Positions 1 to 55,265 of a DNA stretch of 55,265 bases are shown piece after piece. Below the pieces are notes generated by a model, which worked only from the letters and a program-made list of their open reading frames with translations, made no database searches and had not been told where the DNA came from. Location of the stretch: the NCBI GenBank assembly GCA_025463165.1, contig JAOBAU010000027.1, positions 1 to 55,265 on the forward strand, given 5' to 3'. A program made the position numbers and the translations under genes. This DNA is from Acidobacteriota bacterium. Its GTDB lineage: Bacteria; Acidobacteriota; Thermoanaerobaculia; Gp7-AA8. Positions within the stretch are counted from its first letter, which is position 1; every line of letters starts with the position of its first letter.

Positions 1-121
1 GGAGGTGGTGCTGACGTTCGCGTGAGAGGCCGTTGCAAACCGTCACGGTGGAGGATCCTCAACAAATTGGGCTCAGGTCTGGAATGCTCGCTGCACGTCG
101 CCGCGGCAGGAGGAGGTTCAT

Positions 122-766
122 GTGACCCTGCCGCCCTGCTATTTCCCGCCGCCCGACGATGATCTTCCGGAGGGGACTCCACCTGACCCTTCGCGACGAA
201 CGTTCATGTTCACCTCCGTCGCCGCGACGGCTGCCGTGCTCGCTTCGCCGATCCTCGCAAAAGGCGAGCAGCCGGCGAAAGCAGCGATCGCCGATCCGCA
301 CGCGACCGCGGTGTCCCTCAACGTTAACGGCAAAGTACACGAGCTTCGTCTCGATCCACGCACGACGCTGCTGGACGCACTGCGCGAGCATCTCGATCTG
401 ACCGGCACGCGAAAAGGTTGCGATCAGGGAGCGTGCGGCGCCTGCACGGTGCTCGTCGATGGTCGTCGCGTCAACTCGTGTCTCACGCTCGCCGTGATGC
501 ACGGCGGCAAAAAGATCACGACGATCGAAGGGATCGCGCGGAACGAGCGGCTCCATCCGGTGCAGGCCGCGTTCATCCGCAACGACGGTTTTCAATGCGG
601 CTACTGCACGTCGGGACAGATCTGCTCGGCCGTTGCGCTGCTGCAGGAAGGACACGCGACGAGCGACGATGAGATTCGCGAATGGATGAGCGGCAACATC
701 TGCCGCTGCGGTGCCTACGAAGGAATCGTCGCCGCGGTTCGCGAAGCGGCCGGGAGGGAAGCATGA
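122..766 (+). CDS. Xanthine dehydrogenase/aldehyde oxidoreductase family [2Fe-2S] small subunit (PaoA/YagT-like), Tat-exported
   Basis: GTG-start ORF. It has a twin-arginine motif SRRTFMF followed by a hydrophobic stretch. Two ferredoxin Cys clusters are present: CDQGACGACTV and QCGYCTSGQ...CRCGAY. The stop overlaps the next start (ATGA at 763-766). Confidence 0.9.
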   Translation: MTLPPCYFPPPDDDLPEGTPPDPSRRTFMFTSVAATAAVLASPILAKGEQPAKAAIADPHATAVSLNVNGKVHELRLDPRTTLLDALREHLDLTGTRKGCDQGACGACTVLVDGRRVNSCLTLAVMHGGKKITTIEGIARNERLHPVQAAFIRNDGFQCGYCTSGQICSAVALLQEGHATSDDEIREWMSGNICRCGAYEGIVAAVREAAGREA

Positions 767-1749
767 ATCCCTTCGACTACGTCCGCGTCGAAAGCGCCAC
801 CGCGGCAATCACCTCGGGATCGCGCGCCGGCGCGAAGTTCATCGCCGGCGGCACCAATCTCGTCGACCTGATGAAGTGCGACGTGGAGCGCCCGCTGCAC
901 GTCGTCGACATCAACGCGTTGCCGCTCGCCGCGATCGAGCGCGTCTCCGGCGGCATCCGCATCGATGCGCTCGCGAAAATGAGCGACGTCGCCTCGCATC
1001 CGCTCGTGACACGCGACTTCCCGGCGATCTCGCAGGCGCTGCTCGCCAGCGCATCGCCGCAGCTCCGCAACGCCGCGTCGATCGGCGGCAATCTGATGCA
1101 GCGAACGCGCTGCCCGTACTTCCGCGAGCTGACCTTCGCGCCGTGCAACAAGCGCGAGCCGGGCTCCGGCTGCTCCGCCATCGATGGCGAAAACCGCACG
1201 CACGCAATCCTCGGCACCTCCGACGCGTGCATCGCCACGCATCCATCCGATCTCGCCGTGGCCGTAGCGGCGCTCGATGGCGTCCTGACCATTCGCAGCG
1301 CGAACGGTGAGCGCAAGGTCGCCGCAACCGATTTTCATCTCATCCCCGGCCGCACGCCGCACCTCGAGCACGACCTGCGGCACGGCGAGCTGATCACCTC
1401 TCTCTTCCTCCCCGACGCCGCGCACGCGCAGCACTCCGCCTATCTCAAGATCCGCGATCGCGCCGCGTACGAGTTCGCACTCACCGCGGCCGCGGCCGGT
1501 CTCGACATCAGCGGCGGCATCATCCGTTCCGCACGCGTGGCGCTCGGCGGTGTCGGAACGAAACCGTGGCGCGCACGCGCCGCGGAAGGAGTGCTCAGCG
1601 GCCAGCGTCCATCGGCGGAGCTCTTCCGCGCAGCGGCCGATGCTGAACTGCAAGCAGCGAAGCCACACGAACAAAACAAATTCAAGGTCGAGCTGGTGAA
1701 ACGAACGCTCGTGCGCGCGCTCACCGATCTGGCCGGAGGTGTCGCATGA
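763..1749 (+). CDS. FAD-binding (CO dehydrogenase flavoprotein-like) medium subunit (PaoB/YagS-like)
   Basis: Real start is MNPFDYVRV at 763; the upstream part of the 355-aa ORF is an Arg-rich read-through of paoA. It has the FAD-binding motif FIAGGTNLVDLMK and sits between the FeS and Mo subunits. Confidence 0.9.
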   Translation: MNPFDYVRVESATAAITSGSRAGAKFIAGGTNLVDLMKCDVERPLHVVDINALPLAAIERVSGGIRIDALAKMSDVASHPLVTRDFPAISQALLASASPQLRNAASIGGNLMQRTRCPYFRELTFAPCNKREPGSGCSAIDGENRTHAILGTSDACIATHPSDLAVAVAALDGVLTIRSANGERKVAATDFHLIPGRTPHLEHDLRHGELITSLFLPDAAHAQHSAYLKIRDRAAYEFALTAAAAGLDISGGIIRSARVALGGVGTKPWRARAAEGVLSGQRPSAELFRAAADAELQAAKPHEQNKFKVELVKRTLVRALTDLAGGVA

Positions 1750-3910
1750 CGCCGTCGATTCCGATGATCGGCGCGCCGGTCGAACGTCTCGAAGGTCGCG
1801 CCAAAGTCACCGGCGAAGCGCGCTACGCCACCGAGCACAAACTTGCGAACGCCGCCTGGGCATCGCTGGTCAGCAGCACGATTCCATCCGGCACGATCCG
1901 AAAATTGACACGACCGCGGCGCTGAAAGCACCGGGCGTGCTGGCGGTTCTCTCGCACGTCAATGCGCCGAAGCTGCAGAAGCCGCAGCGTACGCAGGGCG
2001 GCGGTGGCGGCGAAGCGAGCAGCAATCTCGCCGAAACCAACTACATCCCGTTCAGCGACGGCACCATCCACTACCTCGGCCAGCACATCGCGGTTGTCGT
2101 GGCCGATACGCTCGAGCACGCGGTGCGCGGCGCGGCGCTCGTTCGCGTCACATACGATCCGAAGCCGGCGAAGACGAGTCTCGATGAGCATCGCGCATCT
2201 GCGAAAGAAAAGGGGACGCAGCAATCACCCGCGTCGTTCGCGAAAGGCGATGCCGATGCCGCGTTCGCATCCGCGCCGCTGAAGGTCGATCAGATCTACC
2301 GCACCCCGTACGAGCATCACAATCCGATGGAAGCACACGGGCTGATCGCGTCGTGGGAAGGCGACTACCTCACGCTGTACGACTCGTCGCAGAACATCTT
2401 CTCGGTGCGCCGCACGATCTCGCAGATGTTCGGCGTCCCGCCGGAAAACATCCACGTGCTCTCTCAGTACATCGGCGGCGCGTTCGGCTCCAAAGGCTCC
2501 GTCTGGCCGCACGTCGTCATCGGGGTGATGGCCGCGCGTGAAGTCAAACGGCCGGTGAAGTTGATGGTCACGCGCAAACAACTCTTCTTCACCAACGGTC
2601 ATCGCCCCGCCACCGAACAGCGCGTCGCACTCGGCGCGAACGCTGACGGGAAACTCGTCTCGATCATTCACGAAGGATTCGGCCAGTCGAACAACGTCTG
2701 CACGTTCGTCGAGGCATTCACGGCATCGACGAAAGTGATCTACGACTCGCCGAACATGCGCGGCGTACATCGCGGAGTCGATCTCGATCTTCCATCCGGC
2801 ACGTACATGCGCGCGCCCGGTGACAGCACCGGCATGTTCGCGCTCGATTCAGCGATGGACGAGCTCGCGTACACGGCGAAGATCGATCCGCTGCAGCTGC
2901 GGCTGATCAATCACGCCGACCGCGATCCGCTCACCGGTAAGGAATGGTCGAGCAAATCGCTGAAGGAGTGTTACGCGCAGGCAGCGGAACGTTTCGGCTG
3001 GTCGCGCCGGACGCCGGAGCCGCGCTCGATGCGCGATGGCCGCGATCTCATCGGCTGCGGAATGGCGAGCGCCAACCGCCCGTCGCATCGCGCCCCCGCT
3101 TCCGCGCGTGCGCTGATGCGTTCCGACGGCACGGTGCTGATCCGCAGCGGCTCGCACGACATGGGGATGGGGACGCTGACCGTCATGACGCAGCTTGCGG
3201 CGGAAACGCTCGACGTTCCGATCGAGCGCGTGCGGATGGAGCTCGGCGACACGAACCTTCCGCAGACGCCGATCGCCGCCGGCTCGATGACCGCCGCGAG
3301 CGTCGGCTCCGCGGTCTTCGGCGCCGCAACCGAATTGCGAAAGAAGATCGCCGCACTCGATGGCGTCGATCCGGCCACGCTCGATCCAGCGACGTATACC
3401 GCGGTTCTGCGGCGACACTATCTCAACGAGATCGAAGTGCAGTTCAACGCGAAGCCACCCGAAGAAGATCCGTACTCGTCGCACGCATTCGGCGCGCACT
3501 TCGTCGAGGTAGCGGTCGATGCCGACATTCCGGTCGTACGCGTGCGACGTGTCGTCAGCGCATTCGCCGGCGGCCGCATTCTCAACGCAAAGACGGCACG
3601 CAGTCAGGGACTTGGCGGCATCGTCTGGGGCATCGGCATGGCGCTCCTCGAGCAGACGCATCTCGACACGAAGCTCGGCAGTTTCACGAACGTCAACTTC
3701 GGCGAGTACCTCGTGCCGGTGAATCCCGACATCCGCCAGCTCGAAGTCATCCTCGTCGAGGAAAACGATCCGCACGTGAATCCGATCGGCGTGAAGGGAA
3801 TCGGCGAAGTGAGCATGGTCGGAGTGGCCGGCGCGATCGCCAACGCCGTCTTTCACGCCACCGGCAAACGCGTACGCGAGCTGCCGATCACCGTCGAGAA
3901 ATTACTCTGA
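1746..3910 (+). pseudogene. Molybdopterin-binding large subunit (PaoC/YagR-like), interrupted by a 1-nt frameshift near 1901-1904
   Basis: ATG at 1746 reads MTPSIPMIGAPVERLEGRAKVTGEARYATEHKLANAAWASLVSSTIPSGTIRK, then hits TGA at 1923-1925. The family-typical continuation IDTTAALKAPGVLAVLSH... lies in the frame of ORF 1739..3910. The two frames join at the A4 run 1901-1904. Confidence 0.8.
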
Positions 3911-4794
3911 TGCACGAGATCGATCGCGTCCTCGCAACCGTTCGCCGCATCGTCGATGAAGGACGGCGCGGCGTGCTCATCACCATCATCTCGACGACCG
4001 GCTCGACCTATCGCCGCGCCGGTGCGCGCGCCGTCATCGACGAGCACGGCAACGCTACCGGCATGGTCAGCGGAGGCTGCGTCGAGCGCGATCTCGCGGA
4101 ACGCGTTCGTCCCTGGATCGACGATCTGCAGCCGCGGCTGATCTCGTACGACGCCACCCGCTCCACCGACATCCTCTTCGGCCTCGGGCTCGGCTGCCGC
4201 GGCACGATGGAACTGTTCATCGAGCCGTTCGATGCCGCGCATCTCCCGCCGCTCGCCGTCGACTTTCGATGGAATGGCCGCGAGCCGGTCGCTCGGACGA
4301 CGACGTTCGAAGGACGGACGCTGCTCGTCGAATCGATTCGTCCGCAGCGCTCGCTCGCACTGTTCGGAAGCGGCGCCGATGCCGATCCGGTGCTGCAGAT
4401 CGCCGAACAGGCGGGCTGGCGCGTCACACGATTTCCATCCCGCCAGCTGCCGCCCGATCCCGACGCATTCGATGCGGCAGTGGTGATGACGCACAACTTC
4501 CTCACCGATCTCGCGCTGCTCGACGTGCTGCTACCGAGCGCCGTACCGTACGTCGGACTGCTCGGCCCGAAACGTCGCGGTGATGAGCTGCTCGCGCAGG
4601 CAAGCGACGCCGCTCGCGCCCAACGTTCGAAGCTGCACAGTCCGATCGGCCTCGACCTCGGCGGGGAAACGCCGGAAGAGATCGCGTTATCGATCGTCGC
4701 CGAGATCCAGGCGGTGCTGCACCGTCGCCGAGGAGGACCGTTGCAGGAACGCGACGCGGCGATTCACGATCATGAGACGGTGGCGTGTCTCTGA
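3910..4794 (+). CDS. XdhC/CoxI family molybdoenzyme maturation factor (PaoD-like)
   Basis: Start MHEIDRVLATV at 3910 overlaps the paoC-like stop (TGATG). XdhC-like sequence: VLITIISTTGSTYRRAGARAVI...GMVSGGCVE. The first 322 codons of the listed 616-aa ORF are out-of-frame overlap with the previous gene. Confidence 0.9.
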   Translation: MHEIDRVLATVRRIVDEGRRGVLITIISTTGSTYRRAGARAVIDEHGNATGMVSGGCVERDLAERVRPWIDDLQPRLISYDATRSTDILFGLGLGCRGTMELFIEPFDAAHLPPLAVDFRWNGREPVARTTTFEGRTLLVESIRPQRSLALFGSGADADPVLQIAEQAGWRVTRFPSRQLPPDPDAFDAAVVMTHNFLTDLALLDVLLPSAVPYVGLLGPKRRGDELLAQASDAARAQRSKLHSPIGLDLGGETPEEIALSIVAEIQAVLHRRRGGPLQERDAAIHDHETVACL

Positions 4795-5534
4795 ACGTCA
4801 TCGTGCTCGCGGCCGGTTTCTCGCGCCGATTCGGCAGCGCGAAACAGCTTCATCGGATCGATGGAGAATCGATGGTTCGTCGCGCAGCGATGACCGCCGC
4901 TTCGATCGCGCCGGCGATCGTCGTCATTCCTTCGAACGCGCCGCTGATTCGCGACGCGCTGCACGGCCTCGACGTCGCGATCGTCGAGAACCCGGGCGCC
5001 GACGAAGGGATGGCTTCGTCGATTCGCACCGGTGTGAATGCATGCGATGGCGATGTCGTGATCACGCTTTGCGATCAGCCCCGCGTCACGAGCGCGCATC
5101 TCGCCGCACTCGTCACGACCGGTGCGCCGATCGCGGCAACGGCCTACGCGGACACACTCGGCGTTCCCGCGTTTTTCGCGGAACGCTTTCGCGGCGAGCT
5201 GCTGGCGCTGCGCGGGGACCGCGGCGCGAAGGCGATCCTCGCGGCGCATCGTTCGGAAGTGGTCGCCATCGAGCTCGAAGCGGCGGCCGACGATCTCGAT
5301 GTGATCCCCGGCTCACGCCGCTCGCGTCATCCCGCCACGTCGATCGTCGACGTAAATCCCTTCTGCATCGGGCCGGACGGCGTATCGAAGTACGCCACGC
5401 CGCGTAGCGTGGTCGGCTCGACCACGTGCGTACGCATCGAGCCGGTCGCGGTTCCCCACATCGTGAACGTTGCGGTCTCCGTTGAATGCGGCGCGATCAC
5501 GACGTTGAATTGTTCGGAGCGATTGGGGAGCTGA
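4785..5534 (+). CDS. MobA/MocA-like nucleotidyltransferase (molybdenum cofactor cytidylyltransferase-like); 3' end uncertain
   Basis: N-terminal motif VIVLAAGFSRRFGSAKQL, and a position downstream of XdhC. The ORF runs about 50 codons longer than the roughly 190-210 aa I recall as typical, and its last 208 nt overlap a convincing convergent lipoprotein gene. Confidence 0.75.
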   Translation: MSLNVIVLAAGFSRRFGSAKQLHRIDGESMVRRAAMTAASIAPAIVVIPSNAPLIRDALHGLDVAIVENPGADEGMASSIRTGVNACDGDVVITLCDQPRVTSAHLAALVTTGAPIAATAYADTLGVPAFFAERFRGELLALRGDRGAKAILAAHRSEVVAIELEAAADDLDVIPGSRRSRHPATSIVDVNPFCIGPDGVSKYATPRSVVGSTTCVRIEPVAVPHIVNVAVSVECGAITTLNCSERLGS

Positions 5535-5767
5535 TAGAAGCCGCCGCTGGTGCTTCGGAGCTCGACGCGGCGCAGCGTCAGCTGCTGATCGGCGTTATTG
5601 GTGATCTCGAGCGCATATCGGAGCCTGACCGGGCCGTTGCTGTAGAGGAAGTCGGACGACTCGTTGGCCTGGCCGAGGCGGAGGTCGGGCTGCGGGAACG
5701 ACGGCTTGCCGTCCTTCGATGATGCGCAGGCGACGGCGAGGAGCAGAATCACCAGTAGTTTCTTCAT
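5327..5767 (-). CDS. Lipoprotein, function unknown
   Basis: Start MKKLLVILLLAVAC (lipobox LAVAC) at 5767. Its ATG overlaps the stop of the upstream symporter gene (ATGA). The mature part looks beta-rich. Confidence 0.75.
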   Translation of the reverse strand: MKKLLVILLLAVACASSKDGKPSFPQPDLRLGQANESSDFLYSNGPVRLRYALEITNNADQQLTLRRVELRSTSGGFYQLPNRSEQFNVVIAPHSTETATFTMWGTATGSMRTHVVEPTTLRGVAYFDTPSGPMQKGFTSTIDVAG

Positions 5768-7173
5768 GACACGATCGCCAGCTGTCCGGTCACGGCTTCG
5801 AGCTCTGCTTCTTCGGCGACCCATTCGCTGTTGCGGAACGACTTCTCCCACCGCGCGATCACAACGGTGGCCAGGCAATTGCCGATTACGTTCACGCACG
5901 TCCGCGCCATATCCATCAGCTCATCCACTCCGAGAATCACCAGCACGCCCTCGGCCGGCAGGCCGAATGATGCGAGCGTTCCCAGCAGAATGACGAGTGA
6001 TGCACGCGGCACACCCGCGACGCCTTTCGACGTCAGCATCAGCGTCAGCATCATGAAGATCTGCTGCGTCCAGCTCATGTGTACGCCGGCGGCCTGCGCC
6101 ACGAACACCGAGGCGAGCGCGAGATAGAGCGTGGTTCCATCGAGGTTGAAGCTGTAGCCGGTCGGCAGCACGAAGCCGACGATTCGTCGCGGGACTCCGA
6201 GGCGCTGCATGTTCTCCATCGCCTTCGGCAACGCCGATTCCGACGACGTCGTGGCGAACGCGATCGTGGCCGGCGTTTTCACCGCGCGCAGGAAGTCGCG
6301 GATCGGTACGCGGAACAGGAGCGCCACCGGCAGCAGCACGACGAGCGCGAAGACGATCAGCGCACCGTACAACGTGCCGACCAGCATGCTGAGATTCAGC
6401 AGGACGCGAAAGCCGTGTCCTTCCTTCATCGAATGCCCGAGCGTGTTTGCCATCGCGGCGCCGACGCCGATCGGCGCGAACTGCATCACGAACTCGGTGA
6501 AACGAAACATGATGTCGGCGAGCGATTCACACCAGCCGACGACGTGCTTCGCCTTCTCGCCGATGCTCGTCACCGCGAGCGCGAACAGCACTGAGAAGAC
6601 GACGATCTGCAGCACGTCGCCTTCCGCCATCGCTTTGATGATCGATGCGGGAGCGAGGTGGCCGATGATGTCGCCGAACGTTTGCGGCTTAGCCGGCGCA
6701 TCCGGGGCCGTCAGCCCTTTCGCCACCGCATCGGCCGCAGCCGACGCGCTCGCGGCAGCCGTCGCCGAGTCGCCGCGTAGCGCGGCCGCCTGTGATTCGG
6801 CGGCGAGCTTCTTCGCACGATCGGCGAGGATCGATTTGTTCTCTTCCTGCTTCTTGCCGGCCAGCGATACGCCGACTCCCGGCTTCGTGATGTTGACGGC
6901 CGCGAGTCCGATGAAGAGCGCGAACGTCGTGACGATCTCGAAGTAGATGAGCGACTTCAGTCCGATGCGGCCGACCTGTTTGATGTCGCCGGTGCCGGCG
7001 ATGCCGATCACGAGCGTCGAAAAAATCAGCGGCGCGATGATCGACTTGATCAGGTTCAGGAAGAGGATCGACAGCGGCCGCATGGCCAGGCCCCAGTCGG
7101 GCGCGAGCCATCCGAGGAAGATACCGGCGAAGAGACCGATGAAGATCTTCGTAGTGAGCGAGATTTTCGGCAT
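5764..7173 (-). CDS. Dicarboxylate/amino acid:cation symporter (DAACS, GltP/DctA family)
   Basis: Start MPKISLTTKIFIGLFAG at 7173. Family motifs are TSSESALP, FNLDGTTLY and VDELMDMARTCVNVIGN. An Ala-rich insert (AAESQAAALRGDSATAAASASAAADAVAK) sits in the extracellular loop. Confidence 0.9.
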   Translation of the reverse strand: MPKISLTTKIFIGLFAGIFLGWLAPDWGLAMRPLSILFLNLIKSIIAPLIFSTLVIGIAGTGDIKQVGRIGLKSLIYFEIVTTFALFIGLAAVNITKPGVGVSLAGKKQEENKSILADRAKKLAAESQAAALRGDSATAAASASAAADAVAKGLTAPDAPAKPQTFGDIIGHLAPASIIKAMAEGDVLQIVVFSVLFALAVTSIGEKAKHVVGWCESLADIMFRFTEFVMQFAPIGVGAAMANTLGHSMKEGHGFRVLLNLSMLVGTLYGALIVFALVVLLPVALLFRVPIRDFLRAVKTPATIAFATTSSESALPKAMENMQRLGVPRRIVGFVLPTGYSFNLDGTTLYLALASVFVAQAAGVHMSWTQQIFMMLTLMLTSKGVAGVPRASLVILLGTLASFGLPAEGVLVILGVDELMDMARTCVNVIGNCLATVVIARWEKSFRNSEWVAEEAELEAVTGQLAIVS

Positions 7174-7198
7174 GCGCCGCGAAGTGTAACCGGACGCG

Positions 7199-8764
7199 TC
7201 AGGAGCGGCGCAGGCTGAATGCGTGAAACGCCGCGGCGCCGGCAGCGAATGCAATCGCGAGCGCGGCGTATGCGGTCATGACGAGCGGAGTCGTTACGCC
7301 GTTCAGCCCCGCGTAATCGAGCGCGGGGTTCGCGCCCTTGTCATTCATGGCCACGTACCAGAAGAGCAGGAACACGACGACGAACGATTTCGGATTTGCG
7401 CTGACGACGCCGAGCATCGTCGCCGCGGCGCAGACGAACATGATGGCGATGACGAGCGGGCCGAGCGCCGCCGGACGAACCAGTGCGAAGCGGACGATCG
7501 CGCCGGCGAAGAACGCGAAGCCGATGACGAGCGATGACAGCAGCTTCCAGATGACGAAACGCTCGCGCAGTTGCGGCGCCGCACGAACGAGTGCCGTCGT
7601 GCCGGCGCGCGACTCGCGGCAGGCGACGTCGGCGATCGTGATGGCCAGCGCACCGAAGACGATCGGGAGCAGCCCGGTCACGCTCTTCAGCGGCATGACA
7701 AGCGAGAGCACATTGAAGACGATCATCGCAATGAACGCGATCGGCATCGCACTCACGGTCAGCATCGAATCGAGTGCGATGGAACGCGCGAACGACGCTC
7801 GTCCACCGCTCGGCGCCAGCGCGAACATCATCCGCGCGAACGGTTTGGCCAGCGCGTTGATGCGACCGATCCAGTTCCGTTTCGCTTTCTCCGTGACGCG
7901 CACGCGCGCCGGATCGAACCGATGAAAGAAGAGCGATGCAACGCCAAGGATTGGCGCGGCGAGGAGACACGTCCCGATGCGCGGCACTACGAGATTGAAG
8001 GACGACGGCAGACCAGCGAAGACGAACACGCCTTTGCTCGCGTCGAAGGTCGACGAGCCGATCGATACAGAATTCGTGTGCAGCGTGAGCCGCAGCGATT
8101 CGAAGAGATAGCCGGTGCCGGAGATGTCGAAGATCCCGATCCAGTGGAGTGACTGCGCCGACTTGTCGGTCATCGCCGCGACCACGCCGATCGACGCCAT
8201 CCAGACGAAGAAGTAGACGACGTCGCCAAAGCGGCCGGAGAGCCAGGGAATCGATTCGAAGAGGATCGCGATCGCCGCGACGACGACGATTCCCGGCACG
8301 ACGAGCAGCAGGTACTGCTTCGCAAAGACGAGCGGTTGCAGCGGCGCTTCACCGCGCACGAGCTGCATCAACATCGACGTGGCCATGAAGCCGCCGATGA
8401 AGGTGAAGAGGAACGCGAGGTTCCCGGCGAACTTGCCGAAGAGATACTCGCCGCCGCGCATGCCGGTCGACGCGAGGACGAAGCCGCATCGCGTGCTGAC
8501 GTCGCGGCGCAGCGCATTGGAGATGACGTAGAAGCCGATCAGGCCGATGAAGATCGTCGCCAGCGACGCGGTCCCCATCCCGACGGCGGCGGAGTTGTAG
8601 ATGGCGCGCTGGCCGTTGATCTCCAGCAGCGTGCGGCCGGTCGATGGAGCGGGAACCCACATGTACGCGCAGGCGCTCAGCAGCAAGAAAAGGATCGCGG
8701 TCGACGGACGGCGAAAGCGAATGCGCACGTCGTTGACGACGATCGCCGTGATGCGGCGAATCAC
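7199..8764 (-). CDS. Polytopic membrane protein, probable ABC-2 type exporter permease
   Basis: GTG start at 8764 overlaps the stop of the upstream ABC ATPase (GTGA). It has many hydrophobic segments. The first 63 codons of the listed ORF overlap the ATPase gene out of frame. Confidence 0.7.
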   Translation of the reverse strand: MIRRITAIVVNDVRIRFRRPSTAILFLLLSACAYMWVPAPSTGRTLLEINGQRAIYNSAAVGMGTASLATIFIGLIGFYVISNALRRDVSTRCGFVLASTGMRGGEYLFGKFAGNLAFLFTFIGGFMATSMLMQLVRGEAPLQPLVFAKQYLLLVVPGIVVVAAIAILFESIPWLSGRFGDVVYFFVWMASIGVVAAMTDKSAQSLHWIGIFDISGTGYLFESLRLTLHTNSVSIGSSTFDASKGVFVFAGLPSSFNLVVPRIGTCLLAAPILGVASLFFHRFDPARVRVTEKAKRNWIGRINALAKPFARMMFALAPSGGRASFARSIALDSMLTVSAMPIAFIAMIVFNVLSLVMPLKSVTGLLPIVFGALAITIADVACRESRAGTTALVRAAPQLRERFVIWKLLSSLVIGFAFFAGAIVRFALVRPAALGPLVIAIMFVCAAATMLGVVSANPKSFVVVFLLFWYVAMNDKGANPALDYAGLNGVTTPLVMTAYAALAIAFAAGAAAFHAFSLRRS

Positions 8765-9618
8765 GCGGCCCGTCCCGTCATCGTGCAGAGATACGCGTCC
8801 TCGAGCGTCGGTTCCGCGGCGATGGCGCCGGCGAACGGCTGCTCTCCGCTGACGACGCGCAGATGCACGCCGTCCGCTTTGCGCACCGCGCTCGAGATCG
8901 TGAGTCGCGCGCGCATCACATCCAGCTCCGTCGACGCCATCACTCCCGCCCACACACTCCCCTCGGCGCTCCGCAGCAGTTCTTCCGGCGTCCCCATCGC
9001 GACGAGCGAGCCGCCTTTCATGATGGCGATCTCGTTCGCGACCGCTTCGACGTCGGAGACGACGTGCGTCGAGAGGATGACGAGCTTTCCGGAGCCGACT
9101 TCCGCGAGCAGATTGCGAAAGCGGACGCGCTCTTCGGGATCGAGCCCGGCTGTCGGCTCATCGACGATGACGAGATCGGGATTGCCGATCAGCGCCTGCG
9201 CGATGCCGAGCCGCTGCTTCATGCCGCCGGAGAATCCGCCGACCGCGCGGTTCGCGACCGTGTGCAGGTTGACGGCTTCCAACAGCTCGCGGACGCGCTG
9301 CTTGCCGCCGACGCCTTTCAGCGCGGCGAAGTACGAGAGGAACTCGAACGCGGTGAGGTTGTCGTAGACGCCGAAGTCCTGTGGCAGATAGCCGAGGCGG
9401 CGGCGGAGTGCGTCGGGTTTCGCGACGACGTCGACGCCATCGAAGAGGATGCGGCCGGAAGTCGGCTTCGTGATCGTGGCGATCATCTGCATCAGCGTCG
9501 TCTTCCCCGCGCCGTTCGGACCGAGGAGCCCGACGACGCCGGAGACGTTCAGCGAGACGTTCCGCACGCCGTAGTTGCCGGAGCGGAAACGTTTGGAGAC
9601 CGATTCGATGCTGAGCAT
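8761..9618 (-). CDS. ABC transporter ATP-binding protein
   Basis: Walker A GPNGAGKTT, signature FSGGMKQRL, Walker B LVIVDEPTAGLD. Confidence 0.93.
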   Translation of the reverse strand: MLSIESVSKRFRSGNYGVRNVSLNVSGVVGLLGPNGAGKTTLMQMIATITKPTSGRILFDGVDVVAKPDALRRRLGYLPQDFGVYDNLTAFEFLSYFAALKGVGGKQRVRELLEAVNLHTVANRAVGGFSGGMKQRLGIAQALIGNPDLVIVDEPTAGLDPEERVRFRNLLAEVGSGKLVILSTHVVSDVEAVANEIAIMKGGSLVAMGTPEELLRSAEGSVWAGVMASTELDVMRARLTISSAVRKADGVHLRVVSGEQPFAGAIAAEPTLEDAYLCTMTGRAA

Positions 9619-9655
9619 GGCGTGCTTCTACGTGAGACGCGCCGTCATGTTGCGC

Positions 9656-10195
9656 TCATGCGATCCGATGTTCCGCGATCGTGGTGTTGAACGTCTTCCC
9701 GCCGACGTCGACGTACAGCTGGCGTTCGGTGATCGACAGCGAGATGTTCGTCCTTCGATCGATCAGCGATGCGAACTCGTCGACGAACTTTGCATCGAAC
9801 GCGTAGATCGGAATCTCGGCGGCGCGATGGATTTTTTTCGCGACGAGCTGCGGGAAGAACTGGCGGATATCTCGATGCGTGTAAACGGCGGCGCGGCCGG
9901 CGAGCTTCATCCCGCGATGCAAACGTTCCGCATCGGGTGCGCCGACTTCGATCCATGCGGTGATCGTTCCGGTGAGATCGCGAACGAGCACGGCCGGGTC
10001 GTCGCCGGCGGAAACGCCTTGCGTCATCTCGATCCCCTCCTCGTATTCGAGGCAGTACGCGAGGACGCGCATCAGCATGTACTCCGCGCTTTCGGACGGA
10101 TGCCGCGCCACGCGCAGGTCGAGCGTTTCGTAGACGCCGCGATCGATGTCGGAGAGCTCGACCGTCAGGTTGTAGATGGTCGCGGTCAGCGCCAT
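9656..10195 (-). CDS. yaeQ: YaeQ family protein
   Basis: The start MALTATIYNLTVELSDIDRGVYETLDLRVARHPSES and a length of 179 aa match my recollection of the YaeQ family. Confidence 0.8.
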   Translation of the reverse strand: MALTATIYNLTVELSDIDRGVYETLDLRVARHPSESAEYMLMRVLAYCLEYEEGIEMTQGVSAGDDPAVLVRDLTGTITAWIEVGAPDAERLHRGMKLAGRAAVYTHRDIRQFFPQLVAKKIHRAAEIPIYAFDAKFVDEFASLIDRRTNISLSITERQLYVDVGGKTFNTTIAEHRIA

Positions 10196-11508
10196 TTCGT
10201 CTGCCGGATCGGTTCGTCGGGCGTTCGCACCGGCGAGCGATTGCCGTCGGTATCGATGGCGCGCACGCCGAAGAAGTAGTTGTCAATGCGCACGTCTTTC
10301 GCCGTGAACGTGCCGACTTTGCCGACGGCGATGACGCGCTCCCATTCGTCGCCGGTCGTCTCGCGAATGACGATCTCGTATCCGGCGAGATCGGCGTCGG
10401 TGCCGACGTCCCACGTGAGCGTCGTGTCGTCGCTGACGGCGCCGGCGACTTTCACGTTTTTCGGCGCGGACGGCGCGCACGCCGCGGTCGCGAGTGCGAC
10501 CGTGTTCGTGCTGGCGACGAGCTTCAGGTAATCGGCAGAAACGAACTGCGGGAGATCGCCGTACTGCACGCCATTCTCGACCCGCACGTTCTGATGCTGA
10601 TGCCGATAGTTCTCGTTCGCCTCGGTGAATCGGATGGCGGGAAATCCGCGATCGAAGAACGGCGCGTGATCGCCGCCGCGCCGATAACGATCGAGTCGAT
10701 AGACGAGACGAACGTTCACCTGCGGCAGCCAGCGCCGCGCGCCGTCGCGAACGAATCGCGCCCAATGACGCGACGTCGAATCGCCGATCGGCAGCGTGTT
10801 CGCGGAGAAGATGCGCAGCGTGCGGTTGTCGATCGCGCCGCTGCTTCCTTCGACGCTGCCGGCGATGTCGTTGGTGATGTCGCCTTCGACGTTCCACTTC
10901 TCCGCGAGCGCGTGATCGGCCAGTCCGGTAGAGCCGAACAGTCCCTGCTCTTCGCCCATCACCGCGGCGAGCACGATCGTCGCGTCGGTCGGATATTGCG
11001 ACAGCACGCGCGCGACTTCCATGATCTCGGACGTGCCCGACGCGTCGTCGTTCGCGCCGGGTGCGTCGCCGATCGGATCCATGATGTCGCTGTTCATCGA
11101 GTCGTAGTGACCGGTGGCGACGTAGACGCGATTCGGATCGGTCGTTCCTTTGATCGTGGCGACGACGTTGATCATCTCCGCCGGCTGATCTTTCGTCCGC
11201 GGTCCGCTCTGCATCGACGATTGATACGAGATCGTCATCCGCCCCTTGCTGGCGGCGGCGTAACGCGAAAGCTCATCGAAGATCCAGCGCCGCGCGGCGC
11301 CGATGCCGCGCGTGCCGGACTTCGTGTCCGACAGCGAGTGGCGCGTGCCGAACGACGCGAGCTTCTCAACGGTCTGCTTCATCTTCGCGCCGTCGATGCG
11401 CGCGAGCACTTCGTCGAGCCGCAGCGAGGCGCAACGATTTTCCTGCGCGAAGGCGGAGGTGGCGAGAGTGAGCGAAAGGAACGCGAAGAACGTGCGGCGG
11501 AGCGTCAT
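10186..11508 (-). CDS. M28 family metallopeptidase with C-terminal fibronectin type III domain
   Basis: Start MTLRRTFFAFLSLTLATSAFA (signal peptide) at 11508 overlaps the upstream stop (ATGA). M28 core: GHYDS...GANDDASG...EEQGLFGS. The C-terminus is FN3-like (TLTWDVGTDADLAGYEIV...). Confidence 0.85.
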   Translation of the reverse strand: MTLRRTFFAFLSLTLATSAFAQENRCASLRLDEVLARIDGAKMKQTVEKLASFGTRHSLSDTKSGTRGIGAARRWIFDELSRYAAASKGRMTISYQSSMQSGPRTKDQPAEMINVVATIKGTTDPNRVYVATGHYDSMNSDIMDPIGDAPGANDDASGTSEIMEVARVLSQYPTDATIVLAAVMGEEQGLFGSTGLADHALAEKWNVEGDITNDIAGSVEGSSGAIDNRTLRIFSANTLPIGDSTSRHWARFVRDGARRWLPQVNVRLVYRLDRYRRGGDHAPFFDRGFPAIRFTEANENYRHQHQNVRVENGVQYGDLPQFVSADYLKLVASTNTVALATAACAPSAPKNVKVAGAVSDDTTLTWDVGTDADLAGYEIVIRETTGDEWERVIAVGKVGTFTAKDVRIDNYFFGVRAIDTDGNRSPVRTPDEPIRQTKWR

Positions 11509-12941
11509 GGCAACCATCCCATCTCTTTCACGAACGTGTCGGTGTGCGTTTTCTCGAGGATCTTCATCACATCTTCGCGAGACGCGTGCGGCGCGATCGG
11601 CTGCTCGCGATCGGCGACCGCGTACGCGGCGACGGCGAGTGTTGCGGCGTTCCCGGCGAGGTTGTGCGGATCGATTTTGTCGATGGTGTCGGCGGAGCGG
11701 TGATGGACGTCGAAGTATTTCGAGAGGTCGGGCATCAGCTCGAGCGTCGGGATTCCGTTGAGCAGGAAGAATGCGTGATCGGACTGCAGCACGAACTGCG
11801 TCGAGTCGCTGACGTCCGCCGCGCCGAGATCGGTGAGCAGCGCTTTCGCGATGGGACGAAACGCGTCGGCAACGTCGGTGCGGCCGACGGTCGCCCATCC
11901 TTTCGGATGTCCGGAGCCGGCGTCGGCATTCAGCGCGGCGATGCAGTTCGCGAGCTCCGCCTTATGCGTCTGTGTATACGCCTGCGAGCCGAGGAAACCT
12001 TCTTCCTCGCCGGCCCAGAGGATGAAGCGGATGGAGCGTCGCGGCGGGCGGCCGAGCGCGGCGATGGCGCGCGCGGATTCGAGCACCATCGCGCAGCCGC
12101 TGCCGTTGTCCTGCGCGCCGCTGCCGACGTCCCACGAATCGAGATGACCGCCGACCGCGACCCATTCATCGGGACGCTCGCTGCCGCGAATCTCCGCGAC
12201 GACGTTGTGCAGCGTGTGCGCGGGCGTGAACGCGCTGTCGTACGAATAGTCGATCGTCACCCTGCCGTTCGCGGCGAGACGCTCGAGCATCTTCGCGTCT
12301 TCCATCCCGAGTTGCGCGATCGGCAATGGCGGCGTGGTGTCGACGCCCCACGTCGCTTCGAGCATGCCGAGCGCGTTGTCGGCGTTGCCGAATCCGACGA
12401 GCACGCCGCGCGCGCCGGCGGCTTTCAGTGCGTCGAGCGCGGCGAGGTACGGTTTGTATCCGGCGAAGTAGCCGTTCCGGAAGACGGTGGCGATGGAGAG
12501 GAGAACGACGCGGCCTTCGAGCTCTTTCGCGCGGCCGCGAATGCTGTCGACGGCGAGATCGCTGACCGGCACGACGTCCGCGCGTATGCCGCCCGGCGGC
12601 GTGGGCGACGTCCAGCCGAACGGCGTCAGATGCAGCGTCTGCTGCAGCGGCGCGACGATGTGCGCGCTTGCGGTGCCGCGCGTCCAGCCGCGCGAGATTC
12701 GCACCTCTTCGAGACGCACGCTCGTGACACCCGCGGCCCTGAACTGCGCGGCCGTCCATTCGGCGGCGCGGTCGAAGCCGCTGCTGCCGATCAGGCGAGA
12801 CCCGAACTGATCGGTGAGCTCGCGTGCATACTGCATCGAGTGGCCGTGCACGAGGATCGAGCCGGCGATCCGCTCGACGTCGGCATCGGCGGCGAAGAGT
12901 GAGGTTGTGGTGAAGAGAAGGAGGGCGAGCAGTCGCTTCAT
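11505..12941 (-). CDS. M28 family aminopeptidase with PA domain
   Basis: Signal peptide MKRLLALLLFTTTSLFA. M28 motifs: GGHLDSWDVGSGAQDNGSG and WAGEEEGFLGS. Confidence 0.85.
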   Translation of the reverse strand: MKRLLALLLFTTTSLFAADADVERIAGSILVHGHSMQYARELTDQFGSRLIGSSGFDRAAEWTAAQFRAAGVTSVRLEEVRISRGWTRGTASAHIVAPLQQTLHLTPFGWTSPTPPGGIRADVVPVSDLAVDSIRGRAKELEGRVVLLSIATVFRNGYFAGYKPYLAALDALKAAGARGVLVGFGNADNALGMLEATWGVDTTPPLPIAQLGMEDAKMLERLAANGRVTIDYSYDSAFTPAHTLHNVVAEIRGSERPDEWVAVGGHLDSWDVGSGAQDNGSGCAMVLESARAIAALGRPPRRSIRFILWAGEEEGFLGSQAYTQTHKAELANCIAALNADAGSGHPKGWATVGRTDVADAFRPIAKALLTDLGAADVSDSTQFVLQSDHAFFLLNGIPTLELMPDLSKYFDVHHRSADTIDKIDPHNLAGNAATLAVAAYAVADREQPIAPHASREDVMKILEKTHTDTFVKEMGWLP

Positions 12942-12968
12942 GCGACGTGCATCATCGCAGAAGAGCCC

Positions 12969-13943
12969 TTACTTCTTGATCGACAGCTTCGACGACGCCG
13001 CGTCCAGATACACCTTCGTCGACGACGGCACGATCGATGAGCGGCGGCCCTTCTGGATCGGGAGCTTCGCGTAGACCTGCGTGGAGAGAATCGACGCGTG
13101 GCCGAGGATCTCCTGGATTTCGCGAATGTCGGTGCCGGCGGAGACGAGCATCGCGGCCATGGTGTGGCGCAGCGAGTGCGGCGTGATGTGGCGTTTGATC
13201 TCGGCGAGGCGAACGTGCTTCTTGAAGATGTTCTCGATCGAGTAGATCGTCAGGCGCGTGCCGGAGCGGCCGACGAACAGCGCGGTCGTGTCGAGCTTCC
13301 GCTCGGCGCGGAGATCGAGATAGTTGACGAGCGCGTCGGAAACGCCTTCCGCGGTGACCGAGACGGCGCGTCCGCGCGTGGCGCGGCCGGTGATGCGGAT
13401 CTGCCGCTTGTCGAAATCGACGTCGGCGATGTTCAGCGCGACGAGCTCGCCGATGCGGATGCCGGTCGAGAAGAGCATCTCGAGAATGACGTTGTCGCGC
13501 ACGGCGCAGAAGTAACGATTGCGCGCGCCGGGCGAAGTGTCGCGCAGCGCGGAGAGCTCGGTGATCTGTTCCTTCGGCGCGGCGAGGAGCGCGCGGGTCT
13601 CACGCGACGAGAGCACGGTCGGCACGCGATTCTCGACGGGACGCTTGATCTTCAGCTTGCGCGCCGGCGACTCGTGCACGACGCCGCTCTCTTCGAGGTA
13701 GCGGAAGAACACTTTCAGCGCGGCAACCTTGCGGCGGATAGACGTGTCGCGGTAGGTCTCCGTACCAAGCTTGTCGAGATAACCTTCCAGATGCTCGGGG
13801 GTGATCTCGACCATGTTCGCGTCCGGCATATGGACGTGAAACTGGCTGAGATCCGACTGGTACGCACGCAGCGTGCGGTCAGAGAGATTGCGCACACTCT
13901 GGCCGTGCTGGAGAAAGTCGGCAATCGCCTGTTGCACGTTCAT
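12969..13943 (-). CDS. Tyrosine recombinase XerC/XerD family
   Basis: Start MNVQQAIADFLQH at 13943. N-terminal SAM-like domain (RTLRAYQSDLSQF). Catalytic motifs are HSLRHTMA and LGHASILSTQVY. Confidence 0.85.
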   Translation of the reverse strand: MNVQQAIADFLQHGQSVRNLSDRTLRAYQSDLSQFHVHMPDANMVEITPEHLEGYLDKLGTETYRDTSIRRKVAALKVFFRYLEESGVVHESPARKLKIKRPVENRVPTVLSSRETRALLAAPKEQITELSALRDTSPGARNRYFCAVRDNVILEMLFSTGIRIGELVALNIADVDFDKRQIRITGRATRGRAVSVTAEGVSDALVNYLDLRAERKLDTTALFVGRSGTRLTIYSIENIFKKHVRLAEIKRHITPHSLRHTMAAMLVSAGTDIREIQEILGHASILSTQVYAKLPIQKGRRSSIVPSSTKVYLDAASSKLSIKK

Positions 13944-14071
13944 TGTCGTAACACCTTTGTTGCAGCTGGAATTTTTTGGAGAAACCCGAGTCGAAGTGTC
14001 GAGCGGCGACCGCTTTTTGTCAAGGGTTATTTGTTCTCGCGGTATGCGGTAACCGCATGACACAATGACGA

Positions 14072-14470
14072 TTGCGCGTACGAGCTGCGCGCTTACCCGT
14101 GCGAGGACAACGACTTTTCATCCGCCCGCTCGACCCGCAGGACCTGGATGCGGTTCGCGATTTTCTCGCACGTCACGGCCACGTCGCTGGCACGCCAGCA
14201 TCCGGCGCGATCGGAAAACTCGTCGGCGAGCTCGTTGCGGTGGCGATGACCAGCGATGCCGGGGACGCCATCCGGCTCGACGATCTCTTCGTCGCGCCGG
14301 AGTTGCGGAAGAAACGGATCGGCCGCTTCATGGTCGACGAACTGGTGAACATCGCGGGAACGTTGAACCGCCAGCGTCTCATCGTGGAAGAGCCGGGCAA
14401 CGCGGCGAAGTTTCTGGAGAAGGTCGGATTCGTGCAGCAGGGCTCGCAATGGGAACGGAGAACGCGATGA
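14072..14470 (+). CDS. GNAT family N-acetyltransferase (start uncertain)
   Basis: Acetyl-CoA binding region LFVAPELRKKRIGRFMV. TTG start at 14072, with an alternative GTG at 14099. The stop overlaps the next start (ATGA at 14467-14470). Confidence 0.7.
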   Translation: MRVRAARLPVRGQRLFIRPLDPQDLDAVRDFLARHGHVAGTPASGAIGKLVGELVAVAMTSDAGDAIRLDDLFVAPELRKKRIGRFMVDELVNIAGTLNRQRLIVEEPGNAAKFLEKVGFVQQGSQWERRTR

Positions 14471-16650
14471 AACGGTGGGCGGGGTTGTGCGGTGTGGCGT
14501 TTTTGTTCGCGTGTCAGCAGTCGACGCACACCACGCCCCCGGCGCCGGCGCCGCTCGCGGTTGCGCCACAAAACTCCGAGCCGATCGCCGCGACGCTCGA
14601 CGAAGCACGTTCGCTCCGCACCAGCGGAAAGCTGATCGCGTACGAAGCATCGCTCAAAGTGCTGGCCCGTTCGACCGACGCGCAGACCCGCGCACGCGCC
14701 ACCACGCTCCTCGGGCTGTTCGAGCTCGACCAGAAACGCGCCGCCGAAGCGCTCGTATCGCTGCGTCAGGCGGCGGAGCTCTCGCCGTCGATCGCACCGT
14801 ATTTACGATTGCGCATCGCCGAGCTCGATCCGGCAAACGCGATCGCGACGCTGCAGCAGATCATTCAGGAGACGCCGGCCAGCTCCGCCGCAACCGTCGC
14901 ACGTCTTCGCCTGCCCGGTTACTACGCGCTGGCCGGCAACATCGCGGCCGCCGACTCCGCGATGACCGCGACCGCCGCGATCTCCATCGATGAGCTGACC
15001 GAATCCGATTTCGTGGAGCTCGCGGCAACGCTGGAAAAAGCAAACCACGCCGACCTCGCCACCGCCATCCGCCTTCGCCTGCTGACGCAGTTTCCGCAGG
15101 GACGCTTCACCGAAACGACGTACGCGAAACTCGCGCAGCTCGATCCTTCCCCGCTCGACGCCATCTCCGGCGAGGCAGCGCTCGACCTCGCCCGCCGCCT
15201 CGGCACGAACGATCGCTACGATCAGGATCTCGATCTGCTCGCGCGCATCGCGCGCCGCTTTCCCGACCAGCCGGCAACGGCTGCTTACCGGACGATCCGG
15301 CTGCGCGCTCTCTTCAACACGCGCCGCTATCGCGAGCTGCTGACCGAGACCGCATCGCTCAAAGTCAGCGATCCCGCGCTCGCGCTGATGCGCGCACGCG
15401 CCGCGTGGCGCGCCGGACAGCCGGCCGACTTCCTCGCCGGACTCAACCAGGTCGAGCGCGACTTCCCGCAAAGTCCGCAGGCGATCGAAGCGAAAGTGCT
15501 GCGCGCGAAGTACTACACGACCGACGAAACGAACTACGACGTCGCCATCGCCGATCTCCGCGGCGCGGTCGACGCCGGCGCCTCCGGTGGCGAAGGCGAA
15601 AACCTCTGGAACCTCGGCTGGACCTACGTCCTCGCGCATCGCGACGACGAAGCGCTGCAGACGTTCGATCGCTACGCGCGCACGTTTCCCGACGGCGACT
15701 ACCTCAGCAATTCTCTCTTCTGGTCGGCGAAGATCTTCGATCGGCGCGGCCTCATCGCCGAGCGCGACGCGAAGTTCCGGACGCTGATCGCCAGCTATCC
15801 GTTTTCGTATTACAGCTATCGCGCGAAACAGCTGATGGGCGGCGTGCCGGCGACCCCGACGTTCTCGCAGACGTTTCCCGACATCACCATTCAACTCGAC
15901 GACGTCGGCACGTCGCGCTTCGCCGCCGTACAGGAACTGGCGTATCTCGGTTTGATGCGCGACGCCACGCGCGAGCTCAAGCTGCTCGCCGCCGCAAATC
16001 CCGACAACCTCGGGCTCGCCTTCGCGCTCGCCGATCTCTACGTTCAGGCCGGCGAGCCGTTCAAAGCGAATGGCGTGCTGCAGCGCCGCTTCCGCCAGTT
16101 CGTGCGCCACGGCGGCAACGACATCCCCCAGCGCTTCTGGGAGATTCTCTTCCCGCTCAACTACTGGGAAACGATTCGCGACGAAGCGGGACGGCGCCAG
16201 ATCGATCCGTATCTCGTCGCGTCGATCATCCGTCAGGAAAGCGGCTTCGAACCGACCGTCGTTTCGAACGCGGGGGCAGTCGGCATCATGCAGATCATGC
16301 CGGCGGAAGCGGCGTCGATCGCGGCGCGCGCCGGCCTCATCGACGTGACGCGCGAATCGCTCTTCGATCCGAAGATCAATATCGCCGTCGGTGCCGCGGA
16401 ATTCGTGCAGAAGCTGGCGGCCGTGAATGGAAACGATACGCTCGCAATCGCGGCCTACAACGCCGGTGAAGACGCCGTTGGCAAATGGATTGCTCACACG
16501 CCCATCGATGACATCGACTTATTCGTAGAGTCGATCCCGTATTCGGAGACTCGGCTTTACGTCAAAAGCGTAACGAGAAATCGCTTCGAGTACCGGCGGA
16601 TCTATGACGTTGCATCGGGTTCCACGCAGCAACAGACGGCGCGCCGCTGA
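14467..16650 (+). CDS. Soluble lytic murein transglycosylase (Slt70-like: helical repeat region plus SLT domain), lipoprotein
   Basis: Start MKRWAGLCGVAFLFAC at 14467. A long helical repeat region is followed by SLT catalytic motifs ESGFEPTVVSNAGAVGIMQIMP and AAYNAG. Confidence 0.85.
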   Translation: MKRWAGLCGVAFLFACQQSTHTTPPAPAPLAVAPQNSEPIAATLDEARSLRTSGKLIAYEASLKVLARSTDAQTRARATTLLGLFELDQKRAAEALVSLRQAAELSPSIAPYLRLRIAELDPANAIATLQQIIQETPASSAATVARLRLPGYYALAGNIAAADSAMTATAAISIDELTESDFVELAATLEKANHADLATAIRLRLLTQFPQGRFTETTYAKLAQLDPSPLDAISGEAALDLARRLGTNDRYDQDLDLLARIARRFPDQPATAAYRTIRLRALFNTRRYRELLTETASLKVSDPALALMRARAAWRAGQPADFLAGLNQVERDFPQSPQAIEAKVLRAKYYTTDETNYDVAIADLRGAVDAGASGGEGENLWNLGWTYVLAHRDDEALQTFDRYARTFPDGDYLSNSLFWSAKIFDRRGLIAERDAKFRTLIASYPFSYYSYRAKQLMGGVPATPTFSQTFPDITIQLDDVGTSRFAAVQELAYLGLMRDATRELKLLAAANPDNLGLAFALADLYVQAGEPFKANGVLQRRFRQFVRHGGNDIPQRFWEILFPLNYWETIRDEAGRRQIDPYLVASIIRQESGFEPTVVSNAGAVGIMQIMPAEAASIAARAGLIDVTRESLFDPKINIAVGAAEFVQKLAAVNGNDTLAIAAYNAGEDAVGKWIAHTPIDDIDLFVESIPYSETRLYVKSVTRNRFEYRRIYDVASGSTQQQTARR

Positions 16651-18046
16651 CGCGCTTGCAGCTTCCCTCCTTCTCGCACTTCTGACGACCCAGACAGCCG
16701 CGGCGAACACGACGCAGCTTCTGCTGACGCGCGACCGCGAGCACGCCGACGCCGCCGAATACAAGGGGCTCGTCGATCTCTCCGTCAATCCCGGCTTCGA
16801 CGACGCCCGCGTCACGATCACCCTCGACGGCCAGAAGCTCACCGACGCGCTGCGTGCGCCGTATCGCCTGACCGTCGACTTCGGTCCGATCGCCGTCCAG
16901 CATCGGATCGTCGTCACCGCCTGGTCGCGCGACAAAAACCGCGTGCAATGGAGCGAGACGATCAATCGCGGCCTGCTGCCGCTGAGCGTGAAACTGAAAG
17001 CGGTCGATGCCGCGGCCGGCATCTTCGAAGCGACCGTCACCGCGCCGAAAGAAGACCCGATCGCCGCCGTCGAGTTGTGGGACGAAGGAAAGCTGAACGC
17101 GTCGATCACCGAGCCGCCGTACCGCTTCACGGTCGCGTCCGCGGCCGGCCGATCGGATGCGTTCGTGCAGGTCACCGCGAAAACGAAATCGGGCGAAGAG
17201 GCCGCCGACTTCTGGTCGAGCGCCGGCGAAGTACATGTCGAGTCGGTCAACGTGCGCGAAGTGCCGCTCTTCGTCTCCGTCATCGACCGCGACGGCGTCA
17301 CACGCGACGATGTCGACCGTTCGCTCTTCCGCATCATCGACAACGACTCCGAAGCGAAAATCGTCGAGTTCGGCAAGGCGTTCGATCAGCCGATCTCGAT
17401 CGCGCTGCTCCTCGACGCGTCCGCCAGCATGACCTACACGATGCACGCGGCGATCGCCGCGGCGCAGTCGTTCGTACAGAAAACGCTGCGGCCGAACGAT
17501 CGCTGCGCGCTCTTCGCCATCCGCGACGTTCCGCGCCGCGTGCAGGAGATGACGAACGATCGGTTGGCGGTCGAGAGAGCGTTGAAGAACGTTCAGCCGA
17601 TGGGACGGACGTCGCTCTATGACGCGATCGAGAGCGCGCTGCGCGAGCTGAAGGATGAGAAGAACCGCCGCGCCGTCGTCGTCCTGACGGACGGCGGCGA
17701 TACGACGTCGCTGGCATCGTTCGACGAGGTCGAGAAAGATGCGAAGCAGGCCGGCATCCCGATTTACGTGATCGCCTACACGGTCGAAGGCGTGCCGCTC
17801 GACACGCAGGACTTCGAGCGGATGAAGTTCCTGACCAGCGAGACCGGCGGCTTCGTCGCGGTCGCGTCGAACGAACAGAACCTGCAGGCGCGCTACGGCG
17901 AGATCGAGAAAGATCTGCGCGCGCAATTCGCGATCCGCTATCAGGTCACCGACTACGCGAAGCGCAACGAGTGGCGAAAGGTGCGCGTCGTGCTGGCGTC
18001 GCCGCGGCTGACCGCGCGGACGATTCGCGGATACTTCGCGCCGTAG
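16604..18046 (+). CDS. von Willebrand factor type A domain protein, secreted
   Basis: Signal-like N-terminus. VWA MIDAS motif LLLDASASM...TDGGDT. Confidence 0.8.
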   Translation: MTLHRVPRSNRRRAADALAASLLLALLTTQTAAANTTQLLLTRDREHADAAEYKGLVDLSVNPGFDDARVTITLDGQKLTDALRAPYRLTVDFGPIAVQHRIVVTAWSRDKNRVQWSETINRGLLPLSVKLKAVDAAAGIFEATVTAPKEDPIAAVELWDEGKLNASITEPPYRFTVASAAGRSDAFVQVTAKTKSGEEAADFWSSAGEVHVESVNVREVPLFVSVIDRDGVTRDDVDRSLFRIIDNDSEAKIVEFGKAFDQPISIALLLDASASMTYTMHAAIAAAQSFVQKTLRPNDRCALFAIRDVPRRVQEMTNDRLAVERALKNVQPMGRTSLYDAIESALRELKDEKNRRAVVVLTDGGDTTSLASFDEVEKDAKQAGIPIYVIAYTVEGVPLDTQDFERMKFLTSETGGFVAVASNEQNLQARYGEIEKDLRAQFAIRYQVTDYAKRNEWRKVRVVLASPRLTARTIRGYFAP

Positions 18047-18139
18047 GATGGGGTCAGGTCTTGAGTTTTGACGTGGGCTGACATTCGCCTTCGTCGCAAC
18101 ACTCCGCCCACGTCAAAACTCAAGACCTGACCCCATCCT
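18045..18139. repeat. Perfect 34-bp inverted repeat with a 27-nt loop (REP/MITE-like palindromic element)
   Basis: Left arm 18045-18078 is AGGATGGGGTCAGGTCTTGAGTTTTGACGTGGGC. Right arm 18106-18139 is its exact reverse complement. It fills the VWA-mfd spacer, and the left arm starts inside the VWA stop codon. Confidence 0.85.
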
Positions 18140-18153
18140 CTAGAATCCGCCCC

Positions 18154-21100
18154 GTGGATCGCAACGACCTCCTTTTGAAATCCCTCCGCGCCGAGCTTGC
18201 GCGCAGCCCGTCCTTCAAACGCGTCCGCTTCGAAGAATCGGGACGCGTCGAAGTCACCGGCGCGTCGTTCGAAGCGCGCGCGCTGCTGCTGGCCACGCTG
18301 CAGGAACAGACCGGCAAGCGGATCGCCATCATCACGCCCGGTGACGCGGCGCTCGACGATTTCGAACAGGCGCTGCGGCACTTTCACCACGACCCGCGCT
18401 GCGTCTCCGCCTATCCCGCCCGCGCGCTTTCACCGTATCAGGACGTCAGCCCGTCGCTCGGCGTCGTGCGCGACGAGATCCGCGCGCTCGGCATGCTCGT
18501 CGATCGCGCCGCGGAGATCCTGATCATCCCCGCGCGCGCACTTTTCGCGCGACTGCCGAGCGCGCAGACCTTCGCCAGCCGCATCCTCCGCATCGAAGAA
18601 GGAGCGGAGCTCGACATGCGCGAGCTGCTGGTCACGCTCGTCGAGAACGGTTTCGTCCGCACCGATCTTGTCGGTGAATCGGGAGAGTTCGCATTTCGCG
18701 GCGGCATCCTCGATCTCTTCCCGCCCAACACCGCCCGCCCCGTGCGCGTCGAGCTGTTCGGCGACACGGTCGAGTCGCTGCGCTGTTTCGACGTCGAGAC
18801 GCAGCGCTCCGACGATCCGTCGGGCGCCGTCACCGTCTATCCGATGACGCAGTTCGCAATCACGAAGGAAGCGCGCAGCGCCATCGCCCGCCGTCTCTCG
18901 CTCGACTTCAACGATCCGATCTACAAGCGCGAGCTCGCCGACAAGATCGAGCGGCTCAGCGAGAACGGCACGTTCCCCGGCGTCGAGCACTACGTTCCGG
19001 TCGCGCTCGAGACGGTTTCGCTCTTCGATTATCTCGACGGCTGGGAGCTCGTCCTCATCGAGCCCGATCAGGTCACGACGACGATCGCGCGCTACGAATC
19101 GCTGCTGCGCAACGAATATGAAGCGGCGTCGGAGAAAGGACGTCCTGTCTATCCGCCGGAGCGCGTCGTCACGGCAGGACTCGACGTCTTCGCGAAGCTC
19201 GATGCGTCGCGCATTTCGATGAGCGAGGTCTACGTCGCTTCAAAGGCCGCGAACGTCACCGAACTGCGGCTGCACGCGGCGACGACCGATCGCTATACGA
19301 ACCGCCTCAGCGAATTCGCCGACGAAGTGAAACGCCGCCGCACCGACGGCAAACGCCAGGTGCTCTTCACGTCGACGAAGGGCGGACAGGAAAAAGTCGA
19401 GCGGTTGCTGAAGGAGTTCGACGTCGCGTTCGTCGACGACGCCAAGAAGCTCGGCGGCGACATCGTCATCGCCCCCGGCCATCTCGCACGCGGCTTCACG
19501 TTCGACGAGCTGAATCTCATCGCCTGGTCGGAATGGGATCTTTTCGAGCCGCCCACGTCCACGCGCCTCGGCGGCAAAAAGAAAAAGACCGACGCGTTCG
19601 TCACCGATCTTCGCGATCTGAAAGCGGGCGACTACATCGTCCATCTCGATCACGGCGTCGGCCGCTTCGTCGGCCTGCAGCGAATCTCATTCGGCGACAA
19701 CGAGCGCGAAGTGATGGAGCTCGAGTACTCCAACGGCGGAAAGCTGCTGATGCCGATGGAGAACCTGAACCTCATTCAGAAGTACTCGGGCGGCGGCGAG
19801 GAATCGAAGCCGCAGCTCGACAAGCTCGGCGGCACGACGTGGGCGCGCAAGAAAGCGTCCGTGAAGAAGGCCATGAAAGACATGGCCGACGAGCTCCTCA
19901 AGCTCTACGCCACCCGCCAGATGGTGCACGGCCATTCGTTCTCGAAGGATTCGCCGTGGCAGTTCGAGTTTGAAGACGCGTTCGAATTCGATGAGACCGA
20001 AGATCAGAACTCGGCGATTGATGACATCAAAGCCGACATGGAATCGCGCAAGCCGATGGATCGTCTGCTGTGCGGCGACGTCGGCTACGGCAAAACGGAA
20101 GTGGCGATGCGCGCGGCGTTCAAGTCAGTCATGGACGGCAAGCAGGTCGCAGTGCTCGCGCCGACGACCGTTCTCGCTTACCAACACTACCGAACGTTCC
20201 TCCGCCGCTTCGCGTCGTTTCCGGTGACGATCGATCTGCTCACCCGCTACTACTCCGCGAAAGAACAGAAAGCGATCAAAGACAAGCTCGCCACCGGCGA
20301 GATCGACGTGATCGTCGGCACGCACCGCGTCCTTTCGAAAGACATCGACTTCAAAGACATCGGGCTGCTGATCATCGATGAAGAGCAGCGCTTTGGCGTC
20401 GCGCAAAAAGAAAAGCTGAAGCAGATGAAGAAGGCGATCGACGTCCTGGCGATGTCGGCCACGCCGATTCCGCGCACGCTGCATATGTCGCTCGTCGGCA
20501 TTCGCGACATCTCAGTGATCGAGACGCCGCCGAAAGATCGGCTGGCCATTCAAACCGCCGTCGTGCCGTTCAACGACGAGTTCATTCGCGAAGCGATCGA
20601 GTTCGAGATCGGCCGCGGCGGCCAGGTCTTCTTCGTCCACAACCGCGTCGAATCGATCTATCAGATCAAAGAATATCTGGAGAAATTGATCCCCGGCCTG
20701 CGCTGCATCGTCGGCCACGGACAGATGGATGAACGCGAGCTCGAGCGCGCCATGCTCGCCTTCATCAATCGCGAGTTCGACGTGCTGATCGCCACGACCA
20801 TCATCGAGAACGGCATCGACATCCCGGCCTGCAACACGATCCTCATCAATCACGCCGAGCGCTTCGGCCTCTCGCAGCTTTACCAGCTGCGTGGCCGCGT
20901 CGGTCGCAGCGATCGTCTCGCGTTCTGCTATCTGCTCGTGCCGAGCGATCGCGTCCTCACCGGCGACGCGCGCAAACGGCTCTCCGCGATCCAGGAGTTC
21001 TCCGATCTCGGCGCCGGCTTCCGCATCGCGGCGCGCGATCTCGAGATTCGCGGCGCCGGCAATCTCCTCGGCGGCGAGCAGTCGGGCGAGATCGCCGCCG

Positions 21101-21606
21101 TCGGCTTCGAGATGTACACGCGCCTGCTTGACGAAGCGATCCGCGAAATGAAAGGCGAGCGCGTCGAGGAAGAGGTCGAGACCTCGATGAACCTCGGCGT
21201 CGACATCTACATCCCGAAGAACTACATCACCGATGAAAACCTGCGCATGACCTTCTACAAGAAGATCGCCTCCGCGCAGACCGATCAGCGGCTCGAAGAC
21301 ATCCGCAACGAGCTCCGCGACCGTTTCGGCGCGCTCCCGCCGAACATCGAGAACCTCCTCCACTTCGTGAAAGTGAAGCGGATGGCGCAACAGCTCGGCG
21401 TCATCTCGATCGTGCGCGAAGGCGCGCGCGGCGTCGTCAAACTGACGCCCGCCGCGAAAGTCGATCCGACCAAACTGCTCGGCCTCATCGAACAGAACAA
21501 CCAGGTGAAGTTCTCACCGAACGGCGTGCTCTCATTCCCGCTCAAAGAGCACGGACCGGCCGTGATCGATGCGATCGAAGAGCTGTTGAAGACGATTGCA
21601 GCCTGA
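18154..21606 (+). CDS. mfd: Transcription-repair coupling factor
   Basis: 1150 aa. UvrB-homology N-terminus. Helicase motifs LCGDVGYGKTEVA and LLIIDEEQRFGV. TRCF C-terminal domain. Confidence 0.95.
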   Translation: MDRNDLLLKSLRAELARSPSFKRVRFEESGRVEVTGASFEARALLLATLQEQTGKRIAIITPGDAALDDFEQALRHFHHDPRCVSAYPARALSPYQDVSPSLGVVRDEIRALGMLVDRAAEILIIPARALFARLPSAQTFASRILRIEEGAELDMRELLVTLVENGFVRTDLVGESGEFAFRGGILDLFPPNTARPVRVELFGDTVESLRCFDVETQRSDDPSGAVTVYPMTQFAITKEARSAIARRLSLDFNDPIYKRELADKIERLSENGTFPGVEHYVPVALETVSLFDYLDGWELVLIEPDQVTTTIARYESLLRNEYEAASEKGRPVYPPERVVTAGLDVFAKLDASRISMSEVYVASKAANVTELRLHAATTDRYTNRLSEFADEVKRRRTDGKRQVLFTSTKGGQEKVERLLKEFDVAFVDDAKKLGGDIVIAPGHLARGFTFDELNLIAWSEWDLFEPPTSTRLGGKKKKTDAFVTDLRDLKAGDYIVHLDHGVGRFVGLQRISFGDNEREVMELEYSNGGKLLMPMENLNLIQKYSGGGEESKPQLDKLGGTTWARKKASVKKAMKDMADELLKLYATRQMVHGHSFSKDSPWQFEFEDAFEFDETEDQNSAIDDIKADMESRKPMDRLLCGDVGYGKTEVAMRAAFKSVMDGKQVAVLAPTTVLAYQHYRTFLRRFASFPVTIDLLTRYYSAKEQKAIKDKLATGEIDVIVGTHRVLSKDIDFKDIGLLIIDEEQRFGVAQKEKLKQMKKAIDVLAMSATPIPRTLHMSLVGIRDISVIETPPKDRLAIQTAVVPFNDEFIREAIEFEIGRGGQVFFVHNRVESIYQIKEYLEKLIPGLRCIVGHGQMDERELERAMLAFINREFDVLIATTIIENGIDIPACNTILINHAERFGLSQLYQLRGRVGRSDRLAFCYLLVPSDRVLTGDARKRLSAIQEFSDLGAGFRIAARDLEIRGAGNLLGGEQSGEIAAVGFEMYTRLLDEAIREMKGERVEEEVETSMNLGVDIYIPKNYITDENLRMTFYKKIASAQTDQRLEDIRNELRDRFGALPPNIENLLHFVKVKRMAQQLGVISIVREGARGVVKLTPAAKVDPTKLLGLIEQNNQVKFSPNGVLSFPLKEHGPAVIDAIEELLKTIAA

Positions 21607-21695
21607 CAGGCGCGCATTCGTTCTGCACCCACGATCCGCCGCGAAGCCGCTCGCCGACGCTGTGCGAACCAACGCAGCCGGTCGTACCGGCCCGG

Positions 21696-23189
21696 CTAGT
21701 GGATGTAGCCGAGTGAGCGCAGCCGTTTCTCCGCTTCGGAGCTCGTCCGTTCGCGTTCGTCCGGCGTCGTTCGCGGCGCCTTCGGTACGACGGCCGTCAC
21801 GCGATAAACCGGCCTGCGATCGCCGAGCTCCGCGATCAGCGAGCGGCCGATGTTCGTCGGCAGCGTCATCTTCGTGATCCCTTCCCAGTCGACGCCGACG
21901 ATGTCGTAGATGGTCGGTGCGATCGCGGCCACGGTCACCGGCGTCTTCACGGTTTTCGGCGTGTAGCCGAACGAGCGCGGGAAGACGACCAGCAGCGGCA
22001 CGTGAAGCGTCGACTCTCGCTCACCCATGTTGTTGAACGAGTGCGAAATGAGGTGATCTTCGCCGAGCGACTCGCCATGGTCGGCGGTGATGATCACGAC
22101 GGTCGAATCGAGCACACCGCGATCGGCGAGCACTTTGAAGACGCCCGCGAGAAACTGATCGAGCGCGCGTACTTCATACAGGTAACGATTGCGATAGATC
22201 GCGATCTCATCCGCGTTCAGGTCGAACGTCGTACTCCAGACACGGCCCCACGTCTTCTTCAGCGTTTCGGTGACGAGCTCGCGGTGCTCGGCATCGGCGA
22301 TCTTCGACGGATCCTGCAGTTCCGGATCCCAGATCCCTTTCCGATTGCGCAGATCGGCGTCGAAACCGGTGTGGTTCCAGCGGCGCTCTTCTTTCGCCGG
22401 ATTGTACGAGCGCGGATCGGGCAGATAGGGATCGTGCGCGTCGATGACGTTGAGGAACGCGAAGAACGGACGCTTGCCCGGCTTCACCTGGCGATCGAAT
22501 TTCTCGAGGACTTTCTCCCACGGAGTGGAGACCATCACGCGATTGAAATCATCTTTCGCGGCGCCGTAGTGATCGAGCAGCGCGTCGGCCTTCTTCAGTG
22601 TCGCGTCTTTCGCCGCACCGTCGAGCGCCGTGTACTCATCGTAAAGACACGAGTACTGATCGAACGCGTTCAGATAGATGTTCGTCTTCAGCGAGAGGTT
22701 GCCATTCGCGGCAATGCCGAACGTGCGATAGCCGAGCTGGGCGAGCTGATACGGGACCGACGTCTCTTTCGCGTCGAGCGGCGCCGCGCCCCATCCGCCG
22801 TAGAAGCCGGTCATCATCGAGAAATGCGCCGGCGGCGTCGAGTCGAACGTCGTGTAGGCGTTCTCGAACGTCGTTCCTTCTTTCGCGAGCTTCGAGAGGA
22901 ACGGCATCGGATTGGAGCCGCCGAGCGGCGTGGCGTCGGCGCGCACCGTATCGAGCGTGATCAGGATGATGTTCGGCCGCGCTGGCGGCACGAGCTCCGT
23001 CCTGACGACGGTCGGCGAGGCCGGAGCGGGAGCCGGAGTCGCGGTCAGCGAAGCAAGCTCGGCCCTTGCGCGACGTGAAAGAGCCGGCGCGGGCCGCGAG
23101 GAGGGGACGACGGTTTCTCTCCCGCAGGAAAAAACAGACAGTGGGAGAACGGCGGTTATGAGGGAACTGCGAACTGCTTTGGAAAACAT
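21696..23189 (-). CDS. Sulfatase-like hydrolase/transferase (alkaline phosphatase superfamily), lipoprotein
   Basis: Start MFSKAVRSSLITAVLPLSVFSC at 23189. Core motifs are NIILITLDTVRAD and ITADHGE. Confidence 0.85.
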   Translation of the reverse strand: MFSKAVRSSLITAVLPLSVFSCGRETVVPSSRPAPALSRRARAELASLTATPAPAPASPTVVRTELVPPARPNIILITLDTVRADATPLGGSNPMPFLSKLAKEGTTFENAYTTFDSTPPAHFSMMTGFYGGWGAAPLDAKETSVPYQLAQLGYRTFGIAANGNLSLKTNIYLNAFDQYSCLYDEYTALDGAAKDATLKKADALLDHYGAAKDDFNRVMVSTPWEKVLEKFDRQVKPGKRPFFAFLNVIDAHDPYLPDPRSYNPAKEERRWNHTGFDADLRNRKGIWDPELQDPSKIADAEHRELVTETLKKTWGRVWSTTFDLNADEIAIYRNRYLYEVRALDQFLAGVFKVLADRGVLDSTVVIITADHGESLGEDHLISHSFNNMGERESTLHVPLLVVFPRSFGYTPKTVKTPVTVAAIAPTIYDIVGVDWEGITKMTLPTNIGRSLIAELGDRRPVYRVTAVVPKAPRTTPDERERTSSEAEKRLRSLGYIH

Positions 23190-23334
23190 CACGTGAATTC
23201 GGAATCCTTTTTCGCGGTCGTACGTCGATGTGACGAACGAGCCCTGATTTTCGTTTACTCTCGGAAACAGAAGCGTTTGTGAAGCCGTCGATTGACTGCT
23301 CGCCGCCGGCGCTATACTTCTCGGCAGCTGCTGC

Positions 23335-24231
23335 ATGCGCTTCCGCCTCCTCCTCGCACTCCTCGCCCTTGCCGTCATCGCTGCCGCCTGTCACCGCAAG
23401 CCTGCGATACCGCCCGACGTCGTCGTTCGCATCGGCGAACGGATGATCACGCTCGCTGACCTGAAACGTTACCTGGAGCGCAATGCAGGAACCGAGCTAG
23501 CCCAGCTCACGCCCGAGGTTGCGAGCGCGCTTCTGGATCAATATGTGGAAGAGGTCGTGCTGTCCGAATACGCCGCGACACACGGCGTCGAAGTGCCCGC
23601 CGACAAAATCGCGACCGCGGTCCGGACTGATGCCGGCGCGACCGTCGTCGAGAAACGCGACGAGATGCGCCGCGCAAAACTCGTGGCCGACGTCTCGGCC
23701 GACGTCCAGCAGCCGACTGACGACGACATCCGCTCGTACTACGAGCAACATCCGGACGAATTCAAATCGCCCGAAGAAGTGCGGGTGCGGCAAATCCTCG
23801 TACACGACGAAGAGCTCGCGAACGACATTGAGAAAAAACTGAAAGCCGGTGAAGCATTCGAAACGCTCTCCAGCGAACACTCCGTGGCGGCAAATGCGAA
23901 GAAGGGCGGCGAAATCGGCTATCTCAGCCGCGGCGAGCTGCCGAAAATGTTCGAGGAAGAGATCTTCGCGCTCAAACCGGGTGCGATCAGCAATGTCATC
24001 CGCACCGACGGCGGCTTCCACATCTTCAAGGTCGATGAACGCCGCGCCGCCGGAACGATCGATCTGCAAACGGCCGAGCCGGTCATCCGCGAACGGCTGA
24101 AAGAAGAGTCGGTCCGCCGCAAAATGGCCCAGCTCGTTGCGAAGAGCCGTGGCGACATGCAGATCGCCGTCCTCACCAAACGGCTGCCGTTCCGCTATTC
24201 AGGGACGCTGCCGAAGTCCGACAACGAATAA
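23335..24231 (+). CDS. Peptidyl-prolyl cis-trans isomerase, PpiC/parvulin type (PrsA/SurA-like), lipoprotein
   Basis: Lipobox VIAAAC. Parvulin domain: VRVRQILV...GGEIGYLSRGELPKMFEEEIFALKPG...GGFHIFKV. Confidence 0.85.
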   Translation: MRFRLLLALLALAVIAAACHRKPAIPPDVVVRIGERMITLADLKRYLERNAGTELAQLTPEVASALLDQYVEEVVLSEYAATHGVEVPADKIATAVRTDAGATVVEKRDEMRRAKLVADVSADVQQPTDDDIRSYYEQHPDEFKSPEEVRVRQILVHDEELANDIEKKLKAGEAFETLSSEHSVAANAKKGGEIGYLSRGELPKMFEEEIFALKPGAISNVIRTDGGFHIFKVDERRAAGTIDLQTAEPVIRERLKEESVRRKMAQLVAKSRGDMQIAVLTKRLPFRYSGTLPKSDNE

Positions 24232-24282
24232 AGTGCCGCGGAACTTGTTGAGGTCCCGGTACGTCAGAACGAGCACGCAATT

Positions 24283-25260
24283 ATGAAAAAACTATTCATC
24301 CTCACGATCCTCAGCCTCACGGCGGCGTCGCTTTCCGCGGCCCAGCTCGTCGAGGCGATCGTCGTCCGCGTCGGCGACCGCATCATTACCCGCAGCCAGT
24401 ACGACAAACGTCTGCGCGACGGCATGAACGAGATCGAGCAGACCGTCGCTCCGGCGCAACAGGCCGCGAAGCGCGAAGAGATGCGCAAGAGCCTGCTCAA
24501 CGATCTGATCAGCGAGCTGCTCATCAAAGATCGCGCTGACCGCCTCGGCATCTCCGTCTCGCCCGACGAAGTCAAAGAAGGCATCGCCCGCCTCAAGCAG
24601 CAGTACAACATCAGCACCGACTCGGCGTTCGAAGAGTCGCTGAAGAAATCCGGCATGACCCGCGCCGATATGGAAGCGCGTCTCCGCGACACGCTCCTGA
24701 CGAACAAGGTCTTCGGCCGCGAGCTCCGGAACCGCGACGAGATGACCGACAAAGAGCTTCGCGAGCGCTACGACCGCGAGAAAGAACGCTATCGCCTTCC
24801 CGAGCGCGCGCGTCTCCGCGAGATCATCGTGATCCGTCCCGATGATTCGTCGGCCGTCGACAAAGCGCGTCTGCACGCCGACGAGATCGCGGCGCAGGTT
24901 CGCGCCCCCGGCGCCGACTTCGCGAAGATCGCCACGACCACCAGCGAAGTTTCGACCAAAGAAAAAGGTGGCGACCTCGGCGAAGTTGCACGCGGCGAGC
25001 TGCTCCCCGACCTCGACAAAGCGGTTTTCGGCAGCGCCGCCGGCGCGGTGCTCGGCCCGATCGCGACGAAGTCCGGCTGGCACATCCTGAAAGTCGAGCA
25101 GCGCCTGCCGTCGGAGCTGCCAGCGTTCGAGTCGGTCAAAGACCGCCTCCGCCACGACGCCAGCGAAGAGACGTTCCAGCGCGATTACAAGGCGTACATC
25201 GATCGCCTGCGCGCCGAAGCATTCATCCAGATCAACGAGAAGAACGTTCCGGCCAGCTGA
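24283..25260 (+). CDS. SurA-like chaperone / parvulin-type PPIase
   Basis: Signal peptide MKKLFILTILSLTAASLSA. SurA N-terminal-like helical region. Parvulin domain: RLREIIV...GGDLGEVARGEL...SGWHILKV. Confidence 0.85.
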   Translation: MKKLFILTILSLTAASLSAAQLVEAIVVRVGDRIITRSQYDKRLRDGMNEIEQTVAPAQQAAKREEMRKSLLNDLISELLIKDRADRLGISVSPDEVKEGIARLKQQYNISTDSAFEESLKKSGMTRADMEARLRDTLLTNKVFGRELRNRDEMTDKELRERYDREKERYRLPERARLREIIVIRPDDSSAVDKARLHADEIAAQVRAPGADFAKIATTTSEVSTKEKGGDLGEVARGELLPDLDKAVFGSAAGAVLGPIATKSGWHILKVEQRLPSELPAFESVKDRLRHDASEETFQRDYKAYIDRLRAEAFIQINEKNVPAS

Positions 25261-25266
25261 CCGATC

Positions 25267-25292
25267 ATCCTCTCCCGTTCGCGGGAGAGGAT
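25267..25292 (+). terminator. Stem-loop after the SurA-like gene (11-bp stem, TTCG loop)
   Basis: ATCCTCTCCCG-TTCG-CGGGAGAGGAT begins 7 nt after the stop at 25260. It is followed by TCCACCCTTTG, which is a weak U-tract. Confidence 0.45.
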
Positions 25293-25403
25293 TCCACCCT
25301 TTGTAGCGCGACAGGCCGCTTTGGCCTCCCTCGGAATCGCGCCGCACCTCCTTCCCTGTAGAGTTAGTCGCTCATCGAAACCGGCGGACGTAACCTCGTC
25401 GGC

Positions 25404-26129
25404 ATGAGCACTCTCGCCGAAGCAATCGAAGCCATCCGTCGCATTCGTCCGCGCCGCGTCGTCGTTTTCACCGGCGCCGGCGTCTCCGCCGAAAGCGGCA
25501 TCCCGACCTTTCGCGGCGCCGGCGGTTTATGGCGCGACTTCCGCGCCGAAGATCTCGCCACGCCCGACGCATTCGCGCGCGATCCGCTCCTCGTCTGGCA
25601 GTGGTACGAGTGGCGCCGCACACTGATTCGCGATGCGCAGCCGAATGCCGCACATCGCGCGGTCGCTCGTCTGCCCGATGCCGTCGTCGTCACGCAGAAC
25701 GTCGATGGACTGCACGCGCGCGGCGGCGCACGCGACGTGATCGAGTTGCACGGAAGCATCGTTCGCGTTCGCTGCGTTCGCTGCGGCCGCGAACGTGAAG
25801 CGTTCGAAGCGTTCGAGTCGCTGCCGCCGCATTGCGAGTGCGGCGCACTGCTCCGGCCCGGCGTCGTCTGGTTCGGCGAGATGCTGCCGCCGTATGCGCT
25901 CGAGCGCGCCGCGGAAGAGATTCGCAACGCCGATCTGCTGCTCGTCATCGGCACCTCCGGCGTCGTGCAGCCGGCCGCCGGTCTCGTCGCGCTGCATCGA
26001 CGTCTGTCCATCGAAATCAATCCCGAAGCGAGTGCGCTCAGCTCCGCCTGCACGCTCGCGATTCCGGCCACGGCCGCCGAAGCAACGCCGGCGATCGTCG
26101 ACGCGATCCTGGAGGGACGCGATGCGTGA
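25404..26129 (+). CDS. cobB: NAD-dependent protein deacylase (Sir2 family)
   Basis: Motifs FTGAGVSAESGIPTFRG and QNVDGLH. Zn ribbon is CVRCG...CECG. Confidence 0.9.
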   Translation: MSTLAEAIEAIRRIRPRRVVVFTGAGVSAESGIPTFRGAGGLWRDFRAEDLATPDAFARDPLLVWQWYEWRRTLIRDAQPNAAHRAVARLPDAVVVTQNVDGLHARGGARDVIELHGSIVRVRCVRCGREREAFEAFESLPPHCECGALLRPGVVWFGEMLPPYALERAAEEIRNADLLLVIGTSGVVQPAAGLVALHRRLSIEINPEASALSSACTLAIPATAAEATPAIVDAILEGRDA

Positions 26130-26796
26130 GCTGATCTGCGATCTTCCGGTCGACGAACGTCCGCGCGAAAGGCTGCTGCGTCACGGCGCCGACACGCTCT
26201 CCGATGCAGAGCTCATCGCCATCCTCCTCGGCTCCGGCGTGCCGGGCCGTAACGCGATTCAGGTCGCGCGCGAGCTCGTCGCGGGGGACTTTCACGGACT
26301 CGCCACGCGCGAACCGACGCAACTCGCCTCGGTCAGCGGCGTCGGCGATGCGAAAGCGGCGCGCGTCGTGGCGGCGTTCGAAGTGGCGCGGCGTTTCGCA
26401 AACCCGCGGCGCGAGCCGGAACAGCCGGTCCTCGACATCGTCGACTTCGGCGGCAAGCTCGTCACCCGCTGCGCGCATTACCGGCAGGAGCGGCTCGGCG
26501 CCGCGTTTCTCGACTCGCGCGGACGACTCATTCGCGAGCGCGAGATCTTCGTCGGCAGCATCACCAGCTGCGTCGTTTCCAAACGCGAAGTGATCACGAT
26601 GGCGATCGAGGAACGGGCGGTGAAGGTGATCGTCTTTCACAATCACCCGAGCGGCGATTCACGGCCGTCGGCGGAAGACATCCAGTTCACGCGGCATCTC
26701 AGCAGCGCATTCGACGCGATCGAAGTCGAGCTCGTCGATCACCTGGTGATCGGCCGCAACGGCTTCGAGTCGATGTTCGAGAAAAGGATGTACTGA
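26122..26796 (+). CDS. radC: RadC-like JAB domain protein
   Basis: Start MRELICDLPVDERPRERL at 26122 (8-nt overlap with cobB). HhH region SVSGVGDAKAARV. JAMM motif HNHPSGD. Confidence 0.9.
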   Translation: MRELICDLPVDERPRERLLRHGADTLSDAELIAILLGSGVPGRNAIQVARELVAGDFHGLATREPTQLASVSGVGDAKAARVVAAFEVARRFANPRREPEQPVLDIVDFGGKLVTRCAHYRQERLGAAFLDSRGRLIREREIFVGSITSCVVSKREVITMAIEERAVKVIVFHNHPSGDSRPSAEDIQFTRHLSSAFDAIEVELVDHLVIGRNGFESMFEKRMY

Positions 26797-26868
26797 CGGG
26801 CTCGGTGTGTGCGCGGTCACAGCGTTTTGGTTCCGGCGGTTCGAACCTGCTGGACAGAGGAAGTCAGA

Positions 26869-27582
26869 ATGAATCGGTCAGTTGCTGTCGCTGTGTTGTC
26901 GACTGTTTTCGTGTCCCATCTCTGCGTCGCCGCCACGACTGCCGGCAAACGAGAGCAGCTTGCGACGCAGAGTCGCGAGCGAATCACCACGATCGCAAGA
27001 ACGCTTACGATCGTGAACTGGGTCGGCCGCGTCAACGAAGTGCTGGCGCAAACACCTTCCGCAAAAACGCTCGGCGCGAAGTGGAATCCGCAAAATCCGA
27101 GCTGGGACAAAGCGTTCGACGAGATGCTCAGCGCCGTGATGAACCGGTTCGACGAACTGCACGACGCGCCCGAAGCGATTCAGCGGCTGTCGATGCCGTT
27201 CCAGTCCAATCTGACCGAAGCGGAGGCAGCCGAGGTTCTCGCGCTGAGTGCCGAGGAGCGGAAACAGCTCGACGATTACGCGGACACGATGACGCTCGCG
27301 GTCAATCTCATGTCACATCGCGAGGATCTGAAAGTCGGTTCGCCGGAATATCAGGCGAGTCTCGAGCGACTGACGCACATGGCGAAACTGCCGACAATCA
27401 AAGACATCCCGAAGCTGAAGCTGCCGGCGAAGACGGTCGACGATTACCGGCAGGCGCGCATGTCGAGCGTCGATTTCTACGAGACCGCGATGCGCGGTCA
27501 GCTGGAGCTCTATTTCTTCGATCATCACGAAGCGATGACGAAGATCGCGAGCAAAGCAGCTCGCGCGGCCGCGGCGAAATGA
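26869..27582 (+). CDS. Secreted hypothetical protein
   Basis: Start MNRSVAVAVLSTVFVSHLCVA at 26869, preceded by GAGGAAG. The mature part looks helical. I recognise no family. Confidence 0.6.
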   Translation: MNRSVAVAVLSTVFVSHLCVAATTAGKREQLATQSRERITTIARTLTIVNWVGRVNEVLAQTPSAKTLGAKWNPQNPSWDKAFDEMLSAVMNRFDELHDAPEAIQRLSMPFQSNLTEAEAAEVLALSAEERKQLDDYADTMTLAVNLMSHREDLKVGSPEYQASLERLTHMAKLPTIKDIPKLKLPAKTVDDYRQARMSSVDFYETAMRGQLELYFFDHHEAMTKIASKAARAAAAK

Positions 27583-27743
27583 CGGTCGGCCGGCGCACCT
27601 CAGCTCCCACAATGAAAAATGAAAAGTGAGCGAATATCCAGGCGGTGGGAGTGGCGAAGCCCCGTCCAACGACACCGACTCACACATCACGCAGCGACGC
27701 GGCGCGCGGTGCAACCGTTCGCGCAGGTGAACCGGGTCGCGCG

Positions 27744-28718
27744 TCAGCCGGCCGCGACCGCTGCGAGCTTCCGTGCAGCCGCGGCTCGCTCCGGATAGAC
27801 CGGCGTCAGCCAGCCGTAGCGATCGGGAACTTCGCCGCCGATGTACGCGAAGTACTCGCGCTGGATGTGCTCGGTGATCGGACCGCGACGTCCGTTGCCG
27901 ACCGTGACGCGATCGATGGTGCGGACCGGCGTGACTTCCGCGGCCGTGCCGGTGAAGAAAACCTCGTCGACGATGTAGAGCATCTCGCGCGGAATGAGCG
28001 TCTCGATCACTTCGTAGCCGAGGTCGCGGCCGATGCGAATGATCGAATCGCGTGTAATGCCGGCGAGGACCGACGCGCCGAGCGGCGGCGTATAGATCTT
28101 GCCGTCGCGCACGAGGAAGATGTTCTCGCCCGAGCCTTCGCTCACGTAGCCGTTGACGTCGAGCGCGATTCCTTCCGCGTAACCGTCGGCCGCTGCTTCC
28201 ATCCGGATGAGGATCGAGTTCATGTAGTTCGCGGTCGCTTTCGCGAGCGCGGGGAAGGTGTTCGGTGCCATCCGATTCCATGAAGAGACGCGGACGTCGA
28301 CGCCGTGCTCGATCGCTTCGACGCCGAGGTATTTGCCCCACTGCCAGGCGGCAATCGTGACGTCGACCGGACAGGAAGCGGGATAAACGCCGAGCGAGTG
28401 AAAGCCGCGATAAACCAGCGGACGGAGATAGCAGTCTTCGAACTCGTTTGCGGCGACGACTTCGACGCACGCGGCCCTGAACTCTTCCTGCGAGAACGGC
28501 ACGTCCATCCGATAGATGCGGCACGAATCGTAAAGCCGCCGCGTGTGCTCGTTGAGCCGGAAGATCGCCGGTCCCTGGTTTTTCGTCACGTAGCAGCGGA
28601 TGCCTTCGAACAAGCCCGAGCCGTAGTGCAGCGCGTGCGTCAGCACGTGAATCTTGGCGTCGGCGAAGTCGACGAACTGTCCGTTCATCCAGATCTTTTT
28701 GACTTCTTCGAACGGCAT
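27744..28718 (-). CDS. ilvE: Branched-chain amino acid aminotransferase (class IV)
   Basis: MPFEEVKKIWMNGQFVDFADAKIHVLTHALHYGSGLFEGIRCY...EGSGENIFLV... is collinear with IlvE. Confidence 0.93.
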   Translation of the reverse strand: MPFEEVKKIWMNGQFVDFADAKIHVLTHALHYGSGLFEGIRCYVTKNQGPAIFRLNEHTRRLYDSCRIYRMDVPFSQEEFRAACVEVVAANEFEDCYLRPLVYRGFHSLGVYPASCPVDVTIAAWQWGKYLGVEAIEHGVDVRVSSWNRMAPNTFPALAKATANYMNSILIRMEAAADGYAEGIALDVNGYVSEGSGENIFLVRDGKIYTPPLGASVLAGITRDSIIRIGRDLGYEVIETLIPREMLYIVDEVFFTGTAAEVTPVRTIDRVTVGNGRRGPITEHIQREYFAYIGGEVPDRYGWLTPVYPERAAAARKLAAVAAG

Positions 28719-28839
28719 TGACGCCTCCTGAGTGCGTGCAGACCACGGCCCGTCATCCGGGACCGGAATTGCGCGGAGTATAGGTGCCGCTGTTTTGGCA
28801 AGTCAATGCTATAAACCTGCCACGAAAACGCGCCCGCCG

Positions 28840-29622
28840 ATGCCTTCTTCCTTCGTTACCAAAACCGTCGTCATCACCGGTGCTTCAAGCGGAATCGGCC
28901 GCGCGGCGGCGCTCGAATTCGCGAGGCGTGGCGCCGATCTCGTGCTCGCCGCCCGCCGCGCCGAACAGCTCGAGACCGTCGCCGCCGAATGCCGCGCGCT
29001 CGGCGCTCGCTGCAGCATCGTCGTCACCGACGTCACGAAGCGCGACGACTGCGTGCGCCTCGTCGAGAGCGCGCCGCAACTCGACGTCCTCGTGAACAAC
29101 GCCGGCTTCGCGGCGTTTGACGCCATCGAATCGGCAAAGCCTGACGAGCTCGAATCGATGATGCAGACGAACTTCTTCGGCATGGTCCGCTGCACGCAGG
29201 CCGCGCTTCCGCGGATGCTCGCGCGCGGCAGCGGCACGATCGTGAACGTCTCTTCGATCGCCGGAATCATGGGCTACGCCGGAATGGGCGGCTACTGTGC
29301 AACGAAGTTCGCGATGATCGGTTTCACCGAGGCGTTGCGAGATGAAGTGATCGGCAGAGGAGTGCGCGTGGCGATGGTTTGTCCCGGCACGACGGACACG
29401 GAGTTTTTCCTGCAGGCGGAGCGCGAAAAGATGCCCGGCGCGTCGCGGCTGATTCCTGCCGTGCGGCCGGAGACGATCGCGCGCGCAATCGCCGACGCGG
29501 CCGCGGACGGTCGTTATCGCCGCATCCTGCCGTTCGGCGCCGCCGCGTACATGCGATTCAAAGAGCTCTTCCCGCGCGCCGCGCATCTGTTCATGCGTCG
29601 CGTGTCAGCGTGGCTGGAGTGA
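28840..29622 (+). CDS. SDR family oxidoreductase
   Basis: Start MPSSFVTKTVVITGASSGIGRAAA at 28840. Catalytic YCATK. NNAG motif. Confidence 0.9.
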   Translation: MPSSFVTKTVVITGASSGIGRAAALEFARRGADLVLAARRAEQLETVAAECRALGARCSIVVTDVTKRDDCVRLVESAPQLDVLVNNAGFAAFDAIESAKPDELESMMQTNFFGMVRCTQAALPRMLARGSGTIVNVSSIAGIMGYAGMGGYCATKFAMIGFTEALRDEVIGRGVRVAMVCPGTTDTEFFLQAEREKMPGASRLIPAVRPETIARAIADAAADGRYRRILPFGAAAYMRFKELFPRAAHLFMRRVSAWLE

Positions 29623-30272
29623 TGATGTTTCAACCGCGCCGCGCACCGGCAACATGGACGATCCTGATCGGCATCACCATCGTCTTCGCCATCGAATACG
29701 TCACCGGCGCCGTGCCACGCGGCTTCAGTCTCGATTCGTCGATCCCTTCGATGATCCGCCTGATGAACATGGGCGCGATCGTCCCGAACATGCTCGCGAA
29801 CGGCGACTATCGCCGGCTGGTCGTCGCGATGTTCCTCCACGGCAACATCGTCCACTGGTTGACCAATTCGATCGCGCTGCTGCAACTCGGCGCGCTCTAC
29901 GAGGCGCTGTTCGGCGCTCCCCGTTTTCTCGGCATCTACTTCGCGACGGGCATCTGCGCCTCGCTGGCCAGCGCGTACTTTCAGCAGTCGCTTTCGGTCG
30001 GCGCGAGCGGCGCCATCTTCGGCATCCTCGGCGCGTTCATCTTTTCGATCCTTCGCTCGCCGCAATACCGGCATCAGCCGTGGACGAAAAGCCTCGTCCG
30101 CCAGCTCGTCTTCTGGATGGCCGTGAATCTCATCATCGGCTACTCGTTCCCGTTCATCGACAACGTCGCGCACATCGGCGGCATGGTCTCCGGCCTGCTG
30201 CTCGGGTTCCTGCCGCATCGGGTCCCGCCGCCCCCGCCCGCGAACGTCATCGTGAACGTCGACGTTGCGTGA
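29622..30272 (+). CDS. Rhomboid family intramembrane serine protease
   Basis: Start MMFQPRR overlaps the SDR stop (TGATG). Catalytic Ser in VGASGAIFGILGA and catalytic His in NVAHIGGMVSG. Confidence 0.85.
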   Translation: MMFQPRRAPATWTILIGITIVFAIEYVTGAVPRGFSLDSSIPSMIRLMNMGAIVPNMLANGDYRRLVVAMFLHGNIVHWLTNSIALLQLGALYEALFGAPRFLGIYFATGICASLASAYFQQSLSVGASGAIFGILGAFIFSILRSPQYRHQPWTKSLVRQLVFWMAVNLIIGYSFPFIDNVAHIGGMVSGLLLGFLPHRVPPPPPANVIVNVDVA

Positions 30273-30948
30273 CGCGCAACGGATGGCGCACGGTTCGCAA
30301 CTTCACCGCGCAGCCGTGACCCGACCGAACGCCTCCCGCCAGATCCCGCTTCCGATCGAACAACCGCTGCGCGTCGTCACCATCGGTGACTCGCTCGCGT
30401 ACGGCACCGGCGACGAAGAGCGAAAGGGAATCGCCGGCCGCCTGCGCAACCCGATGATCGATACAACCAACCTCGGCGTCAGCGGCGCCGAGACCTCCGA
30501 TCTCCTCGCACGCCTCCGGCACGAACGAACGCGCACCGCGCTCAACGATGCCGACGCGATCGTGTTGTCGATCGGCGCCAACGATCTCTTCCGCACGCCC
30601 GGCGCCCGCGAAGAGACGCTGCACGATCCGCTCGCCGTCGCCGAACGGATCCTCGTCCGCGTCGAAGAGGTCGTCGCCCAACTGTACCGCATCAACCCGC
30701 ACGCCCGCATCCTCATCCTCGGCGCCTACAATCCCGTCCCCAATCATCAGTACAAAGCGCTGATCAATCAGTACGTCGGCGCGTGGGATGACGTGCTCGC
30801 CGCACGCTTCGAAAGCAATCCGCTCGTGACCGTCGTGAAGATGTACGACCTCGTCACGCCGCAGCGCCTGAGCCGCTTCGATCACTTCCACCCAGGCGGT
30901 GCCGCGTACGAAGCGGCGGCGAAGCGCATCGAGGCGATACTGCGGTAA
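30265..30948 (+). CDS. SGNH/GDSL hydrolase family protein
   Basis: Block I VTIGDSLAYGTG, block III GANDL, block V DHFHPG. The start may be 30265 or the Met at 30283. Confidence 0.8.
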   Translation: MRDAQRMAHGSQLHRAAVTRPNASRQIPLPIEQPLRVVTIGDSLAYGTGDEERKGIAGRLRNPMIDTTNLGVSGAETSDLLARLRHERTRTALNDADAIVLSIGANDLFRTPGAREETLHDPLAVAERILVRVEEVVAQLYRINPHARILILGAYNPVPNHQYKALINQYVGAWDDVLAARFESNPLVTVVKMYDLVTPQRLSRFDHFHPGGAAYEAAAKRIEAILR

Positions 30949-30952
30949 CGCG

Positions 30953-32053
30953 CTACCGCCGAAAAATCAGACGCACGTCCTGCCCGCCGAACAGCCGCTC
31001 GTTCAACGCATCGACGACGCGTCGCAGCGATGGCGAGTCATCGTCGCTGACCGCGAGCCGGTTGCCCTCCGGGAACGGATGCACGGCCCGCAACTCCTCG
31101 ACAGAGAAGCCATGCTCGCGCGCAAGCAGCGTGAGCGCGGCCGGATGACGCGGCGCGAGATGCGTCGGATCGCGCCAGAACGTCGAGCCGGTCACCGCCA
31201 GCGATTCCGCGTTCGGCGTCTCGATCATCAGCAGCCCGCCCGGCGCGAGCACCCGCGCCGCCTGCGCGAAGAATGCGAACAACAGCTCGACCGGCAGATG
31301 CTCGACGACGTGCATCGCCGCAATGCTGCCGATCGTCCCGTCGACGATCCCGTCGAAACACTCCGGCACGCCGGCGACGATCGCATCAAGTCCGCGCGCG
31401 CGAAGATCGGCGACGGAGCGCTCGTTCGTATCGAAACCGCGCGCCGAAATGCCGGCGTCGCGCGCCGCTTCGAGCAGTTCCCCGCGACCGCACCCGACAT
31501 CGAGCAGCGGCTCGTGGCCGCGCGCCTGGTCAACATATGGACGAATTGCCTCACGCACTTCCGCTTCGCTGCCGCGCATTCCGTCTTCGAGACGGCGATA
31601 GAGAAAGTCGGATGACGTCGTCGATGGCGTCGCGGCAACGATCGGATTGGTCACGTCACGCACGCGCACCGCGACCGTTTCGATCTTCTGATCGAGCGCC
31701 GCGATCAGCGCGTCGTTCCGTCTCGCAGCGATCGGAATCAGCTCGCGGATGCGCGCGAGGTCGGCCGCCAGCGCTTCGTCGGCGCGGCGGACGTCGTCCT
31801 GCACCGTGGCGATGTCCGCTTTCAAATCAGCACGAAGCGCATCGAGCTCGCCGCGCAGATCGCGCACCAGATCGAGCAGCACGAGATTGAAGTCGCGCTG
31901 CCGGTCGAGCTCCGGGCGAATGAGCTTGCGCACGAACGCGGAGAGCGCGCCGCGCAGCCCGCCGCGATCGCGATAACGACGATCCGACTGCCAGACTTCG
32001 CGCCAGCCGTCCGCGCCGTCCGGCGGAGAATCGATGAATCGCTCGTCGCTCAT
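30953..32053 (-). CDS. Class I SAM-dependent methyltransferase with N-terminal coiled-coil region
   Basis: SAM motif LLDVGCGRGELL. I prefer the start at MSDERF (32053), because the alternative start at 32071 would overlap the rplI terminator. Confidence 0.8.
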   Translation of the reverse strand: MSDERFIDSPPDGADGWREVWQSDRRYRDRGGLRGALSAFVRKLIRPELDRQRDFNLVLLDLVRDLRGELDALRADLKADIATVQDDVRRADEALAADLARIRELIPIAARRNDALIAALDQKIETVAVRVRDVTNPIVAATPSTTSSDFLYRRLEDGMRGSEAEVREAIRPYVDQARGHEPLLDVGCGRGELLEAARDAGISARGFDTNERSVADLRARGLDAIVAGVPECFDGIVDGTIGSIAAMHVVEHLPVELLFAFFAQAARVLAPGGLLMIETPNAESLAVTGSTFWRDPTHLAPRHPAALTLLAREHGFSVEELRAVHPFPEGNRLAVSDDDSPSLRRVVDALNERLFGGQDVRLIFRR

Positions 32054-32069
32054 GTGGCCGTGAGCATAC

Positions 32070-32105
32070 AAAAAAACGCGCCGCCCAAACCGCGGGCGGC
32101 GCGTT
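32070..32105 (-). terminator. Rho-independent terminator of the rplI operon
   Basis: On the minus strand: AACGCGCCGCCC-GCGGTTT-GGGCGGCGCGTT (12-bp GC-rich stem) followed by TTTTTGT. It begins 22 nt after the rplI stop. Confidence 0.75.
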
Positions 32106-32126
32106 GCGATGCAATGCGAGGCGTGA

Positions 32127-32669
32127 TTACTCGGCGGCTGCAGCGTCCGCGTCGGCGGCAGGAGCCGCTTCTGCGGGCGCGGGAGCCGGCGCGGGAGCCG
32201 GCGCCGGTGTCGCCACCGACTCGACGCCGATCGGCAGCACTTCCACCTGGATGTGCGCCGTCACGTCCTTGTGCAGACGGACGTCGATCTCGTGCAGACC
32301 GGTGGTCTTGATCGGATGCGCGAGCTCGATGCGGCGCTTGTCGACGTCGACGCCTTTCGCGAGCAGCGCGTCGGCGATGTCGTTCGCGGTCACGGAGCCG
32401 AACAGGTTGCCGTGGTCGCCGGTGCGCTTGTTGATGACGATCTTCATCCCCTTCACGCTGTCGGCAGCCTTCTGTGCAACGGTGCGCTCCTGGTCCGCGA
32501 GCACATCCCACTTCTTGCGCTCCTGCTCCGCCGACTTGAGGTTGCCGGCAGTCGCTTCGCGCGCCAATTTTTTCGGAATGAGGAAGTTCCGCGCGTAGCC
32601 GTCTTTGACCGTGACGACGTCGCCGCGCGAGCCCAATCCTCGGATCTCGTCAATCAGAATGACTTTCAT
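32127..32669 (-). CDS. rplI: 50S ribosomal protein L9 with Pro/Ala-rich C-terminal tail
   Basis: MKVILIDEIRGLGSRGDVVTVKDGYARNFLIP... The tail is ATPAPAPAPAPAPAEAAPAADADAAAAE. Confidence 0.93.
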   Translation of the reverse strand: MKVILIDEIRGLGSRGDVVTVKDGYARNFLIPKKLAREATAGNLKSAEQERKKWDVLADQERTVAQKAADSVKGMKIVINKRTGDHGNLFGSVTANDIADALLAKGVDVDKRRIELAHPIKTTGLHEIDVRLHKDVTAHIQVEVLPIGVESVATPAPAPAPAPAPAEAAPAADADAAAAE

Positions 32670-33684
32670 CGGAGTGATCCTTTCGATTGAAGTGTCGGAA
32701 ATCAAAAAATGAATCGAACAGCCCCGCAACCGTCAGCAGCAGCGGCGACAACCCTGTGAATGCGAGGATCGCCAGCGTGCCGTACGCGAACAGGACGCCG
32801 ATGAAACTGGCGCCGATCGCGGCGAGCAACGCACGGAAAATCGCCAGCCCCTGCATGAAGTAGAGGAAGACGACGACCGCCAGCACGTTCGCGCCGACCT
32901 TCTGCACCATCCCATGCGCGAGCGGCGACAAACCTGCCGCGACGAACGCGACGGCCAGCCACTCAGGCAGCGAGAAGTTGCGGAAGAGGTACGGCGCGGA
33001 CTCCGGCAGCGTGCGCGTCTCGACGAACTGCCGCCACGCCACCACCCGTCCCACCATCACCAGACTGAGGACGAACACGATGACGATGTCCATCAGCAGG
33101 AATGCGGGGAGACAGAAGAGCGCGACGGACGCGAGCGTCTTCGCGAATACAGCCGCCGAACCGGTCGACGGCATCTTCGGATTGTTCGTCAGCATCGCTT
33201 TCGCCATCTCGCCGGCCTGCACCGCGTGCAGGGCGTACGGCGAGAAGTGTGCGAAGAGCTGCATCACGATCTCGGTCAGCGCGAGGCCGCCGACGCTCGC
33301 GATGAGCGCGGCGACGAGCACGCGGCCGAACGAGTCGCGACGCTCGACCATCGGCAATACCAGCAGCGCCGGCACCGCAACGGCCACGACGAGCGCCATG
33401 AAGTAGGCATAGGCCATCTTCACGTCGGCCGCCGAGGAGCCTTGTGGTGCCTGCAGCATGAGCATGCCGGCGATCGGGACGGCCAGAGCGAGCGCGATCC
33501 ATGCCGCGCGCCGTCCGTTGCGGAGTCCGCAATGGATGAGCGCTGCCGGCACGAACACGAACATCGGCGGCAGGAACAGCAGCGCCGTCAAAGCCGCATA
33601 TGCGGCGACGCTGCGGATCGTGCGGCCAGCCGGTTTCCCGGCCGGCATCAGCACCGGCTCGCTCTGAAGGGACGATTCGATCAT
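32650..33684 (-). CDS. DUF2232 (YybS-like) membrane protein
   Basis: Polytopic membrane protein between rpsR and rplI. This is the position yybS occupies in Bacillus. It overlaps the rplI start by 20 nt. Confidence 0.7.
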   Translation of the reverse strand: MIESSLQSEPVLMPAGKPAGRTIRSVAAYAALTALLFLPPMFVFVPAALIHCGLRNGRRAAWIALALAVPIAGMLMLQAPQGSSAADVKMAYAYFMALVVAVAVPALLVLPMVERRDSFGRVLVAALIASVGGLALTEIVMQLFAHFSPYALHAVQAGEMAKAMLTNNPKMPSTGSAAVFAKTLASVALFCLPAFLLMDIVIVFVLSLVMVGRVVAWRQFVETRTLPESAPYLFRNFSLPEWLAVAFVAAGLSPLAHGMVQKVGANVLAVVVFLYFMQGLAIFRALLAAIGASFIGVLFAYGTLAILAFTGLSPLLLTVAGLFDSFFDFRHFNRKDHSDESHSD

Positions 33685-33691
33685 TTCGTCG

Positions 33692-33994
33692 TTAGTCGGT
33701 CGCGAACGGAATCAGCGCCGCGGTACGCGCGCGCTTGATGGCGTTCTGGAGTTTGCGCTGGTGCAGTGCGCAGGTACCCGAAATACGGCGCGGAAGAATC
33801 TTCCCGCGCTCCGGGATGAACTGCTGCAGCATCTTCACGTCTTTGTAGTCGATGTACTCGAGCTTCTCGACGCAGAACTTGCAAACGCGCTTCCGGCGGT
33901 AGAAGAACTTCTTCTTTCCGCCCTGCGGGCCACCCTGCCCGCCGCCCGGGCCACCGCCCGGAGAGCTTCTTCTCGGTCCACCCATCGTTGCCAT
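33692..33994 (-). CDS. rpsR: 30S ribosomal protein S18
   Basis: Start at 33994 preceded by AGGAAGGAG. ...[45 protein letters not shown]... Confidence 0.95.
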
Positions 33995-34010
33995 GTTCGA
34001 TCTCCTTCCT

Positions 34011-34511
34011 TTACTCGGCGGCAGGCGTTTCCACGCCCGCACCCTCGTCGACTGCCGGCGCCGCGGGAGCGGCTTCCGGAGCGGCCATCGGCACAGCAGG
34101 AGCTGACGCGGACGACACAGACGCACCCATCGACGGCGACGGCGATGAAGTGCCGAAACCAGGCGCGGCCGGACGGACGCGTTCCTTCTTCGGGTTCTTC
34201 TTCGCCAGCTTGTCCGCCCGCTTGTGGTCCTCATCCGTGCGCACGATCATGTGGCGCAGGATGCGGTCGGAGTTCTTCATCCGGCGATCGAGCTCGGACA
34301 GCGAGCTGTCGCTCTCGAAGACGAAGAGGTGGTAGTGACCTTCGTTGAACTTGTGGATGGGGTAAGCGAGACGACGACGGCCCCACGCTTCTTCGTTTTT
34401 GAGCGTGGCTCCGGTCTTTTCAGCAACGCCTTTGAAATCAGTGATCAAGGTCGTTGCTTCCTCCTCCGCGACTTGCGGAGAAAGGATGAACAGGACTTCA
34501 TAAGTCCTCAT
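34011..34511 (-). CDS. rpsF: 30S ribosomal protein S6 with extended low-complexity C-terminus
   Basis: Start at 34511 preceded by [19 protein letters not shown]...[13 protein letters not shown]... No ssb/priB lies between rpsF and rpsR. Confidence 0.93.
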
Positions 34512-34641
34512 AGATCCTCCTTCTGGCCTGAACGGGACCCCGCACAAGCGGTGGTCCAAGGGGGGCGCAGATTGTCAAAAGAATGGTCCCGGCACCAGAG
34601 CCGGGCGCGCGAGTATAGGGGAAGGTGGAGGAAGGGGCAAA

Positions 34642-35292
34642 TTATTTCGGGGCGTGCCACTCACGGACGCGTCGCGCAGCGTATCCGACAAGCATCGCGA
34701 CACTTCCGAAAACCGCAATCGTAAGGTCCATGTACAAACCGACGAGCCTGGTCCATCCCGAATAGGACAACTCACCGCGGTTGTCGGCGGTCGGCACGTA
34801 CCCGCCAAACGCCCGGAAGACGGCCGACGGGATCACGGCCGCGTGTGAAGCCACCGCATACACACGCGACGGCAGAATTCCTGCCGGAAGTACCATCATC
34901 ACTCCGCAGATTGCGCCCGCGATGGCACCGCCGCAGAGCCACCGCCGGCTGGAAACGGGCAGGCGCGCAATCCCGCTGATGACAACCTGAATCACGGGCG
35001 CCGTCAGCGCGCAATGAACGACACTCAGCCACGCCATGCGCGCCCAACTGGCCGCCGGCAGGACGAAGATGACGATTGGCGGAGGAACGTACATCACGTC
35101 GAAGGGAGCGAGAACGGCTCTGAGAAGCACACTCGCCGGTGCAACCACCGCCCAGAAGAGATAAGAAAGAATCGCCACTACGAGAGCGGATCCGAACGAG
35201 CGAGGCGCCGCCAGGCCCGTCACCCACGCGGCGATAAAAAGAAACGCCGACAGGACGATCGCGAGCGTAAACCGAGCGTTGAATTTTCGCAC
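34642..35292 (-). CDS. Polytopic membrane protein, unknown function
   Basis: About 6 hydrophobic segments. The GTG at 35292 lies 1 nt after the stop of the upstream HExxH ORF, which suggests translational coupling. The listed longer ORF (to 35361) overlaps that gene. Confidence 0.55.
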   Translation of the reverse strand: MRKFNARFTLAIVLSAFLFIAAWVTGLAAPRSFGSALVVAILSYLFWAVVAPASVLLRAVLAPFDVMYVPPPIVIFVLPAASWARMAWLSVVHCALTAPVIQVVISGIARLPVSSRRWLCGGAIAGAICGVMMVLPAGILPSRVYAVASHAAVIPSAVFRAFGGYVPTADNRGELSYSGWTRLVGLYMDLTIAVFGSVAMLVGYAARRVREWHAPK

Positions 35293-35293
35293 G

Positions 35294-35602
35294 TCAATCC
35301 GGCGTCGGAGCGTGAGTGTTTCGTGCGCGATAAACGAGATGCGCCGCTCGGGCGGCAACACGATTCCTGCCGAAATGCGTCTCAGCCTGCTTTATGTAGG
35401 CCGCCCGCGCTTTGTTCTCTGCATGAACTGCCTGCTCGTTCGTTCCGTAGCCGAGAAGGTTCGCCTGCATCTTGCCCTGCGCGCCCATCGACTCGATACC
35501 AGGGGCGTGCCCGAACTCATGTTGAATGGCACTGTCGAGGTTCTCGTAAATCGAGGGCGCCGGCTTCCCGTCGGCGAACTGATCGTTCATGAACCGGAAC
35601 AA
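35294..35602 (-). CDS. Small HExxH-motif protein (possible mini metallopeptidase or toxin-like domain)
   Basis: About 100 aa with SAIQHEFGHAPG. Start is TTG at 35602 or ATG at 35590. I recognise no family, and coding status is uncertain. Confidence 0.4.
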   Translation of the reverse strand: MFRFMNDQFADGKPAPSIYENLDSAIQHEFGHAPGIESMGAQGKMQANLLGYGTNEQAVHAENKARAAYIKQAETHFGRNRVAARAAHLVYRARNTHAPTPD

Positions 35603-35638
35603 TCGCAGCGGCGAGACGCCGTCGGCTACTCACCGTCA

Positions 35639-35788
35639 TCAAAAGAGCGCGTAGATGAATGGAGCGATCGCAGACTGCGTCACCAGCAGCAGCGCGTCGA
35701 CGAGCGGCAACATGATGATGATCGGCGCCAGCCAGAGCTCCTTCCGCTCGCGCGCCAGCTGCCACACGTCTTTCAGAAGCTCGAACAT
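35639..35788 (-). CDS. DUF5989-like 49-aa membrane micro-protein (not in the ORF track)
   Basis: My own translation is MFELLKDVWQLARERKELWLAPIIIMLPLVDALLLVTQSAIAPFIYALF*. It matches my recollection of the DUF5989 pattern (..FWL.PI....L......S..APFIY.LF). That family normally follows carbamoyltransferase/SxtJ genes. Confidence 0.7.
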   Translation of the reverse strand: MFELLKDVWQLARERKELWLAPIIIMLPLVDALLLVTQSAIAPFIYALF

Positions 35789-35815
35789 GTGATGACCTAA
35801 TAGTACTCTGACGGC

Positions 35816-36688
35816 ATGCCTCGTCCACGAGTGGTTTTCCCTGGCGCCGGCGGTCCGTTCTCGTGCCTCGTGCTCGAGCGCCTGACCGGTGTTGCAGACG
35901 TCGTGGCTGTGGTTGTACCGCGAGGCCGCGGCCGTGGACTACGGCAAGTTGTCGCGACGCTGCGACAGCGATACGCGACGCGAGCATTGCACCGGATCGC
36001 TGCTCGCCATCGCATTCCCGTTGTGGTGTTTGGAACTGACCTGCATCGCTTCAACGCGGATCTCCTCTGCACCGCCTCGTTTCCCCACATCATCCCCGCC
36101 GAGACACGTACTTCGGTCCGAGTCGGCGCGATCAACGTTCACTCGTCGCTGCTGCCGCGACATCGCGGACCTGATCCGATCTTCTGGACGTATTTCGATG
36201 ATGATCGAATCACCGGCGTCACGGTGCACTGGATGACTGATGGCGTCGACGACGGCGACGTGATCGTGCAACGGGAGGTCAATATCCCGCGCGGAATGCC
36301 GGGGCTCGATCTGTACCTTCGCCTCGCGAACGAAGCAGCGGAAGCGATGGCGACGGCAGTCTCGGCGATCGGCAACGGTTCGCCGAGCCGTACGCCGCAA
36401 GGCGACGGCACGCCGGATCCTCATCCGATGCAAATGACCTGGCGCATCGACTATCACTCGTGGCCGGCGGAGCGCCTTTACCACTTCCTCGCCGGGTACT
36501 CGTTTCGAAAAAACGCGCGCCTCGCCGACGCGAACGGCACCATTCACAATATCGGCGAGGTGCTGCGCGTCGAAGAGAGTGCAAATGGAGTGACGCCTGG
36601 CACATTCGAGTTCAGGCGTAATGAGCTGATGATTTACGTGGGCGACGGCGCGGTAGTCGTACGACAACGTCGCTCGTGGCGAACGTGA
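35816..36688 (+). CDS. Formyltransferase family protein (Fmt/ArnA N-domain-like)
   Basis: Motif NVHSSLLPRHRGPDPIFW and GVTVHWMTDGVDDGDV. It has a C-terminal beta-barrel-like extension. Confidence 0.8.
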   Translation: MPRPRVVFPGAGGPFSCLVLERLTGVADVVAVVVPRGRGRGLRQVVATLRQRYATRALHRIAARHRIPVVVFGTDLHRFNADLLCTASFPHIIPAETRTSVRVGAINVHSSLLPRHRGPDPIFWTYFDDDRITGVTVHWMTDGVDDGDVIVQREVNIPRGMPGLDLYLRLANEAAEAMATAVSAIGNGSPSRTPQGDGTPDPHPMQMTWRIDYHSWPAERLYHFLAGYSFRKNARLADANGTIHNIGEVLRVEESANGVTPGTFEFRRNELMIYVGDGAVVVRQRRSWRT

Positions 36689-36719
36689 CGGTGCGCTACC
36701 ATTCGAACTTCCCTCCTTC

Positions 36720-38737
36720 ATGACGACGATCATCGGCATCTCCGCCTATTATCACGACAGCGCCGCGGCGGTTGTTCGGGACGGCGAGATCGTCGCGGCC
36801 GCACAGGAAGAACGATTTTCCCAAAAACCACGACGCCCGCTTTCCGCACAACGCGACGAAGTATTGCCTGCGCGCCGCGGGGACAACGCTCGGTCAATGG
36901 TTCGTCGGGCTGCCGTGCCGGGCTGCCGTGCCGGACCGCCGAACATGGCGGCGAACCGTTTGCCCGTCATCTGCAGTCCCGTTTCGAATTCGAAATACGA
37001 CATATCGAGCTTGAACGAGCCGTCTTGTTTCAGGTCGATGAGGCGATCGAGGATGACGCCGGCGTATTTTGGGCGGCCGTAAGGTGCAAGACCCATCAGC
37101 TTATATTCGCCGGAATTGACTCTGAAGCCGGTGTAATACGTGAACGCTGAATAGAGCAGACCGAGCGAGTGGGGGAAATTAATTTGCCAGAGTGGCCGGA
37201 GGTCAGGGCCGTCGCCGATCCACGCCGATGTTGTCGCCCACTCCCCGACTCCATCGAGACAGAGAACGGCAGCGCTTTGAAACGGGCTCGGGTAAAACGC
37301 AGAGGCCGCATGGGATGATGCTCGGCAAACAACAGGAGAGGTATACGAGACTTGTGGCCGCCAGCCACAGCGGCGAGCTCTCTCCGCAGGAGCTTCTTCA
37401 GGTACAACTTTTCTCGCAACCAGACCGGCATTGCCTTTACGAACGACGATAAGCCCCGAGGCGCACGAGGAGATCGACCGCGTTGTTTTTTACGATAAAC
37501 CGCTGCTCAAATTCGAGCGTCTGCTCGAGACATACCTTCTGCGCATGGACGTTGCGGCGTCAATTCAACAGGTGACGGAAGAAATCGTATTGCGCCTCGC
37601 GCGCACGCTTCGGCGAGAGACCGGCGCCGAGAGTCTTTGTCTCGCCGGTGGCGTCGCGCTCAATTGCGTCGCGAACGGACGATTACTGCGCGAAAGCGGA
37701 TTCCGGCGGATCTGGATTCAACCGGCCGCGGGAGATGCGGGAGGCGCGATCGGTGCGGCGCTGGCGGCGTGGCATCAGTATTTGACGGCGCGCGTCAATT
37801 GACTGAAGGTGACGCCATGCGAGGTGCATACCTCGGTCCGAGTTACACGAACGATGAATCCCGGCTGGCGCTCGTGCCGTTCAACGCGCGCTGCGAGCAA
37901 CTCCCCGATGACGAGCTTCTACCGCGCGTCGCGGCGCTTCTTGCCGCAGGACACATCGTTGGCTGGTTCAGCGGCCGCATGGAATTCGGACCTCGTGCAC
38001 TGGGCGCGCGTTCAATTCCTGGAGACCCGCGCAATCCAGGCATGCAGTCGACGATGAACCTCAGGATCAAATTTCGCGAATCATTCCGGCCGTTCGCGCC
38101 GGCCATTCCTGTGGAACGGCTGGCGGACTACTTTGATATCGACTGCGACACGCCGTACATGCTCCTGGTCGCACAGGTGCAGGAGCGCCTGCGAACGCCG
38201 ATGTCGACCGAAAAACAGCAGCTCTTTGGAATTGAGAAACTTCGCGTCGTGCGCTCGTCGATTCCGGCTGTTACTCACGTCGATTACTCCGCTCGAATTC
38301 AAAGCGTCCACCATGAGACCAATCCCCGCTTTCACGCCTTGCTGAGCGAGTTCGAACGCCAGACCGCGTGTCCTGTACTCGTCAACACATCTTTTAACGT
38401 GCGGGGCGAACCGGTCGTCTGCAGTCCCGAAGATGCTTACGCCTGTTTCATGAGCACGGCGATGGACTTCCTCGTGATCGAGAACCTCTTGTTCGACCGA
38501 ACACTGCAGCCGCCACGGAGTTTGCGCGGCTTTCATCCTTTAGCCAGGCGGGTTGGCGACCGCGTCGCGGCGATTCAGTCGTTCGTGGTTCTGACGATCG
38601 TCTACTTCGTAGTGATCGTGCCACTCGGTCTCCTCCTCCAACTCTCGCAGAGGCTGCGCCGAGGACGACGGAGCGTTGCGACATATCGCGTGCCGGCGGT
38701 GGCACGACCAAAGTCGAGTTTCGAAAAGCCGTTCTGA
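36720..38737 (+). pseudogene. NodU/CmcH-type carbamoyltransferase, scrambled and frameshifted, with a C-terminal SxtJ-like membrane tail fused in frame
   Basis: The N-terminus MTTIIGISAYYHDSAAAVVRDGEIVAAAQEERFS is on the plus strand. The middle (APRGLSSFVKAMPVWLREKL...EHH/HAASAFYPSPF...GEYKLMGLAPYGRPKY...FGGPARQP) is encoded on the MINUS strand of about 36888-37466. EEIDRVVFYDKPLLKFERLLETYLL and MDVAASIQQVTEE...NTSFNVRGEPVV follow on the plus strand. Several frame breaks are present. Confidence 0.85.
36907..36932. repeat. 13-bp perfect tandem duplication (GGGCTGCCGTGCC x2) inside the carbamoyltransferase remnant
   Basis: Read directly from the sequence. Removing one copy restores FGGPARQPDEPLTER on the minus strand. 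Confidence 0.9.
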
Positions 38738-38799
38738 TCGACCTGCGAACCGATCGTGCGTCCGTCGGTCGCGATAGAATCGCATGCGCGATCCACGAC

Positions 38800-40191
38800 A
38801 TGCCTGACGGACATTCCAACTCGACTTCGAGCGCGGCCGCGGCTCATCTCCTCAATCGGCTGACCTTCGGTCCGCGGCCCGGCGACGTGCGGCGCCTGAC
38901 GGAAGGCGGTGCGGCTGAGTTTCTCGAACGACAGCTTGCGCCGGAGCCGGAACATGAAAGGCTTGCGCGGAAGCTTCGCACGCTTCCCGCGATCGACTAC
39001 ACGGCGTCGGAGTTCGTGCTCCACCATCAACTCGACAAACAGTCAGCGGCGTCGGTCGAATGTCCGCTCGAACAACTTCGCACGGCGAAATTGCAGCGCG
39101 CGGCCGAGTCTGAAAACCAGCTGCAAGAGGTGCTGGTCGACTTCTGGTACAACCACTTCAACGTCACCGCGCAGGCATGGCAGGCGAGTGTTCCGGAGTA
39201 CGAGCGCGAGACGATCCGGCCGCACGTCCTTGGCCGATTTCGAGATCTTCTGATTGCGGTGGCTCGTTCGCCGGCAATGATGTTTTCGCTCGACACGTAC
39301 ATCAGCACCGCCAATCGTGTAGTCGGCGGAAAGGTCGTACTCGGCCTGAATGAGAACTATGGCCGCGAACTGCTCGAGCTCCATACCGTCGGTGTGTCGG
39401 CGGGCTATACGCAGCACGACGTCACGGAAGCGGCGCGCTGCTTCACCGGCTGGGATTTTGGCGGCTGGCACGCTCCCCTTTACGCATTCCGCTTCTCACG
39501 CGAGCAACACGACTCCGACGCGAAAAAAATCTTCGGCCTCGCGCTGCCGGCTGGCGGAGGCGAAGACGATGGTCAGGCGTTGCTCGACTACCTCGCCGTC
39601 CATCCGGCCACAGCGCGATTCATCTCATGGCGTCTCGTGCAGCGTTTCGTCGCCGATGATCCGCCGCCATCGCTGGTCGAGCGTTGCGCGGCGACCTTCT
39701 CCGCAACCGGCGGAGAGATTCGCTCCGTCATGCGAACGCTTATCGAGAGCGACGAGTTCCGTACCGCCTCGCCGAAACTGAAATCACCGCTCGAGTTTGC
39801 GGTCAGCGCCATCCGCGCAGCGGACGGAGAGATCGTGGAAGGCAAGCCGCTCGCCGATGCGCTCGGCCGGATGGGGATGCCGCTGTACGACTGCAAGCCA
39901 CCCACCGGCTATTCGAATCGCGGCAGCGACTGGTTGAACGTGTCAGGCCAGCTCCACCGCTTCAACTTCGCGGTCGCTCTCTCGACCGGTACCTTTCGGG
40001 GAGTCACCGTCGCGAGCTCGAAATCGAGTCCTGCGGCGGTGGCGCAACAGTTCGCCGACAACATCCTCGGAGCACCGCTCAGCGCATCCACGGTCGCTGC
40101 ACTCGCACGAGCCTCGTCCAAAGGAAACGTCGCCGCGCAGACAAAAGCATTGGCGCTGTTGATCGCCAGCCCGGAGTTTCAGGTCCGATGA
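38800..40191 (+). CDS. DUF1800 domain-containing protein
   Basis: AAHLLNRLTFGPRPGD...VDFWYNHFNV... matches my recollection of DUF1800. The stop overlaps the next start (ATGA). Confidence 0.85.
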   Translation: MPDGHSNSTSSAAAAHLLNRLTFGPRPGDVRRLTEGGAAEFLERQLAPEPEHERLARKLRTLPAIDYTASEFVLHHQLDKQSAASVECPLEQLRTAKLQRAAESENQLQEVLVDFWYNHFNVTAQAWQASVPEYERETIRPHVLGRFRDLLIAVARSPAMMFSLDTYISTANRVVGGKVVLGLNENYGRELLELHTVGVSAGYTQHDVTEAARCFTGWDFGGWHAPLYAFRFSREQHDSDAKKIFGLALPAGGGEDDGQALLDYLAVHPATARFISWRLVQRFVADDPPPSLVERCAATFSATGGEIRSVMRTLIESDEFRTASPKLKSPLEFAVSAIRAADGEIVEGKPLADALGRMGMPLYDCKPPTGYSNRGSDWLNVSGQLHRFNFAVALSTGTFRGVTVASSKSSPAAVAQQFADNILGAPLSASTVAALARASSKGNVAAQTKALALLIASPEFQVR

Positions 40192-41420
40192 CCACGACTC
40201 GTCGCGCGTTTCTTACTCAGGCCGGCATGATCGCCGTCGGTTTCGGCGCACTGCGCTCATCGCCGTTTCTTCTTCATGCGGCGGAGACAGCGACGGCCGG
40301 CGATTCCGTCCTCGTGTTCGTGCTCCTCCGCGGTGGAGCGGACGGCCTGAGCATCTGCGCGCCATATGGTGATCCGGAATACTACAAAGCGCGTCCCACG
40401 ATTGCGTTGCCGAAGCCGCGAACCAGCGGAAACGATTCACTCATCGATCTCGACGGGTACTTCGGGCTGCACCCGGCGCTGCGGCCGCTCGAGCCGGCGT
40501 GGCGCGCCGGCAAACTCGCCATCGTTCAGGCAGCCGGCTCGCGAAAAATGAGTCGTTCCCATTTCGATGCGCAGGAGTTCATCGAGACCGGGACGCCCGG
40601 CTTGCGCGGAACACAGACCGGCTGGATCGATCGTTGTCTGCATCGCCTTCCAGGATCGGAACTGACGCAGGGAATCGCCTTCTCGCCGCTGATGCCACGC
40701 GCGCTCATCGGCAGCGAGCCGGTGCTGGTCACCGAAGATCTCACGCGATTCGACGTCGAAGCTCCGGGATGGAAAGCGGAAGCCGAGTCGTTACTTCGCG
40801 AAATGTATGCGTCAGGTGAAGGCGCATTGGAAGCGGTCGGCCGCAACGCCATCGACGTACTGAAAGTGCTGCGCAGCAAGCCGGCTCTCGGCGCACCCGC
40901 CGCACATGGCGCGCGATATCCGGTCACATCGGCGGGACTGTCGATGCAGCAGGCCGCGCAGGTCATCCGCGCGCGTCTCGGTACACGCTGCATCTTCGTA
41001 CACGTCGAACAACGCTTCGATACACACGCCGAACAACTGACCGCGAACCAGATCGACTTTGCGAACATCGGCGAGGCGCTTGCCGCATTCGATACGGACC
41101 TCGGTTCGCTGATGGATCGCGTCGTCGTCGTCGTCGCGACGGAGTTCGGGCGCACCGTCGCGGAGGATGGATCGCGCGGAACGGATCACGGTACCGGAGG
41201 AGCGATGTTGCTCCTCGGCGGTCCGGTAAAGGGCCGGCGCATTTACGGCAAATGGCCCGGAATCGAAAAGAAGAATCTCTTTGAAGAGCGAGATCTCGAC
41301 GTCACCACAGACTTCCGCGATGTTTTCGCCGAGGTCGCGGAAAAACATCTTCGCATCGCTGCCGGCGAGTCGCTGTTTCCAGGTTACACCCCGGAAGCAC
41401 TACCCGGCATCGTCGCCTGA
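40188..41420 (+). CDS. DUF1501 domain-containing protein (sulfatase-fold), Tat signal
   Basis: Start MTTTRRAFLTQAG at 40188. LRGGADGLS...ATEFGRT...GTDHG. It is the classic partner of DUF1800. Confidence 0.88.
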   Translation: MTTTRRAFLTQAGMIAVGFGALRSSPFLLHAAETATAGDSVLVFVLLRGGADGLSICAPYGDPEYYKARPTIALPKPRTSGNDSLIDLDGYFGLHPALRPLEPAWRAGKLAIVQAAGSRKMSRSHFDAQEFIETGTPGLRGTQTGWIDRCLHRLPGSELTQGIAFSPLMPRALIGSEPVLVTEDLTRFDVEAPGWKAEAESLLREMYASGEGALEAVGRNAIDVLKVLRSKPALGAPAAHGARYPVTSAGLSMQQAAQVIRARLGTRCIFVHVEQRFDTHAEQLTANQIDFANIGEALAAFDTDLGSLMDRVVVVVATEFGRTVAEDGSRGTDHGTGGAMLLLGGPVKGRRIYGKWPGIEKKNLFEERDLDVTTDFRDVFAEVAEKHLRIAAGESLFPGYTPEALPGIVA

Positions 41421-41431
41421 CGGGAGCACGC

Positions 41432-42148
41432 ATGGCCGACAACGAACAAGATTCGATACGACGCGAGCATCTGCGCAAGCTTGTTCCTTTATTCATCGTC
41501 GGCGGCCTGGCGCTTTTCTCCGCACCACTCTTTCACCCGAACAACACCTGCAAAGACTGGCTGATGAAATGGGGACAGCTTTCGGCGAGTCCGATCTGGA
41601 TTCCGATCCATCAGGTTGCGTCGTTCGGATTCGCCCTCGGCGCCGGCGCGGCATTGCTGCTTTGCATCGTCGGACCTCGACGTGCCAGCGGCCTGTTTGG
41701 CGGCGCGGCGTTCAGCGCCGGCTACCTGATGATGTCGCTCATGGCATTGATGCACGCCACCGCCACGAGCACGATCGGCACCGCGTACAACGCGGCGAAG
41801 ACCGACGCGGAGCGCGAGCTGTTGCGCACCATTGCGAATGCGTTTGTCAACTACGACGTCGCCGTGGATGGAGTGGCCGCGGTCCTGCTCTCCGGCGGCG
41901 CCGTGCTGCTCGTCTGGTACCTCTGGCGCATCTCGGTCATTTCACTGCCGTTTGCAATCGTGCTCGCGGGTGACGGTGCGATCTGGGGCGTGCAGTATTA
42001 CCGGCTGACGCGCGTCGTCCACTACAGCTTTCCGGAGTGGGTACCGTACACGTCGCAGGGACTGCTGCTCTGCGCGATCGGCTTGGCGATCGTCTTTGCG
42101 CGTACGGAACGCGCGATCGCACCCCTTCCCGCGGCGGCGGAGGCGTAG
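41432..42148 (+). CDS. Membrane protein, unknown function
   Basis: About 6 hydrophobic segments. It starts 11 nt after the DUF1501 gene. Confidence 0.6.
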   Translation: MADNEQDSIRREHLRKLVPLFIVGGLALFSAPLFHPNNTCKDWLMKWGQLSASPIWIPIHQVASFGFALGAGAALLLCIVGPRRASGLFGGAAFSAGYLMMSLMALMHATATSTIGTAYNAAKTDAERELLRTIANAFVNYDVAVDGVAAVLLSGGAVLLVWYLWRISVISLPFAIVLAGDGAIWGVQYYRLTRVVHYSFPEWVPYTSQGLLLCAIGLAIVFARTERAIAPLPAAAEA

Positions 42149-42154
42149 CGGCGA

Positions 42155-42805
42155 ATGCATCTCGACGCCGACACGCTGGCGATGGTGCGCAATGCCCTGC
42201 AGCTCGTCCGCCTCACCATCGTCGCCGGATTTGTCGTTGCCGGCCTGCGAGTGATGCGCTCGCCGCCCGACGTCCGCAGAAAACGCATCAATCAGTTGCT
42301 TGCATACGTTCTCGCGGTTCACGTGTCGATCGCGATCGCGCAGAACGACGCCTGGCCGTTCACGATGTATCCAATGATGGCAGTCGACTCCACCAATGTT
42401 TCTTCCCTCCACAACGGCCTTTCGTTCCGTGTCGTCGATGACGCCGGAGAAGAATGGCCGGTCGATCCGCTGGCGTGGTCGCCGCTCTATCCACAATCGA
42501 TCATGGGTTGGTTCGAAGTGTCGTATCCGAACGCGACTGTGGCGCAACGCAACGACGTATTGCGTTTCCTCCTCGCGCGCGCCGAGCTCGCTCGGCGGCA
42601 CGGAGTACGTGGCGAACATTTCTACGGCAACGCCGCCCTTCTCGGACCACTCGCGGCACCTGATACGAATCTGTACAACGCGGTGACCGCGTCAGGGCAT
42701 CCGCTGCGCGCGCTGCGCGTGTATCGCGTCTTCTGGATTCCTTCCGAGTTCGCGACGAAGAGGACGCTCCGCGACCGGCGCCTCGTCTGTGAGTACCGCG
42801 AATGA
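42155..42805 (+). CDS. Single-pass membrane protein with WPF..YPM motif (paralog of 50710..51219)
   Basis: An N-terminal TM segment is followed by NDAWPFTMYPMM...FRVVDDAGEEWPVDPL. It has the same architecture as 50710..51219. The stop overlaps the HTTM start. Confidence 0.6.
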   Translation: MHLDADTLAMVRNALQLVRLTIVAGFVVAGLRVMRSPPDVRRKRINQLLAYVLAVHVSIAIAQNDAWPFTMYPMMAVDSTNVSSLHNGLSFRVVDDAGEEWPVDPLAWSPLYPQSIMGWFEVSYPNATVAQRNDVLRFLLARAELARRHGVRGEHFYGNAALLGPLAAPDTNLYNAVTASGHPLRALRVYRVFWIPSEFATKRTLRDRRLVCEYRE

Positions 42806-43710
42806 AGAACGCCTGGGATCGTTTCTGGTTCCGGCCGGGCGGACCGACGAACTTCATCGCGGCGCGAATCATCGTCGCCATCACGTCGCTGTGGCTTGTC
42901 CTCTCCCGACCGAATCTTCCCGGCATCGTTGCGTGGCCGGAAGCGTTCTGGCTGCATCCGAACACCTGGTTGCGCGCCCGCTTTCTCATCCTCGGATTGC
43001 CGTATGCCGCGGAGCTGGCGCTGTATGTCGTGCTGATCGTCGCGCTGCTGCTCACCGCGGCCGGACGTTACACCGCGATGAGCGCATTCGCCGCGGCAGT
43101 TCTGCTGTATCACTTCGCGCCCTTCGAAGACATTTTCACGTCGCTGTCCGGTCCATTCTTTCGCGGGCTCACGGCGTGTGTGAGCTGCCTCTTCATCATC
43201 TCGTTCGCGAAACAGCCGCGGCGCTTGGATCAGCCCTCGCCTGAATATCGTTGGCCGCTGATGCTGATGCGACTCCTGTTCGCGCTGACCTATTTGCTCT
43301 CCGGTATTTCAAAGCTGCGACTCGTCGGACCGCGATGGGCGACCGGACAAAACTTCGAGGGCATCGTCATGGCGATGATGCTGCCTGACGCGACGCCACC
43401 GTGGGCTCACTGGTTCATCGGACATCCGCTGCTCTGCTGGCTCGGCGCGCTCGCGGGCGTGATGATGGATTTCCTCTTCATCTTCACGCTCTTCTCGCCG
43501 CGCGCTGCACGAATCCTCGTGCCGCTGGTCGCCGTCACTCATCTCGTCGTCGTGAAGGTGCTCGGCGTCGTCTTTCCCGCGGCGCCGCTTCTGCTCCTCT
43601 TCGTCAACTGGGAGTGGCTGTTCGATGCGCTGCGAGGACGACGCGACGGATCTGCCAGAGCAGCGGAACGATTCGACGAGCCAGCGTCGGCGCAATCCGG
43701 AATGCAATGA
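42802..43710 (+). CDS. HTTM domain-containing membrane protein (vitamin K-dependent gamma-carboxylase N-domain-like)
   Basis: WDRFWFRPGGPTNFIAARIIVAITSLWLVL...LLYHFAPFE...YRWPLMLMRLLFALTYLLSGISKL. The HTTM assignment rests on my recollection of the family pattern. It is a paralog of 51216..52007. Confidence 0.7.
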   Translation: MKNAWDRFWFRPGGPTNFIAARIIVAITSLWLVLSRPNLPGIVAWPEAFWLHPNTWLRARFLILGLPYAAELALYVVLIVALLLTAAGRYTAMSAFAAAVLLYHFAPFEDIFTSLSGPFFRGLTACVSCLFIISFAKQPRRLDQPSPEYRWPLMLMRLLFALTYLLSGISKLRLVGPRWATGQNFEGIVMAMMLPDATPPWAHWFIGHPLLCWLGALAGVMMDFLFIFTLFSPRAARILVPLVAVTHLVVVKVLGVVFPAAPLLLLFVNWEWLFDALRGRRDGSARAAERFDEPASAQSGMQ

Positions 43711-44062
43711 CGACGAGCTGTCGATTGAACGTCTGCCAGCCGGTTTCCTCATAAGGCGCCGCCGAAAGCGCGCGACCGATCAGCGCATCAGCGCTGACCG
43801 GCAGGTCCGGAATCGGGTTTGCGTCGCCTCGCGCCAGCATCCATGCGCCGCGTCTCGCGATCAGGCGGTGGACGACCACCTGACCGCGGTGCAGAAACAG
43901 AATCACGTCGCCCGGCTTCGCTTCATCACCGCAAACAATCTCGACCGGCGCGCCGGCAGCAATCGTCGGCAGCATGCTGACGCCGCCAAAGCTCGCCGTG
44001 AACGTTCGCCGCTCCCGTTTCCAGAGCGAAGCGATCGCGGCAAGCTCGCCGGCGTCAACCAA
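43604..44062 (-). CDS. S26-type signal-peptidase-like serine peptidase (Ser/His, SipW/Sec11-like)
   Basis: Catalytic Ser box GGVSMLPTI. VVHRLIA sits where bacterial SPase I has K-R-[VL]-I. GDAN box. TTG start at 44062 overlaps the upstream stop by 8 nt. Confidence 0.65.
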   Translation of the reverse strand: MVDAGELAAIASLWKRERRTFTASFGGVSMLPTIAAGAPVEIVCGDEAKPGDVILFLHRGQVVVHRLIARRGAWMLARGDANPIPDLPVSADALIGRALSAAPYEETGWQTFNRQLVVIAFRIAPTLARRIVPLLWQIRRVVLAAHRTATPS

Positions 44063-45143
44063 CGGCGGGCGCCGGTATCGGCATTGCGGCGGACGGCGCC
44101 GGCGTAGCGATGCGATGATCGGGCAGCAACAGATAAGGACCGATCGTCGCGCGTGTGTGCGGATGCTTGAACGCCCAAACGAGTCCGTCGAGGTAGAAGT
44201 GCATCAGCACGACGAGGTTCAACAGCCAGTTGTGCAGCCCCATCGCATTGAAGTGATGGATGAAGCGGTCGACGACACCGGTCACGGCAATGAGTGAGAG
44301 GAGCAGGATGAGAATGCGCGGCACCGATCGACTGATCGACGCCAGCATTCGCTGCTTCATCGAACCGGCGGTATGCGCGTACTTGCGGTAATTGAGCAGC
44401 CACAGCAAACCGAGATACTGGACGTAATGTCCGGCCAGCATCGCCGAGGTTGCGTTGTGGCGATCCTTCATCAGAACGTAGGGAAGGAACAGCAGTGCCG
44501 ACGTGGTGAGAAAAATCGTTTCCGGCGTGACGAAACTCGTAGCGCGGCGGCGCATACGCATGATGAGCATGCCGAGCGCAATCAAACCTGCGCTGAGCAG
44601 CGCCGGTCCGAGATACGGCGTCACGTCCCAGGGCAGCCGGCGAAGGAAAAACATCACGTCCGGCTGATCGTTGATCGTCACGGCGTAGAGACCGAAACCA
44701 ATGCAGACGAGCGCCAGGTTTGCCGGGACTTTTTCGGAACGGTTGTCGCCGGCGTTCAGATGGCGATAGACAGAGAGAATGCCGCTGCTTTGCCGCGACA
44801 CGTGAAAGACGTTCCAGACGTCGACGATCAGCGCGACCAGCATGTACAACTTCAGGAGGATCGCGCCGGTGAGCGCGAAGACGAGCAGCACCGGCCCTGC
44901 ATAGAACGCGATCGCACGCTTTCTCGCGTACGCGGCATTCTGATCATCGAAGTAGTACGAGTACGTCGACAGGTAATGCGGCATCCCGAGCACGAAGAGC
45001 GAGAAACCGCTGACGAGCGCCGCATCGAGAGACCACGCGAACGAACAGATCGCGATTCCGAAAAGCGGCGGCAGTGCGAGCAGCCAGAGGTCGTACTTTG
45101 GCGACTCGATCCATCCCGCGTTCGTTGTCGCGGCCGCGGCCAT
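44055..45143 (-). CDS. Polytopic membrane protein with conserved-looking His residues, unknown function
   Basis: Start MAAAATTNAGW at 45143, 1 nt after the upstream stop. About 9 hydrophobic segments. His-containing segments are MPHYLSTYSYYF, FHVSRQSSG, GHYVQYLG and MHFYLDGLVWAF. Confidence 0.65.
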   Translation of the reverse strand: MAAAATTNAGWIESPKYDLWLLALPPLFGIAICSFAWSLDAALVSGFSLFVLGMPHYLSTYSYYFDDQNAAYARKRAIAFYAGPVLLVFALTGAILLKLYMLVALIVDVWNVFHVSRQSSGILSVYRHLNAGDNRSEKVPANLALVCIGFGLYAVTINDQPDVMFFLRRLPWDVTPYLGPALLSAGLIALGMLIMRMRRRATSFVTPETIFLTTSALLFLPYVLMKDRHNATSAMLAGHYVQYLGLLWLLNYRKYAHTAGSMKQRMLASISRSVPRILILLLSLIAVTGVVDRFIHHFNAMGLHNWLLNLVVLMHFYLDGLVWAFKHPHTRATIGPYLLLPDHRIATPAPSAAMPIPAPAVG

Positions 45144-45144
45144 C

Positions 45145-45879
45145 TCAGCCAGTCCCCTGCGCGACGAGACGCTTTGCAACATCGATCTCGTCCTCAGTGA
45201 ATCCTGCCTCACGCCGCACATCCTCAGCGACCGGATACATCGTGGCAGCATCGCCGGCGATGATTTTGAGCGCCTCGTTTGCGAGCGAAACAGCTTTCGT
45301 CATCTGAAATACGGCTGCCGCACCACCGAGCTCCATCAGCTTCTTTACCCAGACATTCGCATAGCGGACGTGCTGGACTTCATCGGCGAGCTGCCCATCG
45401 AAAAGCTCATCCAGATCGGTTCGTCCTTCGCGGCGTGCGGCTTCGCTCACCTCGTTCTGGATTGCGTCGATTCCGGCTGCTTCGAAGCTGCGATTCTGAA
45501 CGGCAAGACGACCGATGAGCGACGGGATATTCGTAATTACGCGGTACTGAAAATTCATCACGGGGTACTCGCCGACCTCGACACCGCGACGTTCGAAGCA
45601 GCCGCGAAACGCTTCGATGTGCCGCGACTCGTCCCAGCACTGCCGTGCCATCGACATGCGCAGCTCCCACGGTGCATCGGGAAAATCGGCGAGGTTGCGC
45701 GCCGAGATTTCCATCCCGTTGATCTCTTCGTTCATCTGCCGGTGCAGGAACTCGTTGATCAGCCGCGGATCGGAGGCATCGAAGTTCTGCATCTCCGCCC
45801 ATAGATCGCGCACGTCGAATCGCGAATCGCGCTTCGGACCTTCAGCGAAGAGCTTCGGATCGAGCTGCGGGGTGGTCAT
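45145..45879 (-). CDS. DUF455 / ferritin-like di-iron carboxylate protein (paralog B)
   Basis: NEEINGME...CWDESRHIEAF...FEAAG...LADEVQHVRYAN gives an E...ExxH...E...ExxH pattern. The ATG overlaps the paralog A stop (ATGA). Confidence 0.8.
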   Translation of the reverse strand: MTTPQLDPKLFAEGPKRDSRFDVRDLWAEMQNFDASDPRLINEFLHRQMNEEINGMEISARNLADFPDAPWELRMSMARQCWDESRHIEAFRGCFERRGVEVGEYPVMNFQYRVITNIPSLIGRLAVQNRSFEAAGIDAIQNEVSEAARREGRTDLDELFDGQLADEVQHVRYANVWVKKLMELGGAAAVFQMTKAVSLANEALKIIAGDAATMYPVAEDVRREAGFTEDEIDVAKRLVAQGTG

Positions 45880-46676
45880 GCGTGTACCTGTTCCGGCACC
45901 AGTGAACGGAACCCGGCCTGGCGAAGGATCTCGTTGATCTCTTCGTCGTTGAACTCCGCCAGCTTCCGGTCCTCGACATTCACAATCGGGATACGCGAAT
46001 GCGGATCTTCGAAGACCTTCCCGTTCACCGTCGTCTCGCCGGCATCCGCCTGCAGCGTCTGATTCGCATGACTCACGAATCGAACTGCCATTGCGACCTT
46101 CATGAGCACGCGCGGATTTTCCGCGGCAAGCTGTTTGATCCAGCGATTCGCAAAACGGACGTGATGAATTTCATCGGCGAGAATCGCGTCGAGCACCGCC
46201 GCCGTTGCGTCATCACCGATCGCCCGCCACTCGCGGATGTTGCCGCCGACGACGTCCATCGCACCAGCCTCGAATGTGCGGTTCTGCGACGCCAGACGAC
46301 CGGCGAGATCGTCGAGCGCGCAGGTCACCTGCCATTCGAACGCAGAGATCGGGACCTCTCCTTTGTAACCGCCCATCTCTTCAAGACGGCGATGAAGCGC
46401 CGCAATGTGACGCGATTCATCCCAGCATTGCCGCGCCAGTTCCATGCGCAAGCCCCACGGCGCATCCGGAAACTCGATGAGGCACTGTGCCGCGATGTCG
46501 AGACTGGTGATCTCGTTCGTCATGTGACGATGCACGGATTCGCGCTGCGCTTCCGGACCGGAGCCGTCGTATTCGGCCATTTCCTTGTCGCGTCGAACGA
46601 CTTTGAAGGCTTCGTCGCGCGCCGGCTCGGCACGCAGTCGAAGACCTGCTTCCTCGACGAATCCGATCTCTTTCAT
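45876..46676 (-). CDS. DUF455 / ferritin-like di-iron carboxylate protein (paralog A)
   Basis: TNEITSLD...CWDESRHIAAL...FEAGA...LADEIHHVRFAN. It is collinear with 45145..45879. Confidence 0.8.
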   Translation of the reverse strand: MKEIGFVEEAGLRLRAEPARDEAFKVVRRDKEMAEYDGSGPEAQRESVHRHMTNEITSLDIAAQCLIEFPDAPWGLRMELARQCWDESRHIAALHRRLEEMGGYKGEVPISAFEWQVTCALDDLAGRLASQNRTFEAGAMDVVGGNIREWRAIGDDATAAVLDAILADEIHHVRFANRWIKQLAAENPRVLMKVAMAVRFVSHANQTLQADAGETTVNGKVFEDPHSRIPIVNVEDRKLAEFNDEEINEILRQAGFRSLVPEQVHA

Positions 46677-46685
46677 CTGCGACTC

Positions 46686-47210
46686 CTAACCCTGTGGAGC
46701 GACGATCGCGGAATGTGCACTCTCGCGGCGCGCGAGCTCGGGCAATGGAACGGCGACGACCGCGATTCGTTCGCGCAGCCGCTGCGCATCACGCTTCATG
46801 CGTTCGAGATCGATGAGAATGCGCTCGACGATCACCACTGACGGCTCGTCGAGCAAACGATCCGTAGCGTCAACGTACGCGCGATAACGGCTTTCGAGCG
46901 CCGGGATGAACACGTCGTAAAGAGCGGAAAGGCGTTTCCCCGTCTCTTCTTCCGCCGCCAGAGCTTCAATGACGTCGACGTAGGACTCGGCCGGTTTGAG
47001 TGAGTACTGCTCCGGCTTGCGTAGCTCGAACGTCCGTTTGCCGAGCCAGTCGGCGTGTTGCGCGAAATCGAAAATATGGCGGCCGAACAGCACCTTCACT
47101 TCCATCTCGGCGGTCGTCGGAGTCCACGCGGCGGTGATCTCCATCAGGCGAACTTCGATGAACCGAAACGTCGCGATGGCGCGAACGCGGTCGTTCACTG
47201 TAAGGCTCAT
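46686..47210 (-). CDS. Helical hypothetical protein (174 aa)
   Basis: The ATG overlaps the stop of the kinase-like gene (ATGA at 47207-47210). I recognise no family. It could be a degenerate four-helix-bundle partner of the DUF455 pair. Confidence 0.6.
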   Translation of the reverse strand: MSLTVNDRVRAIATFRFIEVRLMEITAAWTPTTAEMEVKVLFGRHIFDFAQHADWLGKRTFELRKPEQYSLKPAESYVDVIEALAAEEETGKRLSALYDVFIPALESRYRAYVDATDRLLDEPSVVIVERILIDLERMKRDAQRLRERIAVVAVPLPELARRESAHSAIVAPQG

Positions 47211-48241
47211 GGGTTGAATTCCCCTTCGAGAATTGACACCGTTTTATCGGGATTGGCGGACGTCATTCTATAGCAGCGGACAGAACCCAGAAGCCGGATC
47301 ATCTCGAAGACGCGCATGGCCGGCGGAGCGCCGGACAGCGTCGTCGCCATCGGCTGCATCATCGCCAGTTCCTCGCGTCCCGCCTGAATGCGTTCGAGTC
47401 GCGCTTCGTCTGCGAATCCTTCCAGGAAAATGACCGACTCGAGTGGCAGTGGACGTGCGGGAACGAGATCGAAGAGCGCGTCGGCGTCAACACGCAGCAG
47501 CCCGTCTTCATCACCCCGCGGCTGTACGCGAGCGAGCGACCGCGTCACGGCTTCCACACGCGGGCCGGGCTTGATGCCGGCGGGACGCCGGAACGGCAGC
47601 AGCTGACGCGAAGCGGGAACGTAGACCGCGGTCTCATCGCCGAGGAACTGATGTCCGCGTGACGCAAGGCCAAGTGAAAGCGTCGACTTGCCGGAGCCTT
47701 TCGGACCGATGAGCAGCACTCCCCTGCCGTCGATACCGACGGACGCGGCGTGAAAGAAAAGCGCTTCCTGCCTCAGCGCCAGCATGCGCAGGAAGAGATA
47801 GTGCGCGAGGATGCGGCGCCAGCGCGAAACGTCGCGGAAGCGGCAGACATCGCCGCGAAATGAGAAGAGCGCTTCCGAATCGTCGCCGATGGCGAGCGAT
47901 TTCCAACCGGCTTCAATCGGCTCGCATGCACGGAGTGGAATGGTCGGAGAAGAAAAGCCGAGCAGGAATGCCGCGGCATCGAGCGTGGCGCCGGAATCGA
48001 TCGTCAGCTCGCCCAATTCGCCATTCGCGGGAGCGTGCAGCGTCGCCGCGAAACCGGCCGGCGCGAGATCGCCGAAGTTCTCCGCACGGCGGCCTCCGAA
48101 GACTGAAGCGAATTCCTCCGCGAACGCGGGATCGTCGGTTGTCAGATCGAGCGACACCGCGAGAAGGGAGAATCGCTCGGATGACAACGCCGCACCAGCG
48201 GACACAGGGATCACCTCGGGGAAGGTTTGACTACATACCAA
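47207..48241 (-). CDS. HPr kinase-like (HprK-related) P-loop protein; start uncertain
   Basis: C-terminal half: LFFHAASVGIDGRGVLLIGPKGSGKSTLSLGLASRGHQFLGDE. This is the HprK C-domain signature seen in peptide-modification clusters. The start may be TTG at 48241 or GTG at 48214. Confidence 0.7.
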   Translation of the reverse strand: MVCSQTFPEVIPVSAGAALSSERFSLLAVSLDLTTDDPAFAEEFASVFGGRRAENFGDLAPAGFAATLHAPANGELGELTIDSGATLDAAAFLLGFSSPTIPLRACEPIEAGWKSLAIGDDSEALFSFRGDVCRFRDVSRWRRILAHYLFLRMLALRQEALFFHAASVGIDGRGVLLIGPKGSGKSTLSLGLASRGHQFLGDETAVYVPASRQLLPFRRPAGIKPGPRVEAVTRSLARVQPRGDEDGLLRVDADALFDLVPARPLPLESVIFLEGFADEARLERIQAGREELAMMQPMATTLSGAPPAMRVFEMIRLLGSVRCYRMTSANPDKTVSILEGEFNP

Positions 48242-48266
48242 ACCGCCGCCAGTTTATGGCGGCGGT
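48242..48266 (-). terminator. GC hairpin between the precursor ORF and the kinase-like gene (possible attenuator)
   Basis: ACCGCCGCC-N7-GGCGGCGGT (9-bp perfect stem) begins 27 nt after the precursor stop. It abuts the TTG at 48241. There is no long U-tract. Confidence 0.4.
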
Positions 48267-48292
48267 GAAGAAGACGATGGAAGGGGACTGCC

Positions 48293-48448
48293 TCAGCAGC
48301 CGGCCATCCACCACGTCTGCATTGCCTGCGTGATCTGGAAGGTATTGAGAATGTCCTTCTCGCTCATCACCTGCACGCGCGGCGTGACATACGCCGGACG
48401 ATCGTTTTTGCTCTTCTCCGGGGAGGTCGTGACCTGGGTCTCGTTCAT
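48293..48448 (-). CDS. 51-aa candidate RiPP precursor peptide (not in the ORF track)
   Basis: My own translation is MNETQVTTSPEKSKNDRPAYVTPRVQVMSEKDILNTFQITQAMQTWWMAGC*. GGAGGA lies 7 nt upstream of the ATG. It sits directly downstream of the PqqD-like gene, and its C-terminal Cys matches the HFCD enzyme in the operon. Confidence 0.6.
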   Translation of the reverse strand: MNETQVTTSPEKSKNDRPAYVTPRVQVMSEKDILNTFQITQAMQTWWMAGC

Positions 48449-48455
48449 TGAAATG

Positions 48456-48461
48456 TCCTCC
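48456..48461 (-). promoter_or_regulatory. Shine-Dalgarno (GGAGGA) of the precursor ORF
   Basis: Forward-strand TCCTCC at 48456-48461, with a 7-nt spacer to the ATG at 48448. Confidence 0.55.
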
Positions 48462-48526
48462 GTTGAGTGTCGTTACGGCTCAACCTGTTTATGCGTTTGG
48501 CGACATCATAAGGATGTCGATCGGTT

Positions 48527-48793
48527 TCAGTCAACGAGTAATCCCAGGGAAGCGAGCTCAGAGGCGGCGCTCTCGACGTCCCGCGCCGCCGTTTCCGGTT
48601 CCACGCCGCTGTACTCCTCGGCGAGCCGGCCGGCGATCTCCTGCAATGTGATGTTGCCGTCGCAGGCACGCCAGACGAACGACATCGTCTCGTTGAGAAC
48701 GAAAAACTTCGCGTTCGCCGGGTCGAAGAGCATCAGCTCACCCTGGAGCGGAGCCTCCTCAATGCCGGGATTGCGGCGGAGTGACGCGGTCAT
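48527..48793 (-). CDS. PqqD family protein (RiPP recognition element-like)
   Basis: Start MTASLRRNPGIEEAPLQGELMLFDPANAKFFVLNETMSFVWRACDGNITLQEIAGRLAEEY..., 88 aa. This is the classic PqqD pattern. The upstream 93 codons of the listed ORF are Arg-rich non-coding read-through. Confidence 0.8.
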   Translation of the reverse strand: MTASLRRNPGIEEAPLQGELMLFDPANAKFFVLNETMSFVWRACDGNITLQEIAGRLAEEYSGVEPETAARDVESAASELASLGLLVD

Positions 48794-48851
48794 GGCAGAA
48801 CCATCCTGATGTCCGGAACGCGCAGAGAGTAGCGGCGAATCGCTGAAAGCG

Positions 48852-50117
48852 TCAAGGCAGCGACGGCTCGTCGGTCGTGTACGTGAATTCCGTGAAGCAC
48901 ATCTCGTCTTTCGTCGTCTGTCCGAAATGAACGTCCACCGGCGGATTGCTCGGGTTGCGAGAGTTCGCAGCCGTATTGTCGAACGACGCGGCCAGATCGA
49001 TGACCGTCCCCGCCGGCAACGCCAGCGGCGCGGCCAGCTGATACATCCCTCCCCACGCCGGATCCCAGTCATCGATTTTCAGCAGGCACTCGCGAACGCC
49101 ACCAGGCCGCGTTGCATTCACTTCGATGCGATGCCCGAGGTAATGCATGTGGCCACCGAGCGCATACATGTGGATCGGTTTCGGGATCGTGTACGACGCG
49201 GTGACACGCACATCCGAGTTACCCGCCGGGATCTCCAGTGCCCCGAGAGCAACCGCGCGATACTCGAGCAGCCGGCGCGGACGCTTCTTCGCAAAATAGA
49301 ATGCGACCTTCGCCTGCTCGGGCGGTGGCGTCGCGGTTCGCGGATGAAAGTGAAAATAGAGGACGAGGTCCGAGTGCGGAGGAATCGGAATGCCGACGCC
49401 ATCCGGCACCGAGAATGGCTGCGCATTCGAGAACCAGTTCCCGAAGTACGACGTCGGGATGAACTGCACGTCGAGCTGGCCGTCGTAGCCCGGCTTCGGG
49501 TCGGCGGCGTCGAGCTTCCGCGCCTTGCCACTCGAGTCGATCATCGCCGTCACGTGATGCACGGTTCGCGGCGACGACGGACGAACGTCGACGGATGTGA
49601 CGTAACGCGTCTCGGAAAAATCGAGCGGAATCACGATGCTGCGGAACGTCTCATGGTCGCCCGGCGGAGAGTAGGGCTCCGGCATCTCCACGACGAGATC
49701 GGGACGGCCGAGCTTCCAGCCGGCGTCGAACTTCCGGCGCGGCGGCAGTTGCACGCGATCGCCTTCGGGCGCTCCTGCCGCCGCCCACGCTCCGATCGCG
49801 TCGATCTCGGACTGCGTCAGCCGCCTCTCACCTGCGAAGGAGCCGCAGCCAGGCACCGGTTTCCACGGCGGCATCTGTCGCTTGCGCGTGAGTTGCGCGA
49901 TCTCCGACGCGAGAGCTTTGGCCGGCTCGTACGTTTCCAATGACAGATGCGACGGACCACCGGCGTGATGGCATTGCTGACAACGCGCGGCGAAGATGCG
50001 GACGATCTCGCGGCTGAACGTCGGCGACGGAGGCGTGCGGTCAGCCGGCGCGGCGTTGATGAGCACGAAGAACGCCGCGGCCGCGACCGCCGAGACCGCA
50101 ACGTTCCGGACGTTCAT
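48852..50117 (-). CDS. Copper type II ascorbate-dependent monooxygenase-like protein (PHM/DBH fold) with N-terminal CxxCH segment, secreted
   Basis: Start MNVRNVAVSAVAAAAFFVLINA at 50117 (ATGA overlap with the HFCD stop). Motifs: CQQCHH; VHHVTAM (HH); HFHFH; GGHMHYLGH (HxH); DEMC (Met ligand candidate). Confidence 0.7.
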   Translation of the reverse strand: MNVRNVAVSAVAAAAFFVLINAAPADRTPPSPTFSREIVRIFAARCQQCHHAGGPSHLSLETYEPAKALASEIAQLTRKRQMPPWKPVPGCGSFAGERRLTQSEIDAIGAWAAAGAPEGDRVQLPPRRKFDAGWKLGRPDLVVEMPEPYSPPGDHETFRSIVIPLDFSETRYVTSVDVRPSSPRTVHHVTAMIDSSGKARKLDAADPKPGYDGQLDVQFIPTSYFGNWFSNAQPFSVPDGVGIPIPPHSDLVLYFHFHPRTATPPPEQAKVAFYFAKKRPRRLLEYRAVALGALEIPAGNSDVRVTASYTIPKPIHMYALGGHMHYLGHRIEVNATRPGGVRECLLKIDDWDPAWGGMYQLAAPLALPAGTVIDLAASFDNTAANSRNPSNPPVDVHFGQTTKDEMCFTEFTYTTDEPSLP

Positions 50118-50689
50118 CTGAGCTTCGCGCGCAGTTGGACGAGCAGCGTCGGCAACGGAAACGGCTCGCTCACTTCGTCGAGCCCTTCGCGCGTTGCGAT
50201 CTCGACATTCGGCAGCGGCGGCAGCACGACGTAGCCATCGCGCTTCAGCGTTTCGATGTTGCGCTGCACCGCCGCGTGCTGCCACATCACTTCATTCGTC
50301 ACCGGCACGAAGAAGACCGGCTTTCGCGTGGCGATGATCAGCGCGGCGATCAGCTCATCGGCGATGCCCTGCGCGACTTTCGACAAGATGTTGACCGTTG
50401 CGGGATAGACGATGATGAGATCGGCATCGCGCGCCAGCTCGATGTGGGGAACGTACACGCCGCCGGCGATGTCGTCCATCTCCGTAAAGACCGGATGTCT
50501 GCTCGCCACTTCGAGCGCATACGACGACACCATCTTTGACGCCGCGCGCGAGACGACGACCTGCACGTCATCGGCAACGTGACGCAACAGTGCGAGCACG
50601 AAGCCGGGCAACGCATACGCCTGAAATCCGCCCGCTGCGCACAGGAGCACCTTGCGCGCGCGTCCGTTCTGTTCGGTCATTTCGTGCAT
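50114..50689 (-). CDS. HFCD family flavoprotein (EpiD/CoaC-like cysteine decarboxylase), stand-alone
   Basis: VLLCAAGGFQAYALPGFV...VVVSRAA...VPHIELARDADLIIVYPATVNILSKVAQGIADEL. It has the conserved active-site His and the PAT.N motif. At 191 aa it has no CoaB domain. Confidence 0.85.
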   Translation of the reverse strand: MHEMTEQNGRARKVLLCAAGGFQAYALPGFVLALLRHVADDVQVVVSRAASKMVSSYALEVASRHPVFTEMDDIAGGVYVPHIELARDADLIIVYPATVNILSKVAQGIADELIAALIIATRKPVFFVPVTNEVMWQHAAVQRNIETLKRDGYVVLPPLPNVEIATREGLDEVSEPFPLPTLLVQLRAKLR

Positions 50690-50709
50690 GGTAACCTGAC
50701 CGCATCGCC

Positions 50710-51219
50710 ATGCTGACGCTGCTTCGCGTCGCCCCTTTCGCGCTGCTTCTCCTCCTCGGCGCCATCGTGGTGGCGACGAAATGGCGTCGCAGCGCGACCA
50801 TCACCTTCATCGCGTTCTTCCTGATTGCATCGTGCGTCGCCGGCTTCGCGAAACGCGATCTCTGGCCGTTCTCGCCATACCCGGTGATCGCAGAGTCGGC
50901 CGAGCGCTGGCGCGAATCGATCTGGTACGAAGTACGCGCCGTCGATGGGCACGGCGTCGAGCATCCGCTCGACGTCTCGCCGTTCACCCGCTCCTCGTAC
51001 GAGAAATCGCTCACACGCGCATGGCCGAAGGTGCAGTGGTGCGCGCGCCTCGTTCGCGGAGGCGCCCCGATTCGGAACGACTATCTGCTCGGCGCGTTCG
51101 CGGCGCCCGACTGGCTGCTGGAGCGCGGCGGCCGCACCACGGCCGGCGAACAAACGATCCGTATTTACCGCCACGACGTTCGCGGCACATCACTCGTTCG
51201 CGAAATCCCGAGCCAATGA
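50710..51219 (+). CDS. Single-pass membrane protein with WPF..YP motif (paralog of 42155..42805)
   Basis: N-terminal TM segments are followed by KRDLWPFSPYPVI...YEVRAVDGHGVEHPLD. The stop overlaps the HTTM-2 start (ATGA). Confidence 0.6.
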   Translation: MLTLLRVAPFALLLLLGAIVVATKWRRSATITFIAFFLIASCVAGFAKRDLWPFSPYPVIAESAERWRESIWYEVRAVDGHGVEHPLDVSPFTRSSYEKSLTRAWPKVQWCARLVRGGAPIRNDYLLGAFAAPDWLLERGGRTTAGEQTIRIYRHDVRGTSLVREIPSQ

Positions 51220-52007
51220 GCGCGCTGGAACGGCTGTTCTTCTCACCACCGAGCGCTCGCGGAATCGTCGCCGCGCGAATCATCGTCGTCGCGCACGCGC
51301 TCTGGATCGTGTTGTCACGGCCCTCGCTTTGGTCGGTGAATCCGCCTCGCGACCTGGCGCTCCGTTTCGGCTGGCTGTTTGACGTCGCAACCGAACGCGT
51401 TCTCTTCATCGTGCTCGTCGTCGCCATCGCGCTGGCGCTCTTCAGCCGCGTCGCGTCACTTGCGGCGGCGGTGCTGCTGTATCACTTCGCGCCGCTGGAA
51501 GAAGCGCTCGCCCATTCGGGCGATCCATTCATGTACGGACTCACTGCCGACGTGCTCGCGCTGGCAGTCCTCGCATTCGTTCCTCGCGTGCGAAACGCGG
51601 AGCCGAGCGGCGATTTCCGCTGGCCGATCGTCCTGATCCGTTTCGCGGTCGCGGCGCCGTATCTCTTCTCGCTCGTCGCGAAGGGAATCGGCTGGTTCAC
51701 CGGATCGAACATTGCGAACGTTGCGCGCACCTTCGATTTGATTGGCGTCGCGCCCGCCGCGAATCTCGTGATCGATCACCCGGTGTTAGCCTGGCTGATT
51801 GCGATCGGCTGGCTGCTGGTCTCGATCGGGATGCCGATCGCGGTCGTGTCACGTCGCGTCGCGCGCTTCGTCGTACCGATTGCCGCGCTTGCGCATCTCG
51901 CGGCGATTCCGCTGTTCGGCGTGATCTGGCTCGCCACGCCGCTGCTGTTGCTGTTCGTCGATTACAGCGCGACCCCGAACTCCTCCGCCCATCGCGCCAG
52001 CGCGTAG
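51216..52007 (+). CDS. HTTM-like membrane protein (paralog of 42802..43710)
   Basis: LERLFFSPPSARGIVAARIIVVAHALWIVLSRP...LLYHFAPLE...FRWPIVLIRFAVAAPYLFSLVAKG is collinear with HTTM-1. Confidence 0.7.
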   Translation: MSALERLFFSPPSARGIVAARIIVVAHALWIVLSRPSLWSVNPPRDLALRFGWLFDVATERVLFIVLVVAIALALFSRVASLAAAVLLYHFAPLEEALAHSGDPFMYGLTADVLALAVLAFVPRVRNAEPSGDFRWPIVLIRFAVAAPYLFSLVAKGIGWFTGSNIANVARTFDLIGVAPAANLVIDHPVLAWLIAIGWLLVSIGMPIAVVSRRVARFVVPIAALAHLAAIPLFGVIWLATPLLLLFVDYSATPNSSAHRASA

Positions 52008-53881
52008 ATGCGCCAGATGGCGCGGACGTCGTTGTGCTTTCGCGCGGCGAAGTCGTCGACGAATCGTGCGACCGCGCCGCGCGCGAACATCGGCGCGCCC
52101 GCGACGGCGAGAATGCGCGCTTCGACATCCGGCCACATCGCGCCGCGGATGAACTGCTCGTCGGGCGTGCCGAAACCCATCCGGTCTTTGCGTTCGGTCA
52201 CGTCCGTCGGCAGGTAGCGGCGGGCGACGTCGCGGAGGACGCGTTTGCGCTGGCCGCCGCCGGCTTTGAAGTGATCGGGCAAGGAGAACGCGAGCTCGAC
52301 GAGCGCGCGATCGAGGAACGGGACGCGCGCTTCGATGGAGCTGGCCATCGAGACGCGATCGGTGTAGCCGAGGATGATTTTTACGTTGCCCCATTTCACG
52401 TCGCGGAAGAGGAGCCGTGCTACGCGCGAGGAGCGTCGGCCGCGATCGGCGAGCGCGTTGCGCGCGGCCTCGATGCGTGCGGCGTCGCGGCCGTACGACG
52501 GCTCGAGCCACGATTGCGCCGGCCGCTTTTGCGCGAGACGTCGCGCGAGTAGGTCACGGATGATCGCGAAGGATGAGCGTTCTTCGTATCGCGCCATTGC
52601 GCGGAGCTCGCGCGCGAATGAGAAGACATCGCGGCGATCGAGGTGATCGCGCAGGAGATTGACCTGATAGCTCGGGTAGCCGGCGAACACTTCATCTGAT
52701 GCTTCGCCATCGATCACGACGGTCATGCCGTGCTCGCGACAAAGCTCGAAGACGCGGAACTGGGCGAGCGCGGCGATGCCGAGGACCGGTTCGTCCATCG
52801 CGCGCATCACGCGGCCGGCGTTGGCGACGACCCACGATTCGTCGAACGTCGTTTCGTGCAGCGTCAGTCCGTATTTGCGCGCCACCGACTCCGCGTACGG
52901 CAGCTCGCTGAAGCGCGCGAACCGTGGATCGCGGAAGCCGAATGAGAACGCGGGCGGCGGCGCGACGTCTTTCGCCGCGATCGCGGCGAGCAGCGATGAA
53001 TCGAGTCCGCCCGAGACGAGATAGCCGACGTTGACGTCGGCGACGTTGTGCGTCGCGACCGCGTGGCGCAAGCGTGATTCGACTTCATCCACGCATTGCG
53101 CGTATTCGCGATCGCTCGATTCGCGCGGCTCGATGGCGCTGAAGTTCCAGTAGGTTTGCGGCGACGGCATCGCGCCGTGCGCATCGAACGAAATCTCGAC
53201 GAAGCTCGCGGCCGGCAGCGGTGTGATTCCTTCGAAGAACGTTTCATCGAGCACCGGCACGCGATTGCCGCGCAGGAACGCGGCGACGATCGGCGCGTGC
53301 GCGCGCGGACGCTCATCACGCGCGGCGACGAGCTGCTTCACTTCCGACGCGATCAGAATCCGCTCGCCGTCGAGCGACCAGTAGAGCGGTTTGATCCCGA
53401 AGCGATCGCGCGACGCGACGACGACGCGCCGCTGCAGATCGACGATGACGATTCCCCACATCCCGTCGAGCTCTTCGAAGCAGCGCGTTCCCCACGCTTC
53501 GTACGCCGCCAGCGCGACTTCCGTGTCGCCGTGTGTCGCGAACGCGCGTCCGTTCGCGGCCAGTCGCATGCGCAGTTCGCGGAAGTTGTAAATCTCGCCG
53601 TTGAAGGCGATCCAGACCCTGCCATCCGGTGATGACATCGGCTGCGATGCCGCTTCGCTCAGATCGATGACGTTCAGCCGGCGAAACGCCATCGCGGCGA
53701 GCACCGGCGTCGACGGCACTGCTGCCGGATCGCGCACGAGTAGCGCGTCACCGCGCTGATCGATGAAGACGAATCGCTCGCCGTCGGGACCGCGATGGCG
53801 AATCTGCGCGTGCATCCGCATCAGCCGCGCCACCGCGTCGGGCGACGCGGTGCGATCGATGACCGCGCTAATCCCGCACAT
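51962..53881 (-). CDS. Asparagine synthase (glutamine-hydrolysing) family protein
   Basis: Ntn Cys2 (MCGISAV), RGPDG, and the PP-loop SGGLDSS. 639 aa. The 3' end overlaps HTTM-2 convergently by 46 nt. Confidence 0.9.
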   Translation of the reverse strand: MCGISAVIDRTASPDAVARLMRMHAQIRHRGPDGERFVFIDQRGDALLVRDPAAVPSTPVLAAMAFRRLNVIDLSEAASQPMSSPDGRVWIAFNGEIYNFRELRMRLAANGRAFATHGDTEVALAAYEAWGTRCFEELDGMWGIVIVDLQRRVVVASRDRFGIKPLYWSLDGERILIASEVKQLVAARDERPRAHAPIVAAFLRGNRVPVLDETFFEGITPLPAASFVEISFDAHGAMPSPQTYWNFSAIEPRESSDREYAQCVDEVESRLRHAVATHNVADVNVGYLVSGGLDSSLLAAIAAKDVAPPPAFSFGFRDPRFARFSELPYAESVARKYGLTLHETTFDESWVVANAGRVMRAMDEPVLGIAALAQFRVFELCREHGMTVVIDGEASDEVFAGYPSYQVNLLRDHLDRRDVFSFARELRAMARYEERSSFAIIRDLLARRLAQKRPAQSWLEPSYGRDAARIEAARNALADRGRRSSRVARLLFRDVKWGNVKIILGYTDRVSMASSIEARVPFLDRALVELAFSLPDHFKAGGGQRKRVLRDVARRYLPTDVTERKDRMGFGTPDEQFIRGAMWPDVEARILAVAGAPMFARGAVARFVDDFAARKHNDVRAIWRIYALARWAEEFGVAL

Positions 53882-55247
53882 CGTGAAGAGCGGCGGCCGG
53901 CGTCATCGCCAGCGCCAGAAACGTCCAGAGAAATGCGTCGATCTGCTGGCGGTAAACCGCCCCCTCGCTCTTCTCGAGAAAGGCGCTGACGGCGAGCACG
54001 TAGATGGCGACGAAGAGCATGTAGACGAGCAGCCACTTCGCGGCGCCGTTCCACGCGCGCGCGCGGCGCACGCCGCTGACGAGCGCGAAGACGATCAGCG
54101 GAAAACCGATCAGCGGCGCGGCGACGTCCATCCACGACCAGCGCGCGAAGAATTTTCGCGGATGATCGAAGTAGACGCCGAGCTGGTAGCCGGAAAGGAT
54201 GTAGGTCGAGTTCGCAACGTTGCCGAGGTATTTCAGCGGATGGTGCGCGATCAGCCAGAGCGTGTCGCGCAGGTACTGGCGGCCGACCGGAATGTAAATC
54301 GCGTGATGAAAATTCGGCTCGCCGGTCGATTTGCGCGTCCGGTCGAGCAGCGGCACGCCGGTCGGCGCGACGTCGACGTACGGCATGTACGTTTCGGGCG
54401 GTTCGTTGCGATAGACCAGGACGAGCGGCGACACGCGATGTTCGGCCAGTGCCTGCGCTTTGTCGGCGGTCATGCCGGCCGTCATTGCGGCGAGGTTGCA
54501 GCCGAACCAGCTGCTGCCGAGCGTCTGTTTGAACACGACGTACTGTTTGATTTGAAATGCGACCACGAGCGCGAACGGGAGCGCCGCGGCGGCGATCGCT
54601 TTGCGTCTCTTTGCCGGATGCAGTTTCGCGAATCCGTAGCCGATGAGCACGAGCGCCAGCGCGCACCAGATGCTCGTGAAGAAGGCGCGCGTGAGCGGCA
54701 GGATCACGAGCAGCATCGCGGTCGCGGCGAGCCACGCGATCGAGCCGCGCTGTAATGCGTTCGCCAGCGCGAGCGCCGACGCCGCGATGAGCAGCGCCAG
54801 CGGCACGCCGTAATAGACAGCGTTCTCGCACCACATCGCATTCGGATTGAGCATCAGCAGAATCGTCGCGAGCGTTGCGATTTCGGATCGCACTCCGAAG
54901 CGGCGCATCAGCGCGAATGCGATCAGATACAGCGCGAGCGCCATCAGCCAGTTCGCGTATTGATAATTGCGCGCGAAATTGCCCGGCACCCGGAGCATGC
55001 CGGCGACGAAGAGATTGAAGAGCGGCGGCTGCGCGTGGAGATACCAGAGACTGCGCCCGAGGTCGTTGAGAAGCAGCTCGCGATCGATGATCGGCATACA
55101 GCTGCCGAGCGTCGACACATCGAACGTCTCCCCGCGCAGCGTCGCCGCCGCGCGCTGCACGACATTTCCGCGGACGCTGATCGTGCCGACGCCGGTCGAA
55201 ACCGTTTGATAGAGCAGACGCGTGACGATGAACGTCGCGACGATCAC
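53868..55247 (-). CDS. Large polytopic membrane protein (possibly GT-C/PMT-like glycosyltransferase); may extend beyond the window
   Basis: 12 or more hydrophobic segments. GTG at 55247, but the frame stays open to 55265, so the true start may lie outside the window. The stop overlaps the asnB-like start by 14 nt. Confidence 0.55.
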   Translation of the reverse strand: MIVATFIVTRLLYQTVSTGVGTISVRGNVVQRAAATLRGETFDVSTLGSCMPIIDRELLLNDLGRSLWYLHAQPPLFNLFVAGMLRVPGNFARNYQYANWLMALALYLIAFALMRRFGVRSEIATLATILLMLNPNAMWCENAVYYGVPLALLIAASALALANALQRGSIAWLAATAMLLVILPLTRAFFTSIWCALALVLIGYGFAKLHPAKRRKAIAAAALPFALVVAFQIKQYVVFKQTLGSSWFGCNLAAMTAGMTADKAQALAEHRVSPLVLVYRNEPPETYMPYVDVAPTGVPLLDRTRKSTGEPNFHHAIYIPVGRQYLRDTLWLIAHHPLKYLGNVANSTYILSGYQLGVYFDHPRKFFARWSWMDVAAPLIGFPLIVFALVSGVRRARAWNGAAKWLLVYMLFVAIYVLAVSAFLEKSEGAVYRQQIDAFLWTFLALAMTPAAALHDVRD

Positions 55248-55265
55248 CGCCGGCGCAATTCGGGA

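Follow-up and report, generated by a model that had tools for sequence, protein, structure and literature searches.

The stretch of DNA analysed here (55,265 nt from an Acidobacteriota bacterium, hereafter the window) carries a gene cluster that is real and widespread among soil bacteria. Its apparent role is the chemical modification of a small ribosomal peptide that carries an invariant Trp-Trp motif. We read the locus as the biosynthetic cluster of a previously undescribed RiPP class, with a probability of roughly 70%; that it is a RiPP-type peptide-maturation system in the wider sense is highly probable, and any single chemical step of the pathway proposed below ranges from doubtful to tentative. 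The class-defining set comprises a PqqD-family protein, an HprK-like protein, a 174-aa protein (p174), two DUF455 proteins, and an S26-like peptidase. The class-defining step, whose chemistry we infer, is probably an ATP- and O2-dependent modification near the Trp-Trp pair. No literature on this gene cluster was found.

A conserved gene cluster in two phyla

The ten minus-strand ORFs that the initial annotation had reported at 43604-50689 were all found where it had placed them, as were four start/stop overlaps (50114-50117, 47207-47210, 45876-45879, and 44055-44062). The features of this interval are as follows:

50114-50689, minus strand: HFCD flavoprotein, LanD-like (PF02441, 83 bits)
48852-50117, minus strand: PHM/DBH-like copper monooxygenase (N-terminal signal or anchor; CxxCH cytochrome-c-like module)
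48527-48793, minus strand: stand-alone PqqD-family RRE, 88 aa (PF05402, 61.7 bits)
48293-48448, minus strand: proposed precursor peptide, 51 aa, MNETQVTTSPEKSKNDRPAYVTPRVQVMSEKDILNTFQITQAMQTWWMAGC (23 homologues, coding signature)
48242-48266, minus strand: GC-rich hairpin with a 10-bp stem, then TTTGG, just past the peptide stop codon
47207-48205, minus strand: HprK/PEPCK-fold P-loop protein of Pfam ScmC family PF27840, 332 aa (fold and alignment)
46686-47210, minus strand: p174, ferritin-fold four-helix-bundle protein, 174 aa (AF2 and Foldseek)
45876-46676, minus strand: DUF455a, ferritin-like di-iron protein (PF04305, 95.9 bits; E / ExxH / E / ExxH complete)
45145-45879, minus strand: DUF455b, paralogous di-iron protein (PF04305, 67.7 bits; ligand set complete)
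44055-45143, minus strand: mem362, polytopic membrane protein, 362 aa, ~6 TM segments
43604-44062, minus strand: S24/S26-clan peptidase, 152 aa (Peptidase_S24, 26.2 bits; cutoff 23.3)

Profile matches bore out the earlier calls of a flavoprotein, a PqqD protein, two DUF455 proteins, and a peptidase, and the HprK-like call for its P-loop stretch only. The interval itself was drawn too small, the true unit being larger.

The core order PqqD, peptide, HprK-like protein, p174, DUF455a, DUF455b is colinear in all 81 dereplicated loci, which come from Acidobacteriota and Gemmatimonadota. In the 12 long loci, the PqqD gene is always present and an S26-type peptidase always follows the core, and the small ORF lies between the PqqD and kinase-like genes wherever a locus is long enough to show it. 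Together with the homologues and coding signature of the small ORF, this order takes the locus far beyond chance. The initial annotation had proposed a RiPP-type pathway and had named four weak points of that proposal: a small ORF not conserved beside the PqqD gene, a gene set not syntenic elsewhere, a PqqD-like protein lacking the RRE fold, and an HFCD protein that is the genome's CoaC. All four came out in its favor, and the interpretation is supported. Among its hallmarks, the HFCD and copper enzymes proved to be dispensable accessories. Membership tests placed the locus outside the lasso, lanthipeptide/AviCys, PQQ/mycofactocin, and HPr-rel-A/SynChlorMet systems, and the locus has neither a class-defining enzyme of a known RiPP type nor a dedicated exporter or an immunity gene, which counts against the RiPP reading.

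The proposed precursor peptide

Sequence conservation marks the 51-aa ORF as a genuine coding gene. A homology search returned 23 homologues; third-codon-position changes dominate the alignment, with synonymous to non-synonymous counts of 9838:12611 in frame versus 1912:23038 and 1110:23802 out of frame. SD-like sites lie upstream of the peptide ORFs, in the window GGAGG 8 nt 5' of the ATG. The window's peptide consists of a variable N-terminus, an RRE-type motif (Y20-x-x-P23-x-V), a conserved block reaching W46-W47, and the tail MAGC, and the family-wide pattern is a variable N-terminus, a block Y-x-x-P ... F-Q-[IV]-T ... W-W, and a hypervariable tail of 1-14 residues. This leader/tail layout, which gives the peptide class the architecture of a RiPP, was seen in 50 distinct peptide versions across loci, with lengths of 47-56 aa.

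The hairpin behind the peptide gene is probably an attenuator or partial terminator. Of the distinct peptide-to-kinase spacers, 23/55 fold with z <= -2; the stems vary in sequence from locus to locus, and T-runs follow many of them. Since the alternative HprK-like start, TTG 48241, is abutted by the hairpin and the database gene call (332 aa) starts at GTG 48205, the gap between the peptide and kinase-like genes is probably 87 nt, and not the 51 nt implied by the earlier start.

Across the two phyla, roughly 30 residues of the peptide are kept, the Trp-Trp pair among them, whereas enzyme identity drops to 31-50%. Such constancy would also suit a redox cofactor or metallophore made from a peptide, like PQQ, mycofactocin, or CTQ/TTQ, in which the Trp-Trp pair is oxidized or cross-linked into a small excised chromophore for the cell's own use and not into a secreted bioactive peptide. 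PQQ and mycofactocin likewise start from a small peptide with a PqqD-family chaperone and conserved residues to be modified near the peptide C-terminus; two O2-activating di-iron enzymes are encoded here, neither an exporter nor an immunity gene was found, and the setting is a housekeeping one, with ribosomal-protein genes adjoining in the window and in locus L004. Cofactor precursors end close to their modified residues, and the Gemmatimonadota peptides stop just 1-2 residues past Trp-Trp. This also counts against the RiPP reading, since in these peptides the tail cannot be the product. However, both the length and the sequence of the tail past Trp-Trp are hypervariable, and the presence of accessory tailoring enzymes follows the tail, a pattern typical of natural-product diversification. 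Furthermore, there is no radical-SAM/SPASM partner like PqqE or MftC, the oxidation presumably depending on O2 and di-iron instead; no conserved candidate cofactor-dependent dehydrogenase lies in the neighborhood; and the PQQ PqqD equivalog model scores 24.3 (cutoff 46). A cofactor is therefore unlikely, and the choice that the initial annotation had left between a RiPP and a peptide-derived cofactor tips, because of the hypervariable tail, toward a natural-product RiPP.

The PqqD and HprK-like proteins

The PqqD protein matches PF05402 over the full model (positions 1-67 of 67), and its top NCBIfam matches, all below cutoff, are lasso PqqD (the best), ScmD, and HPr-rel-A PqqD. The 332-aa P-loop protein is a putative ATP-dependent peptide phosphotransferase: its AF2 model (pLDDT 94) best matches PEPCK and HprK/P in Foldseek, it aligns with HprK/P over the His, Walker A, and DD segment, and its own alignment holds 24 invariant columns, including GxKGxGK and GDE. 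An HprK-related P-loop protein with a PqqD-family chaperone is also found in the HPr-rel-A system (NCBIfam TIGR04352/TIGR04353) and the SynChlorMet cassette (ScmC/ScmD), and precomputed Pfam annotation assigns the kinase-like protein to the ScmC family. In contrast to those systems, four of their models score far below cutoff here (53.8 versus 200, 26.2 versus 35, 20.2 versus 125, and 31.8 versus 100), and the radical-SAM enzymes that the SynChlorMet cassette has are absent.

A trio of ferritin-fold proteins

All 12 DUF455a orthologues compared, drawn from two phyla, keep the ligand motifs unchanged, as do 13 orthologues of DUF455b. Databases and literature yielded no solved structure and no assigned reaction for DUF455, nor did the searchable literature tie such a di-iron pair to peptide natural products. 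Iron- and O2-dependent tailoring is an established theme among RiPPs, as in the iron-dependent MNIO/DUF692 oxidases, whose fold is unrelated to DUF455. The protein annotated initially as a 174-aa helical protein is indeed helical and is better described as a third ferritin-fold subunit. Its AF2 model (pLDDT 92) lacks the canonical six di-iron ligands and matches toluene-4-monooxygenase chain B, PaaAC/PaaABC complexes, YciF, and Dps-like proteins at Foldseek TM 0.6-0.7, with weak E-values (6e-3 or worse). In its fold, p174 resembles the non-catalytic subunits of monooxygenases, and it probably serves the DUF455 oxygenases as a structural subunit or partner. Toluene-4-monooxygenase and PaaAC similarly combine catalytic di-iron four-helix-bundle subunits with a ligand-poor ferritin-fold partner, but here there are two catalytic paralogues instead of one and no reductase, ferredoxin, or effector is encoded.

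All 617 homologue clusters of p174 are annotated as hypothetical. Among sampled long, distant relatives, 9/10 are p174-DUF455 fusions, and the fused form is found in a housekeeping context without any peptide gene; the DUF455 module is therefore not inherently dedicated to peptides.

Accessory tailoring enzymes

The HFCD protein scores below three NCBIfam cutoffs (CoaBC, 140 versus 220; CoaC, 95 versus 261; CypD, 36.5 versus 215). It keeps the catalytic His, PATxN, and PVTNxxMW, and its clamp region, the site of the reductive Cys in CoaC, is free of Cys. A housekeeping CoaC was rejected on these grounds and because the gene is missing from many loci and occurs only alongside peptides ending in Cys: it accompanies 19/29 Cys-ending peptides and 0/9 others (Fisher p = 0.001, phylogenetic non-independence ignored), with 10/29 Cys-ending peptides having no nearby HFCD. 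In all 19 HFCD-linked peptides, a Ser/Thr lies no more than 8 residues from the terminal Cys. With a presence in 7/12 long loci, HFCD is a dispensable accessory tailoring enzyme for Cys-ending peptides. The AviCys RiPPs (epidermin EpiD, cypemycin CypD, thioamitide TvaF, and lipolanthine MicD) share the stand-alone HFCD, the catalytic His without a CoaC-type clamp Cys, and a Cys-ending precursor with Ser/Thr nearby. They differ in that LanB, LanM, LanKC, LanL, CypH/L, YcaO, and TfuA are absent here, the CypD model fails by a wide score, and HFCD is optional.

The PHM-like call fell just short in Pfam (22.2 versus a threshold of 23), but a two-sequence profile searched against PDB recovers the PHM catalytic core (E 4e-8) and DBH (5e-4), with the copper-ligand motifs VHHV, QIHY, HMHYLG, and DEMC aligned. 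The protein has a hydrophobic segment at residues 6-24. It is a rare, dispensable accessory, present in only three loci (the window, L031, and, at 47% identity and a different position, L006).

Flanking genes

Several genes had been overlooked initially: a glutamine-dependent asparagine synthase in the window, NTP_transf_5, a formyltransferase, and HTTM-like membrane pairs. Outside the ten-gene interval, the window contains the following:

53868-55247, minus strand: mem459, polytopic membrane protein, no family matched
51962-53881, minus strand: glutamine-hydrolysing asparagine-synthase-family (AS-like) enzyme, 639 aa
50710-52007, plus strand: upstream pair, a 169-aa membrane protein (50710-51219) and an HTTM-like membrane protein (51216-52007)
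42155-43710, plus strand: downstream pair, a 216-aa protein (42155-42805) and an HTTM-like membrane protein (42802-43710)
35816-36688, plus strand: Formyl_trans_N protein (PF00551, 87.7 bits)

The AS-like gene, just upstream of the ten genes, is found in 11/12 long loci and is missing within 10 kb in L008. Its presence qualifies the earlier statement that lasso B and C proteins are absent and raises the question of a divergent lasso cluster, with the AS homologue as macrolactam cyclase, PqqD as B1, and the kinase and nucleotidyltransferase as tailoring enzymes. Firmicutes clusters for phosphorylated or glycosylated lasso peptides (paeninodin, pseudomycoidin) likewise unite a stand-alone PqqD-type RRE, an HPr-kinase homologue acting on the precursor, an AS-family enzyme, and an uncharacterized nucleotidyltransferase (PMC7533575); lasso PqqD is the best NCBIfam match, and Thr40 could be position -2 of a lasso-like leader. 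However, the AS-like enzyme scores 413.8 with TIGR01536 (cutoff 267.1) and 190 with the lasso cyclase model (cutoff 525), and its glutaminase Cys2 is intact, with an MCG start in full-length orthologues, so that by sequence it tests as a true glutamine-dependent enzyme and not a lasso cyclase. In addition, neither the window nor the six loci whose genes carry Pfam annotation encode a B2 transglutaminase-type protease, an Asp or Glu as isopeptide acceptor is present in only 1/50 tails, AsnB is not universal, and the triple ferritin-fold oxygenase and S26 peptidase, invariant in the core here, are not lasso features. Lasso membership is thus disfavored and hardly credible.

In the closest relatives, mem459 (92-96% identical in L001 and L003) lies between AsnB and an NTP_transf_5 nucleotidyltransferase gene, which is expected here just beyond the contig end. 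The start and stop codons of the upstream pair overlap at 51216-51219, and the downstream pair, which runs convergent to the operon, is paralogous to it (37% and 28% identity). HTTM-like genes occur in 9/12 long loci, and the L007 orthologue clears Pfam HTTM (38.2 > 27.7). Formyltransferase orthologues occur in 8/12 long loci and adjoin the operon in most of the distant loci. For mem362, no Pfam or NCBIfam family rose above noise; it has conserved His-rich motifs (PHYxST, WNxxHxxRQxxGIL, HxxQYL, and HFYxDGxxWxF) and occurs in 11/12 long loci, with FA_hydroxylase genes instead in most Gemmatimonadota loci.

AsnB, the formyltransferase, the NTP-transferase, and the membrane proteins are also reminiscent of genes for modifying the cell envelope, which counts against a RiPP. 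In another reading, the enzymes would act on a membrane lipid or other envelope component, with the small protein as a regulatory or structural subunit. FA_hydroxylase-family enzymes and large polytopic membrane proteins are among the neighbors, such gene types also occur in lipid and polysaccharide modification loci, and the fused p174-DUF455 enzyme exists without a peptide gene. Against this, a PqqD-family domain right before a small conserved ORF is a peptide-recognition signature, neither the hypervariable tail nor the strict link between HFCD and C-terminal Cys is explained by a structural subunit, and the core enzymes are soluble and do not suggest lipid substrates. A non-peptide substrate is very unlikely.

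Proposed pathway

For the RiPP reading, the steps may be as follows: (i) the PqqD protein would bind the peptide strand Y-x-x-P-x-[IV] and present the peptide to the enzymes; (ii) the P-loop enzyme would phosphorylate a hydroxyl residue, candidates being the invariant Thr40 and the frequent Ser/Thr ahead of Trp-Trp, and NTP_transf_5 may decorate the phosphate as in some lasso peptides, whose tailoring by HPr-kinase and nucleotidyltransferase sets a precedent (PMC7533575); (iii) p174, DUF455a, and DUF455b would form a multi-subunit O2-activating di-iron oxygenase performing the class-defining oxidation, most likely on both invariant Trp residues; and (iv) lineage-specific enzymes would tailor the tail. 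In the window, HFCD would turn the C-terminal Cys into an enethiol by oxidative decarboxylation. This enethiol could react with a dehydrated Ser/Thr to form an aminovinyl-Cys-type ring; a lyase that would eliminate phospho-Ser/Thr was not identified. The secreted PHM-like copper enzyme would then work outside the cytoplasm.

A carboxylate may be amidated by the AS-like enzyme. Such enzymes act on RiPP C-termini, with about 300 RiPP-associated ones uncharacterized, and TsrC, ScdTA, and PesC are glutamine- and ATP-dependent AS-family enzymes beside RiPP precursors (PMC13060819). Unlike those cases, loci with HFCD would lose the C-terminal carboxylate, yet AsnB is still present.

Finally, the S24/S26-clan enzyme, a soluble Ser/His/Asp protein and putative leader peptidase, would remove the leader, plausibly after [IV]-T-[QS]-[AS]. 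It scores 42.4 with sigpep_I_arch, below the cutoff of 51.85, and no TM segment is predicted in it; its G-x-S-M, H-R, and G-D-x5-D motifs are invariant in 12 orthologues.

Operon organization and gene content

All ten minus-strand ORFs of the initial annotation were recovered at the same coordinates in the ORF listing, and a survey of in-frame starts bore out the four start/stop overlaps proposed there (50114-50117, 47207-47210, 45876-45879, and 44055-44062). The remaining gaps are short. As a correction, the database gene call makes the HprK-like protein 332 aa long, with an implied GTG start at 48205, 87 nt 3' of the peptide gene. Searches of the operon ORFs against Pfam and NCBIfam gave the following picture.

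Genes of the operon (all on the minus strand)
50114-50689: HFCD flavoprotein (PF02441, 83 bits)
48852-50117: PHM-like copper protein; in Pfam, only a borderline match to the C-terminal domain (22.2 against 23)
48527-48793: PqqD domain protein (PF05402, 61.7 bits, cutoff 23.4, matching the whole model)
48293-48448: 51-aa ORF, without a family match in Pfam or NCBIfam
47207-48241: HprK-like protein; the HprK match is confined to the surroundings of the P-loop
46686-47210: 174-aa protein (p174) with a faint rubrerythrin match
45876-46676: first DUF455 protein, DUF455a (PF04305, 95.9 bits against a cutoff of 34.3)
45145-45879: second DUF455 protein, DUF455b (PF04305, 67.7 bits against the same cutoff)
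44055-45143: 362-aa membrane protein (mem362), without a family match in Pfam or NCBIfam
43604-44062: peptidase of the S24/S26 clan

Conservation and extent of the locus

Related loci were collected from the neighbourhoods of kinase-like homologues (39-72% identity), from a scan of species-representative genomes, and from a metagenome scan seeded with p174, and all were annotated uniformly. With the kinase alignment, the species-representative scan returned at least seven true loci, in Thermoanaerobaculia and six Gemmatimonadota MAGs, and the metagenome scan gave 241 confirmed relatives, of which 80 were kept. All 81 dereplicated loci show the order PqqD, peptide, HprK-like, p174, DUF455a, DUF455b without exception, so that the gene set is indeed syntenic elsewhere, in both Acidobacteriota and Gemmatimonadota. 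Among the 12 long loci, which extend 6 kb or more to both sides, the S26-like peptidase gene was present in all, an asparagine-synthase-family gene and mem362 in 11 each, an NTP_transf_5 gene in 10, HTTM-like membrane genes in 9, a Formyl_trans_N gene in 8, the HFCD gene in 7, and the PHM-like gene in only 2. Most Gemmatimonadota loci carry FA_hydroxylase genes in the place of mem362.

Because of this composition, the functional unit is taken to reach past 43604-50689, adding the asparagine-synthase-family gene (AsnB, 51962-53881), a polytopic membrane protein (mem459, 53868-55247), and two paralogous HTTM-like pairs; a formyltransferase gene at 35816-36688 probably belongs to it as well. The window is an entire contig and ends 18 nt past mem459, where NTP_transf_5 comes next in the closest relatives. 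The rest of the window is ordinary chromosomal context.

A probable precursor gene with a hypervariable tail

The 51-aa ORF has 23 database homologues (59-100% identity), in whose alignment the N-terminus is variable, Arg17-Trp47 is nearly invariant, and the terminal Cys is kept. Codon-position analysis ruled out that the ORF is spurious: over the conserved 28 codons of 55 distinct DNA versions, differences at codon positions 1, 2, and 3 numbered 9301, 6517, and 18402, and the ratio of synonymous to non-synonymous codon differences was 9838:12611 in frame, compared with 1912:23038 and 1110:23802 in the other frames. An SD-like motif lies upstream of 44 of 61 peptide starts (GGAGG, 8 nt upstream, in the window). 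A conserved small ORF beside the PqqD gene, whose absence would have counted against the initial annotation, was found in every locus covering the position. With its homologues, coding signature, and SD-like sites, the ORF is therefore a short, conserved precursor gene adjoining modifying enzymes.

The 50 distinct peptides share the consensus Y-x-x-P-x-[IV]-x-x-[MV]-x-E-x-[ED]-[IVM]-L-x-x-F-Q-[IVL]-T-[QS]-[AS]-x-x-x-W-W, behind which stand 1-14 hypervariable residues. Trp-Trp, Thr40, Phe37, and Gln38 are invariant, and the tails after Trp-Trp include MAGC, TAGC, AC, TVSC, TTSCC, TIPTC, NPTCC, TTGMC, NNLGSPFCPPGC, MGTACPCT, AACP, and VTASMR; those of Gemmatimonadota are A, G, or GM only. At the level of sequence, a variable tail behind a conserved block is how leader and core are arranged in RiPP precursors. 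The peptide's aromatic-x-x-Pro-x-aliphatic element is similar to the strand that PqqD-type RREs bind in the precursors of lasso peptides and PQQ, and the PqqD-like ORF, which matches PF05402 over the whole model, qualifies as the RRE-type leader-recognition domain that it had been proposed to be. Taken together, the conserved precursor gene, the RRE, and the leader/core pattern support the earlier assignment of the operon to a RiPP pathway.

Directly 3' of the peptide stop codon, a hairpin on the minus strand (48242-48266) consists of a 10-bp GC-rich stem followed by TTTGG. Of 55 distinct peptide-to-kinase spacers, 23 fold with z <= -2; the stem sequences vary between loci, and a T-run often stands behind them. 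This suggests an attenuator that would raise the level of precursor mRNA. A promoter/terminator scan gave counts no higher than the shuffled expectation. The sole sigma-70-like match in 43-52 kb (48505-48534, minus strand; TTGACT, 18-nt spacer, TATGAT, 10/12) runs into the end of the PqqD gene, whose stop is at 48527, and precedes the peptide start codon by 57 nt; given a match count no higher than the shuffled expectation, it does no more than hint at a promoter dedicated to the precursor.

Core enzymes

The predicted fold of the HprK-like protein (pLDDT 94) matches PEPCK and HprK/P at the superfamily level only, and the protein aligns to HprK/P across the segment with His, Walker A, and DD. 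Both DUF455 paralogues score over the Pfam cutoff and keep the E/ExxH/E/ExxH set in every locus. A sequence search of the PDB with DUF455a returned bacterioferritin matches only, all weak, and the searchable literature gives no assigned function for DUF455.

The predicted structure of p174 (pLDDT 92) is a ferritin-fold bundle without the canonical six-ligand set. In structure comparisons (TM 0.6-0.7, E-values weak) it resembles those subunits of multicomponent monooxygenases that are non-catalytic. A profile search gave 976 clusters at 50% identity (E <= 1e-3), and 9 of 10 sampled long matches are p174-DUF455 fusions, in support of the two proteins being physical partners. Such single-chain fusions of ~410-550 aa occur at 8001-9332 of locus L111 and among sampled protein relatives (P0300, P0304, P0311, P0317, P0322, P0326, P0343, and P0356). 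The L111 fusion sits among genes for a PfkB kinase, a DeoC aldolase, and a tRNA synthetase; peptide, PqqD, and HprK-like genes are all missing there. From this one fusion in a housekeeping context, the DUF455 module is older than the peptide system and has an earlier role of its own. The gene context of the fusions consisted of housekeeping surroundings and offered no functional clue.

The S26-like peptidase keeps SM, HR, and GDx5D, all invariant, and has no predicted membrane anchor; it scores 26.2 against 23.3 for Peptidase_S24, of the same clan, and 42.4 against 51.85 for sigpep_I_arch, below that cutoff.

Accessory enzymes and the peptide tail

In the 38 dereplicated peptides with upstream coverage, HFCD is found alongside 19 of the 29 with a terminal Cys and none of the 9 others (Fisher p = 0.001, uncorrected for phylogeny); put the other way round, the peptide ends in Cys in all 19 HFCD-containing loci. 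In each of these 19 peptides, Ser or Thr also stands no more than 8 residues from that Cys, which is compatible with, but no proof of, aminovinyl-Cys formation. The flavoprotein keeps the catalytic His, PATxN, and PVTNxxMW (a PxMNxxMW-type motif). The alternative that it is a housekeeping CoaC was rejected on its scores, below both CoaC cutoffs, its patchy occurrence, its covariation with the terminal Cys, and its clamp region, which is free of Cys whereas CoaC has its reductive Cys there. The TTSCC and SPFCPxGC classes and two further loci (L008 and L046) have Cys-ending peptides with no HFCD nearby. No replacement Cys-modifying enzyme was found for these; in the TTSCC loci lacking HFCD, the upstream ORFs have no Pfam match or encode unrelated helicase, MBL-fold, or RNase H proteins.

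The assignment of a PHM/DBH-like copper monooxygenase also stood up. A profile built from two sequences covers the catalytic core of PHM from end to end (query residues 138-419, E 4e-8) and also matches DBH (5e-4); the single sequence gave no matches in the PDB, and the relationship emerged only with this profile. The VHHV, QIHY, HMHYLG, and DEMC motifs align with those of PHM, where they presumably hold the six copper ligands, three His at CuH and two His plus a Met at CuM. The protein also carries a CxxCH motif and, at its N-terminus, a hydrophobic segment.

Comparison with known RiPP systems

In Firmicutes lasso clusters, PqqD, an HPr-kinase homologue, an AS-family enzyme, and a nucleotidyltransferase occur together, the kinase phosphorylating the C-terminal Ser of the precursor and the nucleotidyltransferase PsmN being associated with glycosylation (PMC7533575). 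The present gene family shows this combination of four as well. Membership of the lasso peptides fails, because (i) no B2 transglutaminase-like protease was found in the scanned ORFs of the window or the Pfam-annotated genes of six related loci (L001, L003, L004, L006, L007, and L008); (ii) the AS-like enzyme scores 190.1 against a cutoff of 525 for the lasso cyclase (NF033535), being instead a true asparagine synthase (TIGR01536, 413.8 against 267.1) with Cys2 kept in all full-length orthologues; and (iii) a lasso core needs Asp or Glu at position 7-9 as ring acceptor, and of the 50 distinct tails just one contains either residue at all. Amidation and nitrilation of RiPP C-termini are known activities of AS-like enzymes, of which ~300 RiPP-associated ones are uncharacterised (PMC13060819).

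With the AviCys RiPPs the locus shares an HFCD protein (PF02441, with the catalytic His) and a Cys-ending precursor, but the HFCD scores only 36.5 against 215 for the CypD equivalog. Searches with Pfam and NCBIfam found no Ser/Thr (or Cys) dehydratase (LanB/M/KC/L, CypH/L, or TvaCD) in the window or the related loci, and lanthipeptide/AviCys membership fails on this defining feature. The HprK-like enzyme could supply phosphorylation; a phospho-elimination lyase to partner it was not identified.

The main rival to a new RiPP class is that the product is a Trp-derived cofactor or metallophore. As to invariant residues that could become a cofactor, the peptides have Trp-Trp, Thr40, Phe37, and Gln38, but their tail is hypervariable. 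As for the known cofactor pathways, no Radical_SAM domain occurs in the cluster in the window or the annotated related loci (those of L003 belong to an adjacent HxsD-containing set), and the PqqD protein stays below the TIGR03859 cutoff (24.3 against 46), so that membership of the PQQ/mycofactocin systems was rejected for lack of a radical-SAM/SPASM partner and of the TIGR03859 match. HPr-rel-A/SynChlorMet systems were rejected on scores below all four curated NCBIfam cutoffs (TIGR04352, 53.8 against 200; TIGR04353, 26.2 against 35; TIGR04249, 20.2 against 125; TIGR04248, 31.8 against 100). No description of the gene set was found in the searchable literature outside subscription journals.

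Proposed model and significance

Our best model is that the locus represents a new RiPP class, with all of its chemistry a matter of what we infer. RRE-guided, ATP- and O2-dependent modification near the invariant Trp-Trp would define the class, and the hypervariable tail would be tailored by modular enzymes, in the window by HFCD acting on the terminal Cys and by the secreted PHM-like copper enzyme. It is conceivable, and we think rather improbable, that the DUF455 pair and p174 make a chromophore, whether hydroxylated, quinone-type, or cross-linked, out of the invariant Trp-Trp of the free peptide, giving a new redox cofactor, metallophore, or signal in soil Acidobacteriota and Gemmatimonadota. 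By analogy with TTQ, CTQ, and tryptathionine, such a Trp chromophore may be linked to Cys in the Cys-containing variants. Should the chromophore reading be true, it would assign a first reaction to the widespread DUF455 family.

If the new-class model holds, two poorly cultured soil phyla harbour a RiPP class with hundreds of members (p174 forms 617 clusters at 90% identity), and DUF455, p174, and ScmC-type HprK-like proteins gain a first biochemical context. The system also shows the PqqD/HPr-kinase/AS-like/nucleotidyltransferase module of lasso clusters in use beyond lasso biosynthesis. The invariant Trp-Trp, the hypervariable and often Cys-rich tail, and the modular accessories (HFCD, the PHM-like copper enzyme, FA-hydroxylases, and a methyltransferase) would amount to a natural combinatorial library; a testable rule is already at hand in the association of HFCD with a terminal Cys.

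Genes flanking the cluster

On the opposite (plus) strand, the operon is flanked by two paralogous, translationally coupled pairs (42155-43710 and 50710-52007), each a small membrane protein with a polytopic protein of HTTM-like type; 9 of the 12 long loci have between one and three pairs of this kind, sometimes inside the cluster, as in L007. A DUF1800/DUF1501 pair (38800-41420, plus strand) and a 238-aa membrane protein (41432-42148) lie beside the cluster, a trio repeated in L001 and L003; in L007, DUF1800/DUF1501 is on the opposite side. The plus-strand ORF at 37637-38737 has the carbamoyltransferase C-terminal domain alone, and the equivalent place in L003 holds a full Carbam_trans_N/C gene and an SxtJ-like gene; the window's ORF may be frameshifted, mis-started, or a further tailoring gene. 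Directly adjoining NTP_transf_5 in L003 (52-3070) are an HxsD-family gene and two radical-SAM genes, which we take to be of the His-Xaa-Ser type and which seem to form another peptide-modification system, distinct from the present one.

Four of the 12 long loci, from different lineages, encode a large Ser/Thr protein kinase beside the cluster (L006 15342-17339, L007 18303-20381, L008 5625-7739, and L010 18344-20962); its complete versions have 665-704 aa, and it may be a regulator. In the window, S18 ribosomal-protein and DUF2232 genes are near the cluster (32650-34234), a fuller S6/S18/DUF2232/L9 set is found in L004 (17427-19832), and in both a class-I methyltransferase gene lies beyond these genes. 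The arrangement points to a chromosomal position that is conserved among distant Acidobacteriota, not to a mobile island. A tyrosine recombinase (12969-14063, minus strand; Phage_integrase and SAM-like N-terminal domain) is encoded at a distance of 30 kb from the cluster, with M28 peptidase genes on one side and a lytic transglycosylase gene on the other; it is probably an XerC/D-like housekeeping protein.
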